A stretch of DNA of 64,000 nt. It comes from Halarcobacter sp. (lineage in GTDB: Bacteria; Campylobacterota; Campylobacteria; Campylobacterales; Arcobacteraceae). A program made the translations under genes and the position numbers. Location of the stretch: contig CP182352.1 in assembly GCA_048571215.1 (NCBI GenBank), positions 2,624,001-2,688,000 on the forward strand. Reading direction: 5' to 3'. The notes under the pieces are model-generated. The model had not been told where the DNA came from. It saw only the letters and a program-made list of their open reading frames with translations, and searched no databases. This document shows, in pieces, positions 1 through 64,000 of this stretch. Within the stretch, counting starts at the first letter, position 1; each line of letters begins with the position of its first letter.

Positions 1-1448
1 AAGTTGGGGATACTATCCCTGTAATGTTAATGGGAAATAAAGGTGAAAGACCATCTATTTCTTATAAAAAAGTTTTACAAAAAGAAAAATTCGATGCTTT
101 TGTTAAAGAGCATGGTGAAGATGTAGAAGATATCACTATTGAAGGTAAAATCATCTCTGTAAAAAATAGAGGTGGATTTATAATAGAAGATGATTCTGGA
201 TTAGAATATTTTATGCCAATGGCGCAATCATATTTAAAAACACATGGAGCAGTTGGTAAAAAAGTAAAAGCAAAAGTTTTAAAAGTAAATGCTACACAAA
301 ACTCTATAATAGTTTCAAGAAAAAAACTTATTGAAGAATCTAAATTACAAAAAGATACAAAAGTTAAAGAGATTTTAGAAAATAACGAACCAATTATTGG
401 TACAGTTAAAAAAATCACATCTTATGGTATGTTTATTGATTTAGGTGGAATTGATGGTTTAGTAAACTATAATGAGATCTCTTATAAGGGACCTGTAAAT
501 CCAGCTAACTACTATAATGAAGGTGATGAAGTTTCTGTTATTGTACTATCTTATGATAAAGAAAAACAACACTTAAGCCTATCAATAAAAGCTGCACTTC
601 CTAATCCATGGGAAGAGATTAAAGATGAATTAGAAGTTGGTGATACTATTACTGTTACTGTTTCTAACTTTGAATCTTATGGGGCATTTGTTGATTTAGG
701 AAATGATATTGAAGGTTTATTACATATTTCTGAAATTTCATGGAATAAAAATGTAAAAAATCCAAAAGATTTATTAACTTTAGGTGATGAAATTAATGTT
801 GAAGTTATTGAGCTTAATGTTGAACAAAAAAGATTAAGAGTTAGTTTAAAAAATCTTCAAGAAAAACCTTTTGCAAAATTTGTTAAAGAAAATAAAGTTG
901 GTGATATTGTTAAAGGTAAAATTGCAACACTTACTGACTTTGGTGCTTTTGTTACAATTGGAGAAGTTGATGGACTACTTCATAATGAAGAAGCTTCATG
1001 GGAATCTAATGCAAAATGTAAATCACTTTACAAAAAAGGTGATGAAGTAGAAGTTAAAATTATTAAAATTGATAGAGAAAAAGAAAATATCTCTTTATCA
1101 GTTAAAGAGATTGCTGATTCTCCTGCTAAAACTTTCCAAGATAACCACAAAATTGGTGATATTGTAAAAGGAACTGTTAAAGATAAAAAAGACTTTGGTA
1201 TCTTTATTAAACTTGTAGATAATTTAGATGGTCTTATTAGAAACGAAGATTTTGGTCCTTTAGATTTAGAAGAGATTAAAGTTGGAGATGAGCTTGAAGC
1301 TGTTGTTGTAAATATTGATGTTAAGAAAAATAGAGTTAGATTATCAATCAAAAGATTAGAGCAACAACAAGAAAGAGAGATGCTTAAAGCTGTTAATGAT
1401 GATTCATCAATGACTTTAGGTGATTTATTAAAAGATCAAATGAAATAA
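1..1448 (+). CDS. rpsA: 30S ribosomal protein S1 (5' truncated by window edge)
   Basis: Tandem S1 domains (YGMFIDLGGIDGLV, YGAFVDLGNDIEGLLHISEISW, FGAFV..DGLLH); frame is open back to position 3. Confidence 0.97.
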   Translation, partial: VGDTIPVMLMGNKGERPSISYKKVLQKEKFDAFVKEHGEDVEDITIEGKIISVKNRGGFIIEDDSGLEYFMPMAQSYLKTHGAVGKKVKAKVLKVNATQNSIIVSRKKLIEESKLQKDTKVKEILENNEPIIGTVKKITSYGMFIDLGGIDGLVNYNEISYKGPVNPANYYNEGDEVSVIVLSYDKEKQHLSLSIKAALPNPWEEIKDELEVGDTITVTVSNFESYGAFVDLGNDIEGLLHISEISWNKNVKNPKDLLTLGDEINVEVIELNVEQKRLRVSLKNLQEKPFAKFVKENKVGDIVKGKIATLTDFGAFVTIGEVDGLLHNEEASWESNAKCKSLYKKGDEVEVKIIKIDREKENISLSVKEIADSPAKTFQDNHKIGDIVKGTVKDKKDFGIFIKLVDNLDGLIRNEDFGPLDLEEIKVGDELEAVVVNIDVKKNRVRLSIKRLEQQQEREMLKAVNDDSSMTLGDLLKDQMK

Positions 1449-1465
1449 TTTAAGGAATTTTATAA

Positions 1466-3052
1466 ATGAGTAAACATACTATTGTAGTTTGCGATCATAT
1501 CCATGAAGATGGTTTAAATATCTTAAAAACTTGTGAAGATGTTAACTATGTTTATGCAGCAGATATTGACAAAACAGCCTTACTAGATGTAATAAAAGAT
1601 GCAGATGTTGCAATTACAAGAAGTTCAACAGATGTAGATGAAAAATTTTTAAATGCAGCAACTAACCTAAAAGCAGTTATCAGAGCTGGAGTTGGTTATG
1701 ATAATGTTAATATGGAAGGGTGTAGCAAAAGAGGAATTATTGCAATGAATGTTCCAACTGCAAACACAATTGCTGCAGTTGAACTTACTATGACACATAT
1801 GTTATCTTGTATGAGAAAATTTCCTTATGCACATAACCAATTAAAACAAGATAGAATTTGGAAAAGAGAAGACTGGTATGGTAGAGAGCTTTTCGGGAAA
1901 AAACTTGGAGTTATTGGTTTTGGAAATATTGGACATAGAGTAGCACTAAGAGCCAAATCATTTGAAATGGATGTAGTAACATACGATCCATATATTCCTT
2001 CAACAAAAGCAACTGATTTAGGTGTTACATACACTACAAATTTTGACGATATTTTAGCTTGTGATATAATCACTATCCATACTCCAAAAAATCAAGAAAC
2101 TATTGATATGATTGGTGAAGAAGAGATTTCTAAAATGAAAGATGGGGTTATCTTAATAAACTGTGCAAGAGGTGGTTTATATAATGAAGATGCCTTATAT
2201 AACAATTTAAAATCTGGAAAAATTTCAATGGCAGGAATTGATGTATTTAAAAAAGAGCCAGCTATTGATAATAAACTTTTAGATTTACCAAATATCACAG
2301 TAACTGCTCACCTAGGAGCAAATACAAAAGAGTCTCAAAAGAAAATTGCGATACAAGCTGCACAAAATGCTATTGAATCTGCAAGGGGAATCTCATATCC
2401 TAATGCTCTTAACCTTCCAATTGATGAGAGTAAAATCCCATCATTTGTAAAACCGTATATTGAGTTAACTCAAAAAATGGCATTTTTAAGTGCACAATTA
2501 GATAAATCTCCAATTAGATCTATCTCGGTGTGTGCCCAAGGAGATATCACTGAATATCTTGATTCATTAACTACTTTTGCAACTGTTGGAGCATTGAGTG
2601 TTTCAGCAGGGGATGAAGTGAATTATGTAAATGCTAAATTCTTAGCAGAAGAGAAAGGTATCACTTTTGAAACTTCTGAAATGAAACATACTTCAGGGTA
2701 TAGTAATAAAGTGACTCTAAAAATTACAACTGAAAAAAGAGTAAATACAATATCTGGTACAGTATTTGATGATAATGTACAAAGAATTGTAGACCTAGAT
2801 GGATTTGATTTTGATATTGAACCTAAGGGTAAAATGATAATGATGAGAAACAATGATGTCCCTGGCGTTATTGGTGCAGTTGGTAAACTTTTAGGAGATA
2901 GAGAAATAAATATCTCTGACTTTAGACTTGCTCGTGGTAAAAATAATGATGCACTTGCAATTATCTTAGTTGATGGCATAGTAAATAACAAACTTTTAGA
3001 TGAAATCAGCAATTTAGAAGCTGCAATTGCAGTTTCATATGCAGAAATTTAA
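1466..3052 (+). CDS. serA: D-3-phosphoglycerate dehydrogenase
   Basis: RAGVGYDNV, GVIGFGNIG Rossmann motif, INCARGGL, HLGANT, C-terminal ACT (NNDVPGVIG); AAGGA SD. Confidence 0.96.
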   Translation: MSKHTIVVCDHIHEDGLNILKTCEDVNYVYAADIDKTALLDVIKDADVAITRSSTDVDEKFLNAATNLKAVIRAGVGYDNVNMEGCSKRGIIAMNVPTANTIAAVELTMTHMLSCMRKFPYAHNQLKQDRIWKREDWYGRELFGKKLGVIGFGNIGHRVALRAKSFEMDVVTYDPYIPSTKATDLGVTYTTNFDDILACDIITIHTPKNQETIDMIGEEEISKMKDGVILINCARGGLYNEDALYNNLKSGKISMAGIDVFKKEPAIDNKLLDLPNITVTAHLGANTKESQKKIAIQAAQNAIESARGISYPNALNLPIDESKIPSFVKPYIELTQKMAFLSAQLDKSPIRSISVCAQGDITEYLDSLTTFATVGALSVSAGDEVNYVNAKFLAEEKGITFETSEMKHTSGYSNKVTLKITTEKRVNTISGTVFDDNVQRIVDLDGFDFDIEPKGKMIMMRNNDVPGVIGAVGKLLGDREINISDFRLARGKNNDALAIILVDGIVNNKLLDEISNLEAAIAVSYAEI

Positions 3053-3064
3053 GGAGTAATTGAA

Positions 3065-3628
3065 ATGGCAAATATTTCAATGAGTGAACTAAAAAAAGGT
3101 CTTAAAATAGAACATGATGGTATTCCATATAAAATTGTAGAGTATCAACATGTAAAACCTGGTAAAGGTGCAGCATTTGTAAGATGTAAAATAAAATCAT
3201 TTTTAAATGGAAAAGTTATCGAAAGAACTTTCCATGCAGGAGACAAATGTCAAACTCCAGACCTACAACAAAGAACTATGCAGTTTTTATATGATGATGG
3301 TGAGATGATGCAATTTATGGATAATGAAAATTATGAACAAATTGGATTAACTCATGATCAAGTTGGTGATGCTGCTAAATGGATTATAGATGGGATGAGT
3401 GTTGATATGATGTTTTATAATGGAAACGCTATTACAGTTGAACCCCCAGCAACTGTAGAACTTAAAATCATAGAAACTCCACCTAACTTCAAGGGTGACT
3501 CACAAGGTGGTAAAAAGCCTGCTACACTTGAATCTGGTGCAGTTATCCAAATCCCTTTTCACCTAGTTGAAGGTGATAGTATCAAAGTTGATACTAAAAC
3601 GGGTGATTATTTAGAGAAGGTCAAGTAA
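3065..3628 (+). CDS. efp: Elongation factor P
   Basis: [21 protein letters not shown] motifs; AAGGAG SD. Confidence 0.98.
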
Positions 3629-3634
3629 TCTGCC

Positions 3635-3757
3635 AAAAAGACAAAGCTTTGTCGTAATAACCTGCGATAAAGCTTTTTTTATTCACTCATTTACACTTGT
3701 AAACTCCCTCACAAAAAAAACTCTATCTTGGTTTTTACAACAAATCTTTATCTTTTT
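3635..3757. repeat. ~123 bp imperfect palindromic intergenic element (REP/MITE-like long hairpin)
   Basis: 3635-3662 matches the reverse complement of 3730-3757 at 24/28 positions; inner T-run/A-run pairing and central TTTAC-actt-GTAAA hairpin; lies between convergent genes. Confidence 0.7.
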
Positions 3758-3803
3758 TCCTATTTATTAATTCTTTAATATATTTTTCCCAATTTGTTTT
3801 AGT

Positions 3804-4145
3804 TTAAGGACCATTTTCTTTTATATTTAAATAATAAGTAAATACTATATAACATTCAAATAATATAAAAAATATATATGTATGATTCTCAATAGTAATA
3901 TCTATATCTAGTAACATATAATTAATTGCCAACCCAATTATTAAAGATATAATACTTAAAATGACAAATATATTAGTTTTGTATATTCTATCAAATATTT
4001 TATGTTGCAATATACTTACTAACAAGATTATAGGAACTGGTACTGTATAATCTTCAAAAAAAGAATTACTATAAAACAAAAAGGAAAGTAGATTCAAATT
4101 AATAATAAATAAAATAGAATGTATTAATAGATATAAATTATTCAA
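3804..4145 (-). CDS. Hypothetical small membrane protein
   Basis: 113 aa, about 4 hydrophobic segments, start overlaps the ribD end; no recognisable motif. Confidence 0.55.
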   Translation of the reverse strand: MNNLYLLIHSILFIINLNLLSFLFYSNSFFEDYTVPVPIILLVSILQHKIFDRIYKTNIFVILSIISLIIGLAINYMLLDIDITIENHTYIFFILFECYIVFTYYLNIKENGP

Positions 4146-5154
4146 AAGATAATTTCTCTAAATATATAATTTTTTCATTTCCAATAAAATTTTCATGAAC
4201 AATCTCAAAATCTATATCTATATTCTCATCTTCACAATTCATTCCAAATCTTATTTTAGGATTTACTATTAAAACTATATAATCTAATTTTTCTTTTAAT
4301 AGATTTAGAAGTTTATAACCACCTTCTACCATTACAAATTTATAATCTAATAGGTCAAGTATATTATCACTTATTTTTACTTCTCTATTTGGTATTTTAA
4401 AAAGTGGGATTTGTTTATCAAATACTTTTTTTTGTGAGTAGATAAGTATATTTGGTGCCCTTCCTGCTATATATCTAGCATCTAGAGTTGGTCTATCAGT
4501 TCTTACTGTATTTCCACCTATTGCTAGTAAGTCTAGTTTATCTCTTATTGCATGTACATATGCTTGTGAAGGATTTGCTGAGATTTTTCCATTTATGCTA
4601 CCATTTAGGGTTTGTGCCATTTTAAAGAAGATAAAACTTCCTTTTGTCCATTTTATAAATGGATATAAAAGCTCATATGCTTCTTTTTTCATACACCCTA
4701 CTTCTACCTCTATCTTTGCATCTTTTAGGGTTTGTATTCCACCTGAAGCTTCTTTATTTATATCTTCATGGGCTACGATTACTTTTTGGGGTTTTAACTC
4801 TTTTAAAAGTGAAGCACATGCTGGGGTTTTTCCTACATGATTACACGGTTCTAAGCTTACATATATAGTACAATCATTGAAAAAATTATTATGGTTTTTA
4901 ATCAAATATTCATGAATTTCATGGGAAGTTTTTTTTATTTTTAGTAAATCATTTGGGTTTTTTTTTAAATAAGCAGCTTTTAAAGCATTTACTTCTGCAT
5001 GGGCATGACCTGCTTCTTTATGAGCTTCTATTGCTAAAATCTCACCATTTTTTACAACTACACAACCAACAGCAGGATTTGGATAGGTTAAAAGTTGATA
5101 TTTCCAAGCTTCATCAATGGCTAACTTCATAAAGAAGTTATCATCAATTTTCAT
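4138..5154 (-). CDS. ribD: Riboflavin biosynthesis deaminase/reductase
   Basis: PNPAVGC, HAE, LEPCNHVGKTPAC zinc deaminase motifs; MVEGG reductase motif. Confidence 0.96.
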   Translation of the reverse strand: MKIDDNFFMKLAIDEAWKYQLLTYPNPAVGCVVVKNGEILAIEAHKEAGHAHAEVNALKAAYLKKNPNDLLKIKKTSHEIHEYLIKNHNNFFNDCTIYVSLEPCNHVGKTPACASLLKELKPQKVIVAHEDINKEASGGIQTLKDAKIEVEVGCMKKEAYELLYPFIKWTKGSFIFFKMAQTLNGSINGKISANPSQAYVHAIRDKLDLLAIGGNTVRTDRPTLDARYIAGRAPNILIYSQKKVFDKQIPLFKIPNREVKISDNILDLLDYKFVMVEGGYKLLNLLKEKLDYIVLIVNPKIRFGMNCEDENIDIDFEIVHENFIGNEKIIYLEKLSFE

Positions 5155-5165
5155 TTATGCTATCC

Positions 5166-5594
5166 CTACCACTCAAAATATGTTGATGCAGATGAGATTT
5201 CATCATATGTGATTATCTCTTCTCCATGTTCAGTTTTTACTTTTATTTCATTGTTATCAGCAAAAATAAGTTCACCTTTGATGATATTTTTATCAAAATC
5301 TTTTACTCTAATTTTTTCCCCAAGAGAGGATTTATAGTGTCTAGGGTTTTTTAGTTTTCTTTCAATACCAGGTGAGCTAACTTCTAGATTATAGTTACCA
5401 TTCATTGGTTCATCTAAATCCAAAATTGGTGATATCATTCTACTAACTTCAGCACATTTATCTAAATTTACACCATCTTTTGAAGTGATATATACTCTAT
5501 AAATATTTCTGTCATTCTCTTTAGTTGAAACAATATCATAAACTTGAGCACCACACCCTTCTACTGCTAATTCAATAGATTGTTCTAAATTCAT
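5166..5594 (-). CDS. rimP: Ribosome maturation factor RimP
   Basis: [14 protein letters not shown] motif; downstream of rbfA. Confidence 0.95.
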
Positions 5595-5950
5595 GAGTCA
5601 CTCTTTTTTGATTTCTCTATTTTTCTAAATAAATCTTCTATATTTTTTGAATTTTCTAGGGAATTATCATTTACAAATTTAAATGTTGGACACTTATACC
5701 ATCCAGTTGCACTTAAAACATACGATTTTATTCTTCCATTTGCTTTTGTAAGTAATGAGATGATTTGAGGAATCTCTTTATTTGTAAAATCACTACCATC
5801 AAAATAAACAGTAGCATCATATTTACCATTTTTACAATTAACTCCTGTAATTGGTAAAGAGTTGATTCTACTGTCACTTAGAGTTGATAAAGCTTCTGGT
5901 ACCAACTCCATAAGTAGTGATTCTGTTCTTTGTAGATTTACACTTTTCAA
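5591..5950 (-). CDS. rbfA: Ribosome-binding factor A
   Basis: Follows infB; GWYKCP.F.F motif; TTG start. Confidence 0.9.
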
Positions 5951-5961
5951 TATAAACTCAC

Positions 5962-8625
5962 TTAATTGTCGTCAATATGAACTTTTTCTTCTATTTGAAT
6001 GAATGTTTCGATGTAATCTCCAACCTTGATATCATTGAATTTCTCAAATATAATACCACATTCATAACCATTTGCAACCTCTTTAACATCATCTTTAAAT
6101 CTTTTTAGACTTGAGATTTTACCAGTATATGTTACAACACCATCTCTAATGATTCTTGCATGTCCACCTCTAATAACTTTACCATCAGTAACTAAACATC
6201 CTGCAACTGTTCCAACTTTTGGTACAACAAAAGTATCTCTAACTTCTGCTTGTCCTGTATTTTCTTCTCTAATAACTGCACTCATCATACCTGAAAGTGC
6301 ATCTTTAACATCATCAATCAAATCATAGATAATAGTATAAGTATTAATAGCAACACCATCTGCTTTTGCTTTACTTTTAACAGCCCCTGTTGGTCTTACA
6401 TTAAATCCAAGGATAATACACCCTTCACTAGCACTTGCAAGTACTAAGTCTGATTCTGTAATACCACCAACACCTGCATGGATAACTTTTACTTTTACTT
6501 CTTCATTTTGGATTTTTTCTAATGAACCTTTAATAGCTTCTAAAGAACCACCAACATCAGTTTTAATAATAACTGGAAGTTGTTTGATTTTTCCTTCTGC
6601 TATAAGTCCACTCATCTCTTCAAGTGATACTTTTGTAGATTTACTTAACTCTTTAGCTCTTGCATGTTCAGCTCTAGTTGTAGCAATCTCTCTTGCTTCT
6701 TTATCACTATCTTGAGTAACCATAACCGAACCAGCTGCAGGAACATCATTTAATCCTAGAATATTACCAGTTTCAGATAAACCAAGCTTTTTAACAGCTT
6801 GTCCCATATCATTTGTAATTGCTTTAACTCTACCATAAGTTGTATCACAAACAATATTATCTCCAACTTTTAACTCACCATTTTGAACAATAACAGTCGC
6901 AACTGGACCTCTACCTTTTTCAAGTGAAGACTCAACAACAGTAGCTTTTGCTTTTGCAGTTGGATCAGCTTCAAGCTCCAAAATTTCAGCTTGTAAAAGG
7001 ATGTTTTCAAGTAAATCATCAATACCTTGACCAGTTAATGCAGAAACGCCAATAAACTCAACATCTCCACCCCAATCTACTGGTGTCATCTCTTTTTCAG
7101 CCATTTGTGCTTTTACCATATCAACATTAGCACTCTCTTTATCAATTTTGTTTACTGCAACAATAATTGGACATCCAGAAGCTTTTGCATGAGAGATAAC
7201 CTCTTCAGTTTGTGGTTTAACTCCATCATCAGCAGCAACAACAATGATAATAATATCAGTAACACTAGCACCTCTTAATCTCATAGATGAAAATGCTTCG
7301 TGACCTGGAGTATCTACAAAAGTGATTTTCTCACCATTTTTTTCTATAGTATAAGATGAGATATGTTGTGTAATTCCACCAGCTTCACCTGATGCAATTT
7401 TTGAAGATCTAATTTTATCAAGAAGTGATGTTTTACCATGGTCAACATGTCCCATTATTGTAACCACTGGAGGTCTTTTTACAAAGTTAGTATGATCAAT
7501 CTCTTCATCAAGATACTCTTCAACATAATTAACATCTTCTAAAGCATCTTTTACAGTTACTTCAATATCAAACTCTTCCCCAAGAATCTCTAATTCATCT
7601 TGTTTTAAGAAGTCATTTTTAGTAACCATCATACCAAGACCAAATAATACAGATATTACTTCAGATGGCGACTTACCACAAGCCTCAGCAAATTCATAAA
7701 CTCTGATATCTTCAGGTATTGTTACCTCTGTAATTACTACATCTTCTTTTTGTTGTCTAACTCTTTTTTTCCTTTTACCTCTTTTTAAACCTTGTGGTCT
7801 ATTTCCAAAAGCAGCAGGTTTTGAGCTTCGTGTTTGTTTATTATTGTTATTATTATTTGCAGGTTTTTGATCTTCAAATAGTTTTGATGTATCAGTTAAT
7901 CCCATATCAAGTAAAACAACCTCTTCACCTAATAAAGACTCGTCACTATTATTTGAAAACTCTTTAGGATCTCTTTGTATCTCAATCACCTTGCCATGTT
8001 CATGAGCTTTTGCAATACTTTTCTTTTTTTCTTTTTTCTTAGCATTTGATACTTTTGCATCTTCAGATTTTTTTTCTTGAGTAGAATCTTGTGTATCATT
8101 GTTACCTAAAATCTCACTTAAAGATTTCATTGCTCTTTTTGATTGAGGTTCAGAATTTATTGTATTTTTATTTTCATTAATAGTTTCAGTAGGCTCAGGT
8201 CTAGGTTTTCTTTTTTTGATTATTTTTAAACCTCTTCTCTTAGGTATAATCTTAGAAGGTGAAACAGTTTTTAAAGGTTTTGGCTCTTTTGGTGCCTCTT
8301 TTTTAACTTCACTGTCTTTTTGAGTCTTCTCTTCAGTTTGTGTAGTTGTTTTTACAACTTCTTCTTTTTTAGAGTCAACACTTTTAGTCTCTTCTTTTAT
8401 CTCTTTTTTCTCTTCAGCTTTTTTTATTTTTGCTACTGGTTTTTTAGTAAGTTTCTTACTTTTACCAGTCATTATATAGTTTGCTATCTCTTCTGCATCT
8501 TCAAATGAAACCGCGCTTTGAGGTGATTTAAGATCAATTCCTAAATCTTTAGCTTTCGCTATTACCTCATTACTATTAGCTCCCGCTTCTTCTGCAATTT
8601 CATATACTCTTACATTATCTGACAT
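5962..8625 (-). CDS. infB: Translation initiation factor IF-2
   Basis: [30 protein letters not shown]. Confidence 0.99.
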
Positions 8626-8893
8626 GCGTTAATATCTCCTTAAGTTGTCCTATGTAGTCATCTTTATTTTTACACTCTCTGAAAAGTGTTTTTTCTATCT
8701 TTTTGTAATCTTTTTGATTGCTTTGTGAATGCTCAATATTAGAAATACAATTACCACAGATATAAAAACTTCTACCATTACCATCAAATGATATAAGTTT
8801 TTTATCTTTACACATTAAACGTACCATCTCATTTTGCTCTAGTTTTGCTCTACAACAAATACACGTTCGTATAGGTTTTTTCAAAATAGTCAA
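8615..8893 (-). CDS. YlxR/DUF448 family RNA-binding protein
   Basis: PIRTCICCR and [10 protein letters not shown]; immediately upstream of infB. Confidence 0.88.
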
Positions 8894-8927
8894 TATTATA
8901 CCTAAATATAACTTAAATTAGTAAAGT

Positions 8928-9809
8928 TTAATCATCTACTCTAATTCCTTCATTATCAAAGTGAGATGACACAACTCTAAAATGAGGGAATTTTTTCTTT
9001 AATGCATTTTCAATTCTTTGACAATCTTCTTTGTAGCAGATTGAAAAAAGAGTTGAACCTGAACCTGAAAGTGTACTCATTAGCGAACCATTTTGCAATG
9101 ATGTTTTTTGCACATCAAAAAGTTCTGGCATCTGTTTCATTCTATATTCTTGATGAAACCTATCCATTGAAGCAACTTTTAACATATCCCAGTTTTCACT
9201 CATAAATGCTGCTGCCAATAAAGAAGAGTGTGAAATATTATATACTGCATCTTCTTTTGAGTATTTATAAGGTAAGGCCTTTCTTGCCATATGTGTAGAG
9301 ATTGGTCTATTTGGGATAACAACAACAGCTCTTAAACTGTTTGGCATACTTTTTTTTATATAATTTACTTCATTATCTTTTACTGTTGCTACATTAAATC
9401 CACCCATGACAGCTGGTGTAATATTATCTGGATGATGTTCATAAGCCAAAGCTAAATTAAGTAATTTATCTTTTGCTAACTTTATGCCTTCTATTGCGTA
9501 TGCACTTGCAATCGCACTAACTATAACAGCAGATGAACTTCCTAAACCTCTTGAAAGTGGTATTTCATTTACAAATTCAAACCTAAAGTGTCTTTTTTTA
9601 TGTGATAAATTAAAATAAAAATCATTAAAAATTGAGATAAACATATTATTATCTTTTAGTGCGGGATTATTTGCTCCCTCACCTTTTAATGAAACACTAT
9701 GAAATTTTGATGGTTTAATTATTACTTGATTTTTAAGTCCAATTGCTAAACCTAAAGTATCAAATCCTGGTCCTAAATTTGCACTTGTCGCGGGAACACT
9801 TATTCTCAC
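8928..9809 (-). CDS. thrB: Homoserine kinase
   Basis: [35 protein letters not shown]. Confidence 0.97.
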
Positions 9810-9819
9810 TATTTTCCTT

Positions 9820-10272
9820 TTACACTGCTGGCAGATTATATATTGGTAATGTTTCTAAAGAGTATTTTAAACTATTTAAAACATTAGGCAATTTAAAGTC
9901 GTGTATCTTACTGTTATTTTCTAAAAAATCTACTTTAACGTTTTCATCTTCATTGATAAAATATTTTTTTCCTAAAGCTTTTATAGGTGAGTTTTGATTA
10001 AATAAAAACCCACTACAGGCTCTTAGTTCAATTTTATTCACTATAGATATAGTTTTTAAAAAAACATATGAAACCTTTATAGACATATAAGAACCTGGAG
10101 TATTTACATAATATATTATATCTATTTTATACTCTTTTAATATCTCTTCAAATACAAGAGGCAATACCTCTGAGGTCATACCACTATTTTCATATGTTTT
10201 AATAAGATTTTTATTTTCATAAATACCTATTAATAATGGTTGTGAAATACTTATAACTAAAACTTCTATCAA
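9820..10272 (-). CDS. Short TsaB-like (glycoprotease family) protein
   Basis: [13 protein letters not shown] resembles the TsaB GPGSFTG motif; C-terminal PIY; position between lpxC and thrB. Confidence 0.75.
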
Positions 10273-10281
10273 TAAAAAACC

Positions 10282-11184
10282 TTAACTTTCCACTTTAGAG
10301 TATGCCATTTCAAACACTTCAGCCTCTTTTGAAGCCTCTTCTAAATCTATTATTTCATAATTTTCTTCATTTTCATAAAGTTTTTTTGTAAGAAGATGAT
10401 TTAGATGGTGGCTTCCTGCATGGGCACCATATTCACCAACTAAAGTATATCCCAATAAAGCCATATCACCTATGGCGTCTAAAATTTTATGCCTTACAAA
10501 CTCATCATCATATCTAAGTCCTTCAGGATTTAAAACCTTGGTTTGGTCTAATACAATTGCATTTTCCATACTACCACCCAAAGCTAGTCCCATACTTCTT
10601 AAATATTGAACTTCATGCAAAAATCCAAAAGTTCTTGCCCGACTTATATTCTCTTTATATTCAGAGATTGAATAATCAAAATGAAAATTTTGTTTACCAA
10701 TTGCTGGATGTTCAAAATCAATTGAGAAATCATAGATAATATGATTTGATGGTTTTAAAGCTACCCTTTTACCATCCACTAAAACCTCAACTTCTTTTTT
10801 CACTTTAATTGCTTTCTTAGAACTTTCTAACTCTTTTATTCCCGCTTCATCTATTAACATACAATAACCTGAAGAACTACCATCAAGTACGGGAACTTCG
10901 TCATTGTCTATAATAACTCTTAGATTATCAATTCCATAAGCATAAACAGCAGATAAAAGATGTTCAATAGTTGAAACCACCACTCCATCCTTGCCTATTA
11001 CTGTAGCCATTTTTGTATCAACTACATTTTCTATTTTCAGCGGAATAGTTACCCCTGCATCACTTCTGTAAAAGATTATTCCCATATTAGAATCCAAAGG
11101 TTCTAATCTCATTTTTACAGGAACACCTTTATGAAGTCCAATTCCTACTATATCAACACTTTTTGCTATTGTTCTTTGTCTCAT
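10282..11184 (-). CDS. lpxC: UDP-3-O-acyl-N-acetylglucosamine deacetylase
   Basis: GIGLHKG, TIEHLLSA, DGSS, ARTFGF, RHKILDAIGD. Confidence 0.98.
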   Translation of the reverse strand: MRQRTIAKSVDIVGIGLHKGVPVKMRLEPLDSNMGIIFYRSDAGVTIPLKIENVVDTKMATVIGKDGVVVSTIEHLLSAVYAYGIDNLRVIIDNDEVPVLDGSSSGYCMLIDEAGIKELESSKKAIKVKKEVEVLVDGKRVALKPSNHIIYDFSIDFEHPAIGKQNFHFDYSISEYKENISRARTFGFLHEVQYLRSMGLALGGSMENAIVLDQTKVLNPEGLRYDDEFVRHKILDAIGDMALLGYTLVGEYGAHAGSHHLNHLLTKKLYENEENYEIIDLEEASKEAEVFEMAYSKVES

Positions 11185-12548
11185 TTGCTATTAATAACCT
11201 TCTTAGCATCACTTAATATATCAGTAATTCTTGTTTTTATCCAGTTTCTATCCATCCACTCTACTGGATTTACTTCAATCCCTTGAACTAAAACTCCAAA
11301 ATGTAAATGGTCTCCAAAAACAGCACCTGTACTACCTGTATGTGCTATTTTATCTCCCCTATTTATTTTTTCACCAACATTGGTTAAAAATCTACTTGTA
11401 TGGGCATATAAAGTTTGCAAACCCCAACCGTGATCAACTATTAAAGTATTTCCATAAATACCTAGATAATCTGAAAATATAACCTCTCCACCATTTGATA
11501 TAGTAATTGTAGCATGTTTTATACTTGCCCAATCCATACCTAGATGCCAAGCTTCATCTATTTTTTGATCATCATAGAAGTATTCTCTTCTTTCTGCAAA
11601 CCCTGCAAAAGTTTTTGAGTTTCTTAATCTTTTAAAAGCTTTTATATTAAAATTATTAACTTTTTGTTTTGACATTTTTTCTAAAGAGACTTCTCTTATT
11701 TTATTAACATTTGCCTCTCTTAACTCTCTGTTTTGTTTAATAAAAATCTCTGCATTGTTTGAAGGGATATTTAGATTACTTTGTTGAAGTACAGGAACTG
11801 ATACTTTATTTATAAAATTTTCTGAGATATTTATCTTGTCATTTTTTATTTTTAAATCTTTTATATATAAAGGTACCTTAGATATGGTAGTGTTTTTTGC
11901 CTTATCAATTGCTATTAAGTTAACTCGTTCAAAATCCTCAACTCCAACTGGCCAAGCAATAATTGCAACATAATAGCCATCTTTTAAATAAGGAATTAAT
12001 TCAAATCTATATTTATCATTAAATGATATATAAAAATCTTGTAGATTTTTATCTTTTACTTCAACAACAACTGCTGCACTTCCACCTCTTCTTATATTGT
12101 ATGAGTTTCTAATTACATTTGCAATAGGTCTTGTTCTATCTATAACTAAATCAAAACTCTTAACTGTTTTATTTCCATTGAAAAAATTCCAACTACTATT
12201 ATCAACAACCTCAATAGTTAATTGGATTTTTTCAACACCTTTTGGTAAAGAAATACCATCTATATCAAAAACCAAATCTTGAAGTTTTGAGTTTATTTGT
12301 GCACTTTTTACAAGTTCATTTGTAGCACCATTTTTATAATAAACTCTATAAAACTTTATACCACTTTCATCATTTAGTTTTACTCTTAACTTATCTTTTA
12401 AATTCCAATATCCATTACTTTGTAATTCAACTTTTGGTGCATTTTTTTCAAATTTTGGTGAAAAATATACAAATACAACCGCTGCTGTTATCAATAATAA
12501 AAACATTATCACTAAAATATTTGTTATCTTATTCTTTTGTCGTCTCAA
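11181..12548 (-). CDS. M23 family peptidoglycan metallopeptidase
   Basis: N-terminal TM; HLGMD, YAH, GSTG...HLHF. Confidence 0.93.
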   Translation of the reverse strand: MRRQKNKITNILVIMFLLLITAAVVFVYFSPKFEKNAPKVELQSNGYWNLKDKLRVKLNDESGIKFYRVYYKNGATNELVKSAQINSKLQDLVFDIDGISLPKGVEKIQLTIEVVDNSSWNFFNGNKTVKSFDLVIDRTRPIANVIRNSYNIRRGGSAAVVVEVKDKNLQDFYISFNDKYRFELIPYLKDGYYVAIIAWPVGVEDFERVNLIAIDKAKNTTISKVPLYIKDLKIKNDKINISENFINKVSVPVLQQSNLNIPSNNAEIFIKQNRELREANVNKIREVSLEKMSKQKVNNFNIKAFKRLRNSKTFAGFAERREYFYDDQKIDEAWHLGMDWASIKHATITISNGGEVIFSDYLGIYGNTLIVDHGWGLQTLYAHTSRFLTNVGEKINRGDKIAHTGSTGAVFGDHLHFGVLVQGIEVNPVEWMDRNWIKTRITDILSDAKKVINSK

Positions 12549-13518
12549 GAATCTCCTTTAATACTACTTCTTTTGCTTCATCTAAATCTAAAGTTTCTAT
12601 GGAAAACCCAGCTGCATTTAGGTGTCCACCACCATCAAACCTCTTTGCAACTGCTGATACATCAATACTATCTTTTGAACGAATTGATACTCTAACTTTG
12701 CCATCTGATATTCTTAGAAAAAAAGCTATTTTAACTATACCTATACTTAATACCATATCTAACACAACTTCTGTGTCTCTTGCTTGTGCTCCACTCTCTT
12801 GTAACCATACTGGTCTAGCTAAGATTGAAGCTATGGCTCCTTCATTATAAAGCTCTAAACTATCCAAAACTTTTGGTATAGCTCTATATTTTGCTAAAGA
12901 ATCCCTTCTAACCAGTTTATTTGCTATTGCCGATGGATTTGCCCCACATTTAACTAAAAAATTTACCTTTTCAAAAGTTAACTCATCACATCTATTTATA
13001 GTAAAAGCTAAAGAATCATCATATATACCTACATAAAGCGCTGTTGCTGTATGTTTTGTAATATACAAACCGTTAAATTTGAAAAAATCATACACAACTT
13101 CTGCCGTTGAACTTTTTTCATAATTTACTATATTTATAAGACCAAAATTGTTATTTGATTGATGATGATCTATATTTATTAATGGAACATTCCCATCTAA
13201 CTCAAAACCAAATCTATTTACACTTCCACAATCAACACTAATAGCCAAATCAAAAAACTTTGGCATTACATTTGTTATTTTTTCATATCTTTGAATAAAA
13301 TCTAAATTACGAGGTAAGTTATCACTTATATTAAAAACTTTATGTTTGATTTTATTCTCTGCTAAAAAATTAGAAAGTGCCAAAGCAGATGATATTGTAT
13401 CCGCATCAGGATTCATATGAGTAATAATAAGTATATACCTACTCTTTTCTATCAAATCCAAGGCATCTTTGTATGAAGATAAATCAAGTTTATTATCCAC
13501 TATAAAATCTTTTTTCAT
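12529..13518 (-). CDS. DHH family phosphoesterase (NrnA-like)
   Basis: HMNPDAD, IDHH, GGGHLNAAG. Confidence 0.92.
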   Translation of the reverse strand: MKKDFIVDNKLDLSSYKDALDLIEKSRYILIITHMNPDADTISSALALSNFLAENKIKHKVFNISDNLPRNLDFIQRYEKITNVMPKFFDLAISVDCGSVNRFGFELDGNVPLINIDHHQSNNNFGLINIVNYEKSSTAEVVYDFFKFNGLYITKHTATALYVGIYDDSLAFTINRCDELTFEKVNFLVKCGANPSAIANKLVRRDSLAKYRAIPKVLDSLELYNEGAIASILARPVWLQESGAQARDTEVVLDMVLSIGIVKIAFFLRISDGKVRVSIRSKDSIDVSAVAKRFDGGGHLNAAGFSIETLDLDEAKEVVLKEILETTKE

Positions 13519-13562
13519 CTTTTAATTATGCCTTTGTTTCATTAACCAATAGTAAATACTTT

Positions 13563-14384
13563 CTAGTCAAATTTCATAGAAAAATCTAGCCATGTAGCTT
13601 GATGAATAATACTTCCACTACTTAAAGCATCAACCCCTGTCAAAGCAAACTCTCTAACAGTACTTAATGAGATATTCCCACTAGCTTCCAATAATACATG
13701 GGGATGATATTCATCCCTAAATTTAACCACATCTTTAATCTGTTCAGTAGTCATATTATCACACATTATAATATCAGCTCCCGATTCCATTGCTTCTTTT
13801 ACTTGCTCAAAGGTTTCACTTTCTATTTCTATTTTTGTAACCCAAGAGATTCTTTTTCTTGCATCTTTGATAAACGCTTTTAAATCTGTTATTGTTCTAA
13901 GGTGTGTATCTTTTAACATCAAACAATCATCAAGTCCAAGTCTATGATTGATAGCTCCACCTATTCTACTTGCATATTTTTCAAAATCTCTAAGTTGTGG
14001 TCTAGTTTTTCTAGTATCCAATAAAGCTACATTTAAATCTTCAATTTGTGAAGCAAACTTATTTGCCATAGTTGCAATACCACTTGCATGTTGAAGCATA
14101 TTTAAAAAAGTTCTTTCACTTGAAAGTAAAATAGAAGCTTTCCCCTCTAACTTTGCAATAACATCACCTTTTTGGAGCTTATCCCCATCATGCTTTAAAA
14201 ACTTACATTCAAACTTTTCTGTTTTTGCCAAAGCTTTTGCATACAATTCACCTGCAAAAATTCCTGCGTCTTTAGAGATAACTTTTGCTGTATATTTTCC
14301 TTTTGGGGCTATATCAAAAAATAAATCACCCCTACCATTATCTTCTATAATAGCATTTTTTACAAACTTTTTAATATTTATCAT
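13563..14384 (-). CDS. nadC: Nicotinate-nucleotide diphosphorylase (carboxylating)
   Basis: DTRKT, NHRLGLDD, LKDTH, EASGNI, LDFSM; start set at the ATG overlapping the nadA stop (ATGA). Confidence 0.96.
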   Translation of the reverse strand: MINIKKFVKNAIIEDNGRGDLFFDIAPKGKYTAKVISKDAGIFAGELYAKALAKTEKFECKFLKHDGDKLQKGDVIAKLEGKASILLSSERTFLNMLQHASGIATMANKFASQIEDLNVALLDTRKTRPQLRDFEKYASRIGGAINHRLGLDDCLMLKDTHLRTITDLKAFIKDARKRISWVTKIEIESETFEQVKEAMESGADIIMCDNMTTEQIKDVVKFRDEYHPHVLLEASGNISLSTVREFALTGVDALSSGSIIHQATWLDFSMKFD

Positions 14385-15370
14385 ACTTCTAGCATCCTCT
14401 CTAAAGCAATTTTTGCCCATTTTCTTACATTGTCATCAACTTTTATTAATGTTTCTTCATTGATAGTATTATCTTCAATTGATTTTAATGTTTTATATAC
14501 ATCTTCTAAAGTTGTTTCGTTCATAGTAGGACACTCTGGTTTTGTTGAACTTAAGATATATGTATTTTTTTCTCTTAATCTATTTACCATATTATATTCA
14601 GTTCCCACAACTACCTTTTGTTCTAATGGGAGTTTTTTAATATACTCTATTAATTGAGAAGTTGAACCAACAAAATCTGCCATATCACAAATAGCAGGAT
14701 CACACTCAGGATGTACTGCAACTAAAATATCTGGATATTTATTTCTATAAAACTCCACATCTTCTGTAGTAAATAGTTGATGGACAGAACAAAAACCATT
14801 ATAACAAATAATATCTGCTTCATTTAAATTAGTTCCATCACCCACTACTGCTGATTTTAGATTTAGTGATTTTGCAAAGTTTTGCCCTAAACACCTATCT
14901 GGTACAAAAAATATTTTTTTGCCAGACTCCAAACCTTTTTGGATAATTTTATAGGCATTTGAAGAGGTACAAACCATTCCACCAAGCTGTCCAACCTTTG
15001 CTTTAACAGCAGCACTTGAATTGATATAAGTTATTGGTAAAATATCTTCATTTTTAATCCCAGCTTCATTTATTTGCTTTAGATTTTGTTCAAAATATCC
15101 CTCATCTATCATCCTAGCCATTGCACAGCAAGCAATTTTTGGCATAAGAACAGTTTTTTCAGGACTCAATACCTTCACACTTTCACCCATAAATCCTACA
15201 CCACAAAAAACAATATATTTTGAAGTGCTTTCCTTGGCTTTTCTTGCCAATTCTAAAGAGTCTCCCGTAATATCAGCTAAGTCAAACACTTCATCTCTTT
15301 GATAAAAGTGTGCAACAAGTGTAACATCAAGCTCTTTTTTTAATCGTAATATCTCTTCTTTTAAATTCAA
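14381..15370 (-). CDS. nadA: Quinolinate synthase
   Basis: AHFYQ, GDSLEL, FCGV.FM.E, YINSSA, CTSSNA, HPEC, GSTS. Confidence 0.97.
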   Translation of the reverse strand: MNLKEEILRLKKELDVTLVAHFYQRDEVFDLADITGDSLELARKAKESTSKYIVFCGVGFMGESVKVLSPEKTVLMPKIACCAMARMIDEGYFEQNLKQINEAGIKNEDILPITYINSSAAVKAKVGQLGGMVCTSSNAYKIIQKGLESGKKIFFVPDRCLGQNFAKSLNLKSAVVGDGTNLNEADIICYNGFCSVHQLFTTEDVEFYRNKYPDILVAVHPECDPAICDMADFVGSTSQLIEYIKKLPLEQKVVVGTEYNMVNRLREKNTYILSSTKPECPTMNETTLEDVYKTLKSIEDNTINEETLIKVDDNVRKWAKIALERMLEV

Positions 15371-15485
15371 TGTAAACCTTTAGAATTAAATAAATCATCA
15401 CTTATATAAATTAAAAGGGAATATAACAAAATTTTAGTTATAATCCATTTAATTAAAATTAACAAATTATTTCATAAGGTTTCAA

Positions 15486-16109
15486 ATGGATTTTTTACTA
15501 AATTTCAATATCTTGTTTTATCTGATAGCATACTTAGCAGGTTCAATACCTTTTGGACTTTTATTGGCAAAAATATTTGCAAATGTAAACATAAAAGAGC
15601 AAGGTAGTAAAAGTATAGGTGCAACAAATGTTTTAAGAGTTGTAAAAGAAAAAGACCCAAAATTAGCAAAAAAACTAAGTGTTGCTACTGTTATTTTAGA
15701 TGCACTTAAAGGTGCTATTATTTTACTAGTAGCCTTAGCTTTAGATGCTTCTGCTTCAACCCTTTGGGCTATTGCAGTTTTGAGTGTTTTAGGGCATTGT
15801 TACTCTATATTTTTAGGATTAGATGGTGGGAAAGGGGTTGCCACAGGACTTGGTGTATTTTTAGTTCTTATTCCAATACCTACTTTAATAGGAGCTGTTG
15901 TTTGGATATTTTGTGCTAAAGTTTTAAAAATATCATCTCTATCTTCACTTTTAGGATTAACAGCGGTTGTAATTGCAGCTATTCTACTTAACAATGGTTT
16001 AGATGTTGAAAGTAATGCACCTATGTATTTTATAGCATTTATTATCTATTATAAACATATACCAAATTTAGTAAGACTTGTAAAAGGGGAAGAGAAAAGA
16101 GTTGTATAA
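15486..16109 (+). CDS. plsY: Glycerol-3-phosphate 1-O-acyltransferase
   Basis: GSIPFG, GATNVLR, GH.....GGKGVAT, HIPNL.RL. Confidence 0.96.
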   Translation: MDFLLNFNILFYLIAYLAGSIPFGLLLAKIFANVNIKEQGSKSIGATNVLRVVKEKDPKLAKKLSVATVILDALKGAIILLVALALDASASTLWAIAVLSVLGHCYSIFLGLDGGKGVATGLGVFLVLIPIPTLIGAVVWIFCAKVLKISSLSSLLGLTAVVIAAILLNNGLDVESNAPMYFIAFIIYYKHIPNLVRLVKGEEKRVV

Positions 16110-16141
16110 AACTCATTTCTCTTTATTAAAATTTAACAAGA

Positions 16142-16459
16142 ATGAAAATTTGTATAGAAAACCTAAGTTTCAATACTATAATTGGAATACTTCCCTTTGA
16201 AAGGGAAAATCCCCAAGAAGTTATAATAAACCTTTCATTTAAATACAAATTCAAAACTGCTAATAGTTTTATAGATTATTCTATTATTGCAAATGAGATT
16301 GAAGCTATCTTTAAAAAAGAAAAATTTGAACTTTTAGAAGATTCTATTATCTATATAGAAAAATATCTTCAAAAAAAATATCCCATAAAAAAACTTAAAA
16401 TAAAAGTATCTAAACCAAATATTTTAACAAATTGTATAGTTTCTTTAAAAAACAAATAA
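16142..16459 (+). CDS. folB: Dihydroneopterin aldolase
   Basis: IIGILPFER..Q, IDYS, LLE, VSKP. Confidence 0.9.
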   Translation: MKICIENLSFNTIIGILPFERENPQEVIINLSFKYKFKTANSFIDYSIIANEIEAIFKKEKFELLEDSIIYIEKYLQKKYPIKKLKIKVSKPNILTNCIVSLKNK

Positions 16460-16551
16460 AAAGAAAAAAAGATAATTTAAAAATAAACTTAAATTTCCCA
16501 TGAAATCCCTTTATTGAGGTTAATTTAAGAAAACTTTAATATTTACTCATG

Positions 16552-16653
16552 TAGAATTTGCATAACGGTCTACTGGAAAGTACCTAAGATAAATTCTTAG
16601 GTTGTTCGCGCGTCCAGTTCACTGATTATAAATTTCGAAATTTAGGAGAACAA
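16552..16653 (+). promoter_or_regulatory. Putative -10 box (TAGAAT) and structured 5' leader of the major porin gene
   Basis: TAGAAT at 16552-16557; nested stems ACTGGA/TCCAGT and ACCTAAGA/TCTTAGGT; AGGAG SD at 16644. Confidence 0.55.
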
Positions 16654-17763
16654 ATGAAAAAATTCGCAAAAATGAGTTTAGTAGCTGCTGTTGCAGTAGC
16701 TGGTTTTACTTCGGCTAACGCTAAAGATTTATCTGAAGCAATTAAAGGTGTAGATGTATCTGGTACAGTTGCATATAGATATGATGATAGAGATAAAAAC
16801 AATTCAAATCTAACAACTAACTCTTACAAAATTGCAATCAATACTAAATCTGTGATTAATGATGATTTAGCATTTAATGCAAGAACTATTATTGGTAATG
16901 GTGCTGATAATATGGCTGTAGTTAGTAGTGCAGGTGCAGACGGTGCTGCTGCGTTCGGTTTAACTCAAGCAAACTTCTCATATACTGGATTTGCTAATAC
17001 TACAATTATTGCTGGTAAACAAGCTGTTCCTTCACCATTTGCAGTAGCTGCTGATTATGCTGGTGATGAAGATACTGGTAATGGTTTAACTGTAGTTTCA
17101 AGTTTTGGAGCTGTTACTTTAGCTGGTACTTATTTACAAAATACTAACTTAGCTACTGCTGGTCAAGCAATTGCTGGTGTAGGTATCTTAGGAGCTCTTG
17201 GTCCTGTTAATTTAGATGGTTGGTACTTAAATGTAAAAGACGCAGCTGCTAATAACGGACACAAAGCTTATACTGTTGGTGCAAGTGCAAACATCGAAAT
17301 GGTTAAAGTATATGGTAGATATTCTGCTGTTGATCATGATGGTGGTGATAAAGAATCATTATGGAAAATTGGAGCAAGCGCTAAACTTGGTATTGTTGGT
17401 TTAGGTATTGATTATGGTGAAACTAATGATCCTACTGGAGGAAGAGTAACTGGTGTTGAATTAACAGGTGATGCTGATGCTGATGTATCTTTACAAGGTT
17501 GGGGTGTTGCTTTAACTCAAGCAGATGCTTCTTTAGTAAAAGTTAATGCTAATGCTGATGTAGCTCCTGGATTAAACTTATCTGTAACTTATACTGATTT
17601 ATCAGTTGATGCTATTGGTGGTACAGATGTAGATGAAGTATATGGTCAAGTATCATATAAAATGGGTAAAAACCTTTCAACTTATGTTAGATATGGACAA
17701 ATTGACCCACAAGGTGCTCCTTCAGGAGACAGAGGTAGAATTCAAGTACTTTACACTTTCTAA
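16654..17763 (+). CDS. porA: Major outer membrane porin (Campylobacterota MOMP family)
   Basis: MKKFAKMSLVAAVAVAG signal, LSEAIKGVDVSG...YRY, C-terminal YTF; codon bias suggests high expression. Confidence 0.9.
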   Translation: MKKFAKMSLVAAVAVAGFTSANAKDLSEAIKGVDVSGTVAYRYDDRDKNNSNLTTNSYKIAINTKSVINDDLAFNARTIIGNGADNMAVVSSAGADGAAAFGLTQANFSYTGFANTTIIAGKQAVPSPFAVAADYAGDEDTGNGLTVVSSFGAVTLAGTYLQNTNLATAGQAIAGVGILGALGPVNLDGWYLNVKDAAANNGHKAYTVGASANIEMVKVYGRYSAVDHDGGDKESLWKIGASAKLGIVGLGIDYGETNDPTGGRVTGVELTGDADADVSLQGWGVALTQADASLVKVNANADVAPGLNLSVTYTDLSVDAIGGTDVDEVYGQVSYKMGKNLSTYVRYGQIDPQGAPSGDRGRIQVLYTF

Positions 17764-17793
17764 TCATCTGATTATTAGGTTACTAAACTTACT

Positions 17794-17825
17794 AAAGGTT
17801 AGAGGTTTTCCTCTAACCTTTTTTT
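17794..17825 (+). terminator. Rho-independent terminator after porA
   Basis: AAAGGTTAGAGG-tttt-CCTCTAACCTTT followed by T-run. Confidence 0.9.
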
Positions 17826-17898
17826 ATGCACTTTTTAATATTACTTATTACTAAATATAATTATGGTAAAATCTTCAAAACTTTTATAAGGAAAAATT

Positions 17899-18519
17899 TT
17901 GAATAAAAAACTACTTATTATAATATTTAGCTCGCTTTCACTTTTTGCACAAACAACTATGTGTTATAAAGAAAATGTTACTTCAATGTCAGGGATAGAT
18001 GATATAAAACTTGATGGGGGAGATTGTCAAGGAGATAAATCATTAAATGATATGAAAGAATTGGGTTGGAGTGTAGATGATATAAATATCACAAAAGCTA
18101 ACAAGGGTATGAATTATATCTACATACTAAAAAATGAGACTCAATATAGTAAAAATGATATAGACAAAATCGAACAAAAGATTGTAGAAAGGCTAGAAAA
18201 GAAAAAAGTCGAAGATAAAAAAAGAAGAATTAAAGAGATAAAAATAAAAATGTCCAGAGAAGGTAAAGTTAAATATGTTCAAAAATGTCAATCTTGTCAT
18301 GGTGAAAAAGGTGAGGTGGAATATAGAACCTCAAGGGCAATTAATACCTTATCTCTTCAAGAATTTATTACAACAATAAGAGATTATGATTTAAGACAAT
18401 ATGATAGGGGGCAAGCTATAGTAATGTATCCTTATGCAAATGTTTTAGACTCTAGTGCCATAAAAAATGTTTACTTATATCTAGAATCTTTAAAACCTAA
18501 AAAAGAGGAAACTAAATAA
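17899..18519 (+). CDS. Exported monoheme c-type cytochrome domain protein
   Basis: Signal peptide; CQSCH heme motif; distal Met (VMYPYA). Confidence 0.8.
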   Translation: MNKKLLIIIFSSLSLFAQTTMCYKENVTSMSGIDDIKLDGGDCQGDKSLNDMKELGWSVDDINITKANKGMNYIYILKNETQYSKNDIDKIEQKIVERLEKKKVEDKKRRIKEIKIKMSREGKVKYVQKCQSCHGEKGEVEYRTSRAINTLSLQEFITTIRDYDLRQYDRGQAIVMYPYANVLDSSAIKNVYLYLESLKPKKEETK

Positions 18520-18522
18520 TAT

Positions 18523-19617
18523 ATGGATGCATATGAGTATAGTGAACTTTTAAAGCTATTAAATAAAAAGTTAGAGAATATAAAGGGTATTTTAAAACCT
18601 GAACTATTAAATAAAAGATTAAAAGAGATAGAAAATTTAGAATCAGATCAAGAATTTTGGCAAGATGTAGAAACTGCAACAAAAATTGGTATTGAAAAAA
18701 ATAGACTTTTAAGTAAATTAGCAAAGTTTAACAAAGCTAATGATGCCTTAAAAGGGACAAATGAATTATTTGAACTAGCAAATGAAGAGAAAGATGAAGA
18801 GACTTTTGAATTATTACATGAAGAAGCTAGTGATTTAAATGAGCTTATAAAATCTACTGAAATCTCTGTTATGTTAAGCTCTCCTGATGATGCTTCAAAT
18901 GCTATTGTATCAATTCATCCAGGAGCAGGTGGTACAGAATCCCAAGATTGGGCTAGCATTTTATATAGAATGTATCTAAGATGGGCAGAAAGAAAAAACT
19001 TCAAAGTGGAACTTCTTGATTATCAAGATGGAGAAGAAGCTGGAATAAAAGATGTTTCCTTTATAATAAAAGGTGAAAATGCATATGGATATCTAAAAGC
19101 TGAAAATGGTATCCATAGATTAGTTAGAATCTCTCCTTTTGATTCAAATGCGAAAAGACACACCTCTTTTGCATCTGTTATGATAAGTCCTGAGATTGAC
19201 GACAATATAAATATAGAGATAGAAGAGAAAGATTTAAGAATAGATACCTATAGGGCAAGTGGTGCAGGTGGTCAACATGTAAATAAAACAGAATCTGCAA
19301 TTAGAATTACACATATTCCAACAAATATAGTTGTACAATGTCAAAATGATAGATCACAACATAAAAATAAAGCAAGTGCAATGAAGATGCTTAAATCTAG
19401 ACTATATGAACTAGAATTAGAAAAACAAAAAGCTACATCTGATGGTATTGAAAAAAGTGAAATTGGCTGGGGACATCAAATCAGATCTTATGTACTTCAA
19501 CCATATCAGCAAGTAAAAGATACAAGAAGTGGTATAGGCTACTCAAATGTTGATGCTATTTTAGACGGAGATATTAGTAAAATTATTGAAGATGTCTTAA
19601 TTGCTACTTCTAAATAG
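18523..19617 (+). CDS. prfB: Peptide chain release factor 2
   Basis: SPF anticodon motif and GGQ; one continuous ORF with no frameshift. Confidence 0.98.
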
Positions 19618-19629
19618 TTGTTAAGTTAA

Positions 19630-19657
19630 GTAAGTTTGTATATTTATACAAACTTAC
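19630..19657. terminator. Hairpin between convergent prfB and porin genes
   Basis: GTAAGTTTGTAT-attt-ATACAAACTTAC perfect 12 bp stem. Confidence 0.7.
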
Positions 19658-19672
19658 CAACTTAAAAACTTA

Positions 19673-20758
19673 CTAAAAAGAATAAGTTAGATTTGCATAT
19701 ACTTTGTCAAAATCACCAGTTAGACCTTTATCATCATAATCTACATATGTGATTGCTCCTGATAATTGTTCTGAAAAGTTATATTCAGCAATCAAGTTTA
19801 ATTCATCTGCATCACCACCTGCTGTTTCAGTAGTTCCATAAATCGCAGTTAATGCAATACCCGAAATCTCATAAGATAAGCTTCCATATACAGTTTCTTC
19901 ATCAGCTCCATAAGCATATCCAGCTTCATCAAGTGGATTCATATTATCCCCATATGCAGGGATACTACCAGCACCAACTGTTTTATCAGTTCCAATATAA
20001 CCTAATGCTGCACTAATTCCAGCAAATTTTGCTCTTGCTTCTAAATTGTAAACATCTCCATCAGGTCCAGTATCTTCACTTGAGGCTGCATAATGTGCTG
20101 TAAATCCAAACATATCATTATCATAACTAGCTTTCAAACCATAAAAATCTGCAACATCAGGTGCACTATAAAAGTATGGATTTAATTCAACATTTTCAAT
20201 ACCATTATATTTTACATCTAAAACATAAGCCCCATCTTTTGTGATTTCAGAAAAATCATCTACATGATCAAATCCAATCTCAGCTTGTCTGTCTGTATAA
20301 CCTAAAACAATTGTAGTATCTGGAACTGCTGTAATACCTGCAACAACAGATTCATTATAATCACCTAGCCATTCTAAATCAATCTCTTGTCTACCAACAG
20401 ATAAGAAAAAATTTTCATTTGCATATTTAATCACTGCTGTGTGAGCAATTGCATCATTTGCAATTTCACCTGCATAATCCCCATTGTTTTCTTCATCAAA
20501 CTCATGTTGTGCTCTAAATCCTATTGCTGCACTAAAACCATTTACGGTATCTGTTTCAAATCCTAAACCAATAGAACCTACTGTAAAACCTGCATCTGCT
20601 GCTCCTGAATTATCTTGTGTTACAGTATAAACTGTAATATCACCAGAGGTTTTACCATTTGCAAAGGCATCTTTTATACTATTTGATTCAGCAAAGGCTG
20701 ATGTTGAAACTAGCAATAAACTACTAGCTAGTAAACTTAATTTTATTTTCTTATTCAT
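19673..20758 (-). CDS. Opr/OprD-like outer membrane porin
   Basis: Signal peptide, SIKDAFANGKTSG, VGRQEIDLEW, alternating beta-strands, C-terminal YSF. Confidence 0.85.
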   Translation of the reverse strand: MNKKIKLSLLASSLLLVSTSAFAESNSIKDAFANGKTSGDITVYTVTQDNSGAADAGFTVGSIGLGFETDTVNGFSAAIGFRAQHEFDEENNGDYAGEIANDAIAHTAVIKYANENFFLSVGRQEIDLEWLGDYNESVVAGITAVPDTTIVLGYTDRQAEIGFDHVDDFSEITKDGAYVLDVKYNGIENVELNPYFYSAPDVADFYGLKASYDNDMFGFTAHYAASSEDTGPDGDVYNLEARAKFAGISAALGYIGTDKTVGAGSIPAYGDNMNPLDEAGYAYGADEETVYGSLSYEISGIALTAIYGTTETAGGDADELNLIAEYNFSEQLSGAITYVDYDDKGLTGDFDKVYANLTYSF

Positions 20759-20904
20759 TTTATATTTCCTTGTGTTTATTAAATATTCTCGCGTAAAATA
20801 TTTTTTTAGAAGAACATATGAAATGTTATCAATAATTAATATTAATATCTATAGATTTCTGTTTATAAATTAAACAAATACATATTATAAGCATTAATTT
20901 GATT

Positions 20905-20923
20905 AATAATGATATCCATTTTC
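20905..20923. promoter_or_regulatory. Putative Fur box upstream of the porin gene
   Basis: AATAATGATATCCATTTTC matches GATAATGATAATCATTATC at 15/19; minus-strand TATAAT at 20884-20889. Confidence 0.6.
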
Positions 20924-20975
20924 AAAATTGATTCTAGCCAATTTAATCTAAAACTTTTCTTATTTGATTATTTTT

Positions 20976-23324
20976 TTATCTATTACAAATGGTTTTGTAG
21001 TTGCAATATTGGCAAGTTTGGAGCTTATCGCATTTATTGAAATTGACTTTTTGTGTATGTAGTTGTTTAAATATATCTTTTAATATGAGTAATTTTTCAT
21101 CTAAAAGTGACTCTTTTATTAATTTCATATTGTATAAATCATAATAATATGCTTCAATATTTGTAGTTGAATATAAGTTTTCTAATGCAATATAATAAAA
21201 CTCCAATTGAAAATCTACAGATTTTTCATATGTTCTCTTTGTACTTATAGTTAAGTTTTTTGATGTTTTATAATCTACTACCACATAAGTATTATCTAAC
21301 TTATCTATCCTATCAATTGTACCTTTTATTTTTATACCCTCAAACTTAGTTAGAAAATTCTTTTCCAAGTCTAATACACTTAGTTTTTCTTTAAATCTTT
21401 CTTTTTCTAATTCAAAAAAACTCTTTAATCTTTTTTTCCAAATTTCTAATTCAAAATTAAGAAAACTGCAATCTACTCTATTTTCATTAAATATTTCTAC
21501 TATTTTTTCATAAGTTCTATTATCTTGTTTATAATAATTTTCAAGAGTCTTGTGAACTATATTACCCAATTCATAAGCTTTTGGCATTATTGAGATATCA
21601 TGCTCTTTTATTTTTAATATATGGTTTAAATAGTATTTTCTTTTGCACTCTAAAAACTCTTTTAAAGCACTTGCACTCCATGTAATAGTTGAAAGGTCTA
21701 TATCAAGCTCTATTTCCTTGTCGAAGTGTTTTAAGCTCTTATTGGTGTATAATATCTCTTTATATTCATTGTCATAAACTTTTTCTTCAATATTAGTTCT
21801 AAGAAGTTTAGTTGCAAATCTTGATATTTGTTCTGTTTCATTTTTTACATATGAGATATATACATAATTTGAGTTTGATATTAGTCTATCATAATAATAT
21901 TTTTGTAGGTTCTCCCTATCAAGCAATGTTGGTAGATTTACTTTTTCTTTAATTTTCGTTGAAAGAAACTTATCTTTTACACTACGCTTTGGAATTAAAC
22001 TCTCATTAAAGTCACATATGATTACTGCTTGAAAGTTTAACATACGACTTTCTAATAAACCCATAACTGTAATTTTTCCTGAATTTACATCATCAAAACT
22101 AAGTTGTGAAATCTTTTGCAATAATATTCTAAAAAAATCTTTTATATAAACTCTTTCTTGGGTATAAAAAAATATCTTTTCTAACTTATATATTGTCTCA
22201 TCAAACTTTTCTAATAACTCTTTATTTCTTTCCAAGTTTCTTAAAAAAGTTACAACTTTACTAAATAGATCTTTTGTTAGTGTACTTTTCCAATTTTTTT
22301 TAAATAATTCATCAATAGCTTTTTTATCACATTCTAAAAATACTAAGTTTTGCTTATTTTTTATCTCATCATCACTAATATATTCATATATAGCTTGGGA
22401 TATTTTAAACAAATTACTATTATAAATATCCTTACCCATTGCAAAGTTAAAATACTTTTTATCATCAAATAAAGCTAAGACCTTAGCAAAATTTTCATCA
22501 GGTAATACGACAACTATATTTGAAGGGTCAATTCCATCATTTACCAAAACTTCAATTGATTTTTTAATATAGGCTATTTGATTTATTCTTGAGGAAAAAG
22601 CTTTTAGCTCAATATGATTGTTTGAGATTAATGGTTCTTTATTTAATATATTTTTATTATTTAAATCAATAAGATATCTATGGTCTAACTCTAAGTCAAA
22701 GCCTTCATTTATAAATTTTTCAATTGATTTGGTATTATATTTATTGTATATAAACTCTATTTCTATAGGTATTACTTTAGAAATCTTTTTTATAATTTCA
22801 AACTCAATAGTTGTAAAATAGCCTTCGAAATGTAGTTTTATAGAAGAGAATTGTTTTATATATTCATTATTTAGTAGATAAAACTTTGGCATGTTTATTC
22901 TATCTACTGCACTATTTTTTTCTAATATATCTAGATAGTTATATTTTATTTGTTTTAATAAGTCTAAATGTTCTGTATAAAATTCGTAGGTATCTTTACT
23001 TTGAATAGTTTCAACATCAATATTTTCACTAGATAGTTCTAAAAAAAATCTATATATATATTCACTTTGTTTTAAAAATTGTGTAAAACTCTTTGAGATT
23101 CCAAGTATATTTAAATCTATACTTTTTGTTGCTTCATTTAGATATAAAAATCTTTCATCTTCATCTATATATTTTTTATTTTCAAAATAGATTGATTTTT
23201 TAAAAAACTCATCAATTGTTATTATAGTTGGTAGTAGAGTATTTAACTCTTTTTTTGAGTTAATATACTCTCTAACTTTTCTAGAAGTAGGAAATACTAA
23301 AAGTTGGTTCTGCTTATATTGCAT
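20976..23324 (-). CDS. addB: AddB-like PD-(D/E)XK nuclease subunit
   Basis: VMGLLESR; C-terminal GTIDRID..VVDYKT nuclease motif; Fe-S staple cysteines (ECKRK ... CQYCNYKTIC); follows the cco cluster. Confidence 0.85.
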   Translation of the reverse strand: MQYKQNQLLVFPTSRKVREYINSKKELNTLLPTIITIDEFFKKSIYFENKKYIDEDERFLYLNEATKSIDLNILGISKSFTQFLKQSEYIYRFFLELSSENIDVETIQSKDTYEFYTEHLDLLKQIKYNYLDILEKNSAVDRINMPKFYLLNNEYIKQFSSIKLHFEGYFTTIEFEIIKKISKVIPIEIEFIYNKYNTKSIEKFINEGFDLELDHRYLIDLNNKNILNKEPLISNNHIELKAFSSRINQIAYIKKSIEVLVNDGIDPSNIVVVLPDENFAKVLALFDDKKYFNFAMGKDIYNSNLFKISQAIYEYISDDEIKNKQNLVFLECDKKAIDELFKKNWKSTLTKDLFSKVVTFLRNLERNKELLEKFDETIYKLEKIFFYTQERVYIKDFFRILLQKISQLSFDDVNSGKITVMGLLESRMLNFQAVIICDFNESLIPKRSVKDKFLSTKIKEKVNLPTLLDRENLQKYYYDRLISNSNYVYISYVKNETEQISRFATKLLRTNIEEKVYDNEYKEILYTNKSLKHFDKEIELDIDLSTITWSASALKEFLECKRKYYLNHILKIKEHDISIMPKAYELGNIVHKTLENYYKQDNRTYEKIVEIFNENRVDCSFLNFELEIWKKRLKSFFELEKERFKEKLSVLDLEKNFLTKFEGIKIKGTIDRIDKLDNTYVVVDYKTSKNLTISTKRTYEKSVDFQLEFYYIALENLYSTTNIEAYYYDLYNMKLIKESLLDEKLLILKDIFKQLHTQKVNFNKCDKLQTCQYCNYKTICNR

Positions 23325-23874
23325 TTGATTTTATATAAAAATAACCTGTATCATCATCTATTTTAAAAGTCCCTGTGATATTCCAGTTTCCTTTAAATGG
23401 TAAATTAAATTCTAATATATATTTTCCATCTTTATAAATAAAATCTTTTTTAGTATATTCTAGCTCATCTTTATCGCTTGTAGGTCTAGATATATTTAAT
23501 TCTATATTTGCATTTTTTATATTTTCATTATTTATTTTATCTTTAATTTCTATAAATACTCTATTTTTACCATGTAAAAAAGTATTTTTATGTATAGATT
23601 TCTCTTCAATAGCCCTTTGAGCTAAAAACATATCACTAAATGTTAAATCAAAACTTTTTTTATTAATATATATTTTAAAATCATATTTTGATAAAAATTG
23701 TTGATTTGATTTTACAATGTCATTAAAATCTTTATCCAATTCATGATATGACTTTAAAAAAGTTTTATCTTCATGTACAGGGGTATTAACAGCAGAATAA
23801 ATTGTCCATACAATCATTCCGAAGGTAAATGAAAATATACCTATAAAAAAAAGTGGCCAGTAGTTTCTTTTCAT
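23314..23874 (-). CDS. FixH/CcoH family cbb3 oxidase assembly protein
   Basis: YWP + TM, ISRPT, LPFKGNWNI; in the cco operon. Confidence 0.8.
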   Translation of the reverse strand: MKRNYWPLFFIGIFSFTFGMIVWTIYSAVNTPVHEDKTFLKSYHELDKDFNDIVKSNQQFLSKYDFKIYINKKSFDLTFSDMFLAQRAIEEKSIHKNTFLHGKNRVFIEIKDKINNENIKNANIELNISRPTSDKDELEYTKKDFIYKDGKYILEFNLPFKGNWNITGTFKIDDDTGYFYIKSNAI

Positions 23875-23884
23875 CAAATTATTC

Positions 23885-24511
23885 CTATTTTTTTCTTCTT
23901 AAAACTGCAAAAGTATATAATAATAATCCAACAAAAATCATTGAGTACATTAGAACTTTCCATATTGTTCCAGCAACTTTTCCTGAGCTTCCTATACTAC
24001 TTTTTAGTTCAACACCTTTAGAATCAGCGATATCATCTGCAATTGCAGCATAACCATTAAGTAAAGCAGCACTAATTTTTGCATAGGTACTATTTTTATC
24101 TTTTGAAGCTAATAAGGGTACTACATAACCGTTTAAAATATCATTTTTATCTACAACTTCTTTTAATCTTGAAGATACAATTAAATTTACATGAGTATCA
24201 TCTACAGCTAGTGTTAATAACACATAGGGTTTAGTTAATGTATTAACAATTTCAGATTCGTAATTTTTAATATATTTAATTTTATCTTGTGTAGTTATGT
24301 CTGATTTTAAACCTAAAGATTCTTTTGCATAAACATAGATATTTACACCCAATTTACTTTTAACTTCGCTACCAATTTCATCTATTTTTGAAATAGTTCT
24401 TGGATCAATTAATCCATCATCACTAAGTACAAAACTGCTTGCATTTAAATTTGTAAGTAAAAAAAGTAGCAGTAAATATACTGCTACTTTAAAATTATTT
24501 AACGTAACCAT
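23885..24511 (-). CDS. Conserved membrane-anchored protein (TPM-domain-like) of the cco cluster
   Basis: Signal peptide, LNGYAAIADDIA motif, C-terminal TM. Confidence 0.75.
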   Translation of the reverse strand: MVTLNNFKVAVYLLLLFLLTNLNASSFVLSDDGLIDPRTISKIDEIGSEVKSKLGVNIYVYAKESLGLKSDITTQDKIKYIKNYESEIVNTLTKPYVLLTLAVDDTHVNLIVSSRLKEVVDKNDILNGYVVPLLASKDKNSTYAKISAALLNGYAAIADDIADSKGVELKSSIGSSGKVAGTIWKVLMYSMIFVGLLLYTFAVLRRKK

Positions 24512-24603
24512 TAACCTACGAAAACTCTAGATGAATCAAAAAAGGCTAAATATGCAGAAAGTGCTGCAGAAACCAATAATAAAAGTCCTATAATCTTATC
24601 CAT
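24511..24603 (-). CDS. 30-aa single-TM small protein, absent from the ORF track
   Basis: MDKIIGLLLLVSAALSAYLAFFDSSRVFVG*; GGAGAG SD; TAATG stop/start overlap with the next gene. Confidence 0.8.
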   Translation of the reverse strand: MDKIIGLLLLVSAALSAYLAFFDSSRVFVG

Positions 24604-24616
24604 TTTACTCTCTCCC

Positions 24617-24859
24617 TTATTTACCTGAACCAACTAGAATATACTGTTTATGGTTATCAGCACTGTTTGCTTTTAAACCATCTAGATCTTGGTTGATTTT
24701 ATAGTAGTTTTGTGCTTCATTTTGTTGAACAAGCACAGAATTAAATACCAATACTGCTAGAATAGTTAGAAGTAAAACAGTAGCTATCAACATTCCTGTG
24801 ATACCACTAAGAGAGAATAAACCTCTCTCGTTGTCGTTCATTTGTGAATTTAAAGCCAT
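24617..24859 (-). CDS. DUF4006 family protein
   Basis: FSLSGITGMLIATVLLL.IL motif; directly after ccoP. Confidence 0.85.
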   Translation of the reverse strand: MALNSQMNDNERGLFSLSGITGMLIATVLLLTILAVLVFNSVLVQQNEAQNYYKINQDLDGLKANSADNHKQYILVGSGK

Positions 24860-24860
24860 T

Positions 24861-25751
24861 TTACTCTCCTAAACTTTGAATATAAGCAGCTACTGCTTTT
24901 TCTTGTGTTGGATTTAGTCTACCTTTGAAACTTGGCATTGTACCAATGCTACCTTGTTTACCATTCTCTAATACAGCAGCAACTAAAGCATCATCATAAT
25001 TTTTAATGTTTGGCCCAACATATGCAATACCTGCACCATCAGTACCATGACATCCTGCACAAACACCAAATGCTGCAGGTTGTTCACCTTTAAATCCACC
25101 TGCAACATAAGTTGCAACTGCATCTATATCAGCTTGTTCAGTTAACATCATAGGAGGCATTCCACCTGGATATACTGTTTTTAAGTTGTTTGAACCATTT
25201 TTAATCACGTATTCAACTTGATCTTTAGCCATTCTAGCTGTTAAGTTTTGAGCCTTACCATTGATACCTTCAGCATCAACACCATGACAAGGTGCACATT
25301 GAACTAAAAATACTGACTGACCCATTGAAACTAATGTATCTTTTGAAGGGTTTTCCCATTTTGAAGCAAATTTTGCATTATACTCATTTACTTCTTCATT
25401 ATATTGTCCAATTTGTGAGAAACCATTTGTTGGATAACCAATAGTCCAGTACCAAAATAACCAGATAATAGTACCAATAAATGCTAATCCCCAACCTGAT
25501 GGAATTGGATTTTTATACTCACCAATACCATCCCATTTTTCATCTGCTAAATCACCACTAGCAGTATCATTCTTAATTTGATTTATATACTTAAGTGCAA
25601 CAAATACTGTTATAGTAATAATTGCTACAGCTCCAAGCATTGTTAAGCTATTAATATAATCATCACTGTTAAATGCATCACCTGCAACGATGTAAGTTCC
25701 TGCAATTAAAGCGATGATAAGAATAATTCCACCTATAATCATAGACTTCAT
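24861..25751 (-). CDS. ccoP: cbb3-type cytochrome c oxidase subunit III
   Basis: WDGIGEYKNPIP; two CxxCH motifs (CAPCH, CAGCH). Confidence 0.95.
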   Translation of the reverse strand: MKSMIIGGIILIIALIAGTYIVAGDAFNSDDYINSLTMLGAVAIITITVFVALKYINQIKNDTASGDLADEKWDGIGEYKNPIPSGWGLAFIGTIIWLFWYWTIGYPTNGFSQIGQYNEEVNEYNAKFASKWENPSKDTLVSMGQSVFLVQCAPCHGVDAEGINGKAQNLTARMAKDQVEYVIKNGSNNLKTVYPGGMPPMMLTEQADIDAVATYVAGGFKGEQPAAFGVCAGCHGTDGAGIAYVGPNIKNYDDALVAAVLENGKQGSIGTMPSFKGRLNPTQEKAVAAYIQSLGE

Positions 25752-25752
25752 A

Positions 25753-25977
25753 TTATATCTCCTTCTCTTTTTTGTCGTTTTCTTCTTTTCTTTTTTCGAG
25801 AGGATCAGCTTCTATTGAATCATCATGCACAAGATTAGAATACTTTTCAAAATCTCTTTCACCCTTTTTATCCCTTTTATATATAGAATAAGCATAAGAA
25901 TAAAAAAGTATAAATACTATCAAGATTAAGAAAAATTTAGCATAACCTTGTATTGTCAATAGAGTTTCTTGATCCAT
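25753..25977 (-). CDS. ccoQ: cbb3-type cytochrome c oxidase subunit CcoQ
   Basis: Single TM; between ccoO and ccoP. Confidence 0.9.
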   Translation of the reverse strand: MDQETLLTIQGYAKFFLILIVFILFYSYAYSIYKRDKKGERDFEKYSNLVHDDSIEADPLEKRKEENDKKEKEI

Positions 25978-25986
25978 TTTAACCTC

Positions 25987-26670
25987 TTATTTTAAAGAAT
26001 TTAAATATGCAATTAATGCAACTATTTCAGGAACTTGACCGTTTGCAACGGCATCTTTTACAGCTTGGTTCTTCATATTAGCTGCAATTGCTTTAGCATC
26101 TTCTTTAGCTTTTGCAATAGCAGTTTCATGATCACCTAGCTCAACGTCAATTTTTCCATCACCATTAATATCCACATCATATGGAGTATTGAATACTGTT
26201 TTTACTGTATATGCTTCTGCATATGCCGTATCTAAATCAGCAATATTACTGAAATGATGAGGATATGCTGGCATAATTGAACCTGGAACAACTGATGATG
26301 GGTTCATCATATGATTTTCATGCCAATCTGTTGTTCTATAGTTTCCAACTCTTAATAAATCTGGACCAGTTCTTTTTGAACCCCATAAGAAAGGTCTATC
26401 ATAAGCATACTCACCAGATAATGAGTACATACCATATCTATCAGTCTCTGATTTAAATGGTCTAACTAATTGTGAATGACAAGCATTACATGAATCTTTA
26501 ATATAAACTTGTCTACCTGCTAACTCTAATACACTGTAAGGTTTTGTACCTACAGTAGGTCTTGCTTGTTTTGCAAAATCAGGAATTGCTTCAATAATAC
26601 CTGCAAAAGCAACAAATACGAATACTAATACCGCAAAGAAAAACGGTCTTTGTTCAAACCAATGAAACAT
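25987..26670 (-). CDS. ccoO: cbb3-type cytochrome c oxidase subunit II
   Basis: CNACHSQ, WGSKRTGPDL, SIMPAY, ALIAYL. Confidence 0.97.
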   Translation of the reverse strand: MFHWFEQRPFFFAVLVFVFVAFAGIIEAIPDFAKQARPTVGTKPYSVLELAGRQVYIKDSCNACHSQLVRPFKSETDRYGMYSLSGEYAYDRPFLWGSKRTGPDLLRVGNYRTTDWHENHMMNPSSVVPGSIMPAYPHHFSNIADLDTAYAEAYTVKTVFNTPYDVDINGDGKIDVELGDHETAIAKAKEDAKAIAANMKNQAVKDAVANGQVPEIVALIAYLNSLK

Positions 26671-26684
26671 AACTACCCTCCTTC

Positions 26685-28151
26685 TTACGCAGCTACTGGT
26701 GTAGCATTTATAGGTTCTTTATCAAGTACTCTACCTGCTGTTGCAGTTTTGTACATGTTGTATGCAAACATAAAGAATCCAACTAGGTATAATAACCCAC
26801 CAACAGCTCTAATTGTATAATATGGATGTAATACTGTTACTGTATCAATGAAAGAGTAAACTAATGAACCATATTCATCATAAGCTCTCCACATCATACC
26901 TTGAGTAATACCTGCAATCCACATAGATGTAAAATATAAAACAATTGCAGTTGTTTGTAACCAGAATTGTGTATCCATTAATGATTTAGAATAAATCTCT
27001 CTACCATACATTCTTGGTGCCATATGGAATAATGCTGCCATTACCATAAATACAACCCATCCTAGTACACCATCATGTACGTGACCTGGAATCCAGTCTG
27101 TAAAGTGCGCAATTGCATTTACTGATTTAATAGATTGAATTGGTCCTTCGATTGTAGATAACATATAGAATGTTGAAGCTAAAATCATGAACTTGATTAA
27201 TGTATTTGTTTGTAGTTGTTGCCACTCACCCTTCATAGTTAAAAGCATATTAATAGCAGATCCCCATGATGGTAAAATTAACACAATAGACATAACAGAA
27301 CCCATAGTTTGCATCCAGTCAGGAACTGTAGAGTAAACTAAGTGGTGTCCACCAGCCCAAAGGTAAACAAATAATAATCCCCAGAAAGCTAAAATAGATA
27401 ACTTATATGAGTAAACATTTTGACCTGATTCTTTTGGTAAGAAATAATAGATCATTGCAATAATCGGCACAGTAAATACGAAACCAACTGCATTATGTCC
27501 ATACCACCATTGTACTAAAGCATCATTTGATCCAGAATACATAGAAACAGAGTGAATCCATGAACCATAACCAGATACTAAAGCTGTAGGTACTTCCATA
27601 TTATTAAATAAGTATAACATTGCAACAGCTAAGAAACCAGCAATAAAATACCAAATTGAGATATATAAAGTTCTCTCTCTTCTAATCCCAATAAGACCGA
27701 AAATAGAAACACCATATAATACCCACCATACAACAACCAAAAGGTCTAAAGGCCACTCTAACTCTGCATATTCTTTAGAAGTAGTAATACCCATAAATAG
27801 TGTAACTACCGCTAATAATATCGTAATAAAATATATTGCAAAATGTAATTTTGCAACACCCATTAAAAATGGAGACTCTTTTAAAGAAACCTTTAAAACT
27901 CTTTGCCCAATGTAATACCATGTAGCAAAAATACCACTAAGAGTAAAACCAAAAGCCACACCATTTGTGTGTAAAGGTCTTAATCTACTGAAAGTACCAT
28001 ATTCCCCAGCTAAATTATTTAACTCAGGATATGCCAGTTGGAATGCTAAGACAACACCAACAGTCATACCAATGATACCAAACAGAATTGTTGCAAATGT
28101 AAACGCTTTTGCAATTGAGTAATCATACTCGATTTGTGCACCGTTTTGCAT
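26685..28151 (-). CDS. ccoN: cbb3-type cytochrome c oxidase subunit I
   Basis: RLRPLHTN, WWYGHNAV, GGHHL, GHVH; AGGAGG SD. Confidence 0.98.
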   Translation of the reverse strand: MQNGAQIEYDYSIAKAFTFATILFGIIGMTVGVVLAFQLAYPELNNLAGEYGTFSRLRPLHTNGVAFGFTLSGIFATWYYIGQRVLKVSLKESPFLMGVAKLHFAIYFITILLAVVTLFMGITTSKEYAELEWPLDLLVVVWWVLYGVSIFGLIGIRRERTLYISIWYFIAGFLAVAMLYLFNNMEVPTALVSGYGSWIHSVSMYSGSNDALVQWWYGHNAVGFVFTVPIIAMIYYFLPKESGQNVYSYKLSILAFWGLLFVYLWAGGHHLVYSTVPDWMQTMGSVMSIVLILPSWGSAINMLLTMKGEWQQLQTNTLIKFMILASTFYMLSTIEGPIQSIKSVNAIAHFTDWIPGHVHDGVLGWVVFMVMAALFHMAPRMYGREIYSKSLMDTQFWLQTTAIVLYFTSMWIAGITQGMMWRAYDEYGSLVYSFIDTVTVLHPYYTIRAVGGLLYLVGFFMFAYNMYKTATAGRVLDKEPINATPVAA

Positions 28152-28320
28152 CAATCTCCTCCTACTAAATTTTTTTACAAGTCACTTTTTCATGTCACTT
28201 ATCAACAAAATATTAGCTAATATGGTATAAATTTAAGCTTAATATCTTAATTTTTTTTTTAAGTTTAGTTTAATTTTGTAACTTATTTGTAATTAACTTT
28301 TTATAGAGTATTTATAAGAA

Positions 28321-28794
28321 CTACTTATAGTTTTTTAAAGCTTGCTCACTCTCCCTTTTTAAGGTCTTTTGCTTTAAATCTTCCCTTTTATCGTGTAACT
28401 TCTTACCTCTTGCTGTTGCTATTTTTAATTTCAACATATTCTTAGAATTAAAATATAATTTAAGTGGTACAATTGTTATTCCATCTTTTGTAACTTTTAA
28501 AAATAATTTATCAATCTCTTTTCTATTTAATAAAAGTTTTCTATCTCTTCTTTCATTTGGTCTAAATGTCGAATGTGCAGTACTTAAATGTGTTATATGC
28601 ATATTAAGTACAAAAATCTCATTTTTGATTATTCTAACAAAGGAATCTTTTAAATTTACTCTACCATCTCGTGCTGCTTTTACTTCACTACCTTCTAGTA
28701 CAATTCCAGCATCAAATGTTTCTAATATCTCATAATCGTGGAACGCTTTTTTGTTCTTAAACTCTAAATTTTTTTTAATCTCTTTTTTAGCCAT
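28321..28794 (-). CDS. smpB: SsrA-binding protein
   Basis: [37 protein letters not shown] before ATG 28794. Confidence 0.97.
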
Positions 28795-29560
28795 TAACTT
28801 CTCCATTTAGTCTAAAAAATGAACTACCACTTCCACTAAAATACCAGTCTTGTTTATTATATATATTTAACTGTTCATAGTTGTAAAGTGCAGGTTCATA
28901 TAAATCATTTGCCTCATTTATGCTGAGTTTTCTTAAAATAACTTTAGAATCCAAATTTAATAATTCCTCTTTTTGTTTATAATCAATTTCTTTATAAAAA
29001 AAATTTCTAAAAGTTGAAAATATTTTTCCTGTATCACACTTAATTGGGGGTGTAATAACCTCAATATTCAAAATAGGTTCATCAAATTTTTCAACAATTT
29101 CACCAATACCTGTAACATTTGCACTATCATATTCATATATAAAAAATGGTACATCAGCACCTATGGTTGAGCCAATTGTTGCTAATTGATCTTTTGATAA
29201 ATTAAGATTACAAACTATATTTACCATATTCATAAAAGTTGCACAATTTGAGCTACCACCCCCAAGTCCTGCAAACTCCGGGATATTTTTTTCAACTTTA
29301 ACAAGATGTTCTTTAAAAAACTCTTCTACCTTAGGTGATAATACTTTTAACTTTTCATAAGCTTTATATATTGTGTTCTTTTTTAGTTCACAGCCAAATT
29401 CACCCTCTAAACTAAAATCTTTACACTCTTTATTTTCAAAAGATATTAAATCATATAAAGAATGAACTCTCACAAACCTAGATACCAATTCGTGGTAATT
29501 ACCTCTTATTCCAGCAATTTTTAAAAATATATTTACTTTTGCATAAGATTTTTTTTTCAA
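28787..29560 (-). CDS. ispE: 4-diphosphocytidyl-2C-methyl-D-erythritol kinase
   Basis: [32 protein letters not shown]. Confidence 0.95.
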
Positions 29561-30408
29561 TTTAATGCAACCTTATTTAACAAATATTTTATTTCACCAT
29601 TTTCAATTTGAATTATACTAAAGAAATCATCAAACTTTATTAGATATTTTCCCTCATCTTTATATTTAAAATAATCAATTGATAATTTTTTACCATCTTC
29701 AAAATATTTTTTTTCACCTAAATAAATATTTTGCTTTAAATCTAAATACTCTAAGGGGTTTAAATCTCTTTCATTTTCAAAAGTGAATTTTCCTTCATTT
29801 AATCTATTTAAATAAGAAAGTGTTCCTTTTTTATCTAATCTTTTTAATAAAATCTGTGTCAAACTTCTTATATAAGACCCCTCACTTACACTTGCTTCAA
29901 AGGTAATAAAAGGATGTTTATATGAGATAAATTTACTCTTAAAAACTTTCATTGTTGATTTTTTCATCTCAACATCTTTTCCTTGTCTTGCTAAATCATA
30001 AGCTCTTTTACCATCTATTTTTTTTGCTGAATATTTTGGAGGATAGTAATCATGACTTCCAACAAGACTTTCTATTTGCTGTTTTAAAATATCTTCATCA
30101 ACACAAGTCTCTTCTTCTATATCAATAATATTTTCAATATCTAAAGAATTTGATGTAACTCCCAGCCAAATAACAGCTCTATAAGTTTTTGGTGTTTTTT
30201 CTAAATAATTAAAAAGTTTTGAGTATTGTCCAAATGCAACTATTAAACAACCGCAAGCAAAAGGGTCAAGAGTACCTGAAAAACCAGCTTTTTTATTTTT
30301 GTATTTTCTTTTTATCTCATTTAAATATGAATTAGAAGACCTAAAGATTGGTTTGTTTACTACAATTAGTTTATTTAAGGGTTTTTTATTATAAAGTTTT
30401 TTTTGCAT
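29557..30408 (-). CDS. truB: tRNA pseudouridine(55) synthase
   Basis: AGFSGTLDPFA.G, PPKYSAKKIDGKRAY, GSYIRSL. Confidence 0.96.
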   Translation of the reverse strand: MQKKLYNKKPLNKLIVVNKPIFRSSNSYLNEIKRKYKNKKAGFSGTLDPFACGCLIVAFGQYSKLFNYLEKTPKTYRAVIWLGVTSNSLDIENIIDIEEETCVDEDILKQQIESLVGSHDYYPPKYSAKKIDGKRAYDLARQGKDVEMKKSTMKVFKSKFISYKHPFITFEASVSEGSYIRSLTQILLKRLDKKGTLSYLNRLNEGKFTFENERDLNPLEYLDLKQNIYLGEKKYFEDGKKLSIDYFKYKDEGKYLIKFDDFFSIIQIENGEIKYLLNKVALN

Positions 30409-30414
30409 TAAAAA

Positions 30415-32469
30415 TTAAATCTTCTCAACAAATGAAGATAAGATATCCCTTCTAGTACCACCAAAATTTATAGTAAGTTTATAATCTTTGCCAGCTTTTG
30501 TAGCTTTTTGAACTCTTCCCATCCCAAAAATTTTATGCTGTACTAAATCACCCTTTTTAAATGCAGAGTTTTTTTCAATAGTTAAACTTCCTTTTATTAA
30601 GCCACTCTCACATAAAAATCTACTTTTTAATAAGCTTGCTCTTTTACCTTTATAAAATCTTGAATGTACAAAAGATAAGGTTAAGGTATCCATTGCCCTT
30701 GTAATAGCAACATATCCTAAACGTCTTTCCTCTTCGATATCACTTCCATCACCAATTATTGGGAAAAAACCCTCTTCCAAACCTATTATAAATAGATGTT
30801 TATATTCTAAACCTTTAGAAGAGTGTATACTCATCATAGATACAGCTTGATCAGTTAACTCACTTTGTTCTGATTCTAAAGCTATCTCATTTAAAAAATC
30901 CTCTAAACCTAAATGGGGATGTTGTATAAAATAATCCCTAATATATCCATTGAACTCATCGATATTTGCTTGTCTATCAAAACCATCGGGTACATTATCA
31001 AAAGATGCCCTATAATCAAAGGTTTCTTCAAATAGATCTAAAAACCTCATTTTTGATTCTTCTAAGGTATCTTTTAAGTCCATAATTGAAGCTATAAATA
31101 CTTTTAATGTTCTTGAGTTCTTTTTCCCTACAATTGCCGATAACTCTTCGGCATCAAACTCTTCTAAAATTGTGAATATAGGTTTTTGTAACTCTATTGA
31201 TTTAGCATCAAGCTTATCAATTGTTGTTTTTCCTATACCTCTTTTAGGTTTATTTATTATTCTTTTTAAAGAGAAATTATCTGTACTATTTGTTAGAATT
31301 CTAAAATATGCAATTAAATCTTTTATCTCAGCTCTTTCATAAAACTTCATACCACCTACAAGTTTATAGTTTAAGCCTGCTTTATTAAATCCCTCTTCAA
31401 GTGATCTTGAAAGGGCATTAACCCTAAATAAAATAGCAATATCTTTTGCACTTTCTCCTGTATTAATTAGTTTTTTTATATCTTCACATATCTTTCTGGT
31501 CTCTTCATTTTCATCATGGGACTCATAAACTTTTATGCTTTCACCTTTTGTTCTTGTTCCTATTAATTTTTTTCCAAGTCTATCTCTATTGTGTTCTATT
31601 AAATTGTTTGCATGTTCTAATATAGTATCAGTTGAACGGTAATTCTCTTCAAGTTTTACAACTTTTGTATTCTCAAAATGTTCTGTAAAATTTAATATGT
31701 TTTTAATAGTAGCTCCACGCCATCCATAAATTGACTGGTCATCATCACCAACAACACAAAGATTTGTATGGGTAGAGCAAAGTTTTCTAAGAAGTTTGTA
31801 TTGTAGCTCATTTGTATCTTGATACTCATCAACCATAACATATTGATATCTATTACTAGTCTCTTTTGCTAATTGATCATTTTTTTCTAATATCTTATAA
31901 GGAAGTAGTAACAAGTCATCAAAATCTACAAGATTGTTTTTTAATAAGTATGCCTCATATTTTTCATAAACATCAGCAACTTGTTGATAAAGTTTTAGTT
32001 GTGCTCCTGCTTTTGCCTCAGCAGGTGTTAATAAGGTGTTCTTATATTTTGATATCTCACTTACTAATAAAGAGGTTGTTATCTCTTTATCAATTGATTT
32101 TAATATCCTTTTTTTATCATCATTATCTATAATTATAAAGTTATTCTTTCTTCCAAGTTCACTCATATTAAACTTCAAAAATAGTAAACCAAATTTATGA
32201 AAAGTGCATAGAAGAGGTGGAGTATTAACTATAGAGCTATCAATAAGGGAAAATGCCCTTTCTCTCATCTCAGTTGCTGCTTTATTTGTAAAGGTTAGAG
32301 TTAATATTGAGCTTGGGTCAATTCCTATTGAGATTAGATAAGCTAATCTTGTTGTAATAGTTTTTGTTTTACCCGAACCAGCACCTGCTAAAATCAGTAA
32401 AGATCCATCTATATGTTTTGCAGCTTCTTGTTGAGATTCATTTAAAGATGATAAAAAATTTTCGCTCAT
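30415..32469 (-). CDS. uvrD: UvrD/PcrA/Rep family ATP-dependent DNA helicase
   Basis: AGAGSGKT, VDEYQDTN, VGDDDQSIYGWRGA, NYRS, EEERRL.YVAITRA. Confidence 0.95.
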   Translation of the reverse strand: MSENFLSSLNESQQEAAKHIDGSLLILAGAGSGKTKTITTRLAYLISIGIDPSSILTLTFTNKAATEMRERAFSLIDSSIVNTPPLLCTFHKFGLLFLKFNMSELGRKNNFIIIDNDDKKRILKSIDKEITTSLLVSEISKYKNTLLTPAEAKAGAQLKLYQQVADVYEKYEAYLLKNNLVDFDDLLLLPYKILEKNDQLAKETSNRYQYVMVDEYQDTNELQYKLLRKLCSTHTNLCVVGDDDQSIYGWRGATIKNILNFTEHFENTKVVKLEENYRSTDTILEHANNLIEHNRDRLGKKLIGTRTKGESIKVYESHDENEETRKICEDIKKLINTGESAKDIAILFRVNALSRSLEEGFNKAGLNYKLVGGMKFYERAEIKDLIAYFRILTNSTDNFSLKRIINKPKRGIGKTTIDKLDAKSIELQKPIFTILEEFDAEELSAIVGKKNSRTLKVFIASIMDLKDTLEESKMRFLDLFEETFDYRASFDNVPDGFDRQANIDEFNGYIRDYFIQHPHLGLEDFLNEIALESEQSELTDQAVSMMSIHSSKGLEYKHLFIIGLEEGFFPIIGDGSDIEEERRLGYVAITRAMDTLTLSFVHSRFYKGKRASLLKSRFLCESGLIKGSLTIEKNSAFKKGDLVQHKIFGMGRVQKATKAGKDYKLTINFGGTRRDILSSFVEKI

Positions 32470-32642
32470 TTCTTCTCCATATTTAGTATAAATGCAACAT
32501 TTTTATCTATAGTTATAGTTTTTATTCAAATCAGTATTATATAAATTATAACATAATTTTAATAAAATTCCTTCTACTTAATATTTTTATTTATAAATAA
32601 ATGTTATTATTAACATTACAATTAATTAAAGGTCATAATCAT

Positions 32643-33539
32643 ATGTTAACAGATTTTGCAAAACTAGAAACATTTCTAACTGTAGTTAGAGAAAAGTCAT
32701 TTTCAAAAGCATCTGCCAAACTTGGAATCTCACAACCAGCAGTAACTCAACAAATGAAATTTATCGAGGAATACCTCGATGTTCAGGTAGTTGATAGAAA
32801 GAAAAATGGTATTAGGCTTACAAAAGAAGGTCAAATGTTATTTGCTATTGCCCAAAAAATTGAAAGATGTGTTGGCAATGCAGAAAAAGAATTATTAAAG
32901 ATAATGAACAAAGATGTTACCTTTGTATTTGGTGCATCATTTATAATTGGAAATTATATTTTACCAAGGTTTTTAAATAATTTAAAAGAGAATATAAATA
33001 ACGAAGTTTCAATAAATGTTTCAGTATCCCATAAAGCTATTGAAGATTTATTAGATAAAAAGATTGACATGGCGTTAGTTGAAAACTATATTTCAGACGA
33101 AGATATTATTTATAGAGAATGGATGGATGATGAGATAGTGATTTTCTCAAATCAAAAACTCCCTGAAAAAGCTAGCGCAGCTGATTTATTATCTTATAAA
33201 TGGGTTTGTAGAAATCCAGATTCAAACACAAGACATATATTTAAAGAATCTTTAGATAAAGCTAACTATCCAGATTGTGATACTTTTGATGTAACAAGTG
33301 AAGTTACAAGTGCAACAACTATAGTTCAAACAGTTTTACACTCTGATAAAAATAAAACTCCAACTGTTTCAATTGTATCAAGAAATGCTATTGAATCACT
33401 TCTAAAAGCGGGAGCTTTATATGAATCAAGAATTGGAACTCAAAAAATGATTAGAAAGCTTTATATTGCCTATAGAAAAGATAGAAAACATGATGCATTT
33501 ATTGAAAATGTAGTTGATTATCTTTTAAAGATTTCATAA
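32643..33539 (+). CDS. LysR family transcriptional regulator
   Basis: SFSKASAKLGISQPAVTQQ HTH, LTKEG; likely start ATG 32643. Confidence 0.93.
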   Translation: MLTDFAKLETFLTVVREKSFSKASAKLGISQPAVTQQMKFIEEYLDVQVVDRKKNGIRLTKEGQMLFAIAQKIERCVGNAEKELLKIMNKDVTFVFGASFIIGNYILPRFLNNLKENINNEVSINVSVSHKAIEDLLDKKIDMALVENYISDEDIIYREWMDDEIVIFSNQKLPEKASAADLLSYKWVCRNPDSNTRHIFKESLDKANYPDCDTFDVTSEVTSATTIVQTVLHSDKNKTPTVSIVSRNAIESLLKAGALYESRIGTQKMIRKLYIAYRKDRKHDAFIENVVDYLLKIS

Positions 33540-33553
33540 ATTTATATTTTTTA

Positions 33554-33582
33554 GTTAGTAAGTTATATTCTAACTTACTAAC
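33554..33582. terminator. Hairpin between convergent genes
   Basis: GTTAGTAAGTTA-tattc-TAACTTACTAAC. Confidence 0.7.
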
Positions 33583-33594
33583 ATATCCAACTAA

Positions 33595-34590
33595 TCAGTA
33601 CTTCAAATTCTCTTTAAGTAAAGCTTTTCTAATTTTTTCAATCTGATTGTGCTTATTTTTACACCAAAGTGGAGCCAATAAAGTTTCATCTTCTATACCA
33701 GCAGTAACCCTTTGAACTGAAATATTTGTAGGTAGTCTTTTTATCGATTTCACTACCATATCTATATATAACTCTTCTGTAATAGGAGTAAATTTACCAC
33801 TATTATACTCATTTGTTAAAAGTGTATTTTTTACAACATAAAGGGGATGAAACTTTATTGAGTCTACATTTAGTTTTATAGTCTCATCAAGAGTATTTAG
33901 CATCATCTCTTGGGTTTCATCTGGTAAACCATAAATCAAGTGGGCACAAACATTTAAACCTCTTTGTTTTGTTTTTCTAATCCACTTTCTCATTGTAAAG
34001 CTATCATCACCTCTATTTATCCTATTTAAAGTATCATCATAAAAAGATTGAACCCCATATTCAACCCAAACCTCTTTATCTTTTGCTAATTCTTCCAAAA
34101 AATCTAATATCTCATCAGTCATGCAATCAGTTCTTGTACCAATAGAAATACCAATTACATTATCAAAAGATAAGGCTTTTGTATATAATGCTTTTAAAGT
34201 ATCTATTGGGGCATAAGTATTTGTAAAAGATTGAAAATATACCATATATTTTTTTGTAGCAAATTTATTTTTTAAAACATTTGAAGTTGCATTAAACTGC
34301 AGTTCTAACTGTTTTAGTTGATTTTCTAAAAGGGGGTTTTCCTTTACTTTAGGATTTAGTTTAAATCTTTGTTTTTTATTTTGTAGATTTGGAGAGAAGG
34401 AATCATTTTCACAAAATGAACACCCTCCTCTAGCAACTGTTCCATCAATATTTGGACAAGTAAAACCTGAAATACTAATTGGTACCTTATAAATAGTTTC
34501 ACCAAATTTTTTTCTAAAGTATCTACCAATGGTTAGTACTTCTTTATTTTTGGTTTTAAATAGCTTTTTATTGTTTAACGAAATAGTCAC
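33595..34590 (-). CDS. TIGR01212/YhcC family radical SAM protein
   Basis: GFTCPNIDG....GGCSFC, YFQSFTNTY, HLIYGLP; start uncertain (GTG). Confidence 0.9.
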   Translation of the reverse strand: MTISLNNKKLFKTKNKEVLTIGRYFRKKFGETIYKVPISISGFTCPNIDGTVARGGCSFCENDSFSPNLQNKKQRFKLNPKVKENPLLENQLKQLELQFNATSNVLKNKFATKKYMVYFQSFTNTYAPIDTLKALYTKALSFDNVIGISIGTRTDCMTDEILDFLEELAKDKEVWVEYGVQSFYDDTLNRINRGDDSFTMRKWIRKTKQRGLNVCAHLIYGLPDETQEMMLNTLDETIKLNVDSIKFHPLYVVKNTLLTNEYNSGKFTPITEELYIDMVVKSIKRLPTNISVQRVTAGIEDETLLAPLWCKNKHNQIEKIRKALLKENLKY

Positions 34591-35917
34591 CGTTAAAACT
34601 CTCTAATGCATAATTTCTATCATTTCCAATAGATTCTACTAAATCTTGGATACTTAAATATTCTAAAGTATCAGCTTCAATATATTCTCTTATCTCTTCT
34701 TTTGTCATTCTATGAGAAATGAGTTCATCTTTTGATGGCGTATCAATTCCATAATAACATGGATATTTAATCTCTGGACTAGCCACTCTAAAGTGTACCT
34801 CTTTTGCTCCAGCTTCTTTAAGCATTTTTACAATTCTTTTTGAAGTTGTTCCCCTAACAACCGAGTCATCAATCACTAGTAGGGATTTACCTTCTATTAA
34901 AGATTTCATTGGTGAAAGTTTCATCTTAACTTTCATATTTCTCATCTCTTGTGTTGGTTCAATAAAAGTTCTTCCAACATAATGATTTCTAATAATCCCA
35001 TATTCAAAAGGAACATTACTTTCAGAAGAATATCCAAGAGCTGCTGGAACACCCGAATCTGGAACTGGAACGACCATATCAACAGTTATTCCATTATTTA
35101 AATCATTTCTAGCTAAAGTTTTACCCATATCTTGTCTTGTTCTATATACATTTTTCCCATCAATAACCGAATCAGGTCTTGCAAAATATACATATTCAAA
35201 AGCACAAGGTCTAAACTCTGGTTCAAATAGTTGTATAGATTCAGGCTCTTCTGTTTTGTCTGAAAATATCAACATCTCCCCTGGTCTAATATCTCTTACA
35301 TATTCAGCATCAACCAAATCAAAAGCGCAAGTTTCACTTGCAACAATATATCCACCAGACTTGATTCTACCTAAAGACAATGGTCTAATCCCATATCTAT
35401 CTCTAATAACAAATTGTTTATTTCTTGATTGAATAATAAAACAATAAGCTCCAATAGTTTTATTTAAAGCTTCAACTATTCTTTCTCTTAATCTATTTTT
35501 TGAGTTTTTAGCTATCAGGTGAATAAGGTTTTCTGTATCCATTCCTGTTTGAAATATTGCACCATTATCAATAAGTTCATTTCTAACCTCATCTTTATTT
35601 ATAAGGTTACCATTATGTACTATAGATATTTCACCCAGCTTATATTTAGCAAATACAGGCTGCGCATCTAAGATTGAATCACTCCCTGCTGTTGAGTATC
35701 TATTATGACCAATTGCCATATTACCTTTTAAATATTTTAATGCCTCTTCATCAAAAACTTCAGATACTAAACCTCTGTTTTTAATTGTATGGATTTTACC
35801 ATTACATGATGAAGATATACCAGTAGCCTCTTGTCCCCTATGTTGCATAGAAAAAAGAGCTAGTGAAGCCAATCTTGATGCATTATCATTTCCGTAAATA
35901 CCTACTATTGCACACAT
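34568..35917 (-). CDS. purF: Amidophosphoribosyltransferase
   Basis: N-terminal Cys, QHRGQE, RYSTAG, VPDSG, IDDSVVRGTT. Confidence 0.98.
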   Translation of the reverse strand: MCAIVGIYGNDNASRLASLALFSMQHRGQEATGISSSCNGKIHTIKNRGLVSEVFDEEALKYLKGNMAIGHNRYSTAGSDSILDAQPVFAKYKLGEISIVHNGNLINKDEVRNELIDNGAIFQTGMDTENLIHLIAKNSKNRLRERIVEALNKTIGAYCFIIQSRNKQFVIRDRYGIRPLSLGRIKSGGYIVASETCAFDLVDAEYVRDIRPGEMLIFSDKTEEPESIQLFEPEFRPCAFEYVYFARPDSVIDGKNVYRTRQDMGKTLARNDLNNGITVDMVVPVPDSGVPAALGYSSESNVPFEYGIIRNHYVGRTFIEPTQEMRNMKVKMKLSPMKSLIEGKSLLVIDDSVVRGTTSKRIVKMLKEAGAKEVHFRVASPEIKYPCYYGIDTPSKDELISHRMTKEEIREYIEADTLEYLSIQDLVESIGNDRNYALESFNGDYFVKQ

Positions 35918-35926
35918 ATATTTTCC

Positions 35927-36700
35927 TTATAGACCTAAACAGTCATTTATAGAGTATAGACCAGCTTCTTGATTAACTAACCATTTAGCTGCTTTAATTG
36001 CACCTTTTGAAAAAGTGTTTCTTGAAGTTGCAGTATGGTGTAATTCAATAAACTCACCATCATTATATAGTCCAACAGTATGTCGTCCAACTATATCACC
36101 ACCTCTAAGACTCATAACACCTATTTCATCTTTTGTTCGAGCACCAATAACTCCATCTCTACCAGAAATTCTAACACTATCTAAGTCTAAGTCTCTAGCA
36201 CTTGCAGCATGTTCAGCTAAAGTTAAAGCTGTTCCAGAAGGGGCATCAACTTTATATCTATGGTGTTGCTCAACTATTTCACAATCAAAATCTCTTAAAG
36301 CTTTAGAAGCAAGGCTTACAAGTTTATTTAATACTGCAACCCCTAAACTCATATTTGTAGCATAAAGTACAGGTACTTTCTTACTAGCTTCTATTAGTAA
36401 ATTTTGTTGATGTTTGTTAAATCCAGTTGTAGCGATAACTAATGGTTTATCACCACCATGTTCAACTATTTGAGTAAGTAAAGCTTCAGTTGCAACTGGA
36501 ACTGAAAAATCTATAATAACATCAGAAGACTCTAACAATGTTTTCATATCATTTGTTACAATAGTACCATCAGGAACACTCTTTTTTAATTTATTAACAA
36601 CATGACAAGCCGATAATTTTGCACCTTCGTCATTTTCTAAATCATCAATTAACAAAGAGCCAACTCTTCCCGTACTACCTACTATACCTACATTTAACAT
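35927..36700 (-). CDS. dapB: 4-hydroxy-tetrahydrodipicolinate reductase
   Basis: IDFS, TTG, EQHHRYKVDAPSGTA, RGGDIVGRH. Confidence 0.97.
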   Translation of the reverse strand: MLNVGIVGSTGRVGSLLIDDLENDEGAKLSACHVVNKLKKSVPDGTIVTNDMKTLLESSDVIIDFSVPVATEALLTQIVEHGGDKPLVIATTGFNKHQQNLLIEASKKVPVLYATNMSLGVAVLNKLVSLASKALRDFDCEIVEQHHRYKVDAPSGTALTLAEHAASARDLDLDSVRISGRDGVIGARTKDEIGVMSLRGGDIVGRHTVGLYNDGEFIELHHTATSRNTFSKGAIKAAKWLVNQEAGLYSINDCLGL

Positions 36701-36722
36701 TCAATTCATCCTTTAAAAAAAC

Positions 36723-36825
36723 TCCTCTTTAGAGGAACTAATTAATTTAATAACTAATTTCAAGGCAGAAATAAATTCTGCTTTGTTTGTAAAATCCTAA
36801 AAGGCTTTAAAAGTAAAGCCTTTTA
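36723..36825 (-). terminator. Three tandem hairpins between trxB and dapB
   Basis: Stems at 36798-36825, 36761-36785 and 36723-36736. Confidence 0.55.
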
Positions 36826-36838
36826 AAAAAATATACTT

Positions 36839-37768
36839 TTATCCAACATACTCAATAATATCAACAGCAGCTGTTGCACCATCACCCGCTGCACACACTA
36901 CTTGTTTTGCTGCTTCTATTCTAACATCACCTGCAGCATATAGTCCAGGTACTGATGTTTTCATTTTCAAATCAACAATAACTTCCCCTTGTTCATTTAC
37001 ATCACAAAGAAAAGTTCCATCTTCTTGTTTTAATGGATCATTTAATACATCTCTTCCAACAAATACAAAAACACCAGGTACATCAAGTTGTCTTGTTTCA
37101 CCTGATTCTTTTGATTTAACTATTAGTCCAGTTACTCCTGAATTATCCCCAATTACCTCTTCTACAGTTACATTTGTAACCTCTTCAATATTTTCACAAG
37201 CTTTCATATGTTCTATTGTACTTGGTGCGGCTCTATAAGTGTCTCTTCTATGCACTAAATAAACTTTTGAACAAATTTTTGAAAGATAAACAGCTTCTTC
37301 TAAAGCAGAGTCTCCACCACCAACAAGAGCTACTTCTTTCCCTTTATAGAAAAATCCATCACAAGTTGCACAAGTAGAAATTCCTCTTCCAAAGAATTTA
37401 TCTTCCCCTTTGAAACCTGCTCGCTTTGGTACTGATCCAGTTGCCAATAATACTGATTTTGATTCTTGAGTTTTTCCATCAGCTGTTTCAACTGTAAAGA
37501 TATCACCATTTTTAGTTACTTTTGTAACTTGATTCATCTCATGTTTTAAACCAAACTTCATAGCTTGAGCTGGCCAATTATCCATAAGCTCCATACCAGT
37601 CATAACTTCACCTTGACCAGGATAATTTTCTATTTCAGAACTCCCTGTAATCTGTCCTCCTGGCATACCCATTTCAAACATAGTTACATTGTTAAGACCA
37701 CCTCTTGTTGCGTATAGTCCTGCTGTTAAACCCGCAGGTCCACCACCTATAATAGCTAAATCTAACAT
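36839..37768 (-). CDS. trxB: Thioredoxin reductase
   Basis: GGGPAG, CATCDG, GGGDSA.EEA, AAGD. Confidence 0.97.
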
Positions 37769-38000
37769 CTCATTCCCCTTTATATGTTATACCAAATAAA
37801 AAAATAATCATTTATGCTCTAATTTAGTATAAGGGCATAATTTTACTAAATTTTTGTTAAGTTTAAGGTTAACTAAAAATCTACATAGGAAAATTTTTTT
37901 CCTTTGATTATTTTTATCGTATTTAACAATAGTATCAATAAAATTTTGCTTTTGTTTTAATTTGTATTAGAATATTTATTTATTTTTAAGATTTGTTTAG

Positions 38001-38029
38001 AAAAAAGTAGAGAGAACTCCACTTTTTTT
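38001..38029 (-). terminator. Probable terminator after trxA
   Basis: AAAAAAGT-a-GAG-agaa-CTC-c-ACTTTTTT inverted repeat. Confidence 0.55.
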
Positions 38030-38033
38030 AAAA

Positions 38034-38351
38034 TTATAATAATGAGTTAATTTTATCTGTAAATGCTTGTTTAGAAGAAGCACCTACCATTTGATCAACA
38101 ATTTCACCATCTTTCATGAAAATAATTGTTGGAATAGATCTAATTCCATATTTTACTGCTAGGTCTTGTTGCTCATCTGTATTTACTTTACAAATGTTTG
38201 CTTTCCCTTCAAACTCTTCTGCTAACTCTTCAATAACAGGAGCGATCATTCTACAAGGTCCACACCAAGGAGCCCAGAAATCCACTAATGAGACACCAGT
38301 TTTCGTAATTTCATCAAAATTTTCTGGAGTTAAATCTGTATATTTACCCAT
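38034..38351 (-). CDS. trxA: Thioredoxin
   Basis: WCGPC, IRSIPT. Confidence 0.98.
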   Translation of the reverse strand: MGKYTDLTPENFDEITKTGVSLVDFWAPWCGPCRMIAPVIEELAEEFEGKANICKVNTDEQQDLAVKYGIRSIPTIIFMKDGEIVDQMVGASSKQAFTDKINSLL

Positions 38352-38484
38352 TTTTTCATCCTTTTTATATATAATGTTATATTGTAAAAATTATACTAAT
38401 TTAACCTTAAATAAACTTCACTAATCTTTGATAAATATATATTTTGTTAAAATATTTAATTAAATTTATATATGGATAATTTTT

Positions 38485-41040
38485 ATGGATATTAGAAAAG
38501 AATATTTAGAGTTTTTTAAAAGTAAAGGGCATGAAGTAATTTCATCAATGCCATTAGTTCCCGATGATCCTACGCTTATGTTTACAAACGCTGGGATGGT
38601 TCAATTTAAAGATATATTTACAGGGGCAGTTCCTAGACCTAGTAATCCTACAGCTACCTCTTGTCAATTATGTGTAAGAGCTGGTGGTAAGCACAATGAC
38701 CTTGAAAATGTAGGTTATACAGCAAGACATCACACTTTATTTGAAATGTTAGGTAATTTCTCTTTTGGAGATTACTTTAAAAAAGATGCCATAGCTTATG
38801 CTTGGGAGTTTATCACTGTTAATTTAGAACTACCTATAGAAAAACTTTGGGTTACTATTCATGATAGTGATGATGAAGCTTATAATCTATGGAAAGAGCA
38901 TATAAGTGAAGATAGAATCAAAAGATTTGGGGATAAAGACAACTTTTGGTCAATGGGAGATACAGGACCTTGTGGACCATGTAGTGAGATTTTTTATGAC
39001 CAAGGGGAAGAGCACTTTAACTCAGATGAAGATTATTTAGGTGGAGATGGAGATAGATTTTTAGAGATTTGGAACCTTGTTTTTATGCAATATGAACAAA
39101 GTTCTGATGGGAAAAGAACACCTCTTCCAAAACCATCAATAGATACAGGAATGGGTCTTGAAAGAGTTATTGCAATAAAAGAGGGTGTATTTAATAACTT
39201 TGATTCATCAAATTTCCAACCAATTATTAAAAAACTTGAAAAATTATCTAATAAAAAAGCAACAAAAGAAACAATTGCTTCATATAGAGTAATCTCAGAC
39301 CACTTAAGAGCAAATTCATTTATGTTATCTCAAGGGATTTTATTTGGGAATGAAGGAAGACCTTATGTAAATAGAAGAATCATGAGAAGAGCTGTAAGAC
39401 ATGGATATCTTTTAGGATTTAGAAAACCTTTCTTGGCAAATCTATATGATACTTTATGTGAAATAATGGGTGGACACTATAAAGAGCTAATTGAGCAAAA
39501 AGAGTATGTAAAAGAGCAATTAACCTTAGAAGAGGAGAGATTTCTAAAAACTATTGATTCGGGTATGAGTATATTTAACGATGAATTAAAAAATACAAAA
39601 GAGATTTTTTCAGGAGAAGTTGCCTTTAAACTTTATGATACTTATGGATTTCCTTTAGATTTAACAGAAGATATGTTAAGGGATAAGAATTTAAAAGTAG
39701 ATATTGCTAAATTTGATGAACTAATGGATGCCCAAAAAGCAAAAGCAAAAGCTGCTTGGAAAGGTAGTGGAGATGTTGCTACTGAGGGAGATTTTAAAAC
39801 CTTACTTGAAAAATATGGAGTAAATAAATTTGTTGGATATGAAAATACTGCTTACAAAAGTAAAATAGTAACAATCTTAGATGAAAAATTTAATGAGATT
39901 CCAAAACTTTCAAAAGGTCTTAGTGGTTGGGTTATGCTTGATCAAACTCCATTTTATGCTACAAGTGGTGGACAAGCAGGAGATATTGGGGCATTAGAAG
40001 ATGATGGTCATATTGCAATAGTTGAAGAAACTTCTAAATTTCATGGAATCAATCTATCTAAAGTAAAAGTTGAAAGCTCAGACCTAGTTGTAGGTGAAAC
40101 CTTAAGAGCTGTTGTTGTAAATAGATATGAAGTGGCAAAACATCATAGTGCAACACACCTATTACAAAGTGCTCTTAAAATGGTATTGGGAGATACAGTA
40201 TCTCAAGCTGGTTCTTTAAATGATTCTTCAAGACTTAGATTTGATTTTACTTATCCTAAAGCCATGACTGCTGAACAAATCGAAGAGGTTGAAGACTTAG
40301 TTAATACTATGATTGTAAGAGGACTTCCTGGAAATGTTGAGGAGTTACCAATTGAAGAAGCCAAACAAAAAGGTGCAATTGCAATGTTTGGTGAAAAATA
40401 TGGAGATATGGTTAGAGTAGTTACTTTTGGAGATGTGTCTGTGGAGTTTTGTGGTGGAACCCATGTAAAAAATACAGATGATATTGGAAGTTTTTATATT
40501 ACAAAAGAATCAGGTGTTAGTGCAGGAGTTAGAAGAATAGAAGCCGTTTGTGGACTTGCAGCAATTAAATACACAAAAGGGATAATCTCAACAATGAATC
40601 AAGTTCAAAATGAGCTTAAAAACAATGATATTGTTCTTGGTATCAAAAAACTAAAAGATCAAATTAAAGATCTTAAAAAAGAGTTAGAACTTGCACAAAA
40701 TTCTATCTCTACACCAATAGCTGAAGAACTTATAGGTGATACAAAAATTGTTGTTGATATAGTTGAGAATAGTGATATCAAAAAACTTGTTGATGATTAT
40801 AAAAATGGAAATGAGAAAGTTGCTATTTTATTAATCCAAGCAAAAGGTGAAAAAGTTATGCTTGTTGCTGGAAGTAAAAATACAAAAATAAAAGCTGGTG
40901 ACTGGATAAAAGCTATTGCTCCAATCGTTGGTGGAGGTGGAGGTGGAAGATCTGACTTCGCCCAAGCTGGTGGAAAAGATATCTCAAAAATAAAAGAAGC
41001 AAAAGAAGCAGCACTTAACTTTGCAAAGGAAAATATATAG
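38485..41040 (+). CDS. alaS: Alanine--tRNA ligase
   Basis: [47 protein letters not shown]. Confidence 0.99.
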
Positions 41041-41520
41041 ATGGAATCTTTATTTAGTAATTTTTCAGCTCTAATTATCTTTTTGCATGTTTTATCTGCT
41101 GTTATTTGGGTAGGTGGGATGATTGCAATAAGATTTGCAGTTCACTACTCTATGCAAGATATAGATGACCCAAAGATTAAACTAGGAAGAACATTAGAGA
41201 GTTTAAGAAGATTTTTTAATATGGTTATCCCTTCAATTTTAATACTTTTAGCAACTGCAATTATAATGATAATTGCTTTAGGTTTAAAAGGTACACCTTT
41301 ATATAGTTATGCTATAGCAAAAGAGATAATCTGGACTATAATGACAGTTGTTTTTATAGTAATCTTTATAAAAAGAAAACAAGCAGCAAAAGCTTTTGAT
41401 GAAGGAGATTTTGCTCTTACAAAAGAAAAACTACTTCCTATCTCAAACTATTTAATACCCATAAATATTCTACTTGGATTGCTTGCAATTTTTTTAGGAG
41501 TTACATTAAGAGGATTATAA
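41041..41520 (+). CDS. Four-TM membrane protein (CopD-like N-terminus)
   Basis: FLHVLSAVIWVGGM motif; four hydrophobic segments. Confidence 0.7.
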   Translation: MESLFSNFSALIIFLHVLSAVIWVGGMIAIRFAVHYSMQDIDDPKIKLGRTLESLRRFFNMVIPSILILLATAIIMIIALGLKGTPLYSYAIAKEIIWTIMTVVFIVIFIKRKQAAKAFDEGDFALTKEKLLPISNYLIPINILLGLLAIFLGVTLRGL

Positions 41521-41530
41521 TCCTCTTAAT
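41505..41530. terminator. Perfect 26 bp palindrome spanning the stop codon
   Basis: ATTAAGAGGATTATAATCCTCTTAAT is its own reverse complement. Confidence 0.55.
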
Positions 41531-41735
41531 CACTCAAATAATACTCAACAATGGAAACAAACCTACTGTTTTTATACGAGGGATATTTTTATCCCTATCA
41601 AAAATTGAAAATTGACCTTGTCTAGCTTTTTTGTTAACTCTTCAATCATTTTTAGTTATGTGTTTGATTATAATTAATATATTAAAAAATTTAAGTGAGA
41701 TTCAATTAAAATATAAAAAAAATCTAGGTATCAAT

Positions 41736-42266
41736 ATGAATCTAAAAAAAACTCTTTTTACTATATTTTTTATTCTTTTAACTTTTCAAGCTTGTAGTAC
41801 AAAAAATTATTATAGAAGTGATAGTTTTAACTACAACAAATCTTTTCCACTTAAATCAAACTATGATTATCAAATCACCAAAAATTTAAACTATAGTAAA
41901 CTATATGATGCCTTGTACAACCAATACAAGGAGTGGAAAGGTGTAAAATATAAATATGGGGGAAATAGCAAAAAGGGCATAGACTGTTCAGCTTTTGTAC
42001 AAAGAACTTTTAGGGATAAATTACATATTAAAATCCCTAGAACTACAAAATATCAATCCTCATTTGGTAAAAATATTCCAATGGAACAATTAGAACTTGG
42101 GGATTTAATATTTTTTAAAACAGGTTTTAACACTAGACATGTAGGGATATATCTAGAAGCTGGTAAATTTTTACATGCATCAACTAAATATGGAGTAACA
42201 ATCTCCCATATGGATAATGGATATTACCAAGATAGTTTTTGGAAGATACAAAGGGTTATCTACTAA
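41736..42266 (+). CDS. NlpC/P60 family lipoprotein (peptidoglycan endopeptidase)
   Basis: Lipobox FQAC; YKYGG...GIDCSAF, GDLIFF, HVGIY, FLHAS; likely start ATG 41736. Confidence 0.93.
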   Translation: MNLKKTLFTIFFILLTFQACSTKNYYRSDSFNYNKSFPLKSNYDYQITKNLNYSKLYDALYNQYKEWKGVKYKYGGNSKKGIDCSAFVQRTFRDKLHIKIPRTTKYQSSFGKNIPMEQLELGDLIFFKTGFNTRHVGIYLEAGKFLHASTKYGVTISHMDNGYYQDSFWKIQRVIY

Positions 42267-43189
42267 AACCCTCCATATAAAGCTAATACTACTGGTATAT
42301 AAACAATAGAAATCAAAGTTGAAAGAAGTACAGTAAAGGAAGCTTTTTCAGGTTTTGCTTTAAGTAAAACTGCCAAAGTTACAGTATTACCTGCAAGGGG
42401 TACAATAGAGAATAAAAACATAACCTTATATATCTCTTCATCTAAAAAGTTTATAAAGTTTTTATCCACAAAAATAATAGCAAGTACTGCAGCTGGCCAA
42501 AAGAAAAATTTAAAAAAGTATGAGATTTTGATATATTTTTTATCAAAATCTTCATGGATATTAAAACCTTTCATCCCCATTCCAAGCATCATCATACCCA
42601 ATATTCCATATGCCCATTTTAAATTTTCAAAATAAGGTATTATAAAATCTGGTGTTCTAAATCCAACTAAATTAAAACAAAGGCCAGCAATAAAAGCATA
42701 AAGTAAAGGTAGTTTAATCACTTTTATTATTGATTGTCTTGCCGTAAAACTTCCCTTGGCTGTTACAAAAAAACCTGTTGTATTTTCATATAACAAAGAA
42801 GCCAAAGTTCCAAAAATAAAAATATTTGCACTATTTGGTTCAAGTAAAATCATAGCAAGTGGTATTCCAAAAAAACCAGTATTTCCTGTACCACAGGTAA
42901 ATGCCAAAGTATTTACACTAGCATCTTTCCATTCATTTTTATATCTATAAAGTATAAAAAAAGCAATGGCACTTCCAAAAACAAAAATAAATATGGGTAA
43001 AAATACAAGTTGTAAATTTATCTCAATAGATAATACAGCAAAGAAAATAACAACTGGACCTAAAATATAAATAAGTAGTGTTGCAACATGCTCTCTTTTT
43101 ACTTTTAAATATCTTGTTACAAGATAACCAATAATTATGTTTAAATACAAAGGAAAAATCTTTCCTAAAATGACCAAAAAAATATTCAA
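42263..43189 (-). CDS. AEC (auxin efflux carrier) family transporter
   Basis: GNTGFFGIPL motif, about 10 TMs, VLLSTLIS. Confidence 0.88.
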   Translation of the reverse strand: MNIFLVILGKIFPLYLNIIIGYLVTRYLKVKREHVATLLIYILGPVVIFFAVLSIEINLQLVFLPIFIFVFGSAIAFFILYRYKNEWKDASVNTLAFTCGTGNTGFFGIPLAMILLEPNSANIFIFGTLASLLYENTTGFFVTAKGSFTARQSIIKVIKLPLLYAFIAGLCFNLVGFRTPDFIIPYFENLKWAYGILGMMMLGMGMKGFNIHEDFDKKYIKISYFFKFFFWPAAVLAIIFVDKNFINFLDEEIYKVMFLFSIVPLAGNTVTLAVLLKAKPEKASFTVLLSTLISIVYIPVVLALYGGF

Positions 43190-44473
43190 TTAAATTCCTA
43201 AATAGTTTGATAATAAAAAAAGGATTATAACACAAACTATATACATCTTTAAGGTATATGGTATATTTATTTTAAAAATCTCAATAGCATTTAAATTATA
43301 CCTTGCTTGCATGGTTAGGTTTAGCCCACTAAAAGGTGAGGTTGAGACTGCTATTGCCCAAGACATTAAAAAACTTACAGCTAATAAGGTATGATTTAAT
43401 TCACTAACCCAATTACCAATAATAGCAATAGAGATTATAGGGTGGATACCAATAAAAGATAAAAAGATAAAAACAAAAAGTAAAATTGAGGCACTTAAAC
43501 CATCAAATTTATCAAAGGGAAAGGAGATATCATATCCAATCAAAATTGAACTGATACTAACTCCAAACATACCTGCAACTAGAAATAGTGCTATCTCATT
43601 TTTCATTTTAGGTAACTCATCACTTATATGAAAGTTCACCTCACTTATAGCTTTTTTCATACCCACTTTTAAAGGTAAAATAAGAGATGTCAAAATTATA
43701 GAGAAAAAAGAGATTAGTAAAATTACCTTTAGTTGAGGATAATAGTGATTTGTAAGCAATACCATCAAAGCCAAAATAAAAGGCAAATATAAAGTTTGAA
43801 AATGTATAGGGTAACCTTCAAACTTGTCAATATCATATTTGGAACTGTTTAAATCTAAATAAGTAAAAGCAAAAGTACAAAAAGCTAAAAAAAGTCCCGT
43901 GAAAACTATTGTAATAGTTGATAGATTTGGGGCATAAGTTGAAGCTGCTGCAAAGGCAACAAAAAAAGGTGACCAATATGCATCTGAAGAGAAAGCTCTT
44001 GTTAGTACAATTATTTGCTCTTTTGTTAATCTAGAAAACTTATACATTTTATCTGCAACTAAAATCAAAGCTGATAGATTTATAACTGAACCAAAAAGGT
44101 GTATCCCAAAATATGTGTTTAAAAACGATTTTTTACCCTTAGGCAACACCTTTAGTTTTTCTACTTTTGGTGTTGTAATAAGTCTTAAAAAACCTACACC
44201 AATCAAAAGAGTAAGTAGATATTGATTTACTGAGATTGCCCTTTTATAATCTACATCAAACCCTTGGATAGAACTAAATATAAAACAAGCTAATGAAAAT
44301 ATAAATAAAACTATAAGCAACTTAATATTTGAGCACTTCTTAAACAATAATCCAAGTGCTAACCAAGCTAAGATCCCTGAGAAAATAGATAAAAAGCTAG
44401 GAAAGAAATAGCTATATATAGTTATAATAAATGATAAAAAGATTAATATTCCGGATATTTTTTGTAAAATCAT
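43190..44473 (-). CDS. Polytopic membrane protein, probable transporter
   Basis: About 12 TMs; WSPFFVA, GIHPIISI, SPFSG motifs; start uncertain (44473 or 44488). Confidence 0.7.
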   Translation of the reverse strand: MILQKISGILIFLSFIITIYSYFFPSFLSIFSGILAWLALGLLFKKCSNIKLLIVLFIFSLACFIFSSIQGFDVDYKRAISVNQYLLTLLIGVGFLRLITTPKVEKLKVLPKGKKSFLNTYFGIHLFGSVINLSALILVADKMYKFSRLTKEQIIVLTRAFSSDAYWSPFFVAFAAASTYAPNLSTITIVFTGLFLAFCTFAFTYLDLNSSKYDIDKFEGYPIHFQTLYLPFILALMVLLTNHYYPQLKVILLISFFSIILTSLILPLKVGMKKAISEVNFHISDELPKMKNEIALFLVAGMFGVSISSILIGYDISFPFDKFDGLSASILLFVFIFLSFIGIHPIISIAIIGNWVSELNHTLLAVSFLMSWAIAVSTSPFSGLNLTMQARYNLNAIEIFKINIPYTLKMYIVCVIILFLLSNYLGI

Positions 44474-44548
44474 GATGCAATTATACATAATTTAATTCGC
44501 TTTTTTCTCTCTTTTGCTAAAATAAAAGAAATTTAAATAAGGACAACT

Positions 44549-45094
44549 TTGCTAAGACTTGGTTCAAACTCTTCCACACGCGCAAAAATATTAAATGATA
44601 ACAATATAGAATTTATACAAAATGGAGGAGATTTTGATGAAGATAAAATCAAAACTAAAAATCCAAAATCATTTGTATATGAAGCAACTATAGGCAAATA
44701 TAATGAACTAATTAAAAAATATGGATGTGATGATATGCCCCTACTAGTAGCTGATTCAGTGGTAACAGCAAATAATCAACTTCTAAGAAAAGCAAAAGAT
44801 GAAGAAGATGCAAGAAAAATGCTAGAGCTTCAAAGTGGAAACAAAACCTCTGTTATAACTTGTATGATATACCATAGCAAAGAAAAAAAAGTTATCGATA
44901 TCTCAATCACAACATATAAATTTGAAGAGTTTGATAAAACGCATATGGAAAACTATATAAAATCAGGTGAATGTTTTGGAAAAGCAGGAGCAATTATGGT
45001 TGAGGGGTTTTGTAAGCCTTATATAAAAAGTGTTATAGGATATGAAAGTACTGCAATGGGACTTTGTGTTGAGAAGTTGAAGATTTATCTTTGA
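44549..45094 (+). CDS. maf: Maf family nucleoside triphosphate pyrophosphatase
   Basis: LGSNSSTR, VADSVV, GKAGA, MGL; AAGGA SD with TTG start. Confidence 0.93.
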   Translation: MLRLGSNSSTRAKILNDNNIEFIQNGGDFDEDKIKTKNPKSFVYEATIGKYNELIKKYGCDDMPLLVADSVVTANNQLLRKAKDEEDARKMLELQSGNKTSVITCMIYHSKEKKVIDISITTYKFEEFDKTHMENYIKSGECFGKAGAIMVEGFCKPYIKSVIGYESTAMGLCVEKLKIYL

Positions 45095-45456
45095 AAAATT
45101 AGAAATTTTCTAACAGAATAATTATAAAAAAAAAGTAAACCTGTTACTATGATTTTTGATACACCTACATCTATTTTCAATAAATCATGAAAACAGTATA
45201 ATAGGAATAGATTTAAAACTAGACTTGTAGCACTCACAATGTATATTAGAAAAATCTCATGATGTTTTTTAAACTTTTTACCACTTTCAAATACAAACTT
45301 TATACTCAAATAATAATTCACAAAAGTTGCAATAATAAAAGTAAAAAATCCTACTACTAAATAATTATATGATAAAAATTTTGCAAAAATAAAAAATAAA
45401 CCTACATCAACAACTGCTGCAGTCCCACCTACGAAAAAATATTTAATAATTTTCAA
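45085..45456 (-). CDS. GtrA family lipid-linked sugar flippase
   Basis: KYFFVGG.AAVVD, NYYLS.KFVF, YNY..RKFLIF; 4 TMs. Confidence 0.92.
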   Translation of the reverse strand: MKIIKYFFVGGTAAVVDVGLFFIFAKFLSYNYLVVGFFTFIIATFVNYYLSIKFVFESGKKFKKHHEIFLIYIVSATSLVLNLFLLYCFHDLLKIDVGVSKIIVTGLLFFYNYSVRKFLIFQR

Positions 45457-45534
45457 TTATATAGCCTTTTAAATTACAAATTAATTGTATTAAAATAATA
45501 CTTATTATAAAATTATCTATTTAAAGATTATTAA

Positions 45535-47021
45535 ATGGAGCACTTATTAAAAAAATTATTTCAAGTAACTTTTTACCTTACATTATCTTTTTTATATTAT
45601 CTTTTTTAATAATCATATCATTTGGCTATACTATGCATAGTGATGGTTGGCGCCATTTAGCTATGGCATTAAATAAAAATGAAATTGGCTCATGGGATAA
45701 AATTTTAATTCATTCTCTTTACAAGAATTATGACCCTTGGTTTATTTGGCATCAATTTTTAAAAATTATTATAATTTTATTTAATAAAGATAATGTACAT
45801 ATTGTTGTAAACCTTATTGTATATTTTTCACTATCTTCTTGGTATTTTTTAACTCTTAAACAATTTGCAAAAATCAATATCTATTTTATTATATTAATCT
45901 CAATTTTTACACCAATTCTAAATGAAAGATATTTTCAACTAAGACCCGATATTGTAATTGGATTACTTATGTTATATCTAATTATAAAAAAAAATATAAT
46001 CACTTATACTATAACAATACTCTTAGCTCCATTATACTATCTCTTTTGGTTCTTTTTAGGATACCTTGCCTTAATTAAAATAGTTTTAAAAGATTATAAA
46101 AGTTTCTTTTATATTTCCATATCTATATTTATTGGATTTTTAATATATTTTCTTTATGATTATGAACAGTATATATATATTTTAAAGCTTGTATTTAGTA
46201 ATGATCAATTAACTTCAAAATTTACGGTAAATGAAAGTTTACCTGTTTTTATACCCTTAGAATTAAAAAATTATATTGGCAGTGCTTCTTTACTCTTTAT
46301 ACTATTTTCAAGTTCAGTATTCTGCTTATATAAGTTAAAAATTAAAAACAAACTGCTTAAATATTTTATTCTCTTTCTACCTTTAATGCTCATTCAAAAT
46401 AGATTTTTTGATTTGCTTCAACCTCTTTTTATCACTGCTTCAATTATAATAAGTATAAAAATCAAAAATTATGTAGATTCATATGGAATAAAAAAACCAA
46501 TTAATCATATAAAAACTTTTATTGATGAGAAAACATATTTTAGTCTTATAAAGAAAAAACATTTCCCAATTTTATTATTTATATTTTTATTAGGCATTTT
46601 TATTTATATATTTATTTCATATAAAAATAAATATACTAATCAATATCAATATATCCTTTCACATAAATTTATTGCTGAAAAAGAATTCCACAATAAACGA
46701 ATTTTTATAAACAAAATGTATACTCTAATGGATGTCTCATTCTTATTTAATCCAACAGCACAATACCTTCCTAACTTTTCTTTAGGTTGGGTTGACTATA
46801 ATACACCAAACAAAAAAATCTATTTCAAAATATTAAGTAGTTATCAAAAAGTTTCACAAAAAGAACTTATTGGTTTTTTAAAACTAAATGAGATAGATTA
46901 TTTTATTATTGATACTAAATTTAAAACTAATTTAACCGTTTCTAATAAAGAAATGAAGCATAATGGTTATAAATTTTATAAAATAATTGATGATTATATA
47001 ATATTTAAGAGAGACAATTAA
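45535..47021 (+). CDS. Putative GT-C-fold membrane glycosyltransferase, paralog 1 (5' end ambiguous: frameshift at A7 or ATT start)
   Basis: Polytopic with [29 protein letters not shown] shared with 48424-49908; frame open from 45525 but first in-frame ATG is 45633. Confidence 0.65.
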
Positions 47022-47024
47022 AAA

Positions 47025-48443
47025 ATGAAGAAAAATGTGATTATTATCGGTGCTGGCCCTGCTGGCTTAACTGCTGCCTATGAATTGCTGAAAACAAAAA
47101 ATTATAATATAACAATTTTAGAAGACTCTGAATATATAGGTGGTATTTCAAAAACCTTTAATCATAATGGAAATCGCATTGATATTGGAGGACATAGATT
47201 TTTTAGTAAAATCAAAAAAGTCAATTCTTGGTGGGATGAAGTTTTAGATGAGAATTTTTTGATAAGAAATAGAAAATCAAGAATCCTTTATGAAAGAGAT
47301 TTTTATGATTATCCTGTAACTTTAAATAAAACAACCATTAAAAATTTAGGCTTAACTAGATTTATTAAAATTGGTTTTTCATATCTAAAAGCAGCTATTT
47401 TTAAAAGAGATGAAAAAACTTTAGAAGATTTTTTTATCAATAGATTTGGGTATGAACTTTATGCTACTTTTTTTAGAGATTATACTGAAAAAGTTTGGGG
47501 TGTTCCTTGTAATAAGATAGATGCACTATTTGGACATCAAAGGATAAAAGGCTTATCTATTAGTTCTGTATTACTACACATGTTAAAAAAATCTTTTGGT
47601 AGTTTAAACTCTAAAAATATAGAAACTTCTTTAATAGAAGAGTTTAAATACCCCAAATATGGTCCTGGTCAACTTTGGGAAAATGTTTCAAAAAAGATCG
47701 AAACTCTAGGTGGAAAGATAATATTTAATGAAAAAGTTGATACATTAAAAATCAAAAAAAACCATACAATAAAAATTAAAACCCAAAACAACTCTTATGA
47801 AGCTGATTTTATCTTCTCATCTATGCCAATCAAAGATTTAATAAACACAATTAAAAAAGCTCCGTCAGATATAAAAAACTTAGCAAATAATTTAGAATAT
47901 AGAGACTTTATAACAGTAGGTCTATTACTTAAAAACTCTAAATTAGATACTTTAAAAGACAATTGGATTTATATTCAAGAATCTGATGTAAAAATAGGAA
48001 GACTTCAAATATTTAATAATTGGTCTCCTTTTTTAGTAAAAGATAAAAATACAACTTGGATAGGATTGGAATACTTTTGTAATGAAAATGATGAACTTTG
48101 GAATATGAAAGAAGAAGAGTTTATCAACTTTGCAATTTCAGAATTAGAAAAATTAGATTTAATAAAAAAAGAGTCTGTAATTGATTCTATTCAATTGAAA
48201 GTAAAAAAAGCCTATCCTTCTTATTTTGGTTCATATGATAGATTTGATGAAATCAAAAAGTATTTAAATACTATAGAAAATCTATTTTGTATAGGAAGAA
48301 ATGGTCAACATAGATACAATAATATGGATCATTCTATGATGACAAGTTTTGAAGCAGTAAAAGCTTTAGAAACAAATAGTTCAAAACAGAACCTTTGGGA
48401 TATAAATACAGAAAAAGAGTACCATGAATCAACTTCTAAATAA
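47025..48443 (+). CDS. FAD-dependent oxidoreductase, UDP-galactopyranose-mutase-like
   Basis: [38 protein letters not shown]; mutase function is inferred. Confidence 0.8.
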
Positions 48444-49908
48444 TAAATATTTTAATATTTTAATATTCCCATTATTTTTTATTTTTGGTCAAGTAGTATC
48501 AAACTTGATGAATTATACCATGTTTGATGATGGATGGAGACATCTTGCTATGGCATTTTACAAAGATGAGATGGGTAGTTGGGGAGAACTTTTTATTCAC
48601 TCTTTATATAAAGATTATGATCCTTGGTTTATGTGGCATAATCTTTTAAATCTTTTATCAACCATATCATCAAATGATAAAGTGCATATCTTAATAAATG
48701 GTTTTGTTTATGCAGCCTTATCAAGCTGGTTTTATATTGTATTTAAAAAATATTCTAAATTTGATATTTATTTAACAATATTTTTATCGTTAATGCTACC
48801 TATTTTAAACTATCGATATTTTTATCTCAGACCTGATTTATTAAGTGGTTTATTTTTATTATATTTTATGTTAATTCAAAAAAGATACCTTATAGTTTTA
48901 GTTTCTTTAATCTATATGCCATTTTATTATGTATTTTGGTTCTATTTTGGATATTTAGGAATATTAAAACTATTTTTAAAGAAATATAAAGACTTAATAC
49001 TTTTGATTATTCTTTGTATTATTGGTTTTATTTTTCATCTCTCTTATGATTTTAATGGTTTTATTGATACCACAATGAACGTATTAAACAATGATACTCT
49101 ATTGCAAGGTCAATCTGTAGGTGAAAGTAATCCAACTTTTTTCCCTCTATCAATAAAAAACTATTTTGGAACTACAATTTTATTAGTGTTTTTTCTAATG
49201 CTATCTTATCTTTTTTATATTGTATTTAAACCTAAAGATAGATTATTAGAACTTCTGATTTTTTTCGCCCCATTGATTTTATTGCAAGCTAGATTTTACG
49301 CACTTTTATATCCCTTAATCTTAGCCTATGCAGCTATTTTGACTCATAGGTTTTGCAAACTTATCTATGAAAATAGTTTAAGTTATACTATAGATTTAAT
49401 TGTAAACTTTATAAAAAACAGATCATATCTTGGAAATATTCCCAAAAAATATTATAAAACAATTTTAATAATTCTAATCTCTTCAATTTTAATTTTTACA
49501 TTTACTGATAAAATTTTCTCATATAGAAAGTTTAGTAATGATGTAAAAGATTTAAACTTTATTGCTAAAGAAGAGTTTAAAAATAAAAGGATTCTATTTA
49601 CTACAATGAATATATCTTTATATATTAGTATATACAAAAATCCAACAGCAAAATATCTTCCTAGTTGTTCTTTAGGATGGGTTGATTACAAAGATAAAAA
49701 ACTTAAAAATACTTATTTTAATTTAATAACTAATTCAGATAAACTAAATAACCAAGATTTTTTTAAGTTTTTAAAGTATAATAAAATTGATGTAATAATT
49801 GTAGATAAAGATACAAATAATCTTAAGTTTAATAATGTAGAAATAAGCGATTTTGGTTATAAGTTTTATAAATTATATAAAAATAATATAATTTTTATAA
49901 AAAATTAA
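48424..49908 (+). CDS. Putative GT-C-fold membrane glycosyltransferase, paralog 2
   Basis: TM1 followed by acidic DDGWRHL loop, LRPD, about 11 TMs, soluble C-terminal domain. Confidence 0.7.
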
Positions 49909-49921
49909 AGTATATCTAAGC

Positions 49922-49950
49922 TATAATGAATAAATAGTTTAATTTAGGAG
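49922..49950 (+). promoter_or_regulatory. Putative sigma70 -10 box and SD of flp1
   Basis: TATAAT at 49922-49927; AGGAG at 49946-49950. Confidence 0.6.
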
Positions 49951-49956
49951 TTAAAA

Positions 49957-50154
49957 ATGTTAGATTTCTTAAAAAGAAGATTAAAGTCAGAAAAAGGTGC
50001 TATGGATAAAATCCTTGTTACATTGTTATTAGTTGTTATTGGTGTTGGTCTAGTTGTTGGTCTACAATCGTGGGTTGGATCTCAAAAAAATGCTTTACAA
50101 AACTCAGCAAATAATGTTATAAACAGTGCTAAAAACAACGCAAATAATAGCTAA
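49957..50154 (+). CDS. Flp-like pilin 1 (probable major pilin)
   Basis: 65 aa; basic leader ending KSEKG, about 20-residue hydrophobic helix, amphipathic tail; strong SD; heads the tad cluster. Confidence 0.85.
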   Translation: MLDFLKRRLKSEKGAMDKILVTLLLVVIGVGLVVGLQSWVGSQKNALQNSANNVINSAKNNANNS

Positions 50155-50165
50155 TATTTTAGAAA

Positions 50166-50196
50166 ATAAGTAGATAAAAATATTTTATCTACTTAT
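50166..50196 (+). terminator. Hairpin between flp1 and flp2
   Basis: ATAAGTAGATAAAA-ata-TTTTATCTACTTAT perfect 14 bp stem. Confidence 0.65.
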
Positions 50197-50203
50197 ACTA
50201 ATA

Positions 50204-50398
50204 GTGAATATGAAACTTTATATAAAACTTAAATCACAAAAAGGTGCCATGGATAAAATCCTTGTTACTTTGTTACTTACTATTGTTGCTGTTGTTGCCA
50301 TAATTGGTATTGAACAATGGTCAAGTAGTAAAAAAGATGAGTTAAAAAATCAATCAAACAATACAATAACAAAAATAAAGAATGAAATAAATCAATAA
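50204..50398 (+). CDS. Flp-like pilin 2
   Basis: LKSQKGAMDKILVTLLL is nearly identical to flp1; start GTG 50204 or ATG 50210. Confidence 0.82.
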   Translation: MNMKLYIKLKSQKGAMDKILVTLLLTIVAVVAIIGIEQWSSSKKDELKNQSNNTITKIKNEINQ

Positions 50399-50830
50399 AT
50401 GATCTTTTCTATATCATTTTATATTTTTTCACTTTTCATTTCATATATTGATTGTAAAAAACGACTTATTCCAAATACTCTTTTGCTTACATTAACTTTT
50501 TTTTTGTTAATTTTTGGTTACTTAGAAAATAAGCTACATATCTATTCTTTTCTTGTATTATTATTAATTTTACTTTTTTTTGTTATAATAGTATTGATAG
50601 TCCCAAAGATGATTTTAGGTGGTGGAGATATAAAGTACTTTATGGTTGTAGCAATATATTTGCAACCTCTTTATTTCCCATTATTTTTACTATTTTGTGG
50701 TATATTTCAATTTATTTTATTGATATATTTTCAAAACATAAAAAAAAGGCGTACAGCTCCAATGGCACCAGCTATAATTTTTGCTGTATTTATAACTGAA
50801 ATAGTTAAAAGCTTAGAAATCTACCTTTAA
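50399..50830 (+). CDS. A24 prepilin peptidase (TadV/CpaA-like)
   Basis: YIDCKKRLIPN and GGGDIK catalytic aspartates; APMAPAI; no methylase domain. Confidence 0.92.
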   Translation: MIFSISFYIFSLFISYIDCKKRLIPNTLLLTLTFFLLIFGYLENKLHIYSFLVLLLILLFFVIIVLIVPKMILGGGDIKYFMVVAIYLQPLYFPLFLLFCGIFQFILLIYFQNIKKRRTAPMAPAIIFAVFITEIVKSLEIYL

Positions 50831-50850
50831 ATAGCTCCAAGGAGTCTCTT

Positions 50851-53235
50851 ATGAAAAAAGCAATGATAGAACAGATAATGATAGGTGGTATCCTCTTTAC
50901 CATGCTAACACTATTTGTTGCAACAGTATATGATGAAAAATCTGCAAGAGATAGAACTTATGAATTAAAAACAACAGCACAAGAAGTTTCAATAGGTCTT
51001 GCTAAATACTATGAAGATCAAATGGATATGTGTACAGCTGAAAGTATTGTAACAGAGATATTAAAAAAAACTACTACAGGTCAGTTTTTACTTGATAATA
51101 ATTTGATCTCATTTCAATGGAAAAACTTAAAACCAGATAGTGATGGTGATGGTGTAGGAGATGATGGTGAACCTGATACTATTGTAACTACAATTGCACA
51201 ACATGATTATGATACTTTTTGGTATAAACTTTTTGGTTTAAATAAATTTCAAATTGGTCCTTTTACTGAAACTAAAGAAGTTCAAACACCTAAAAATGTA
51301 AATATTACGTTTGGTGGGCAAAATGCTGGTTATACAAATATGATAGGTACTTATCAATTAGACCAAAACAATTGTGTTATAAATACTCAACTTATTTTAG
51401 CAAATTCAAAGGACAATAGTAAAGTTGGTTCAAAACTTGGGAGTACAATTCAATCACCACCAACTTTTATATTTATCATGCCAAATGGATACCAAGAATT
51501 TAAAGAAAAAGGTTATACTCCCAGTGAAACTGATGTAATTAATATATCAAATCATTGTTTTGGGGCAAACACACAACCTGACTTATCTATAGGTAACACA
51601 TCATTAGGAAGCAATGGTAGAATTTATTTTGAACAAACAGAACTTAATAGTGACAAGTATGAACATATTCAAATTATTCCTGATAGTATTTGGAAAACAT
51701 ATAATGACTATGTAAATGGACAAGGAGATTTTTCGGGACAAGGAACTAAATCGTATGATGATTTTATGAGTTATTGTGAACAGATAAATTCTGACAGTGA
51801 CCCAAGTAATGATATGAATTGTAAAGACGATCCAAATGATGAATACCAATATGCAATGGAAGATTTAGATGATGGTGGAGATGAAGATTTTAATGATATT
51901 TTCCTAAATACAACAAGAATAGCTATACCAAATAAACTTAATGATTTTGAAATAGATCCTCATAATGGGAATATATCATTAACATGTAATAATAATAATA
52001 ATAATAAACCAACTATATCTATTGAAAATTGTCCTGATTCAATAGATGAAGATACAAGTTTTACTATAAATTGGACAGCTTCTGATAGTGATGGAAATGT
52101 TATAACAACTGATGCTGCTGCTGATAATGGTTCTGTGGCAATTAATGGTACTGCAGAAAATGGAACAGTCGGATATACTCCAAATACTAACTATTTTGGT
52201 CAAGATACAATTACTATGCAAACAACTGATAATAGTGATAATAGTACATTTGCATATTGTACTTTTAATGTAATAGAAGTAAATGACCTTCCTACAATAT
52301 CTGGAACACCTATAACCACTGCAGATATTGGGAAAGTTTACTCATTTATTCCTACAGCATCAGATGTAGATGGAGATCCCCTAACATTTTCAATTGAAAA
52401 TAAACCACAATGGGCTTCATTTAACTCTGCAACAGGCCAATTAATTGGTACACCTTACGATTCAGATGCAGGTACATATTCTAGTATTGTGATTAGTGTA
52501 TCAGATGGAAGAGGTGGAACAGCATCTCTTGAACCATTTAATATTTTTGTACCACACTCTGATACAAACCCTAAACTTTTAAGTAATATTCCTGACCAAA
52601 GTGTAACAGAGAAAACTACATTTTCTTATAGTACAAGTCAACATTTTGAAGATCCTAATGGAGATATATTGACATACTCTATAGATCAGTCAGAATATGC
52701 AGGAAATATAAACTCAAATACAGGTTTAATAACTATCAATATACCTGATAATACAGCAGGAGATACAATAACATTAACAGTTAGAGCAACAGATCCAGGA
52801 GGATTAACTGTTGCTGATACATTTGTATTAACAGTTAGTGCTAATACAGAATGTACAATAGATGAAACTGATGACTTTAGTGATGATAATCACGCGTGGT
52901 CGGGTGGAAATAAAACACTTTTATATCACTATAAAATAGATAGAGATACTACTGCCTACAAAACATATGATTTTGGTTCTGGTTGTAAAAATACAAATGT
53001 GTCACTATCTTTTCAATATTATACACCATATTACTGGGAAAATGCTGATAAGTTAAAGTTATATATTAACGACTCATATTCTACAGAATATTCTAGATCA
53101 AATGGTAAATGGACATCAAAATCAATAAATCTACAAACAGATTCAAGCGGTAAACTAAAAGTCGGACTAATGCCTGATTCAAATAAAAATAATGAAATTG
53201 TATATATTGATAATATAAATATTAAAAATCAATAA
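50851..53235 (+). CDS. Large TadG-like pseudopilin/adhesin with Ig/cadherin-like repeats
   Basis: Pilin-like N-terminus; DSDGDG; EDLDDGGDEDFND; ASDSDGN, ASDVDGDPLTFS..KPQWASF..TGQL.GTP and FEDPNGDILTYS repeats; C-terminal beta domain ending YIDNINI. Confidence 0.78.
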   Translation: MKKAMIEQIMIGGILFTMLTLFVATVYDEKSARDRTYELKTTAQEVSIGLAKYYEDQMDMCTAESIVTEILKKTTTGQFLLDNNLISFQWKNLKPDSDGDGVGDDGEPDTIVTTIAQHDYDTFWYKLFGLNKFQIGPFTETKEVQTPKNVNITFGGQNAGYTNMIGTYQLDQNNCVINTQLILANSKDNSKVGSKLGSTIQSPPTFIFIMPNGYQEFKEKGYTPSETDVINISNHCFGANTQPDLSIGNTSLGSNGRIYFEQTELNSDKYEHIQIIPDSIWKTYNDYVNGQGDFSGQGTKSYDDFMSYCEQINSDSDPSNDMNCKDDPNDEYQYAMEDLDDGGDEDFNDIFLNTTRIAIPNKLNDFEIDPHNGNISLTCNNNNNNKPTISIENCPDSIDEDTSFTINWTASDSDGNVITTDAAADNGSVAINGTAENGTVGYTPNTNYFGQDTITMQTTDNSDNSTFAYCTFNVIEVNDLPTISGTPITTADIGKVYSFIPTASDVDGDPLTFSIENKPQWASFNSATGQLIGTPYDSDAGTYSSIVISVSDGRGGTASLEPFNIFVPHSDTNPKLLSNIPDQSVTEKTTFSYSTSQHFEDPNGDILTYSIDQSEYAGNINSNTGLITINIPDNTAGDTITLTVRATDPGGLTVADTFVLTVSANTECTIDETDDFSDDNHAWSGGNKTLLYHYKIDRDTTAYKTYDFGSGCKNTNVSLSFQYYTPYYWENADKLKLYINDSYSTEYSRSNGKWTSKSINLQTDSSGKLKVGLMPDSNKNNEIVYIDNINIKNQ

Positions 53236-53243
53236 ATATATCG

Positions 53244-53275
53244 CTAAAGAGATATAAAGATTTATATCTCTTTAG
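53244..53275 (+). terminator. Hairpin after the adhesin gene
   Basis: CTAAAGAGATATAAA-ga-TTTATATCTCTTTAG 15 bp inverted repeat; TATAAT follows at 53316-53321. Confidence 0.7.
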
Positions 53276-53355
53276 TTAATTAAAATCAATTAAATGTAAA
53301 TTTATTTTATTTTATTATAATATAAAATTAAGTTTGTACCCAAAGAAGGAACAAA

Positions 53356-54951
53356 ATGGATTATAAAACGTACCAAACATATACAGATATACAAGGTGCC
53401 TTAGATATTAGACGAGAAAATGTTATAGAAATATTAAACTTATTTGTACTTATTTCAAATATTGGTAAACTAACTTTTTTAAAATACGATTTTAAATTTA
53501 ATAACTTTGTGTATAACTTTACAATTGATGGACATAATACAATAGATGATGATATACATTTTATGAATAACAAGTTCTCTATTGTATTAAAAGAGGGTGA
53601 TATTATCTATGGTAAAATAACCTTCAACAAAAGAATCTGGTATAGGCAAGTTTTAAAAGAGTTATTAAAAAAAGCAAAAGTATCATTAAGAAATATTTTT
53701 GAGATTGAAAAAGATCTACTTTCACAAAACACCCCATTAAACATCTATATAATAACAGATAAAAATACAATCAAATTTGCAAATAAATTACAAACAAACC
53801 TTGATATTCTACTAAATGCAGAAATAAGTATTTTGCATGATATCACAAGAATTACAGAAAAACTAAATGCAAAAAATTCTAAAAATATTATAATCTATAC
53901 TATTCAAAATGCAGAATTAATAAATGATGATAAACAAATCATTGAAAACTTTAATGAGTTTGTAATAGTGATTGGTCCAAATGACCATAACCTTTCACTT
54001 ATGTGTGGACAACTAAATATACACAGTTATGTTTCAATTAGTGAATTCTCACCTGAACATGTCAAAAACCTTATTTTAGACACAAAATATAAACTTATTA
54101 ATAAAAATAAACAAGATAATAAAATTTTTGCAATAACTGGAATCTCTGGTGGTATTGGAACAACTACAGTGTCAATGAATACAGCAGATATAATTGCTAA
54201 AAACTCTCCAAATAAAAATGTTTTATATGTGGATTTGTCAACTACAAAAGCTATTAGTAATCTATTTTTATCACAAAATCCTGTACCAAACCATTCAATT
54301 ATAGACTTAGTTAATTTTGGAGATTTTAATATCCAGAAAAATCTTGATTTGGGATTAGTTAAGGTTAGAGAAAATTTTTATGCTATCAATGGAATACAAA
54401 AACATATTGATAGAGACCTCTTAGAAAAAGATACTTTTATAGAAAAACTTTTAGATTATCTAATAAAAGCTAGTGAACATTTTAATGTAATAATTATAGA
54501 TACTGGTGCTGCTGATGCCTCAGCTCTTAAAAGTACTATTTATGATTTGGTAAATGAAATCTGGATATTAACAGAAATGACCCTACCCCATGTATCAAAA
54601 CTAAAAACCTTTTATTCACTTATGAAAAGAGCTGGACTAAAAGATAAAGTTAGTTTTATAGTAAATAGAGTTAACTCTTTAAATGAAATCTCATCTTCAG
54701 ATTTTGATTCTATCATGAATACAAGTGCAAAAGATGAAAAACTTGTATATTTAAAGATACCAAATGATTATGAAACCCTAGGAAAATGTTGGAATTACTG
54801 TGAATTGGCAAATCAAGTTTCTAGTACTTCACCTTTTGTTAAAACCATTGAAGAGATAATCTTGCAAAAAGATTTGATTGGGGATAAGATTGAAAAAACA
54901 AAAGTAAAAAAAAGTTTATTTTCATTTTTAGCAAATAAGGACAAAAGTTGA
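53356..54951 (+). CDS. TadZ/CpaE-like localisation protein (MinD/ParA fold)
   Basis: AITGISGGIGTTT..N.A, VLYVDL, IIIDTG, IVNR, IPND; immediately before tadA. Confidence 0.85.
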   Translation: MDYKTYQTYTDIQGALDIRRENVIEILNLFVLISNIGKLTFLKYDFKFNNFVYNFTIDGHNTIDDDIHFMNNKFSIVLKEGDIIYGKITFNKRIWYRQVLKELLKKAKVSLRNIFEIEKDLLSQNTPLNIYIITDKNTIKFANKLQTNLDILLNAEISILHDITRITEKLNAKNSKNIIIYTIQNAELINDDKQIIENFNEFVIVIGPNDHNLSLMCGQLNIHSYVSISEFSPEHVKNLILDTKYKLINKNKQDNKIFAITGISGGIGTTTVSMNTADIIAKNSPNKNVLYVDLSTTKAISNLFLSQNPVPNHSIIDLVNFGDFNIQKNLDLGLVKVRENFYAINGIQKHIDRDLLEKDTFIEKLLDYLIKASEHFNVIIIDTGAADASALKSTIYDLVNEIWILTEMTLPHVSKLKTFYSLMKRAGLKDKVSFIVNRVNSLNEISSSDFDSIMNTSAKDEKLVYLKIPNDYETLGKCWNYCELANQVSSTSPFVKTIEEIILQKDLIGDKIEKTKVKKSLFSFLANKDKS

Positions 54952-56549
54952 GAAACTTAAGAAATCTAATAGCCGAAGAGGAACAGAAAAAAGAGATAAA
55001 AAAACAATCTTTTAGTGTGGAAAAAGCTCAAGAAGATGAGTCTTCAAATGATTTAGCCCCTATAAAAAAGATAGAACAGTTAAAACTAAAAAGTAGACAT
55101 ACAGGTCTAAAGTTTCCAGAAATATATTTGAATAAGAAACTTTTAGATTTAGCTTATGAGATAAACGACACTTTTATGTTAAATCTAAAATCTGATAAGA
55201 AAATCACCAGAGAATCTTTAGAAGAGGTTTTACCAGAGTTTATTTTATCATTTAAGCCAGCCAAAAACCTATCTAAAGAGTACTTAGATGATATAAAAGA
55301 GTTTATTATAAACAATGTTATTGGATATGGTCCAATTACAGCCTTATTTGATATTGCAAAAGATGGGTTGAATGATGTTATTGTAAATACAAGAGAATAT
55401 ATTGATATTATATATCAAGGTAAAACAATTGAGACTCCATTTACCTTTAGAAGTGAGGATGAATTAAGAAAAGTAATTGATAAGATGCTTGCTGAAAATA
55501 ATAGGAAAATTGATGAAGCACACCCTATTATGTCAAGTAAATTAAAAGATGGTTCCAGAGTAGAGGTTCAAATACCACCTATTGCAGCTAATGATGGAAG
55601 CTGTGTAACCATAAGAAAGTTCAACGATTTACCATTGTTATTGGAGTTTTTAATAGATTCTGGTCAAATGGATTACAAAATGGCATATTTCTTATTAAAA
55701 GTTGCAAAAGGAAAATGTAATATTATCGTTTCTGGTGGTACTTCAAGTGGTAAAACTACATTTTTAAATGCCATGACTAGGTTTATTGATGAAAATGAAC
55801 AACTAATGGTTATAGAAGATACAAAAGAGATGCAACCTCAAATGCCATGTCACTCTATTAGACAATATGAAGCTAGAATGGCAAATGAAGAGGGAAAAGG
55901 TGCTATTACCTTAGACTTTTTATTACGTTCAGCACTTAGATCATCTCCAAGAAGAATTGTAGTTGGTGAGTGTAGAGGTGGGGAAATAGTTGTTATGCTT
56001 AATGCCATGAATACAGGACATCCAGGTTCAATGACTACAGTGCATGCCGATAATACAAAAGAAGCCTTAGTAAGAATTGAAAATATGTATCTAGAAGCTA
56101 GACCAACAGCTAATATCAACTTTATTAGAGCTCAAGTTGTATCTGCTATTGATATAATTATACAACTAGTAAGATTTCCTGATGGTTCAAGAAAACTAAT
56201 CACTATCTCAGAAGTTGAAAAAAGAATAGAAGACAATGCTGTAATATCTTTAAATAATATCTTTGAATTTAAAAGAGATACTAGTGATATGACAAAAACT
56301 AGAGGAAGTTTTGAGATTGTATCAACTCCTACTAGAACAGTGACTCAAATGAATATGTTTGGTGTAGATATAGATATGGGAATTTTTAATAAAGAGTTTG
56401 AGATGCCAAAATCTATGTTGATTGAAGAGTTAGAAAAAGATTTACCAACTAAAATGTGTGGTTGGAGACCTGATTATATGGATATTTTTCTAGAAAAAGA
56501 TCCTCAACTATTCCATAAATGGCCACATTTCCAAAAAGTAGAGAATTAA
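54948..56549 (+). CDS. tadA: TadA/CpaF pilus assembly ATPase
   Basis: GYGPI, LKDGSRV, TIRKF, SGGTSSGKTTFLN, IEDTKE, PRRIVVGECRGGE, MNTGHPGSMTTVHA. Confidence 0.95.
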   Translation: MRNLRNLIAEEEQKKEIKKQSFSVEKAQEDESSNDLAPIKKIEQLKLKSRHTGLKFPEIYLNKKLLDLAYEINDTFMLNLKSDKKITRESLEEVLPEFILSFKPAKNLSKEYLDDIKEFIINNVIGYGPITALFDIAKDGLNDVIVNTREYIDIIYQGKTIETPFTFRSEDELRKVIDKMLAENNRKIDEAHPIMSSKLKDGSRVEVQIPPIAANDGSCVTIRKFNDLPLLLEFLIDSGQMDYKMAYFLLKVAKGKCNIIVSGGTSSGKTTFLNAMTRFIDENEQLMVIEDTKEMQPQMPCHSIRQYEARMANEEGKGAITLDFLLRSALRSSPRRIVVGECRGGEIVVMLNAMNTGHPGSMTTVHADNTKEALVRIENMYLEARPTANINFIRAQVVSAIDIIIQLVRFPDGSRKLITISEVEKRIEDNAVISLNNIFEFKRDTSDMTKTRGSFEIVSTPTRTVTQMNMFGVDIDMGIFNKEFEMPKSMLIEELEKDLPTKMCGWRPDYMDIFLEKDPQLFHKWPHFQKVEN

Positions 56550-56552
56550 AAT

Positions 56553-57482
56553 ATGGATAATACTATCATAATACTAATATTTGCAATCCCTATATTAACT
56601 ATTTTAGTTATAGTTTTAGGGTATAAATATTATTATGAACTTGATAGAAGAAGTAAAATTATAACTTTACTAAAAAAAGATAATAATGAGATATTAGATG
56701 AAAAAAAAAGAAAAAGATTTACAAAAAAAGAGCGAAATTGGCTTGGAAAAAAACTTGCATATGCAGGTTTTCCCCATCCTATCGCAGAGATAATTTATAT
56801 TCTAACCTCGATTATTTTTGGATTCTTAGCTGCAACTTTTATAAACTTTGTAATTCCGAATCCTATAGTGTTTGCTTTAAGCTTTTTAGCTTTTTGTTTT
56901 TTCCCTTTACTTGTGTTAAAAAAAATTATAGATGGTAGGCAAGAAGATTTTAACTTTGGATTAAAAGTTATCATTGATAAAGTAACTAGTATGATGAAAA
57001 GTGGTGTAGGTTTTGAACAAGCTTTAAAAAAAGCAGTTGCTACATCAAGGTCTAAACTTGCTAAAGAGACTTTTGAAATATATTTAAATGAAAAAGATAT
57101 TATAGGTGAAGATAAAGCATTTCAAAAGATGTTTACAGTTGTAGAATCAAGGGAACTTAGAATTTTTTACCTAACAATTTCTATTGGTAGGCAATCTGGT
57201 GGTAAGTTTTCAAATACTTTAGATAAACTAAGAAAAGCTTTACATGCCCAAGGGGAAATAAAACAAGAGATAACTGCCTCAACAAAAGAGGTAAAGGTAG
57301 GAAGTTATATGATTATAGGTTTAGTTATATTTATCTATAAGATGTTAAATAGTTCTTTAGATGGAGTTTTAGATGAACACTTTTTTGGCACAAGTGAAGG
57401 GCAGATACAAATGTTTTTTATAATTTGTTGGGTTACCTTTGGGGTGTTTGTAAATAGTATGTTATCAAAAATAAAGGCATAA
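56553..57482 (+). CDS. tadB: TadB inner-membrane platform protein
   Basis: L..AG after TM1, MKSGVGFEQAL, QSGGKFSNTLDKL; T2SSF-like; follows tadA. Confidence 0.85.
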   Translation: MDNTIIILIFAIPILTILVIVLGYKYYYELDRRSKIITLLKKDNNEILDEKKRKRFTKKERNWLGKKLAYAGFPHPIAEIIYILTSIIFGFLAATFINFVIPNPIVFALSFLAFCFFPLLVLKKIIDGRQEDFNFGLKVIIDKVTSMMKSGVGFEQALKKAVATSRSKLAKETFEIYLNEKDIIGEDKAFQKMFTVVESRELRIFYLTISIGRQSGGKFSNTLDKLRKALHAQGEIKQEITASTKEVKVGSYMIIGLVIFIYKMLNSSLDGVLDEHFFGTSEGQIQMFFIICWVTFGVFVNSMLSKIKA

Positions 57483-57483
57483 A

Positions 57484-58326
57484 ATGAGTCCAATATTTTT
57501 CCTTCCAATTTTAATTGTAATTATAGGTATAATACTTTGGTATTTTTATGATACAAGAGGGACTAAAAAGAAAATCATTTTACTTTCAAAACTTGATGCC
57601 CTTGCAATTATTGACCAACAAAAAAATGTAAAAAGTAAAAAAGAGACTGAACAGAGTACTGATTTAAATCTACAGCTAATACAAGCTGGTCTTACAAAAA
57701 AAGAGTACAACGAAGGCAAGCTGGTATTTGCTTTAATAGGAATTATAATTGGAGTTTCTTTTCCTGTATTTTTTTCTACAAAAATTGGGATAATTGGTGT
57801 TGTTGTAGGGCTTATAGCAATAATATTTGGTGGGAAAATGTATCTTTCAATCTCTAAAACTGAAAGAACCGAAAAAATCAATAATGATTTAGGTGTATTT
57901 TTAGATTTGATTAATGTTATTTTAGAAGCTGGTGGCGGTTTAAAAAATGCTTTTTTTACTGTATCCACAAGAGCTCATAATATTTTAGACGAAGAGTTAT
58001 TAAAAGAAGTAGCTATTTTAGAGTATGAGATGACAAACTACTCAACAAAAAAAGCCTATGAAAACTTAAAAAAAAGAGTTGATTCAGATGATGTTTCAAA
58101 AATAGTTGATTTTTTAATTTTAAGTGAAGAAGCTGGTATTGGTGTAAAAAATATCTTTTCAACTCAAAGTGATGAGATGAGACAAGAAAAATTTTATAAA
58201 ATTAAAGGTAAAGTTAATACACTTAATATGTATTTAATGTTAGTAATATTTATCTTTGTAATTCCTGCATTAGGAGCATTTATTGTTTTTCCAATGCTTG
58301 CAGGAAAATTAGATTTTGGCATGTAA
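57484..58326 (+). CDS. tadC: TadC inner-membrane platform protein
   Basis: LIQAG, FLDLINVILEAG, SEEAG.....F..QSDEMR, FIFVIP. Confidence 0.87.
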   Translation: MSPIFFLPILIVIIGIILWYFYDTRGTKKKIILLSKLDALAIIDQQKNVKSKKETEQSTDLNLQLIQAGLTKKEYNEGKLVFALIGIIIGVSFPVFFSTKIGIIGVVVGLIAIIFGGKMYLSISKTERTEKINNDLGVFLDLINVILEAGGGLKNAFFTVSTRAHNILDEELLKEVAILEYEMTNYSTKKAYENLKKRVDSDDVSKIVDFLILSEEAGIGVKNIFSTQSDEMRQEKFYKIKGKVNTLNMYLMLVIFIFVIPALGAFIVFPMLAGKLDFGM

Positions 58327-58335
58327 AGGAATAAT

Positions 58336-59499
58336 ATGAAGTTCGATAAACAGTTAGCTATAATTTTAGTTTTAATATCACTACTATTGTCAGCAATAGG
58401 TATCTCTATATATTTTTATAATAAAAATGAGCAAACAAAAAAAGAGAATAATCAATTAGTTAAAATATATGTAGCTAAAAATAATATTAAACAAAATACT
58501 CTTATAAAAGATAAAGATATAAAAGAAACAACAGTAGCTAAACAGTATGTATTGACAAAACCTTTACTAAAACAAGAGATTATAAATAAATATGCAATAG
58601 AAAATATCTATGCAAATGAGCAATTTTTAAAAGAAAAACTTTCAGTAACACCTCAAATAAAAAGACAATTAAGTAAAATATTAGACTATAACTACTCAAG
58701 TTACAATATGTCTTTTAAATTATTTAAAAATCCAAACTATTCTATACAACCAAATGATGTAATAAAAATTATTTCAGTATATCCTATGGATTCAGAAAAA
58801 AATAACTATAAAGTTAGATATGTAGCAAAAAATATTAAAGTCTTAGGTTTCTTAAGTGATGGGAAAGAGATAGAAAAAGCAATATACAAAAAAAAGGTAA
58901 AGAGGTTTGAAAAAAAACAACAAATTGAAGAGATTGTAGATATAAAATCAGATGAAATGATTTTAGATATTAAAGAGGATGTATTATTATCTTTGATTAG
59001 TGACTTCAACAAAGGTAACCAACTTTGGATGGTTAAATCAAAAATGGAAAATGATACAAAAGATGTTAAAAAAGTAACTAAAATTGATAAATCAAAACTA
59101 AATAAAACAAAAGTTAATAAAAGTTATAAACCTAAAAAAGTATATTACCCTATAACTTGGTATAAACCAGCTACTACTTATGAAACAAAAACAGCTATGA
59201 TTACTTATGCAAATGACTCTAAGAAAACTGATATCAAAAAAGCAAAAGTTGCATCTGATTACCAAAAAGAGTGTAGTGAAACTAATAAGTTATTATTAGT
59301 AAAATCTAGAACTGTTTACCTAAGAGAAGCTCCATCAATAAGAGCAAAGATTGATAAAAAAATTGCTAAGAACTATATCTTACCTTATGTATCAATTTCT
59401 AAAATAAACCCAAATTGGTATATGATATGTGATGAGACTTATGTACAAAGAAAAGATGTAGAAGTTATAACATATGATGATTATAAAAGGTTAAAATAA
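58336..59499 (+). CDS. RcpC/CpaB-like protein with SAF domain and C-terminal SH3b-like domain
   Basis: N-terminal TM; YVAKNNIKQNTLIKDKDI (SAF), IQPNDVIKII, NIKVL; VYLREAPS....W...YV. Confidence 0.75.
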   Translation: MKFDKQLAIILVLISLLLSAIGISIYFYNKNEQTKKENNQLVKIYVAKNNIKQNTLIKDKDIKETTVAKQYVLTKPLLKQEIINKYAIENIYANEQFLKEKLSVTPQIKRQLSKILDYNYSSYNMSFKLFKNPNYSIQPNDVIKIISVYPMDSEKNNYKVRYVAKNIKVLGFLSDGKEIEKAIYKKKVKRFEKKQQIEEIVDIKSDEMILDIKEDVLLSLISDFNKGNQLWMVKSKMENDTKDVKKVTKIDKSKLNKTKVNKSYKPKKVYYPITWYKPATTYETKTAMITYANDSKKTDIKKAKVASDYQKECSETNKLLLVKSRTVYLREAPSIRAKIDKKIAKNYILPYVSISKINPNWYMICDETYVQRKDVEVITYDDYKRLK

Positions 59500-59502
59500 A
59501 AT

Positions 59503-59931
59503 ATGGAAAAAAAACAGATGAAAAAAGCAGCCATAGAAAATATTCTAATATGGATGGTACTGTTTACAAGTTTTGCTACTTTCTTTTTTTTTATAATTAA
59601 CTATGCAACCATATTAAGAGTACAGGATAATATGATTGCTATATCAGATTATGGAGCAAATTATGTTGCAGCAAATGGAATAGGTGATAATATATCTACA
59701 GATCTAAACAGAATAAAAGTAGATGGTATAAATACTATAAGTAGTGCAGATACTGGAGTTATTTGTAATGAAGTTTCAAATGTACCTTTAAACTTTACAG
59801 TAATATTCAAAACAGAAACAACAAATACTTCATATAAGTTTTATGGAGACAGTTTATCGGCAACTAAAGCAGTATTCAACCAACAAAGTGGTAATACAAT
59901 AACATGTACACTAAAAATAACCTTGAAGTAG
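59503..59931 (+). CDS. TadE-like pseudopilin
   Basis: KKAAIENILIW + hydrophobic helix, then ISDYGANYVA resembling AAREGAR; two Cys. Confidence 0.7.
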   Translation: MEKKQMKKAAIENILIWMVLFTSFATFFFFIINYATILRVQDNMIAISDYGANYVAANGIGDNISTDLNRIKVDGINTISSADTGVICNEVSNVPLNFTVIFKTETTNTSYKFYGDSLSATKAVFNQQSGNTITCTLKITLK

Positions 59932-59940
59932 GAGAGAGTA

Positions 59941-61596
59941 ATGAGATTTTTTAAACTGAAGTTAATTTTTTTATTTTTATCATTTATTACATTAAATGCT
60001 TATGATATTAATGATAAGGTAATTTACCAAAAAGATTTTGAAAATAAAACAATTTATTTACCATTAAATAACTATAGAACGTTAATATTTGAAGATAGAA
60101 TTAAAAGTATTCAATTAACAAATAGTGAAAATATAACAGCTGAGTTTGTAGATAATAAAATCAGACCTCTGCAAATGTTAAAAATTCTAGGTAAAAATAT
60201 TGGAAGTGAAAGTGCAGTAGTAATCTTAGAAAATGATAAACTAATACAAATAAACTTTAGTATCATGAAAAATTTAGACAATATTATCACCATAGTTAAA
60301 AATACTTACCCTAATTTAATTGTAGAACAAGCAAATGATACTTTAGTATTAAAAGGATATGTTAAAGATTATAAAGAAAAAGATTTAGTAATAGAGATAT
60401 TCAAAAAAGCTGGTGTTGATATAGAAAAAAATTTAGTTAATATGATTGAAACCTCTAGTCCATCAAAAATGATAAAAATTAAAATGTATGCAGTTGAAAT
60501 AAATAATGATAATGGTATAGATTTAAAGAATAATTGGACATTATCAAGCAAAAATTATATGAAAGTTAACGGAGATAATGGATATGTAAACTATCCATCA
60601 AGTTCTTATGGTAGGCCATATATAGAAAGAGATGTTTATTATGATGATGTAGTCAGTATGAGTGATCCAAACTATAATCCTGATTTAACAGGTACAATTA
60701 TACGAAAAGAGATAGAATTTTTAGTTGATAATCAGAAGAATTATCAAAATGTAAATAACCAAAGGAATGAAGGTCTTGATGATGCTTTACAAAATATCAT
60801 CTCTAGTGCAGTTACATTAACAGGAGGATTGACAGGAGTTGCTAACTATTTAGGTAAAAACTTTAATGCAGGCTTAATGCTAAACTATCTTTCAACGGAA
60901 GGAGTTGCAAATGTACTAGATGAGACTACATTGTTAACTTTAGAGAATAAAAATGCCACTTTTCACGCAGGTGGTACTATTATGATTAAAACCCAAACAA
61001 CATCAGCTGAAGGACTCCCTAACTCTACTATTGAACCTATTGATTATGGTTTACAATTAGATTTCAAAGCAAAAAATATAATGAAAAACGAATATATTGA
61101 TTTAGAGATAGATACCAAGTCTACACAAATAGATTGGACAAATCAAGTTGATGGAATACCAAGTTTTCTTGAAAAGAAAATAAAAACAAATGTATTAGCA
61201 CAAAATGGGCATACTATTGTAATTGGTGGACTAGTAAATAATGAAAATTCAAATGACATAAGTAAGATTCCTCTTTTAGGTGATATTCCTATATTAGGAT
61301 TTTTATTTAAAAGTAAATCGTTTAAAGAAGGGAAAAGTGAACTTGTATTTTTTGTAACTCCTGAAATAGTAAGTCCAGAAAATAATAATCAAGAAGAGTT
61401 ATTAAAAAAGACTTCAAAAAAGATTTTAGATACTTCAAGATACAAAAAAAGTCTATTATTTGATAATGATGAAGATAAAAAAAGTGAAAAAAAGAAAAAA
61501 GAAAAAGTCTTGCCAGAAACTACGCCTAATACTGACACTTCAACAACAAAACCTCTAAATCACAAAGAGATTGTAGATAAAATTTATGGTAGATAA
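59941..61596 (+). CDS. RcpA/CpaC secretin
   Basis: Signal peptide, Pil_N-like (ILGKNIGSE), BON-like (LVLKGYV), GHTIVIGGLV, KIPLLGDIPILGFLFKS, ELVFFVTPEIV. Confidence 0.93.
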   Translation: MRFFKLKLIFLFLSFITLNAYDINDKVIYQKDFENKTIYLPLNNYRTLIFEDRIKSIQLTNSENITAEFVDNKIRPLQMLKILGKNIGSESAVVILENDKLIQINFSIMKNLDNIITIVKNTYPNLIVEQANDTLVLKGYVKDYKEKDLVIEIFKKAGVDIEKNLVNMIETSSPSKMIKIKMYAVEINNDNGIDLKNNWTLSSKNYMKVNGDNGYVNYPSSSYGRPYIERDVYYDDVVSMSDPNYNPDLTGTIIRKEIEFLVDNQKNYQNVNNQRNEGLDDALQNIISSAVTLTGGLTGVANYLGKNFNAGLMLNYLSTEGVANVLDETTLLTLENKNATFHAGGTIMIKTQTTSAEGLPNSTIEPIDYGLQLDFKAKNIMKNEYIDLEIDTKSTQIDWTNQVDGIPSFLEKKIKTNVLAQNGHTIVIGGLVNNENSNDISKIPLLGDIPILGFLFKSKSFKEGKSELVFFVTPEIVSPENNNQEELLKKTSKKILDTSRYKKSLLFDNDEDKKSEKKKKEKVLPETTPNTDTSTTKPLNHKEIVDKIYGR

Positions 61597-61615
61597 AATC
61601 TTAGATTTTATCTAC
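61589..61615. terminator. Palindrome across the convergent secretin/dxs stop codons
   Basis: GTAGATAAAATCT-t-AGATTTTATCTAC. Confidence 0.55.
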
Positions 61616-63403
61616 TAATTGTTTAGGTAAAATACCTAAACTCTCCTCAACTAATTTTGTCTCACCATGTTGAATAAAGTCATCTTCATACTCAAAAGAG
61701 ATAAGATTTACATTAGATATATTTTTTGAATTTAAAAACTCTAATATAGCACTTCCAACTCCACCTTGCTTTTGAGAATCTGAAAAAATATACCACTTAT
61801 CATATTTTTTAGAAAGTTCTAAAAGTAATTTTTCATCTAGAGGTTTTACAAATCTTAAGTCAAGTACTGTTATATCTTCATCATGAAGCTTTTGGGTTTC
61901 TATAGCTCTACTAACCCCTGCTCCATACCCTATAAATAGCTTATTTGATGAACCTTCTCTTAATATTTCACTTTTACCCAACTCAAATGGTTTAGCTTCA
62001 TATTCTAGTTCTGCAAAAGCTCCTCTTGGATATCTTATTGCACAAGGAGAACTTGCATGATATGCAAACTCTAGTACATCTTGTAAAGTTTTGTTATCTC
62101 TTGGAGCACAAAGAATCATATTTGGTATAAATCTTAAATATGAGATATCAAAAGCCCCTTGATGTGTTTCTCCATCATTTCCAACTATTCCAGCTCTATC
62201 AATAGCAAATACAACTGGCATGTTCATCAAACAAACATCATGAATAATTTGATCAAAGCCCCTTTGTAAAAAGGTTGAATAGATTGTAATAAAAGGTTTA
62301 AATCCCTCTTTTGCCATAGCAGCCATCGAAGTTACTGCATGCTGTTCAGCTATTGCAACATCCCAAAATCTTGTAGGAAACTCTGCCATTAGCTTATCGA
62401 TCCCTGTTCCACTTGGCATAGCAGCAGTAACTCCAACTACATTATCATATTTTCTTGCAAGTTCAAGCAAAGCATCAGCAAATATAGAAGTAGCTGATTT
62501 TTTAGATGATTTTTTTTCAAATTCTCCATCATCAACATTAAATGGTCCAACCCCATGCCAATGTTCATGTTGACCTTCAGCTATCTTGTACCCTTTACCT
62601 TTAACCGTATGGGCATGGACGATTACTGGTTTTTTCATCCTTTTTGCCATCTCTAAAGTATCAATTATCTCTTCTAAATCGTGTCCATCAATTGGACCAA
62701 TATAATCTATACCCATCTCTTCAAAAATAATTCCAGGGGTGATAAGCTTCATACTCTCTTCAATTTTTTTAGCTATATATGTTGCACCCTCTGGAAGATG
62801 TTGAATTATATTTTTATCAACTCGTTCTTTAAAACTTTGATAAAATTTACCAGCTAATATTTTACTTAAATATTTAGATATAGCTCCAATAGGTTTTGCT
62901 ATAGACATCTCATTATCATTTAATACTATAACCATTGGGTATTTTCTATCACCTAACTCATTTAAAGCTTCATAAACCATCCCAGCAGTCATAGAACCAT
63001 CACCAATCATTACAACAGGAACTCTATCTTCCCCCTTAAGTTTAATAGCCTTAGCTGCGCCCACAGCAAGTGAAATAGAGGTTGAGCTATGTCCAGCTAC
63101 AAAATAATCAGCATCTGATTCTTTTGGTTTAGTAAACCCACTAAGCCCACCAAATTGTCTAATAGTTTCAAACTTATCCCATCTATCGTTTATAAGCTTA
63201 TGTGGATAACATTGGTGTGATACATCATATATAAAGGGATCTTTACTAACATCAAATACTTTATGCATAGCAACTGTTAATTCAACTGCTCCTAAAGTAG
63301 ATGAAAAGTGCCCACCTTTTCTTGAAACTACATCAATTATACGATCTCTAATATCTGAGCAAACTTGTTCTAATTCTTTTAAACTTTTAGTTTTTATTTC
63401 CAT
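61601..63403 (-). CDS. dxs: 1-deoxy-D-xylulose-5-phosphate synthase
   Basis: GGHFSSTLG, DVSHQ.YPHK, GHSSTS, GDGSMTAG..EALN, AIAEQHA, DGETHQG. Confidence 0.98.
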   Translation of the reverse strand: MEIKTKSLKELEQVCSDIRDRIIDVVSRKGGHFSSTLGAVELTVAMHKVFDVSKDPFIYDVSHQCYPHKLINDRWDKFETIRQFGGLSGFTKPKESDADYFVAGHSSTSISLAVGAAKAIKLKGEDRVPVVMIGDGSMTAGMVYEALNELGDRKYPMVIVLNDNEMSIAKPIGAISKYLSKILAGKFYQSFKERVDKNIIQHLPEGATYIAKKIEESMKLITPGIIFEEMGIDYIGPIDGHDLEEIIDTLEMAKRMKKPVIVHAHTVKGKGYKIAEGQHEHWHGVGPFNVDDGEFEKKSSKKSATSIFADALLELARKYDNVVGVTAAMPSGTGIDKLMAEFPTRFWDVAIAEQHAVTSMAAMAKEGFKPFITIYSTFLQRGFDQIIHDVCLMNMPVVFAIDRAGIVGNDGETHQGAFDISYLRFIPNMILCAPRDNKTLQDVLEFAYHASSPCAIRYPRGAFAELEYEAKPFELGKSEILREGSSNKLFIGYGAGVSRAIETQKLHDEDITVLDLRFVKPLDEKLLLELSKKYDKWYIFSDSQKQGGVGSAILEFLNSKNISNVNLISFEYEDDFIQHGETKLVEESLGILPKQLVDKI

Positions 63404-63409
63404 AATTAC

Positions 63410-64000
63410 TTATAAATTCTCTTGTTTTTCAAGTTCAGCTAATACTTTATCTAAAACAGAAAAAACTTTCGTATTTTGTTCATTACTTCCAATTGTAATT
63501 CTAATAGCATTTACTCCATATCCTGTTAAGTCTCTAACAATTATCCCTTTTTCAAGGAGGTGTTGAGCTACTTCAGATGAGATATATTTATTATCAAATT
63601 TTAGTGTAATAAAATTTGTATAACTATCTATATATGAGAACCCTTTTTGTTTTGCATACTCTTCGTATCTTTTCATCTCTTTAAAATTAAGCTCAATACA
63701 TTTTGTTACAAACTCTTCATCTTTTAAAGACTCAATGGCAGCTGCCAAACTTAAAGTTGTGATATTAAATGGTGGTCTTAATTTATACATAGTTTTAATA
63801 ATATTTTCTTGTGCTATTCCATATCCAACTCTCATACCACCTAAAGCATATGCTTTAGAAAAAGTTCCAAGATAGATAGTATTTGGAAAATGTTCGATTA
63901 AATCTGCTGCATCAATATGTTTTTTATCATCTTTAAAAGAAGCATATTCTTGATATGCCCCATCAACAACTACAAGAGTATCTTTATCAACTTTTTTTAT
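63410..64000 (-). CDS. hisC: Histidinol-phosphate aminotransferase (5' part outside window)
   Basis: VVDGAYQEY and [16 protein letters not shown] read from 63971-63820; RPPFN, NFI, IRITIG. Confidence 0.93.

Follow-up and report, generated by a model that had tools for sequence, protein, structure and literature searches.

A four-gene cassette with a mutase-like flavoprotein beside Tad pilin genes and its probable role in adding a furanose to the pilus

The Tad pilus locus of Halarcobacter sp. is preceded by a cassette of four genes which probably decorates the pilus with a sugar in the five-membered-ring (furanose) form. The absence of a GtrB-type synthase, together with the occupation of its place by a flavoprotein, is the more unusual point of this system. 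No description of the GtrA/flavoprotein/GT-C trio, of its link to Tad or of a swappable donor gene was found in the literature searched.

The cassette and its GT-C membrane proteins

In the window, i.e., the whole stretch of 64,000 nucleotides of contig CP182352.1 that was analyzed, all four open reading frames were found where the initial annotation had placed them, and the gene order, the coordinates, the tight spacing and the 48 bp to flp1 are all present in the sequence. A gene for a small GtrA-family membrane protein, a predicted flippase for sugars linked to undecaprenyl phosphate (Und-P), lies on the minus strand (45085..45456; Pfam PF04138, GtrA_DPMS_TM, E 3e-18) and is the single match in the genome, without a second copy. 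On the plus strand follow GT-C glycosyltransferase A, a divergent extra copy (45546..47021), a flavoprotein of the PRK07208 family resembling UDP-galactopyranose mutase (UGM) (47025..48443; NF005546, 708 bits) and GT-C glycosyltransferase B, 494 aa in length and of an unnamed family (48424..49908). A 3-bp gap separates GT-C A from the flavoprotein gene, which overlaps GT-C B by 20 bp; 48 bp lie between the end of GT-C B (49908) and the start of flp1 (49957).

The frame of GT-C A is open from 45525. Translation from the first ATG, at 45633, gives 462 aa and a product without the first helix, which is found in the homologues; the probable start is therefore the ATT at 45546. This codon stands five bases after GGAG (ribosome-binding-like site and ATT, 45537..45548, plus strand) and would give a protein of 491 aa with the first helix. 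A further ATG, out of frame, is present at 45535 just 5′ of a tract of seven A. A frameshift artefact at this point is not supported by contigs of the runs X1 and X3, which agree with the window without difference, though they are perhaps the window's own source.

A and B are paralogues with 40% identity over 467 columns (E 1e-106). The AlphaFold model of GT-C B (pLDDT 87) matched STT3/PglB/AglB in Foldseek (E 4e-6), and in VIA PglB and STT3B scored best (Z 16.9), PglB superposing on 407 residues with an rmsd of 5.2. All of the first 20 VIA rows are GT-C enzymes or GT-C-fold GPI-transamidase subunits. The membrane domain is OST-like and is followed by a small C-terminal domain on the periplasmic side. 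Judged by this model, GT-C B has the GT-C fold shared with PglB, STT3, PMT and ArnT, and GT-C A would have it too by virtue of the 40% identity; the fold proposed in the initial annotation thus stood up to the structural check.

The SDGWRHL (A), DDGWRHL (B) and RP-D motifs are likewise present and are conserved in 37 aligned homologues. In the acidic first external loop D36 is found in 35/35 sequences covering the column and D35 in 33 (Ser in A), and D66 is found in 37/37. Conserved in the 37 homologues are DDG, R131-x6-D138, V-x-E234 and Q-x-R290; GT-C A retains the equivalents of D36, D66, R131, D138, E234 and R290, with SDG replacing DDG. V232-x-E234 is invariant (37/37; consensus SVGE) and may correspond to the loop glutamate of the SVSE/TIXE motifs of OSTs (PMC8342417), an equivalence read from sequence and order. 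GT-C B resembles PglB/AglB/STT3 (GT66), its best match by fold in the membrane domain as well as the C-terminal one, and has in common with them the acidic EL1, R-x6-D and perhaps the V-x-E loop. In contrast to GT66, it is about 200 aa shorter, its predicted donor is an Und-P monosaccharide, and WWDYG is absent from the C-terminal domain in the alignment, the sequon pocket having no visible counterpart. Neither A nor B has a Pfam or NCBIfam match, Pfam STT3 included, and a PDB sequence search with the GT-C gave none. Among the distant homologues 1/45 matched GT87 weakly, and the GT-C profile did not match the C-terminal piece of PglB encoded in this genome. The GtrB/GtrA neighbours of the GT-C in 16 relatives imply that the sugar is transferred from a polyprenyl-(pyro)phosphate carrier.

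The donor gene and its exchange among relatives

We surveyed 184 genomes of the family, of which 28 carry the GT-C. Two cassette forms occur, GtrA with the flavoprotein (12 genomes) and GtrB with GtrA (16 genomes); directly beside the GT-C we find a GtrB-type GT2 in 16 loci, the flavoprotein in 12 and both in none. The GtrA tree splits by donor gene with a support of 100. On the TadZ+TadA tree the forms are interleaved, with 7 changes of cassette type among 21 genomes, and a single clade is rejected (p-AU 1e-6). Relatives have repeatedly swapped the whole cassette for one of GtrB type, the position next to the pilin genes staying the same. This exchange resembles that of serotype-converting gtr operons, and by this analogy the masking of phage receptors is a likely reason for it. 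A second independent swap, from GtrB to flavoprotein in G011/G032, appears on the best tree and was not accepted, as a single clade is not rejected (AU p 0.28). A sample of 400 further genomes from the phylum did not contain the GT-C family, nor did viral contigs; metagenome GT-C loci outside the family do exist.

A GtrB-type GT2 Und-P-sugar synthase is present neither in the cassette nor anywhere in this closed genome (G000). The 9 GT2 matches of the genome reach 58–61 bits at best and only over the N-terminal part, whereas true members score 330–507, and the scored matches lack the C-terminal helices. A full-length GtrB-like gene was also not found in G011 (1 contig) and G032 (2 contigs). 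The initial annotation had overlooked that GtrB is missing here while relatives hold a GtrB gene in the flavoprotein's place. With no such synthase encoded in a closed genome, the lipid-linked furanose donor probably comes from the flavoprotein. The system is informative because a closed genome combines GtrA and GT-C without GtrB and because sister loci differ in the donor gene alone.

The best PDB matches of the flavoprotein, which has no signal peptide, are eukaryotic UGMs by sequence (profile E 2e-33) as well as by fold (TM 0.82 to 4DSH), and it has the FAD-binding Rossmann motif. Over the enzymes of A. fumigatus (3UTE/5HHF) and T. cruzi (4DSG/4DSH) the TM score is 0.78–0.82 at about 20% identity. 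We checked the eight UGM active-site residues named in PDB mutant titles; six are kept (H63, F66, Y104, R182, Y317, R327), comprising the histidine loop, both arginines and both tyrosines, and are invariant in 40/40 flavoprotein sequences. The mutase-like character first noted is supported. Unlike the eukaryotic enzymes, the flavoprotein has Thr for Q107, N207 does not align, and there are additional invariant basic residues (R58, K62, R81, R86), two basic amphipathic helices (108–125, 176–193) and genetic partners that are GtrA and GT-C and not a cytoplasmic Galf transferase. The bacterial Glf model PF03275 has no match in the genome, and TIGR00031 gives 35 bits against a cut-off of 304. Close orthologues occur in 12/184 family genomes, all 12 beside the cassette GT-C. 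Outside the family we examined 71 flavoprotein loci: 39 have GtrA within 2.5 kb and 42 have a gene for a multi-helix membrane protein within 1 kb; the two occur together in 28, and a GtrB-like gene is found in 2. The flavoprotein tree has only 21 rows, with 10 outside loci after motif filter and halving. Two viral contigs carry the flavoprotein.

We consider it quite probable that the flavoprotein makes the donor for GtrA in one way or another; that it loads the lipid itself is nearly balanced, and we lean slightly against it. Rather unlikely is a role as mutase only, in which the flavoprotein carries out ring contraction on a nucleotide sugar or an Und-P- or Und-PP-linked sugar and an unlinked enzyme loads the lipid. 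The whole-fold and active-site likeness to UGM speaks for such a role, and enzymes for loading are at hand: this genome has two Bac_transf phosphoglycosyltransferases, which could supply an Und-PP-sugar, G011, G032, G098 and G104 have WecA-like genes, and a GtrB/DPM-synthase-like gene is found elsewhere in 7/12 flavoprotein genomes and in 21/21 outside genomes tested. OST-like GT-Cs use Und-PP donors, and an Und-PP-sugar retains the diphosphate that UGM binds. Yet G000, G011 and G032 lack a GtrB-like gene, no initiating transferase family is common to these genomes (G000 has Bac_transf only; G011, G032 and G098 have none of that family), and the GtrB-like gene of G104 has a PMT_2 neighbour of its own. 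A classical glf is already present in 3/12 flavoprotein genomes, and the GT-Cs of G011/G032 are 43–53% identical to GtrB-partnered ones, both of which also argue against a mutase only. Very improbable, finally, is redox tailoring of a lipid-linked sugar in the manner of DprE1, with the flavoprotein serving as an oxidase, a reductase or for an epimerase half-reaction and not as a mutase. Pfam does call Amino_oxidase/NAD_binding_8, protoporphyrinogen oxidases reach TM 0.72–0.74, and a commentary (PMC11194591) mentions FAD-dependent oxidoreductases, perhaps of a different family, in Bacillus three-component loci. However, UGMs precede the oxidases by 8 orders of magnitude in Foldseek and are first by sequence too, the histidine loop and both arginines are invariant, and the cassette holds no partner reductase, the single UbiA gene being unlinked.

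Linkage to Tad and the candidate acceptor

Co-occurrence of the cassette with tad, which had been suggested as a check, was found over the 184 genomes: TadA is present in 27/28 genomes with the GT-C versus 33/156 others, the GT-C occurs in only 1/124 TadA-negative genomes, and 23/26 scorable loci adjoin flp/tadV, in both orientations. The flanks of the flp-adjacent cassettes vary (maf, htpG, surE, sugar-pathway genes). In 8/8 Tad-negative genomes examined the maf–dxs interval is without Tad machinery, one keeping an flp/tadV remnant. The cassette is unlinked from Tad in G032 and G175. In the window the Tad machinery (50399..61596, plus strand; Pfam/NCBIfam) comprises an A24 peptidase, an Ig-domain TadG-like protein, a TadZ-like ATPase, TadA, two T2SSF proteins, CpaB, a small TadE-like ORF and a secretin.

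Two putative Flp prepilin genes lie between cassette and machinery on the plus strand, flp1 (49957..50154; G|AMDKIL, with an Asn-rich tail) and flp2 (50204..50398; 52% to flp1), and both are candidate acceptors. They have no Flp_Fap match (best Tad E 0.036) and are probably pilins by their size, their basic leader followed by Gly and a hydrophobic helix, and their place before the A24 peptidase and the Tad set. All 55 listed pilins, picked by that very pattern, have the mature start A-M/I-D-K/R-I/V-L/I, and the Glu5 and Tyr6 of the Flp motif (PMC10710030) are not present in them. The Asn fraction of the pilins is higher with the cassette (0.14 vs 0.068; 24 vs 23 genomes), and that of TadA/TadZ, the control, is unchanged; five residue classes were tried, the excess does not reach significance with 6 independent pairs, and one genus shows the opposite. 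Pilins accompanied by the cassette have less Ser/Thr, not more, and lack conserved N-x-S/T sequons.

In the 48-bp gap a TATAAT stands 35 bases before flp1 and is followed by AGGAG (49922..49950, plus strand). Read by eye, most relatives with the cassette have a similar element 31–38 bases ahead of their first flp gene, including those in which flp and cassette face in different directions. Thus flp1 seems to have its own promoter, and closeness to the cassette is therefore no proof of co-transcription. A promoter scan was uninformative (59 sites vs 55 expected).

We regard a Tad pilin as the somewhat favoured acceptor. It is unlikely that the GT-Cs decorate LOS/LPS or another surface glycan like classical GtrABC, the cassette merely sharing an insertion hot spot with Tad. 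GtrABC does work on O-antigen (PMC11194591), and in the complete genome G011 the cassette stands beside sox genes with neither tadA nor flp. Away from Tad genes are 3/26 scorable loci and 4/5 loci outside the family, namely the metagenome loci L190, L192 and L193 (GT-C, GtrB and GtrA) and L191 (2.4 kb; GT-C and GtrA), with no Tad gene in the DNA examined. The same site can hold sulfatase-fold phosphoethanolamine-transferase-like and O-antigen-ligase-family genes, and in G132/G134 the cassette has Tad on one side and LPS-core-type genes on the other. Against another acceptor, the cassette keeps beside flp over several chromosomal sites and in both orientations, the GT-C of the distant metagenome locus L189 is at the opposite end of a Tad cluster, the maf–dxs interval of the 8 Tad-negative genomes is without such genes, and the GT-C is nearly confined to TadA-positive genomes. 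The best fold matches, moreover, are protein-acceptor OSTs, though the rows differ little.

Proposed mechanism and related systems

With a Tad pilin as acceptor, a four-step scheme can be drawn up, which as a whole we hold as likely to be right as wrong. Reduced FAD would attack a nucleotide-pyranose as in UDP-galactopyranose mutase, the ring would contract on the flavin, and Und-P instead of the nucleotide would take the sugar off the flavin. GtrA, whose family moves Und-P-sugars over the inner membrane, would carry it across. GT-C B would then transfer the sugar to the tail of the pilin, where exposed Asn is a candidate site, and GT-C A may be an optional extra modifier acting on a second site or extending the chain; relatives fill its position with other surface-modifying enzymes or leave it empty. 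In its widest form the proposal is tentative, and we would sooner doubt than hold it: PRK07208 proteins would be flavin-dependent glycosyltransferases converting nucleotide-pyranose to Und-P-furanose, replacing GtrB as a fourth donor route across phyla and feeding an unnamed OST-like GT-C that glycosylates Tad pilins, possibly at Asn and with no need of a sequon, the locus being switchable in the manner of serotype loci. Should the flavoprotein load the lipid, covalent catalysis by flavins would include glycosyl transfer in addition to ring contraction, and a widespread flavoprotein family without assigned function would gain a testable new job. Should Flp be the acceptor, Tad pili would have a dedicated, often exchanged glycosylation locus, with implications for how marine Campylobacterota adhere and mask phage receptors.

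The GtrABC systems of Shigella/Salmonella phage gtr operons (PMC11127046, PMC11194591) likewise combine GtrA and a GT-C in an exchangeable cassette, and the 16 type-II relatives hold the full GT-C/GtrB/GtrA set. Here, in contrast, the UGM-like flavoprotein takes the place of GtrB, and the linkage is to Tad pilins instead of a prophage or O-antigen locus. The Citrobacter pentofuranose three-component systems (PMC11127046) add a furanose outside the cytoplasm from an Und-P donor and without GtrB, but make the donor from PRPP via polyprenyl-phosphoribose synthase; mutase, flavin and galactofuranose are not mentioned in the main text of that paper. The likeness to TfpW, which glycosylates pilin with D-arabinofuranose in Pseudomonas aeruginosa Pa5196/PA7 (bioRxiv 2020.04.19.049825; 150227), had been drawn in the initial annotation and holds for the function: a DDx-motif GT-C adjoins the pilin gene, there is a GtrA-like helper, the predicted sugar is a furanose and phage masking is possible. 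It fails for the donor pathway, as TfpW uses the PRPP/DprE1/DprE2 route, of which neither PPPRS nor DprE1 nor DprE2 is in this cassette. By description, TfpW also differs in its 646 aa with a TPR domain and in acting on Ser/Thr of a type IVa pilin.

It was also proposed that one GT-C paralogue primes and the other elongates, or that they act on different acceptors. As an obligate pair, or as one enzyme per pilin, this is improbable. The GT-C is single copy in 27/28 genomes; since two copies occur in only 1/28, priming and elongating is not required and does not hold as a general rule. One GT-C per pilin was rejected, as 7 genomes have two flp genes and one GT-C. In other genomes the slot of A is empty or is occupied by a different gene, for a sulfatase-fold transferase in G098 and for a Wzy_C protein in G104. 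On the other side, both paralogues keep the catalytic set except for the first Asp of DDG in A, and A, which has a long branch within the clade of flavoprotein-partnered GT-Cs, stands well apart from B and is therefore no recent redundant copy. The homologues P0005/P0025, whose longest contigs are equal in length, hint at a second two-copy locus.

Layout of the cassette and fold of its membrane proteins

The four cassette genes lie where the initial annotation had placed them, in a closed 3.61-Mb genome (G000): gtrA at 45085-45456 on the minus strand, the gene of membrane protein A ending at 47021, the flavoprotein gene at 47025-48443 and the gene of membrane protein B at 48424-49908, 48 bp before flp1. 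For A the inferred start is the ATT at 45546, which is preceded by GGAG and with which alone the first helix is present; here the window and the contigs of two sequencing runs, possibly the window's source, agree. The G+C content of the cassette is 21-26% compared with 28.5% genome-wide. On its 3' side come two short genes resembling those of prepilins, one for an A24 peptidase and a full complement of Tad genes that reaches 61596.

A and B are 40% identical and matched none of the family models searched. A structure model of B was built from 37 aligned sequences (mean pLDDT 87); its 20 Foldseek matches with an E value of at most 0.001 were STT3, PglB, AglB and DPY19. An independent structure aligner ranked PglB (Z 16.9, rmsd 5.2, 407 residues) and STT3B (16.9) at the top and ALG12, Pmt, AftA, ArnT and AftD next, and unrelated folds did not exceed 6.5, so that the GT-C fold suspected in the initial annotation is borne out for the B model. 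Invariant or nearly so in the GT-C alignment are D36, D66-P67, R131, R136-P137-D138, V232-x-E234 and Q288-x-R290. Their order corresponds to what PMC8342417 and PMC8479172 describe in oligosaccharyltransferases (OSTs), namely two acidic loops and a TIXE/SVSE glutamate; the residue-by-residue pairing is our own reading. The WWDYG motif of OSTs has no counterpart in this GT-C. We take the relevant PglB residues to be numbered D154 and R375. A has the same conserved set as B except for SDG in place of DDG; a DDX motif is required in TfpW, according to bioRxiv 2020.04.19.049825.

Linkage of the GT-C to the Tad locus

Among 184 Arcobacteraceae genomes this GT-C is present in 28 and TadA in 60; of the 28 GT-C genomes, 27 also carry TadA (Fisher's p 1e-14, a significance inflated by kinship among the genomes). 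When the 28 loci were mapped, 23 adjoined flp/tadV, three lay apart (genomes G011, G032 and G175) and two were on contigs too short to tell; the co-occurrence with tad, proposed as a check in the initial annotation, was found. The flp-adjoining cassettes occur in both orientations, and their far-side neighbours vary (maf, htpG, surE, sugar-pathway genes). For 31 of the 33 Tad-positive genomes without the GT-C the locus was fetched, and the 23 with sufficient flank contained no GtrA, GtrB, flavoprotein or GT-C homologue in the Tad flanks. The cassette was also missing from the maf-dxs interval in eight of eight Tad-negative genomes. Ten of 17 metagenome GT-C loci adjoin a pilin gene (several being near-copies of the genomes), two are short, in one distant locus the GT-C stands at the opposite end of a Tad cluster, and four showed no Tad gene in the DNA fetched.

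The cassettes of G011 and G032 (L044, L041) consist of GtrA, a long-form flavoprotein (518 aa) and GT-C beside a sox sulfur-oxidation cluster; neither tadA nor flp was found in G011. Genome G085, which has no tadA, carries an flp/tadV remnant between maf and dxs (L171), a decayed Tad island. An O-antigen-ligase (Wzy_C) family gene immediately precedes flp in two GT-C-negative, Tad-positive genomes (L155 9328-10731; L158 56-1459), and two further genomes have such genes within the cassette or next to it (L034 12231-13487; L050 11831-13243); possibly they encode pilin O-oligosaccharyltransferases or true LPS ligases.

The flavoprotein and the exchange of donor modules

The flavoprotein is a member of PRK07208 (708 bits). 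Its best solved relatives by sequence are eukaryotic UDP-galactopyranose mutases (UGMs; E 6e-23, profile 2e-33), and these are also closest in fold (TM 0.82, model pLDDT 87). Of the eight residues singled out in titles of PDB mutant entries, six are kept and show no variation in 40 of 40 aligned sequences of the family. UGM catalysis proceeds through a covalent flavin-N5-sugar adduct, UDP being displaced yet retained (PMC7662398). As the FAD motif stands at the protein start, there is no signal peptide; two basic amphipathic helices are kept across the alignment.

Twelve loci have the form gtrA, flavoprotein and GT-C, and 16 combine the GT-C with a GtrB-type GT2, gtrA being counted where the contig reaches and the assignment of G144 resting on a 58-aa fragment. 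Close flavoprotein orthologues are confined, among the 184 genomes, to exactly these twelve. In the GtrA tree (25 rows) the sequences separate according to their donor gene (support 100). The TadZ+TadA tree, covering 21 linked loci, requires seven changes of cassette type, no better than shuffled labels, and a single clade is rejected (p-AU 1e-6); therefore whole cassettes have been exchanged beside the pilins. The GT-C of G011 and G032 nests among the GtrB-partnered enzymes (43-53% identity, against 28-36% to other flavoprotein-partnered ones), with a single clade not rejected (p 0.28).

Nine GT2 matches in G000 include none that is GtrB-like, and at 1e-12 there were none in G011 and G032 and only partial ones in G098 and G180; seven of the twelve flavoprotein-type genomes have a full GtrB-like gene elsewhere. 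Since all 21 genomes tested outside the family also have GtrB-like genes elsewhere, the argument from GtrB absence rests on three near-complete family genomes. A classical glf was found in only one of the 16 GtrB-type genomes, and the GtrB form therefore probably delivers a pyranose.

Loci L030, L048 and L179 share a nucleotidyltransferase/dehydratase/TPP-enzyme/HMGL-like cluster after gtrA, in cassettes of both types, resembling CDP-dideoxy or branched-sugar pathways. In L031, L033, L040, L045, L051, L053 and L054 modification modules are stacked: the stretch from maf to the cassette holds an additional GtrB-like gene together with further membrane proteins and a methyltransferase. Sulfatase-fold, phosphoethanolamine-transferase-like genes lie in or beside the cassette in L032, L042, L043, L045, L050, L052, L054, L180 and L185.

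Proposed pathway, acceptors and relatives

We give an even chance to a pathway in which the flavoprotein would produce a lipid-linked furanose, the lipid being loaded by way of the flavin, GtrA would flip it and B would transfer the sugar onto pilin, with A as an optional extra. Galactofuranose would be merely the default sugar, and we infer both the acceptor and the purpose of the modification. The alternatives concern different axes (acceptor, mutase-only role, redox role, paired GT-Cs). With regard to the flavoprotein, the strongest is that it acts only as a mutase and that an unlinked loader, for example the product of one of the two Bac_transf genes of G000, charges the lipid, which we consider clearly less likely than the proposed pathway; a redox tailoring role appears very improbable. 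That A and B form an obligate priming and elongating pair is rather improbable.

Lipooligosaccharide instead of pilin as the acceptor is a reading to which we give roughly half the weight of the proposed pathway. The Asn fraction of the pilins is higher with the cassette (0.14 versus 0.068, 24 versus 23 genomes), a difference that six independent pairs cannot confirm; the extra Asn residues are at positions 31, 35, 38 and 43, and Asn in TadA and TadZ shows no such shift. Glycosylation of its pilin protects P. aeruginosa against phages (bioRxiv 150227), and according to PMC10710030 no glycan density was visible on the C. crescentus Tad pilus. The Tad prepilins at 49957-50398 and 53 pilins of related loci read G|AMDKIL without Glu5 and Tyr6, residues that PMC10710030 describes as conserved among the type IV and Tad pilins of bacteria; the set was selected by this very pattern, which other forms could escape. 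A TadG-like protein (50851-53235) with Ig/cadherin domains, about 310 to 850 aa long across relatives and missing in one genus, is another possible acceptor. The pglB-like gene of G000 is split into two overlapping frames of 189 and 563 aa (L135 41-2196; contig C1 about 3390100-3392260, minus strand), by a real frameshift or an assembly error.

The cassette would work in the manner of GtrABC and TfpW (PMC11127046, PMC11194591), but it has neither the GtrB of the former nor the PRPP route of the latter. A literature search over main texts, largely open-access ones, found no paper on the GtrA/flavoprotein/GT-C trio, PRK07208, a flavin-dependent glycosyltransferase or Arcobacter Tad glycosylation; a supplement, for instance on the Bacillus loci of PMC11127046, may mention one of them. 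We regard the cassette as a real variation on GtrABC/TfpW-like systems that may also involve new enzyme chemistry.

Outside the family we surveyed 71 of the best 80 flavoprotein loci among 318 candidates, excluding nine Arcobacteraceae loci. In 39 of them GtrA lies no more than 2.5 kb away, 42 have a multi-helix membrane gene at a distance of up to 1 kb, and 28 have both; a GtrB-like gene is nearby in two. From 46 multi-helix neighbours 45 were scanned for families, giving PMT/PMT_2/GT87 (16), DUF6020/DUF6541 (3), unrelated families (5), a flavoprotein fusion (1) and no match (20). L115 (6965-10141) encodes a protein of about 1050 aa that joins a flavoprotein and a multi-helix membrane domain, and in L063 (5009-6991) a DUF6020-GtrA fusion immediately precedes a flavoprotein.

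Follow-up and report, generated by a model that had tools for sequence, protein, structure and literature searches.

The window, the whole 64,000-nucleotide stretch of Halarcobacter DNA that we analyzed, probably contains a complete Tad (type IVc) pilus operon. It belongs to a divergent Campylobacterota lineage, the subunits of which have lost the Flp motif. We place the probability of this reading, including the mechanism proposed below, at about 0.6. The operon has the gene set of a Tad machine, the set is conserved in related loci, Glu5 and Tyr6 have been lost from its pilins and the lineage forms a clade of its own. Its genes are as follows:

49957..50154, + strand: Flp1, predicted major pilin (65 aa), with a 14-residue basic leader ending in K-G
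50204..50398, + strand: Flp2, second small pilin (64 aa) with the same motif, starting at a GTG or at an ATG two codons later
50399..50830, + strand: short A24 prepilin peptidase of the TadV/CpaA type (143 aa; PF01478 above cut-off, E 5.7e-12)
50851..53235, + strand: large TadG-like tip pilin/adhesin (794 aa)
53356..54951, + strand: putative TadZ/CpaE-like protein with a ParA/MinD-type C-terminal domain (531 aa)
54948..56549, + strand: TadA/CpaF assembly ATPase (533 aa; T2SSE, E 1.2e-43), of a long-branch lineage
56553..57482, + strand: TadB platform protein, one T2SSF domain (PF00482, E 2.4e-8)
57484..58326, + strand: TadC platform protein, one T2SSF domain (PF00482, E 6e-8)
58336..59499, + strand: RcpC/CpaB-like protein (TIGR03177, E 4.5e-7, and SAF, E 0.004, both below cut-off)
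59503..59931, + strand: TadE-like minor pilin (142 aa), with an acid at +3, a landmark D/N at +24 and two invariant Cys
59941..61596, + strand: RcpA-type secretin (551 aa; PF00263, E 6.5e-43), just beyond 49957..59931

As in the Tad machine (PMC6668835), a CpaF/TadA-type ATPase is accompanied by two single-domain platform proteins, and the TadZ-like protein, the RcpC-like protein and the RcpA secretin are encoded in the same locus, the secretin scoring above cut-off and the other two being assigned from sub-threshold matches and gene position. For the TadZ-like protein these matches are AAA_31 (E 1e-4) and minD_bact (E 4.9e-6), and its gene precedes tadA in most loci. The best NCBIfam match of TadA, TIGR03819, is below cut-off, its best plasmid matches are CpaF proteins at 35–41%, and viral contigs yielded only 5 TadA relatives, too few to place the lineage. 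The peptidase is of the short form without a methylase domain and has two catalytic Asp; D18 and G-G-G-D77 are invariant in 26/26 aligned homologues. An AGGAG lies upstream of Flp1. Between 42000 and 64000 no Rfam family reaches its gathering score, so there is no riboswitch there; promoter-like sites are at chance level (126 vs 121.7), and one metatranscriptome contains 0.22 of the sequence words, which is no evidence either way on expression.

The locus shares with other Tad/Flp systems (type IVc; Caulobacter Cpa/PilA, Aggregatibacter Flp1-TadV and the canonical tad loci L088–L095 of host-associated Campylobacterales) a short, all-helical major pilin with a basic leader, a short A24 peptidase, and TadZ-TadA-TadB-TadC, RcpC, RcpA, a TadE-like protein and a large TadG-like pilin in one locus. 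The small prepilins have the length (64–65 aa, with 50–80 aa expected) and the basic leader ending in Gly of the Flp subfamily, and are presumably helical, but they lack Glu at +5 and Tyr at +6. In contrast to the canonical systems, the lineage has no Thr2/Glu5/Tyr6 motif, with the acid at +3 or missing, and its minor-pilin landmark is at +24, not +22. It has one TadE-like gene, and neither TadD nor RcpB, both accessory in the published model (PMC6668835), was recognized among the 11 operon ORFs. Its TadA is long-branched and has altered motifs (S-S-P-R-R in place of M-R-P-D-R), and in the TadA tree the lineage clade (support 100 and 100/100) stands apart from the canonical Helicobacter/Campylobacter-type Tad loci, the Flp of which reads G↓VTAIEY in 8/8 (the arrow marks the cut).

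Two other systems invite comparison. The Kil (Tad) system of Myxococcus (PMC12075869) also has a short peptidase, extra Flp-like minor pilins and, at the tip, a large pilin whose exposed domain varies; unlike the window pilins, KilP keeps the G/xxxxE motif, and there is no evidence for predation in the window system. The DUF4320-type Tad-like loci (L109, L112, L116, L122 and L127) were found as language-model look-alikes of the TadE-like protein, with Asp for Glu in G-E-G-Y-I-D. Their small pilin we take to be DUF6133. They differ in having an acid at +5 from the first Gly and a far more distant TadA (E 1e-18 to 1e-24) in a separate clade, and were rejected as a source since that TadA is more distant than ordinary CpaF.

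The earlier note had described a non-canonical motif, K[G/A]↓xx[D/E]xI, common to all four prepilins of the operon. We find it, followed by a hydrophobic helix, in Flp1 (SEKG↓AMDKIL), Flp2 (SQKG↓AMDKIL), the large pilin (MKKA↓MIEQIM) and the TadE-like protein (MKKA↓AIENIL). K-2, G/A-1, D/E+3 and I+5 are present in 4/4, and, with the cut sites as predicted, E5 and the Flp EY motif are missing from all of them, as the note had also stated. The mature N-terminus of Flp1 is predicted to read A-M-D-K-I or M-D-K-I. Genome-wide, the pattern matches 5 of 8,669 ORFs of at least 45 aa, 4 of which are these prepilins, compared with 0–2 matches for shuffled N-termini (20 shuffles). The motif is real and exceeds chance expectation, the pattern being post hoc, as it was fitted to the same four proteins.

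Conservation of the motif extends to homologous loci. We collected 60 related loci, all labelled as Campylobacterota taxa and mostly sharing the gene order, and the pilin of the lineage was found in 62/184 Arcobacteraceae genomes, about a third. G/A-1 is invariant (50/50 leader-bearing Flp rows, 41/41 aligned large pilins and 47/47 TadE-like proteins), and D/E+3 is kept in most rows (49/54, 32/41 and 47/47, respectively). The flanking letters are looser, with K-2 in only 21/47 TadE-like homologues and I+5 in only 23/41 large pilins. Position +5 is I/V and +6 is L/I in all 54 Flp rows, so the Glu5/Tyr6 motif is absent from them. The Flp1 leader is conserved, and invariant codons of the Flp1 family show synonymous variation. 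The Gly-1 codon is GGT in 41/43 cases vs 152/214 K-G-A contexts genome-wide, a difference from which we draw no conclusion, the kin being non-independent. Homologues are recorded under named species, such as Arcobacter arenosus, and most named members of the pilin family are annotated as ‘hypothetical protein’.

An acid at +3 in all subunits marks one Arcobacteraceae-centred subclade, which contains the window. Across its 38 rows the acid is found in all three subunit types, bar a few large pilins. In the sister clades the major pilin (short form) lacks one residue by comparison and carries no acid, and it follows that the trait common to the lineage is the loss of Glu5/Tyr6. The earlier note had instead proposed that the whole system co-evolved a register shifted by two residues, with D/E+3 as the old Glu5, in a new subclass with archaeal-type processing. 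The presence of the acid in three subunit types agrees with such a shift, and profile alignment (hhalign) pairs the TadE-like acid with canonical Glu5, but only across a three-residue gap. In 15/15 canonical TadE/F proteins the acids lie at +5 and +22, compared with +3 and +24 in 46/47 of the family here; the helix between the two acids is therefore four residues longer, whereas a rigid shift predicts the downstream acid at +20. The major pilins of the sister clades are acid-free, and the TadE of family f7 has Gln at +5 and no acid. Flp profiles align no further than the leader and so do not trace the +3 acid back to Glu5. The archaeal class III signal rule (FlaFind/PibD type: basic -2, G/A -1, Glu5 unnecessary; PMC3387779), as described, fits 4/4 window prepilins, with K/R-2 in only 24/47 TadE-like homologues. 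However, K/R-2 also occurs in 17/23 canonical Tad pilin controls from the same order, so Lys-2 is non-diagnostic and loses its value as an archaeal-type sign. We consider this account unlikely: the rigid shift fails, and co-evolution of the whole system holds for the Arcobacteraceae-centred subclade but not for its sisters.

The cleavage sites of all four prepilins are predictions. In the minor pilins the cut was placed after G/A because that residue is invariant and a large hydrophobic residue follows in most of them (35/47 TadE-like proteins). In the major pilins the residue after Gly (A 167, S 8, G 4 and L 1 of 180) is A/S/G in 179/180, as would suit position -1; the same machine may therefore cut them one residue further on, K-G-A↓M-D-K. 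The acid would then be at +2, in the place of the conserved Thr/Ser2 that bonds the neighbor's N-terminus, giving the register seen in the short-form relatives and in archaeal pilins, and its match to the +3 acid of the minor pilins would be partly coincidence. The short form has M/I/L/V and then S/N after Gly, the same letters as at the long-form +2 and the D+3 place. Some homologous second pilin copies are leaderless and start at the Met of M-D-K, in several cases behind a clear ribosome-binding site (L004, L009, L020, L169, L179 and L183), although any in-frame ATG would be expected to allow such a start. The bond of Thr2 to the adjacent N-terminal nitrogen (PMC10710030) and the K-A↓L-S cut of the S. 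islandicus pilin (PMC11178852) also favor the later site. On the other hand, K-G↓ is the usual Flp cut (8/8 controls), the first residue of canonical Flp is small too, being Ala in Caulobacter, many TadE-like proteins (12/47) have Ala at +1, and the three protein types align gap-free with the acid at +3. The cut of the major pilins is ambiguous by one residue, the later site being the less likely.

The Glu5 rule would be preserved if the cut lay two residues earlier, returning D/E to +5, as the earlier note had itself considered, or if the proteins stayed uncut and served either as adhesins anchored in the membrane or as the pseudopilins of a short secretion piston. The leaderless copies do show that some members have no leader. 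Yet the residue that would then stand at -1 is E/Q/D/N in Flp and K/R/V/Y in the remaining prepilins; G/A/S is found there in 0/124 homologues (Flp 46/46 against), and the earlier cut was rejected as very unlikely. An intact peptidase is also co-inherited, and the Flp1 leader is conserved; both versions of this proposal are highly improbable.

Archaeal adhesion pilins (Ignicoccus Iho670, 3j1r/5kyh; Pyrobaculum calidifontis pilus, 8fk7) resemble the window pilins in their K-G/A leader, absence of Glu5, order of hydrophobic residues and Trp near +24/+25. A PDB search with the pilin family profile gave Iho670 (3j1r, E 5.6e-4; 5kyh, E 0.003) and 8fk7 (E 0.043) as best matches, and no Flp pilin at E up to 10. 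Among 122 matches in 1.84 billion representatives, four are archaeal-type pilins. The match depends on the residue order of the helix (0/40 column shuffles reach its score), and eight bacterial Flp or Flp-like controls score at most 8 bits. The major pilin could thus descend from archaeal adhesion pilins, by a swap or as a retained ancestral state, on a bacterial Tad machine. However, the scores are low (35–42 bits over a 25-residue hydrophobic helix, for targets picked by the same profile), and a bacterial type IVa pilin ranks third among the PDB matches. Four other tail matches score like the archaeal ones, two of them weakly Flp1_like; for the tail match P0239 no homologues were found. The short form, expected to be closest, has no significant PDB match (the highest-ranking pilins being 8fjs at E 0.49 and 3j1r at E 3.9), and the peptidase profile has no PDB match. 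The mere loss of Glu5 gives such helices an archaeal look, and the machine, with its secretin, is bacterial Tad, which came from archaea once (PMC6668835). Unlike the archaeal pilins, the window pilin has no Ig-like globular domain, the mature form of ∼50 aa leaving no room for one of the Pilin_N type, and the weak likeness is limited to the helix. We judge archaeal descent to be improbable. It is also unlikely that a bacterial Tad lineage polymerizes an archaeal-type adhesion pilin helix, acquired or retained rather than convergent, without Glu5/Tyr6 and with leaderless pilins joining the filament peptidase-free; if true, this would be a pilin subtype of its own, linking the Tad pili with the archaeal ones.

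The large pilin consists of an N-terminal pilin helix, Ig/cadherin-like repeats (Big_9, He_PIG and Cadherin_5 above cut-off) and a C-terminal β-sandwich, with D+24 invariant. Its structure model has a helix at 2–57 (pLDDT 84.7) and cadherin-like fold matches. It is TadG-like, and tip pilins commonly have no Glu5 anyway (PilK-type; canonical Tad loci). The TadE-like protein aligns to the canonical TadE profile with a probability of 67% (hhalign, E 5e-5). Its model has a 52-residue helix and four strands, and the Atlas model has a TM of 0.62 to a cluster that is 86% TadE. The fit to solved pilins reached only Z 3.6–3.8 (rmsd 3.4–4.9, 74–113 aligned), and fold searches gave nothing above background (no Foldseek match at E <0.001; best Z of 5.6 for an unrelated fold), so a pilin fold is neither shown nor excluded.

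The pilins do escape the Flp and TadE models, as had been anticipated. A whole-genome search with Flp_Fap (PF04964) at E 0.001 gave nothing, with the Caulobacter control detected, and this family is absent from those listed (25 of 30) for 37 pilin members. No Pfam TadE/Tad family matches the TadE-like protein of the window, and TadE and Tad match weakly in 8 and 4 of 34 members. The PilFind motif ([GAS]-x4-[DE] before a hydrophobic helix; PMC3244431), applied as a sequence pattern, has no match at the predicted site in 4/4; its one stray match, in Flp2, is at residue 32. Literature searches, screened by title and opening of the abstract and covering mainly open-access journals, yielded no paper on these pilins. 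Of the proposed new subclass, an unnamed family of Glu5/Tyr6-less pilins stands; it amounts to a variant of the pilin inside Tad rather than a new type of machine.

In this divergent Tad lineage, the four prepilins would enter the inner membrane, keeping the basic leader on the inner side, and the adjacent A24 peptidase would cut after the conserved Gly/Ala. Its cognate role is weakened by another A24 peptidase of the genome, PilD-like and encoded away from this operon, which could process these predicted prepilins. TadA, TadB and TadC would then polymerize the short Flp1 helix through the RcpA secretin, while the TadE-like and large pilins would prime the filament and cap its tip, where the large pilin would bear an adhesive arm that can be exchanged. 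Hydrophobic helix packing most likely holds the filament together, as in archaeal adhesion pili without Glu5. In the subclade of the window, the +3 acid fixed in every subunit would probably give a polar contact to the neighbor's N-terminus and, conjecturally, stand in for Thr2/Glu5/Tyr6 of Caulobacter. It would be a replacement in a remodelled helix, dispensable in the sister clades. The packing shared by Tad and archaeal pili (PMC10710030) and the presence of archaeal pilins as three of the four best PDB sequence matches support this mechanism, and published work treating Glu5/Tyr6 as needed for Tad assembly (PMC11067988) counts against it. The pilus likely serves in surface attachment.

Recent structural work holds that Glu5 is strictly invariant among bacterial type IV pili and that every Tad pilus has Tyr6 (PMC10710030); the hydrogen-bond network of these residues has been proposed as a universal Tad assembly mechanism (PMC11067988). 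Here, a Tad lineage that is conserved, seems intact and occurs in roughly one in three Arcobacteraceae genomes has neither residue, and it exposes a blind spot of pilin finders. The lineage comes in two natural forms, with an acid near the N-terminus or with none, and provides a natural test of the function of Glu5/Tyr6 and of why archaea manage without Glu5.

The four prepilins of the window are housed in a cluster of 11 co-oriented genes at 49957-61596, in which the following parts are observed (| marks the predicted cut; +1 is the residue after it).

49957-50154, +, Flp1, SEKG|AMDKIL
50204-50398, +, Flp2, SQKG|AMDKIL
within 49957-61596, after flp1 and flp2, A24 peptidase of 143 aa
50851-53235, +, large TadG-like pilin (pilin-like protein, 794 aa), MKKA|MIEQIM
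within 49957-61596, genes for TadZ-, TadA-, TadB-, TadC-, RcpC-, TadE- and RcpA-like proteins (TadZ and RcpC labelled by sub-threshold matches plus gene position)
59503-59931, +, the TadE-like protein, MKKA|AIENIL

The N-termini match the wording of an earlier note, which proposed a common motif K[G/A]|xx[D/E]xI. A pattern fitted post hoc to the four (K/R, G/A, two hydrophobic residues, D/E, any residue, a hydrophobic residue, then 16 uncharged residues) matches 5 of 8,669 genome ORFs, four of them these prepilins, and 0-2 per shuffle in 20 shuffles. Although the pattern is post hoc, its restriction to one locus is not due to chance, and the common motif is confirmed. Across TadA-retrieved loci, G/A is observed at -1 in all leader-bearing Flp rows (50/50; four rows have no leader, one owing to masked upstream bases), aligned large pilins (41/41, leaving out three truncated rows) and TadE-like proteins (47/47). 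The +3 position is D/E in 49/54, 32/41 and 47/47, respectively. Lys-2 is found in 44/50 Flp and 35/41 large pilins but only 21/47 TadE-like proteins. Synonymous variation is seen at the invariant positions, in rows chosen by motif.

All 60 loci retrieved by TadA are titled as Campylobacterota, the closest being Halarcobacter and Arcobacter (91%), and the pilin profile matches 62/184 genomes of the family to which the window belongs, in 14/22 genera. Window-type TadA occurs in 9/401 genomes evenly sampled from the phylum (its own included; the other eight at 55-76% identity), and another TadA type, at 41-42% identity, in 8/401. The loci of these 8 are canonical (Flp G|VTAIEY in 8/8) and serve as control; their TadE/F proteins, picked by that pattern, have Glu5 in 15/15. 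These canonical loci with E5/Y6 Flp (L088-L095) come from genomes of two further families within the order, so that a pair of Tad lineages, each on its own branch, exists in the phylum. Window-type TadA forms one long-branch clade away from the canonical loci, with 49 of 67 rows (support 100) in a tree that leaves out fourteen close or partial rows, and 22 of 30 rows (100/100) in a second tree. In an Arcobacteraceae-centred subclade of 38 rows (96; 83/96), every one of the three types of subunit carries the +3 acid. In the remaining 11 rows (89; 84/72, weak) the large pilins are without the acid, and so is the major pilin, which is short wherever one was seen; TadE there either keeps the acid (Sulfurospirillum-like) or has Gln+5 without it (family f7). 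The earlier suggestion that the whole system co-evolved holds good for this subclade alone, the major and large pilins of its sisters being acid-free. The trait common to the whole clade is, from the sequences, loss of Glu5/Tyr6.

The expected escape of these pilins from Flp/TadE models was borne out. Flp_Fap has no match anywhere in the genome, while the same model detects the Caulobacter control; Flp1 scores 14.8 bits against Pfam Tad (cut-off 22.3); the TadE-like protein matched no family, and its homologues give weak Tad matches in 8/34 and weak TadE matches in 4/34. The PilFind motif, as defined in the available text of PMC3244431, is missing at all four predicted cut sites. Judged by sequence, the machine passes Tad tests and the major pilin fails Flp motif tests; the latter would therefore act like Flp yet not be filed as Flp. 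Counter to the escape from models, 1 of 120 homologues listed is called "Flp pilus assembly pilin Flp" at its source. We found no paper on these pilins in the open-access literature: a term search of the available text of PMC9235176 and PMC11680825 gave no mention, and parts of PMC3387779 and PMC11178852 were also consulted. A Tad locus, possibly of this type, is likewise noted for a Sulfurospirillum epibiont (PMC10470745, in part).

When 1.84 billion representatives were searched with the pilin profile, 122 matches emerged. Among 236 short proteins, 180 are of the long form (G-A-M-D-K-I), 17 of the short form (G-M-S-G-V-L), 29 start at Met and 10 are other. The short form is one residue shorter and nearly always acid-free, so the +3 acid is not universal; one change on the tree explains the two forms, its direction being unsure as is the root. 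The major pilin might instead be cut one residue later, GA|MD. A/S/G follows the Gly in 179/180 long forms, where the short form and minor pilins mostly have large hydrophobic residues; the long-form Met aligns with short-form +1, and the Asp with Ser/Asn+2; and there are second copies that lack a leader, beginning at that Met. In favour of G|AMD are the gap-free alignment with the minor pilins and the fact that K-G| is the usual cut, and we take G|AMD to be roughly twice as likely as GA|MD at this ambiguous predicted site. The leaderless copies (L004:3245-3391, L009:3391-3531, L020:3303-3461, L169, L179, L183) make up 3/59 matches from genome loci (one more was discarded because of masked bases) and 3/99 from 80 metagenome loci (one false call removed, two more probable), in the latter always downstream of a leader-bearing copy. 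Each has an in-frame stop upstream and no start codon between, translation starting at the Met of A-M-D; a clear AGGAG-type site precedes four of six.

Two further proposals did not survive. Lys-2 is ordinary: K/R-2 occurs in 17/23 canonical control pilins, and type II secretion pseudopilins encoded in this very genome have the sequence MKK[A/S]|FxLxE. A rigid two-residue register shift would move the canonical TadE/F acids (+5 and +22) to +3 and +20, but window-type acids lie at +3 and +24 (46/47 TadE-like; +24 in 33/41 large pilins), a spacing four residues greater. Hhalign pairs the TadE acid with Glu5 through a three-residue gap (probability 67%), and Flp profiles align over the leader only. 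Cleavage two residues earlier was rejected: -1 would be E/Q/D/N or K/R/V/Y, with G/A/S in 0/124, and leaders end in Gly or Ala as a rule (PMC10191384, in part).

As to resemblance to archaeal pilins, the family profile scores best in the PDB against Iho670 (E 5.6e-4 and 0.003), followed by a Geobacter pilin (0.0095) and then 8fk7 (0.043), a Pyrobaculum pilus (PMC10334743, in part), with no Flp pilin among the matches listed; the short-form profile gives nothing significant. Four of the 122 profile matches are "flagellin-like" or weakly Pilin_N. Their scores depend on helix residue order (0/40 shuffles reach them), these targets having been chosen by the same profile; four other tail matches score alike, while none of eight controls, bacterial Flp or Flp-like proteins, exceeds 8 bits. 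Tad derived from archaea once, early (PMC6668835, in part). Convergence following Glu5 loss is the simpler reading.

Predicted models give the TadE-like protein a 52-residue helix and four strands, and the large pilin a 56-residue helix and cadherin-like repeats. Between loci the length of the latter differs widely (314 to 846 aa), which would suit an exchangeable adhesin at the tip. It is missing from the operon in L028, L047 and L097 (partly the same record). Family f7 (L084:5947, L085, L086:5662-7722) has two proteins in its place, a pilin of 91-97 aa and another protein of 550-590 aa that seems to bear an ordinary signal peptide, which suggests a non-pilin tip adhesin. Other arrangements occur at L018:11480-11674, L029:8838-9818, L039:14364-15347 and L023: additional pilin genes beyond rcpA, a large pilin relocated to the other strand, or large pilins in tandem.

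TadA (54948-56549) shows lineage-specific changes within conserved motifs (L-R-S-S-P-R-R-I instead of L-R-M-R-P-D-R-I; E-D-T-K-E-M in place of E-D-A-A-E-L) and a C-terminal extension absent from canonical loci. One long hairpin (53244-53275) separates the large pilin gene from tadZ and may divide the operon into pilin and machine transcripts; another lies at the end of rcpA (61587-61617). Directly upstream of flp1 (45085-49908), two unannotated polytopic membrane proteins, paralogues 40% identical, accompany a GtrA-like gene and an FAD oxidoreductase; homologues of the two membrane proteins adjoin 16/60 related loci. Together these genes are possibly a pilin glycosylation cassette.

Expression, leader removal and the filament are predictions. 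By analogy with established Tad biology (PMC10191384 and PMC4471445, in part), the prepilins would insert into the membrane, the short A24 peptidase, whose two aspartates are kept in 26/26 aligned homologues, would remove the leader, and TadA would drive polymerisation through RcpA. A PilD-like peptidase of 263 aa elsewhere in the genome (G000:C1:3518327-3518680) is a rival processor, with a precedent in Myxococcus, whose short peptidase acts on some of the tips but not all (PMC12075869, in part); the genome also encodes canonical Glu5 pseudopilins, in a type II secretion-like locus (G000:C1:1885032-1894245). In the Caulobacter pilus, whose packing resembles archaeal pili, Thr2 bonds to the next subunit's N-terminus and Tyr6 sets the register (PMC10710030, in part); another Tad map places Glu5 and Tyr6 within a hydrogen-bond network (PMC11067988, in part). 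Window-type pilins have none of these residues, and their core must therefore be packed in another way, for which archaeal pili offer the simplest model. A likely substitute polar contact would be the acid near the N-terminus, and the sister clades would manage with Ser/Asn in its place.

Follow-up and report, generated by a model that had tools for sequence, protein, structure and literature searches.

A probable Tad-type pilus with non-Flp pilins in a lineage of Campylobacterales

In the window, the complete 64-kb stretch of Halarcobacter DNA analysed here, an ORF check finds eleven ORFs at 49957..61596, all on the + strand, intact and without internal stops. In gene order they encode proteins of 65, 64, 143, 794, 531, 533, 309, 280, 387, 142 and 551 aa, and the eleven co-oriented intact genes of the preliminary description are all present. 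The GC content of the locus is 25-29% in 2-kb bins and falls within the range of the window, 22-34%. The named relatives with 91% TadA identity are Halarcobacter and Arcobacter records, therefore the assignment to Arcobacteraceae holds, and the host is a member of the Campylobacterota as proposed earlier.

The Pfam domains Peptidase_A24, T2SSE, Secretin and both copies of T2SSF are found above their cut-offs. Peptidase_A24 (46 bits) belongs to a TadV-type short prepilin peptidase of 143 aa (50399..50830, +) with Asp18 and Asp77 and no methylase domain. The motor is a TadA/CpaF ATPase of 533 aa (54948..56549, +; T2SSE 150 bits), in which the Walker A motif at 263, the Asp box at 289, the Walker B motif at 337 and the His box at 357 are intact. 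It is followed by two platform proteins with one T2SSF domain each, TadB of 309 aa (56553..57482, +; 34 bits) and TadC of 280 aa (57484..58326, +; 33 bits). The last gene, in the position of RcpA, encodes a secretin of 551 aa (59941..61596, +; 147 bits); the RcpA-type N-domain (PF13629) is above the cut-off only in its homologue from the related locus L106, the secretin domain itself being clear.

Two assembly proteins are recognised below the cut-offs. A TadZ-like ParA/MinD protein of 531 aa (53356..54951, +; ParA/MinD-like E 5e-6) has a degenerate Walker A motif and, at the N-terminus, 250 aa that match no family, and RcpC/CpaB, 387 aa (58336..59499, +; CpaB TIGR03177 E 4.5e-7), contains a SAF domain and an extra C-terminal domain with a weak SH3-like match (E 0.064). 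Their homologues in L106 score above the cut-off, with 36 bits for AAA_31 (TadZ) and 39 bits for SAF (RcpC). Several marks of a Tad machine are found here: two adjacent single-T2SSF platform genes, a short two-Asp A24 peptidase without a methylase domain, a ParA/MinD-like TadZ and an RcpC with a SAF domain. From sequence and models, the set of motor, platform, alignment and secretin proteins is complete and is accompanied by the short peptidase. No gene for the TadD pilotin, RcpB or TadF is present among the eleven ORFs; tadD and rcpB are accessory in the published model.

The best solved relative of the motor is CpaF (235 bits), followed by FlaI (110) and VirB11 (92), and in the tree it lies on the Tad side of the split from the TrbB/VirB11-like ATPases with a UFBoot of 100. 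The motor is thus of TadA/CpaF type, where a grouping with VirB11, PilB or GspE would have refuted a Tad system, and the earlier claim of a lineage-specific Tad-type machine with a TadA motor and the secretin last is borne out. Its best NCBIfam match is the TadA family, under the cut-off of that family; on TIGR03819 it obtains 218-224 bits with a cut-off of 373, and canonical TadA proteins obtain 320-349. The TadA lineage of the window, clade A, has a long stem, and among 1.84 billion representatives no relative is found between 63-68% and about 45% identity. In the TadA trees, which contain no archaeal sequences, its sister group has UFBoot values of 55 and 32. A near-basal placement of clade A in a first tree, beside another long branch, was not repeated in a second tree, and for this reason we claim no position for it.

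The locus opens with two small genes. The first encodes a putative major pilin of 65 aa (49957..50154, +), with a Flp-like leader ending in KG and the mature start AMDKILV, without Glu5 or Tyr6. The second, a likely minor or adapter pilin of 64 aa (50204..50398, +), has the same non-canonical start. After the predicted cut they are 51 and 50 residues long and contain no globular domain, which is the size of Flp pilins. A TadE-like minor pilin of 142 aa (59503..59931, +) begins with AIENIL after a cut behind KA, with the acid at +3, and has three invariant positions including two Cys. None of the three has a family match above the cut-off; they are labelled flp1, flp2 and tadE by their size, their position and a single hydrophobic helix at the N-terminus. 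The tails of the pilins vary and have a high content of S, T and N.

All four pilin-type proteins of the locus lack the Flp motif and have an acid at +3 (G or A before the cut, then xx[DE]). Glu5 or Tyr6 is found in 0 of 63 locus pilins, so that, judged by the motif that defines Flp pilins, the small genes do not qualify as such, contrary to the names given to them in the preliminary description. The start G-A-M-D is present in 120/120 pilin homologues, Glu at +1 to +20 in 0/120 and an acid in 0/117 pilins of sister families, counts that come from profile searches and therefore favour the motif that the profile contains. The G/XXXXEF pseudopilin motif is found in 0 of 53 TadE-like proteins, again with no Pfam match. 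A Flp_Fap match above the cut-off is absent from all 22 pilins tested, and the positive control (L112) matches. Caulobacter PilA is not matched by the pilin profile, which is uninformative since the canonical Flp control missed PilA too. In the complete genome there is no canonical Flp, and the sole pilins with D/E at +3 are the four of the Tad locus. The family is present in 62 of 184 genomes, 58 of them in common with the 60 TadA-positive ones (58/60, 58/62), and nine of the 47 complete loci in this order have two pilin copies. The genome also has a T2SS-like operon with canonical Glu5 pseudopilins.

The hydrophobic helix is preceded by a G or A, behind which cleavage would take place. An alternative cut that puts Asp at +5 was rejected, since position -1 would then hold a residue other than G or A and position +1 a Lys; for the TadG-like protein a cut giving an acid at +5 is impossible because the leader has only four residues. 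According to PMC10710030, conservation of Glu5 is absolute across bacterial type IV pili, and that of Tyr6 across all tad pili, in which Tyr6 is said to set the register. The same paper describes Glu5 of the Caulobacter pili as facing the surface, with no salt bridge as in T4aP, and on that account a loss of Glu5 is structurally plausible. The Flp-like pilins of Gram-positive tad loci also lack Tyr6 but keep E/D at +5 (PMC3244431), a position that is I, L or V in the lineage of the window. Tad loci without a recognisable prepilin have been noted (PMC3244431). Archaeal type IV pilins (Iho670, Epd-like) likewise lack Glu5, and the hydrophobic N-terminal helix aligns weakly with theirs; unlike them, the window pilin has no globular domain and comes with a CpaF-type motor, a secretin and RcpC.

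Between the peptidase and TadZ lies a gene that had been called a tadG-like adhesin, its lectin-like domain being missed. The product, a TadG-like tip pilin of 794 aa (50851..53235, +), contains a pilin domain at about 5-145 and a DUF4114/LecB-like domain at about 145-360 with an acidic loop at 336-349, followed by Ig repeats of the Big_9/He_PIG/cadherin-like kind and by an end region with weak resemblance to MAM. The model has a pLDDT of 87. DUF4114 is named in eight of ten Atlas structure rows, and DUF4114 proteins also top the BFVD search. LecB (1gzt) aligns to the tip domain over 101 of 114 residues with a modest Z of 5.1, below the value of about 8 that the structural-alignment tool calls distinctive, and a plain Foldseek search of the model against PDB returns nothing at E<=0.001. 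Pfam DUF4114 scores 21.5 bits for the window protein and 29.9 for the homologue P0275, with a cut-off of 27. The acidic loop is present in 11 of 50 TadG-like proteins of related loci. In VIA, the highest-ranking rows are SPT16 and inositol phosphatases (Z 6-7); they extend over the pilin part only and look like a common arrangement. DUF4114 of Myxococcus PilY1.1 is described in PMC9109919 as a pilus-tip, Ca-dependent and probably sugar-binding module. According to our models, the adhesin is a pilin of the tip whose DUF4114/LecB-like domain is swappable. The swappable tip domain and its acidic calcium-type loop are shared with PilY1.1, the Kil Tad tips and the LecB/PA-IIL lectins; unlike in these, the domain is joined without a break to the helix of a TadG-like pilin, with Ig repeats behind it and no beta-propeller.

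A terminator-like hairpin of 14 bp is located 3' of the first pilin gene (50166..50196, +; z -4.0) and at the same position in six of seven relatives tested. It would raise the mRNA of that gene over the downstream genes. The pilin and assembly blocks are separated by a perfect hairpin, likely a terminator (53244..53275, +; z -5.7), and another hairpin, likely a two-way terminator (61587..61617, no strand assigned; z -6.5), separates the secretin gene from the gene that converges on it from downstream. A promoter scan was uninformative, with 30 sites and 30.8 expected.

Upstream of the pilins are glycosylation genes, absent from the preliminary description. Nearest is a GT-C fold membrane protein of 494 aa (48424..49908, +), a candidate pilin glycosyltransferase that is linked to the locus and not part of its core. 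A Foldseek search of PDB with its model gives 18 structures at E<=0.001, every one of them an OST or a DPY19; the closest folds are STT3/PglB/AglB and DPY19 (E 4e-6 to 1e-3, TM about 0.45-0.5). Like the GT-C oligosaccharyltransferases it has a near-invariant acidic pair in the first loop, but it is shorter than STT3/PglB/AglB and DPY19 and has no Pfam or PDB sequence match. The cassette also contains an FAD oxidoreductase of the PRK07208 family (47025..48443, +; 708 bits, cut-off 418). Further upstream lie a second GT-C copy, 39% identical, whose open frame extends upstream of the first ATG (45633..47021, +), and a GtrA-type lipid-sugar translocase (45085..45456, -; 66 bits). The OST-like gene adjoins the pilin in 23 of the 28 genomes carrying it; in G032 and G175 the cassette is also found at a distance from the Tad locus, and G011 has the cassette but no such locus.

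We conclude that the locus most probably encodes a Tad-type (type IVc) adhesion pilus that is chromosomal and long-resident, consists of non-Flp pilins and belongs to a lineage specific to Campylobacterales. By analogy with known Tad systems, TadV would cut after the G or A preceding the hydrophobic helix, the TadE-like and TadG-like pilins would prime the tip, and TadA, working on TadB/TadC with TadZ, would polymerise and retract the small pilin by way of RcpC and the secretin. With less certainty, the filament may pack by hydrophobic helix contacts, as in Glu5-less archaeal pilins, the tip may bind sugars with calcium while the Ig repeats hold it outwards, and the adjoining GT-C cassette may, from its linkage, glycosylate the pilin. 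The net function would be attachment to glycan-covered surfaces and biofilm formation.

A more far-reaching proposal is that the lineage is a very old separate Tad branch, in which the Flp motif was never present or was lost at the root, and shows the first bacterial Tad filament of archaeal-style pilins without Glu5/Tyr6. It would have a TadV with another recognition rule, exchangeable LecB-like lectin tips and a fixed Asn that is N-glycosylated by the general PglB pathway in the sister families, a task that in marine Arcobacteraceae has passed to a dedicated OST-like enzyme. We regard this as improbable, and its milder form, a derived motif loss in a functional, glycosylated, lectin-tipped pilus, as a tentative but credible suggestion.

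Alternatively, the machine could form a short endopilus only and secrete or display the large tip protein with its Ig repeats, or some other cargo, with no long adhesive fibre. The size and modular build of the tip protein and the lack of a pilotin in the locus would suit it, as would pilins without Tyr6, said to be the register-setting residue (PMC10710030). However, a hairpin isolating the first pilin gene in most relatives suits a highly expressed major subunit, the variable tails are as for a surface-exposed protein, and a T2SS-like operon with canonical pseudopilins is encoded separately in the genome, so we find a short endopilus unlikely. Very unlikely is a relic of an archaea-to-bacteria Tad transfer, i.e. 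a basal Tad branch retaining archaeal-type Glu5-less pilins. It is favoured by the long stem and identity gap of clade A, by the best PDB match of the pilin profile, the archaeal Iho670 core (E 4.5e-4), and by a Class_IIIsignal cluster at 0.87 in Atlas, a lead only. Yet the Iho670 match consists of 24 hydrophobic residues, the leader peptide is Flp-like in appearance, the sister group of clade A has the low UFBoot values given above, and on the FlaI model clade A TadA scores 169-171 bits, below eight canonical TadA proteins (188-228). Archaeal ancestry is thus not supported by these sequences. A pilus for DNA uptake or contact-dependent interaction instead of adhesion, both reported for Tad pili elsewhere (PMC4322843, PMC8513845 and PMC12075869), is hardly to be expected from a locus whose eleven genes include no DNA-uptake, effector or T3SS-like gene and whose tip domain resembles sugar-binding modules.

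The adhesion pilus would thus be a complete Tad-type system, conserved in five families of Campylobacterales, whose only candidate pilins lack Glu5 and Tyr6, contrary to what PMC10710030 states. In environmental bacteria that can be cultivated, it provides a natural test of the role of these residues in processing and filament register. The Flp-less pilins explain why Flp-based annotation labels such genes as hypothetical proteins. Early surface colonisers in marine and sulfidic habitats may also have in this locus an attachment organelle whose tip is a predicted lectin.

In the family survey that the preliminary description had called for, the Tad locus is present in 60 of 184 Arcobacteraceae genomes (about a third), and the lineage reaches four further families. 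The core gene order is identical in 55 of 72 loci, and the other 17 are cut subsets with the order kept. The order, earlier taken as a point of interest, is the fixed one of the lineage, and local permutations are known among Tad loci (10.1101/576694). The term 'undescribed' stands in part: literature searches found no experimental description, but the term is too strong since TXSScan had scored Tad in two Arcobacter, three Sulfurimonas and one Sulfurospirillum genomes (PMC10470745 supplement, columns from a flattened table). These three genera are unmatched in the PMC6668835 supplement files searched; the spreadsheet s022 and several figure files, outside the search, may list these systems.

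The system resembles the Tad/Cpa pilus (T4cP) of Caulobacter, Aggregatibacter and Pseudomonas in its TadA/CpaF motor, split TadB/TadC, TadZ, RcpC, short TadV, secretin, tiny all-helical pilin and single locus. It differs in having neither the GXXXXEY Flp nor the GXXXXEF pseudopilin motif, with an acid at +3 or none, in the position of rcpC-tadE-secretin 3' of tadC, in lacking TadD, RcpB and TadF within the locus, and in its long-branched TadA. A recent plasmid or island origin was rejected, as the best plasmid matches are 35-43% identical and the GC content is ordinary. A second Tad type of Campylobacterales (families f2 and f3, loci L111-L118) likewise has a Tad machine, but with the canonical gene order and a canonical pilin (G before the cut, then VTAIEY; Flp_Fap 52 bits). 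Its TadA is only about 41% identical and pairs as sister with the TadA of a Serratia plasmid (UFBoot 100); judged from these sequences, it is a separate acquisition.

All eleven tad genes claimed in the preliminary description are present at 49957-61596, intact and in the same orientation, in a genome that is complete in one contig. The peptidase, the ATPase, both platform proteins and the secretin score over the Pfam cut-off; the window TadZ and RcpC match their own families below it, and family searches with the three small pilin-type genes gave nothing above it. The 250 N-terminal residues of TadZ (53356-54100) match no family and are missing from the 397-aa TadZ form of f7, another family of the order. 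Among solved structures the ATPase is closest to CpaF (235 bits), followed by FlaI (110), VirB11-like proteins (92) and PilT/PilB (at most 36), and its four catalytic motifs (4/4) are intact. An IQ-TREE phylogeny of 60 sequences and 353 columns, which omits two GspE-type paralogues, seven close Campylobacterales rows and three quarters of the unnamed representatives, places it on the Tad side. It is split there (UFBoot 100) from Vibrio TrbB and five VirB11/TrbB-like sequences, the five so classed from weak family matches and without separate annotation. With CpaF as best match and this position in the tree, its identification as TadA withstood the comparison with VirB11, PilB and GspE. The clade of the window TadA, clade A, has UFBoot 100, a stem of 0.99 and no supported sister group in the tree. 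TadA records at 91% identity to the window carry the names Halarcobacter or Arcobacter; among 1.84 billion representatives, two single-domain matches reach 63-68% and the remainder about 45% or less. Judged from sequence, the locus should work as a Tad pilus, its motor, platform proteins, peptidase, TadZ and RcpC all agreeing with the Tad type.

PMC10934763 and PMC3244431 define Flp pilins by a G/XXXXEY motif; according to PMC10710030, Glu5 is "absolutely conserved" in the pili of bacteria, and all tad pili have a conserved Tyr6. The window pilins read KG/AMDKILV around the predicted cut. Among the 120 homologues listed of 877 matches, G-A-M-D is found in 120, Glu within mature residues 1-20 in none, and a GxxxxE[YF] string somewhere in the first 45 residues in one. 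Sets picked by a profile are biased to its motif. Picking by TadA locus is less so, and among the 63 pilins gathered that way 0/63 carry Glu5 or the Flp string and 50/63 match the acid-at-+3 pattern. The other 13 are eight uncharged pilins from sister families (other Campylobacterales families with a clade A-type pilin), three called from a later start and two differing at -2. The acid at +3 is also found in 45/53 TadE-like and 37/49 TadG-like proteins, whose N-terminal helices align mutually (E 1.6e-4). In the sister type, with several records named Sulfurimonas, 117 of 120 pilins could be anchored, and 0/117 have D or E at +1 to +20. The products of the small genes first named flp1, flp2 and tadE lack the motifs that mark Flp and TadE proteins, and on their residue patterns the locus pilins should not be classed as Flp.

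No canonical Flp was found elsewhere in the complete genome, where a T2SS-like operon and scattered genes account for the pilins with a canonical Glu5. The pilin family co-occurs with TadA (58/60 TadA-positive and 58/62 pilin-positive genomes), and the window and 6/7 relatives have a hairpin 3' of the first pilin gene. The locus pilins are therefore the only subunit candidates in the genome; we infer that they are cleaved and polymerised. Other pilus or secretion genes of this genome (G000) are a T2SS-like operon (G000:C1:1884496-1894245), a second PilB/ComGA-type ATPase with a platform gene (G000:C1:407422-410908) and a PilD-type peptidase (G000:C1 3518003-3518791).

In the PDB, the pilin profile best matches the core of an archaeal pilin (E 4.5e-4, 24 hydrophobic residues), and the Glu5-less start could be read as a primitive state. 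Clade A TadA, however, scores 169-171 bits on the FlaI model, below canonical TadA (188-228 bits); the TadA trees contain no archaeal sequence. It is likelier that the motif was lost secondarily on a fast branch.

According to PMC10470745, a Sulfurospirillum epibiont has a TAD pilus cluster by TXSScan, and the paper's table, with columns inferred from a flattened layout, scores Tad also in two Arcobacter and three Sulfurimonas genomes; its Tad columns are rcpA, tadZ, tadV, tadC, tadB and tadA, with no pilin. The system had been proposed as undescribed. This stands for experimental accounts, as none on Tad in Arcobacter, Campylobacterota or Epsilonproteobacteria was found in the literature searched (most subscription journals lie outside its coverage), but not for presence in the order, which is already published. 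The same literature yielded no mention of the pilins' non-canonical start, of a lectin-like tip or of a link to GT-C genes.

The TadG-like tip protein (50851-53235, + strand) gave a confident structure model for residues 5-380 (pLDDT 87). Its first 140 residues weakly match type IV pilins (PilJ, Z 5.1), while residues 141-355 match LecB (Z 5.1, 101/114 aligned, rmsd 3.7) and, at Z 4.2, thrombocorticin; neither match reaches the tool's "distinctive" level. Two further structure searches returned DUF4114 proteins at the top; with the Pfam DUF4114 model one homologue is above the cut-off and the window protein below. Myxococcus pilus-tip DUF4114 is linked to calcium and proposed sugar binding in PMC9109919 and PMC13190605. 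An acidic loop is present in 11/50 TadG-like proteins from related loci. The other type shares only the pilin domain, and in f7 a tiny pilin is accompanied by a separate gene of 550-590 aa without a family. The Tad tip protein is modular.

Upstream of the first pilin gene, the product of 48424-49908 (+ strand) has a GT-C fold with oligosaccharyltransferases closest, and its gene is accompanied by gtrA and an FAD oxidoreductase or GT2. The gene occurs in 28/184 family genomes, 27 of the 28 TadA-positive, and in 23/28 carriers a pilin gene is no more than about 2 kb away. The linkage is not fixed, as the gene is away from the Tad locus in G032 and G175 and present without Tad in G011, and the carrier genomes are akin, so that these counts are not independent. 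The bacterial N-glycosylation sequon is D/E-x-N-x-S/T. Any sequon is found in 51/117 sister-type pilins (6.6 expected from shuffling), at one shared position in 48/117. Family pilins have it in 9/30 cases from loci without an adjacent GT-C gene (2.1 expected) and in 0/21 from loci with one (1.6 expected). These counts, small and phylogenetically clumped, would fit a hand-over of pilin glycosylation from PglB to the local enzyme. The STT3/PglB-like gene of G000, outside the window, appears in the assembly as two overlapping ORFs of 189 and 563 aa (C1:3390109-3392264, - strand).

A TadA 67-91% identical to that of the window occurs in 60/184 family genomes and 13/22 genera (count from table). 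In the wider sample 17/401 genomes have a TadA match, four from the own family, five from f7 (55-58% identity) and eight from families f2 and f3 (about 41%); the clade A pilin is found in 20/401, from five families. The core order tadZ-A-B-C-rcpC-secretin is kept in 55/72 loci, a set that may include a few duplicates, and the other 17 are cut subsets with the order unchanged. Of 47 loci having tadV, tadZ and secretin, 32 are ordered as in the window, the number of pilin genes being one or two; sister families have their pilin gene 3' of the secretin. Local permutation of tad genes is already known (10.1101/576694). The distribution, the fixed core order and the unremarkable GC of the locus fit an old resident with many losses rather than a recent island. 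In contrast to clade A, the Tad of f2 and f3 (8 genomes; L111-L118) is another system with canonical gene order and a canonical G/VTAIEY pilin. Its TadA has a Serratia plasmid TadA as sister, and this system, kin to a Serratia plasmid Tad locus, is an independent acquisition.

Several loci deviate individually. In G005 (L119:11544-14865) a 460-aa ORF splits the tadB-tadC junction and tadC is only 243 aa. The TadG-like gene was not found within the fetched loci L073, L092 and L122, and is inverted after the secretin in L074 and L084. Four genomes (G085, G059, G135, G158) have a pilin of the window family and no clade A TadA, likely remnants left by locus loss. An orphan pilin, KG/AIENIL, sits between maf and dxs (L157:4503-4697, L158:4560-4754), the site of the whole locus in the window; the remaining locus of these two sits elsewhere. 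A separate cassette of three genes, a small pilin, a TadE-like and a 660-aa TadG-like protein (L161:1416-4056), is possibly a second tip set.
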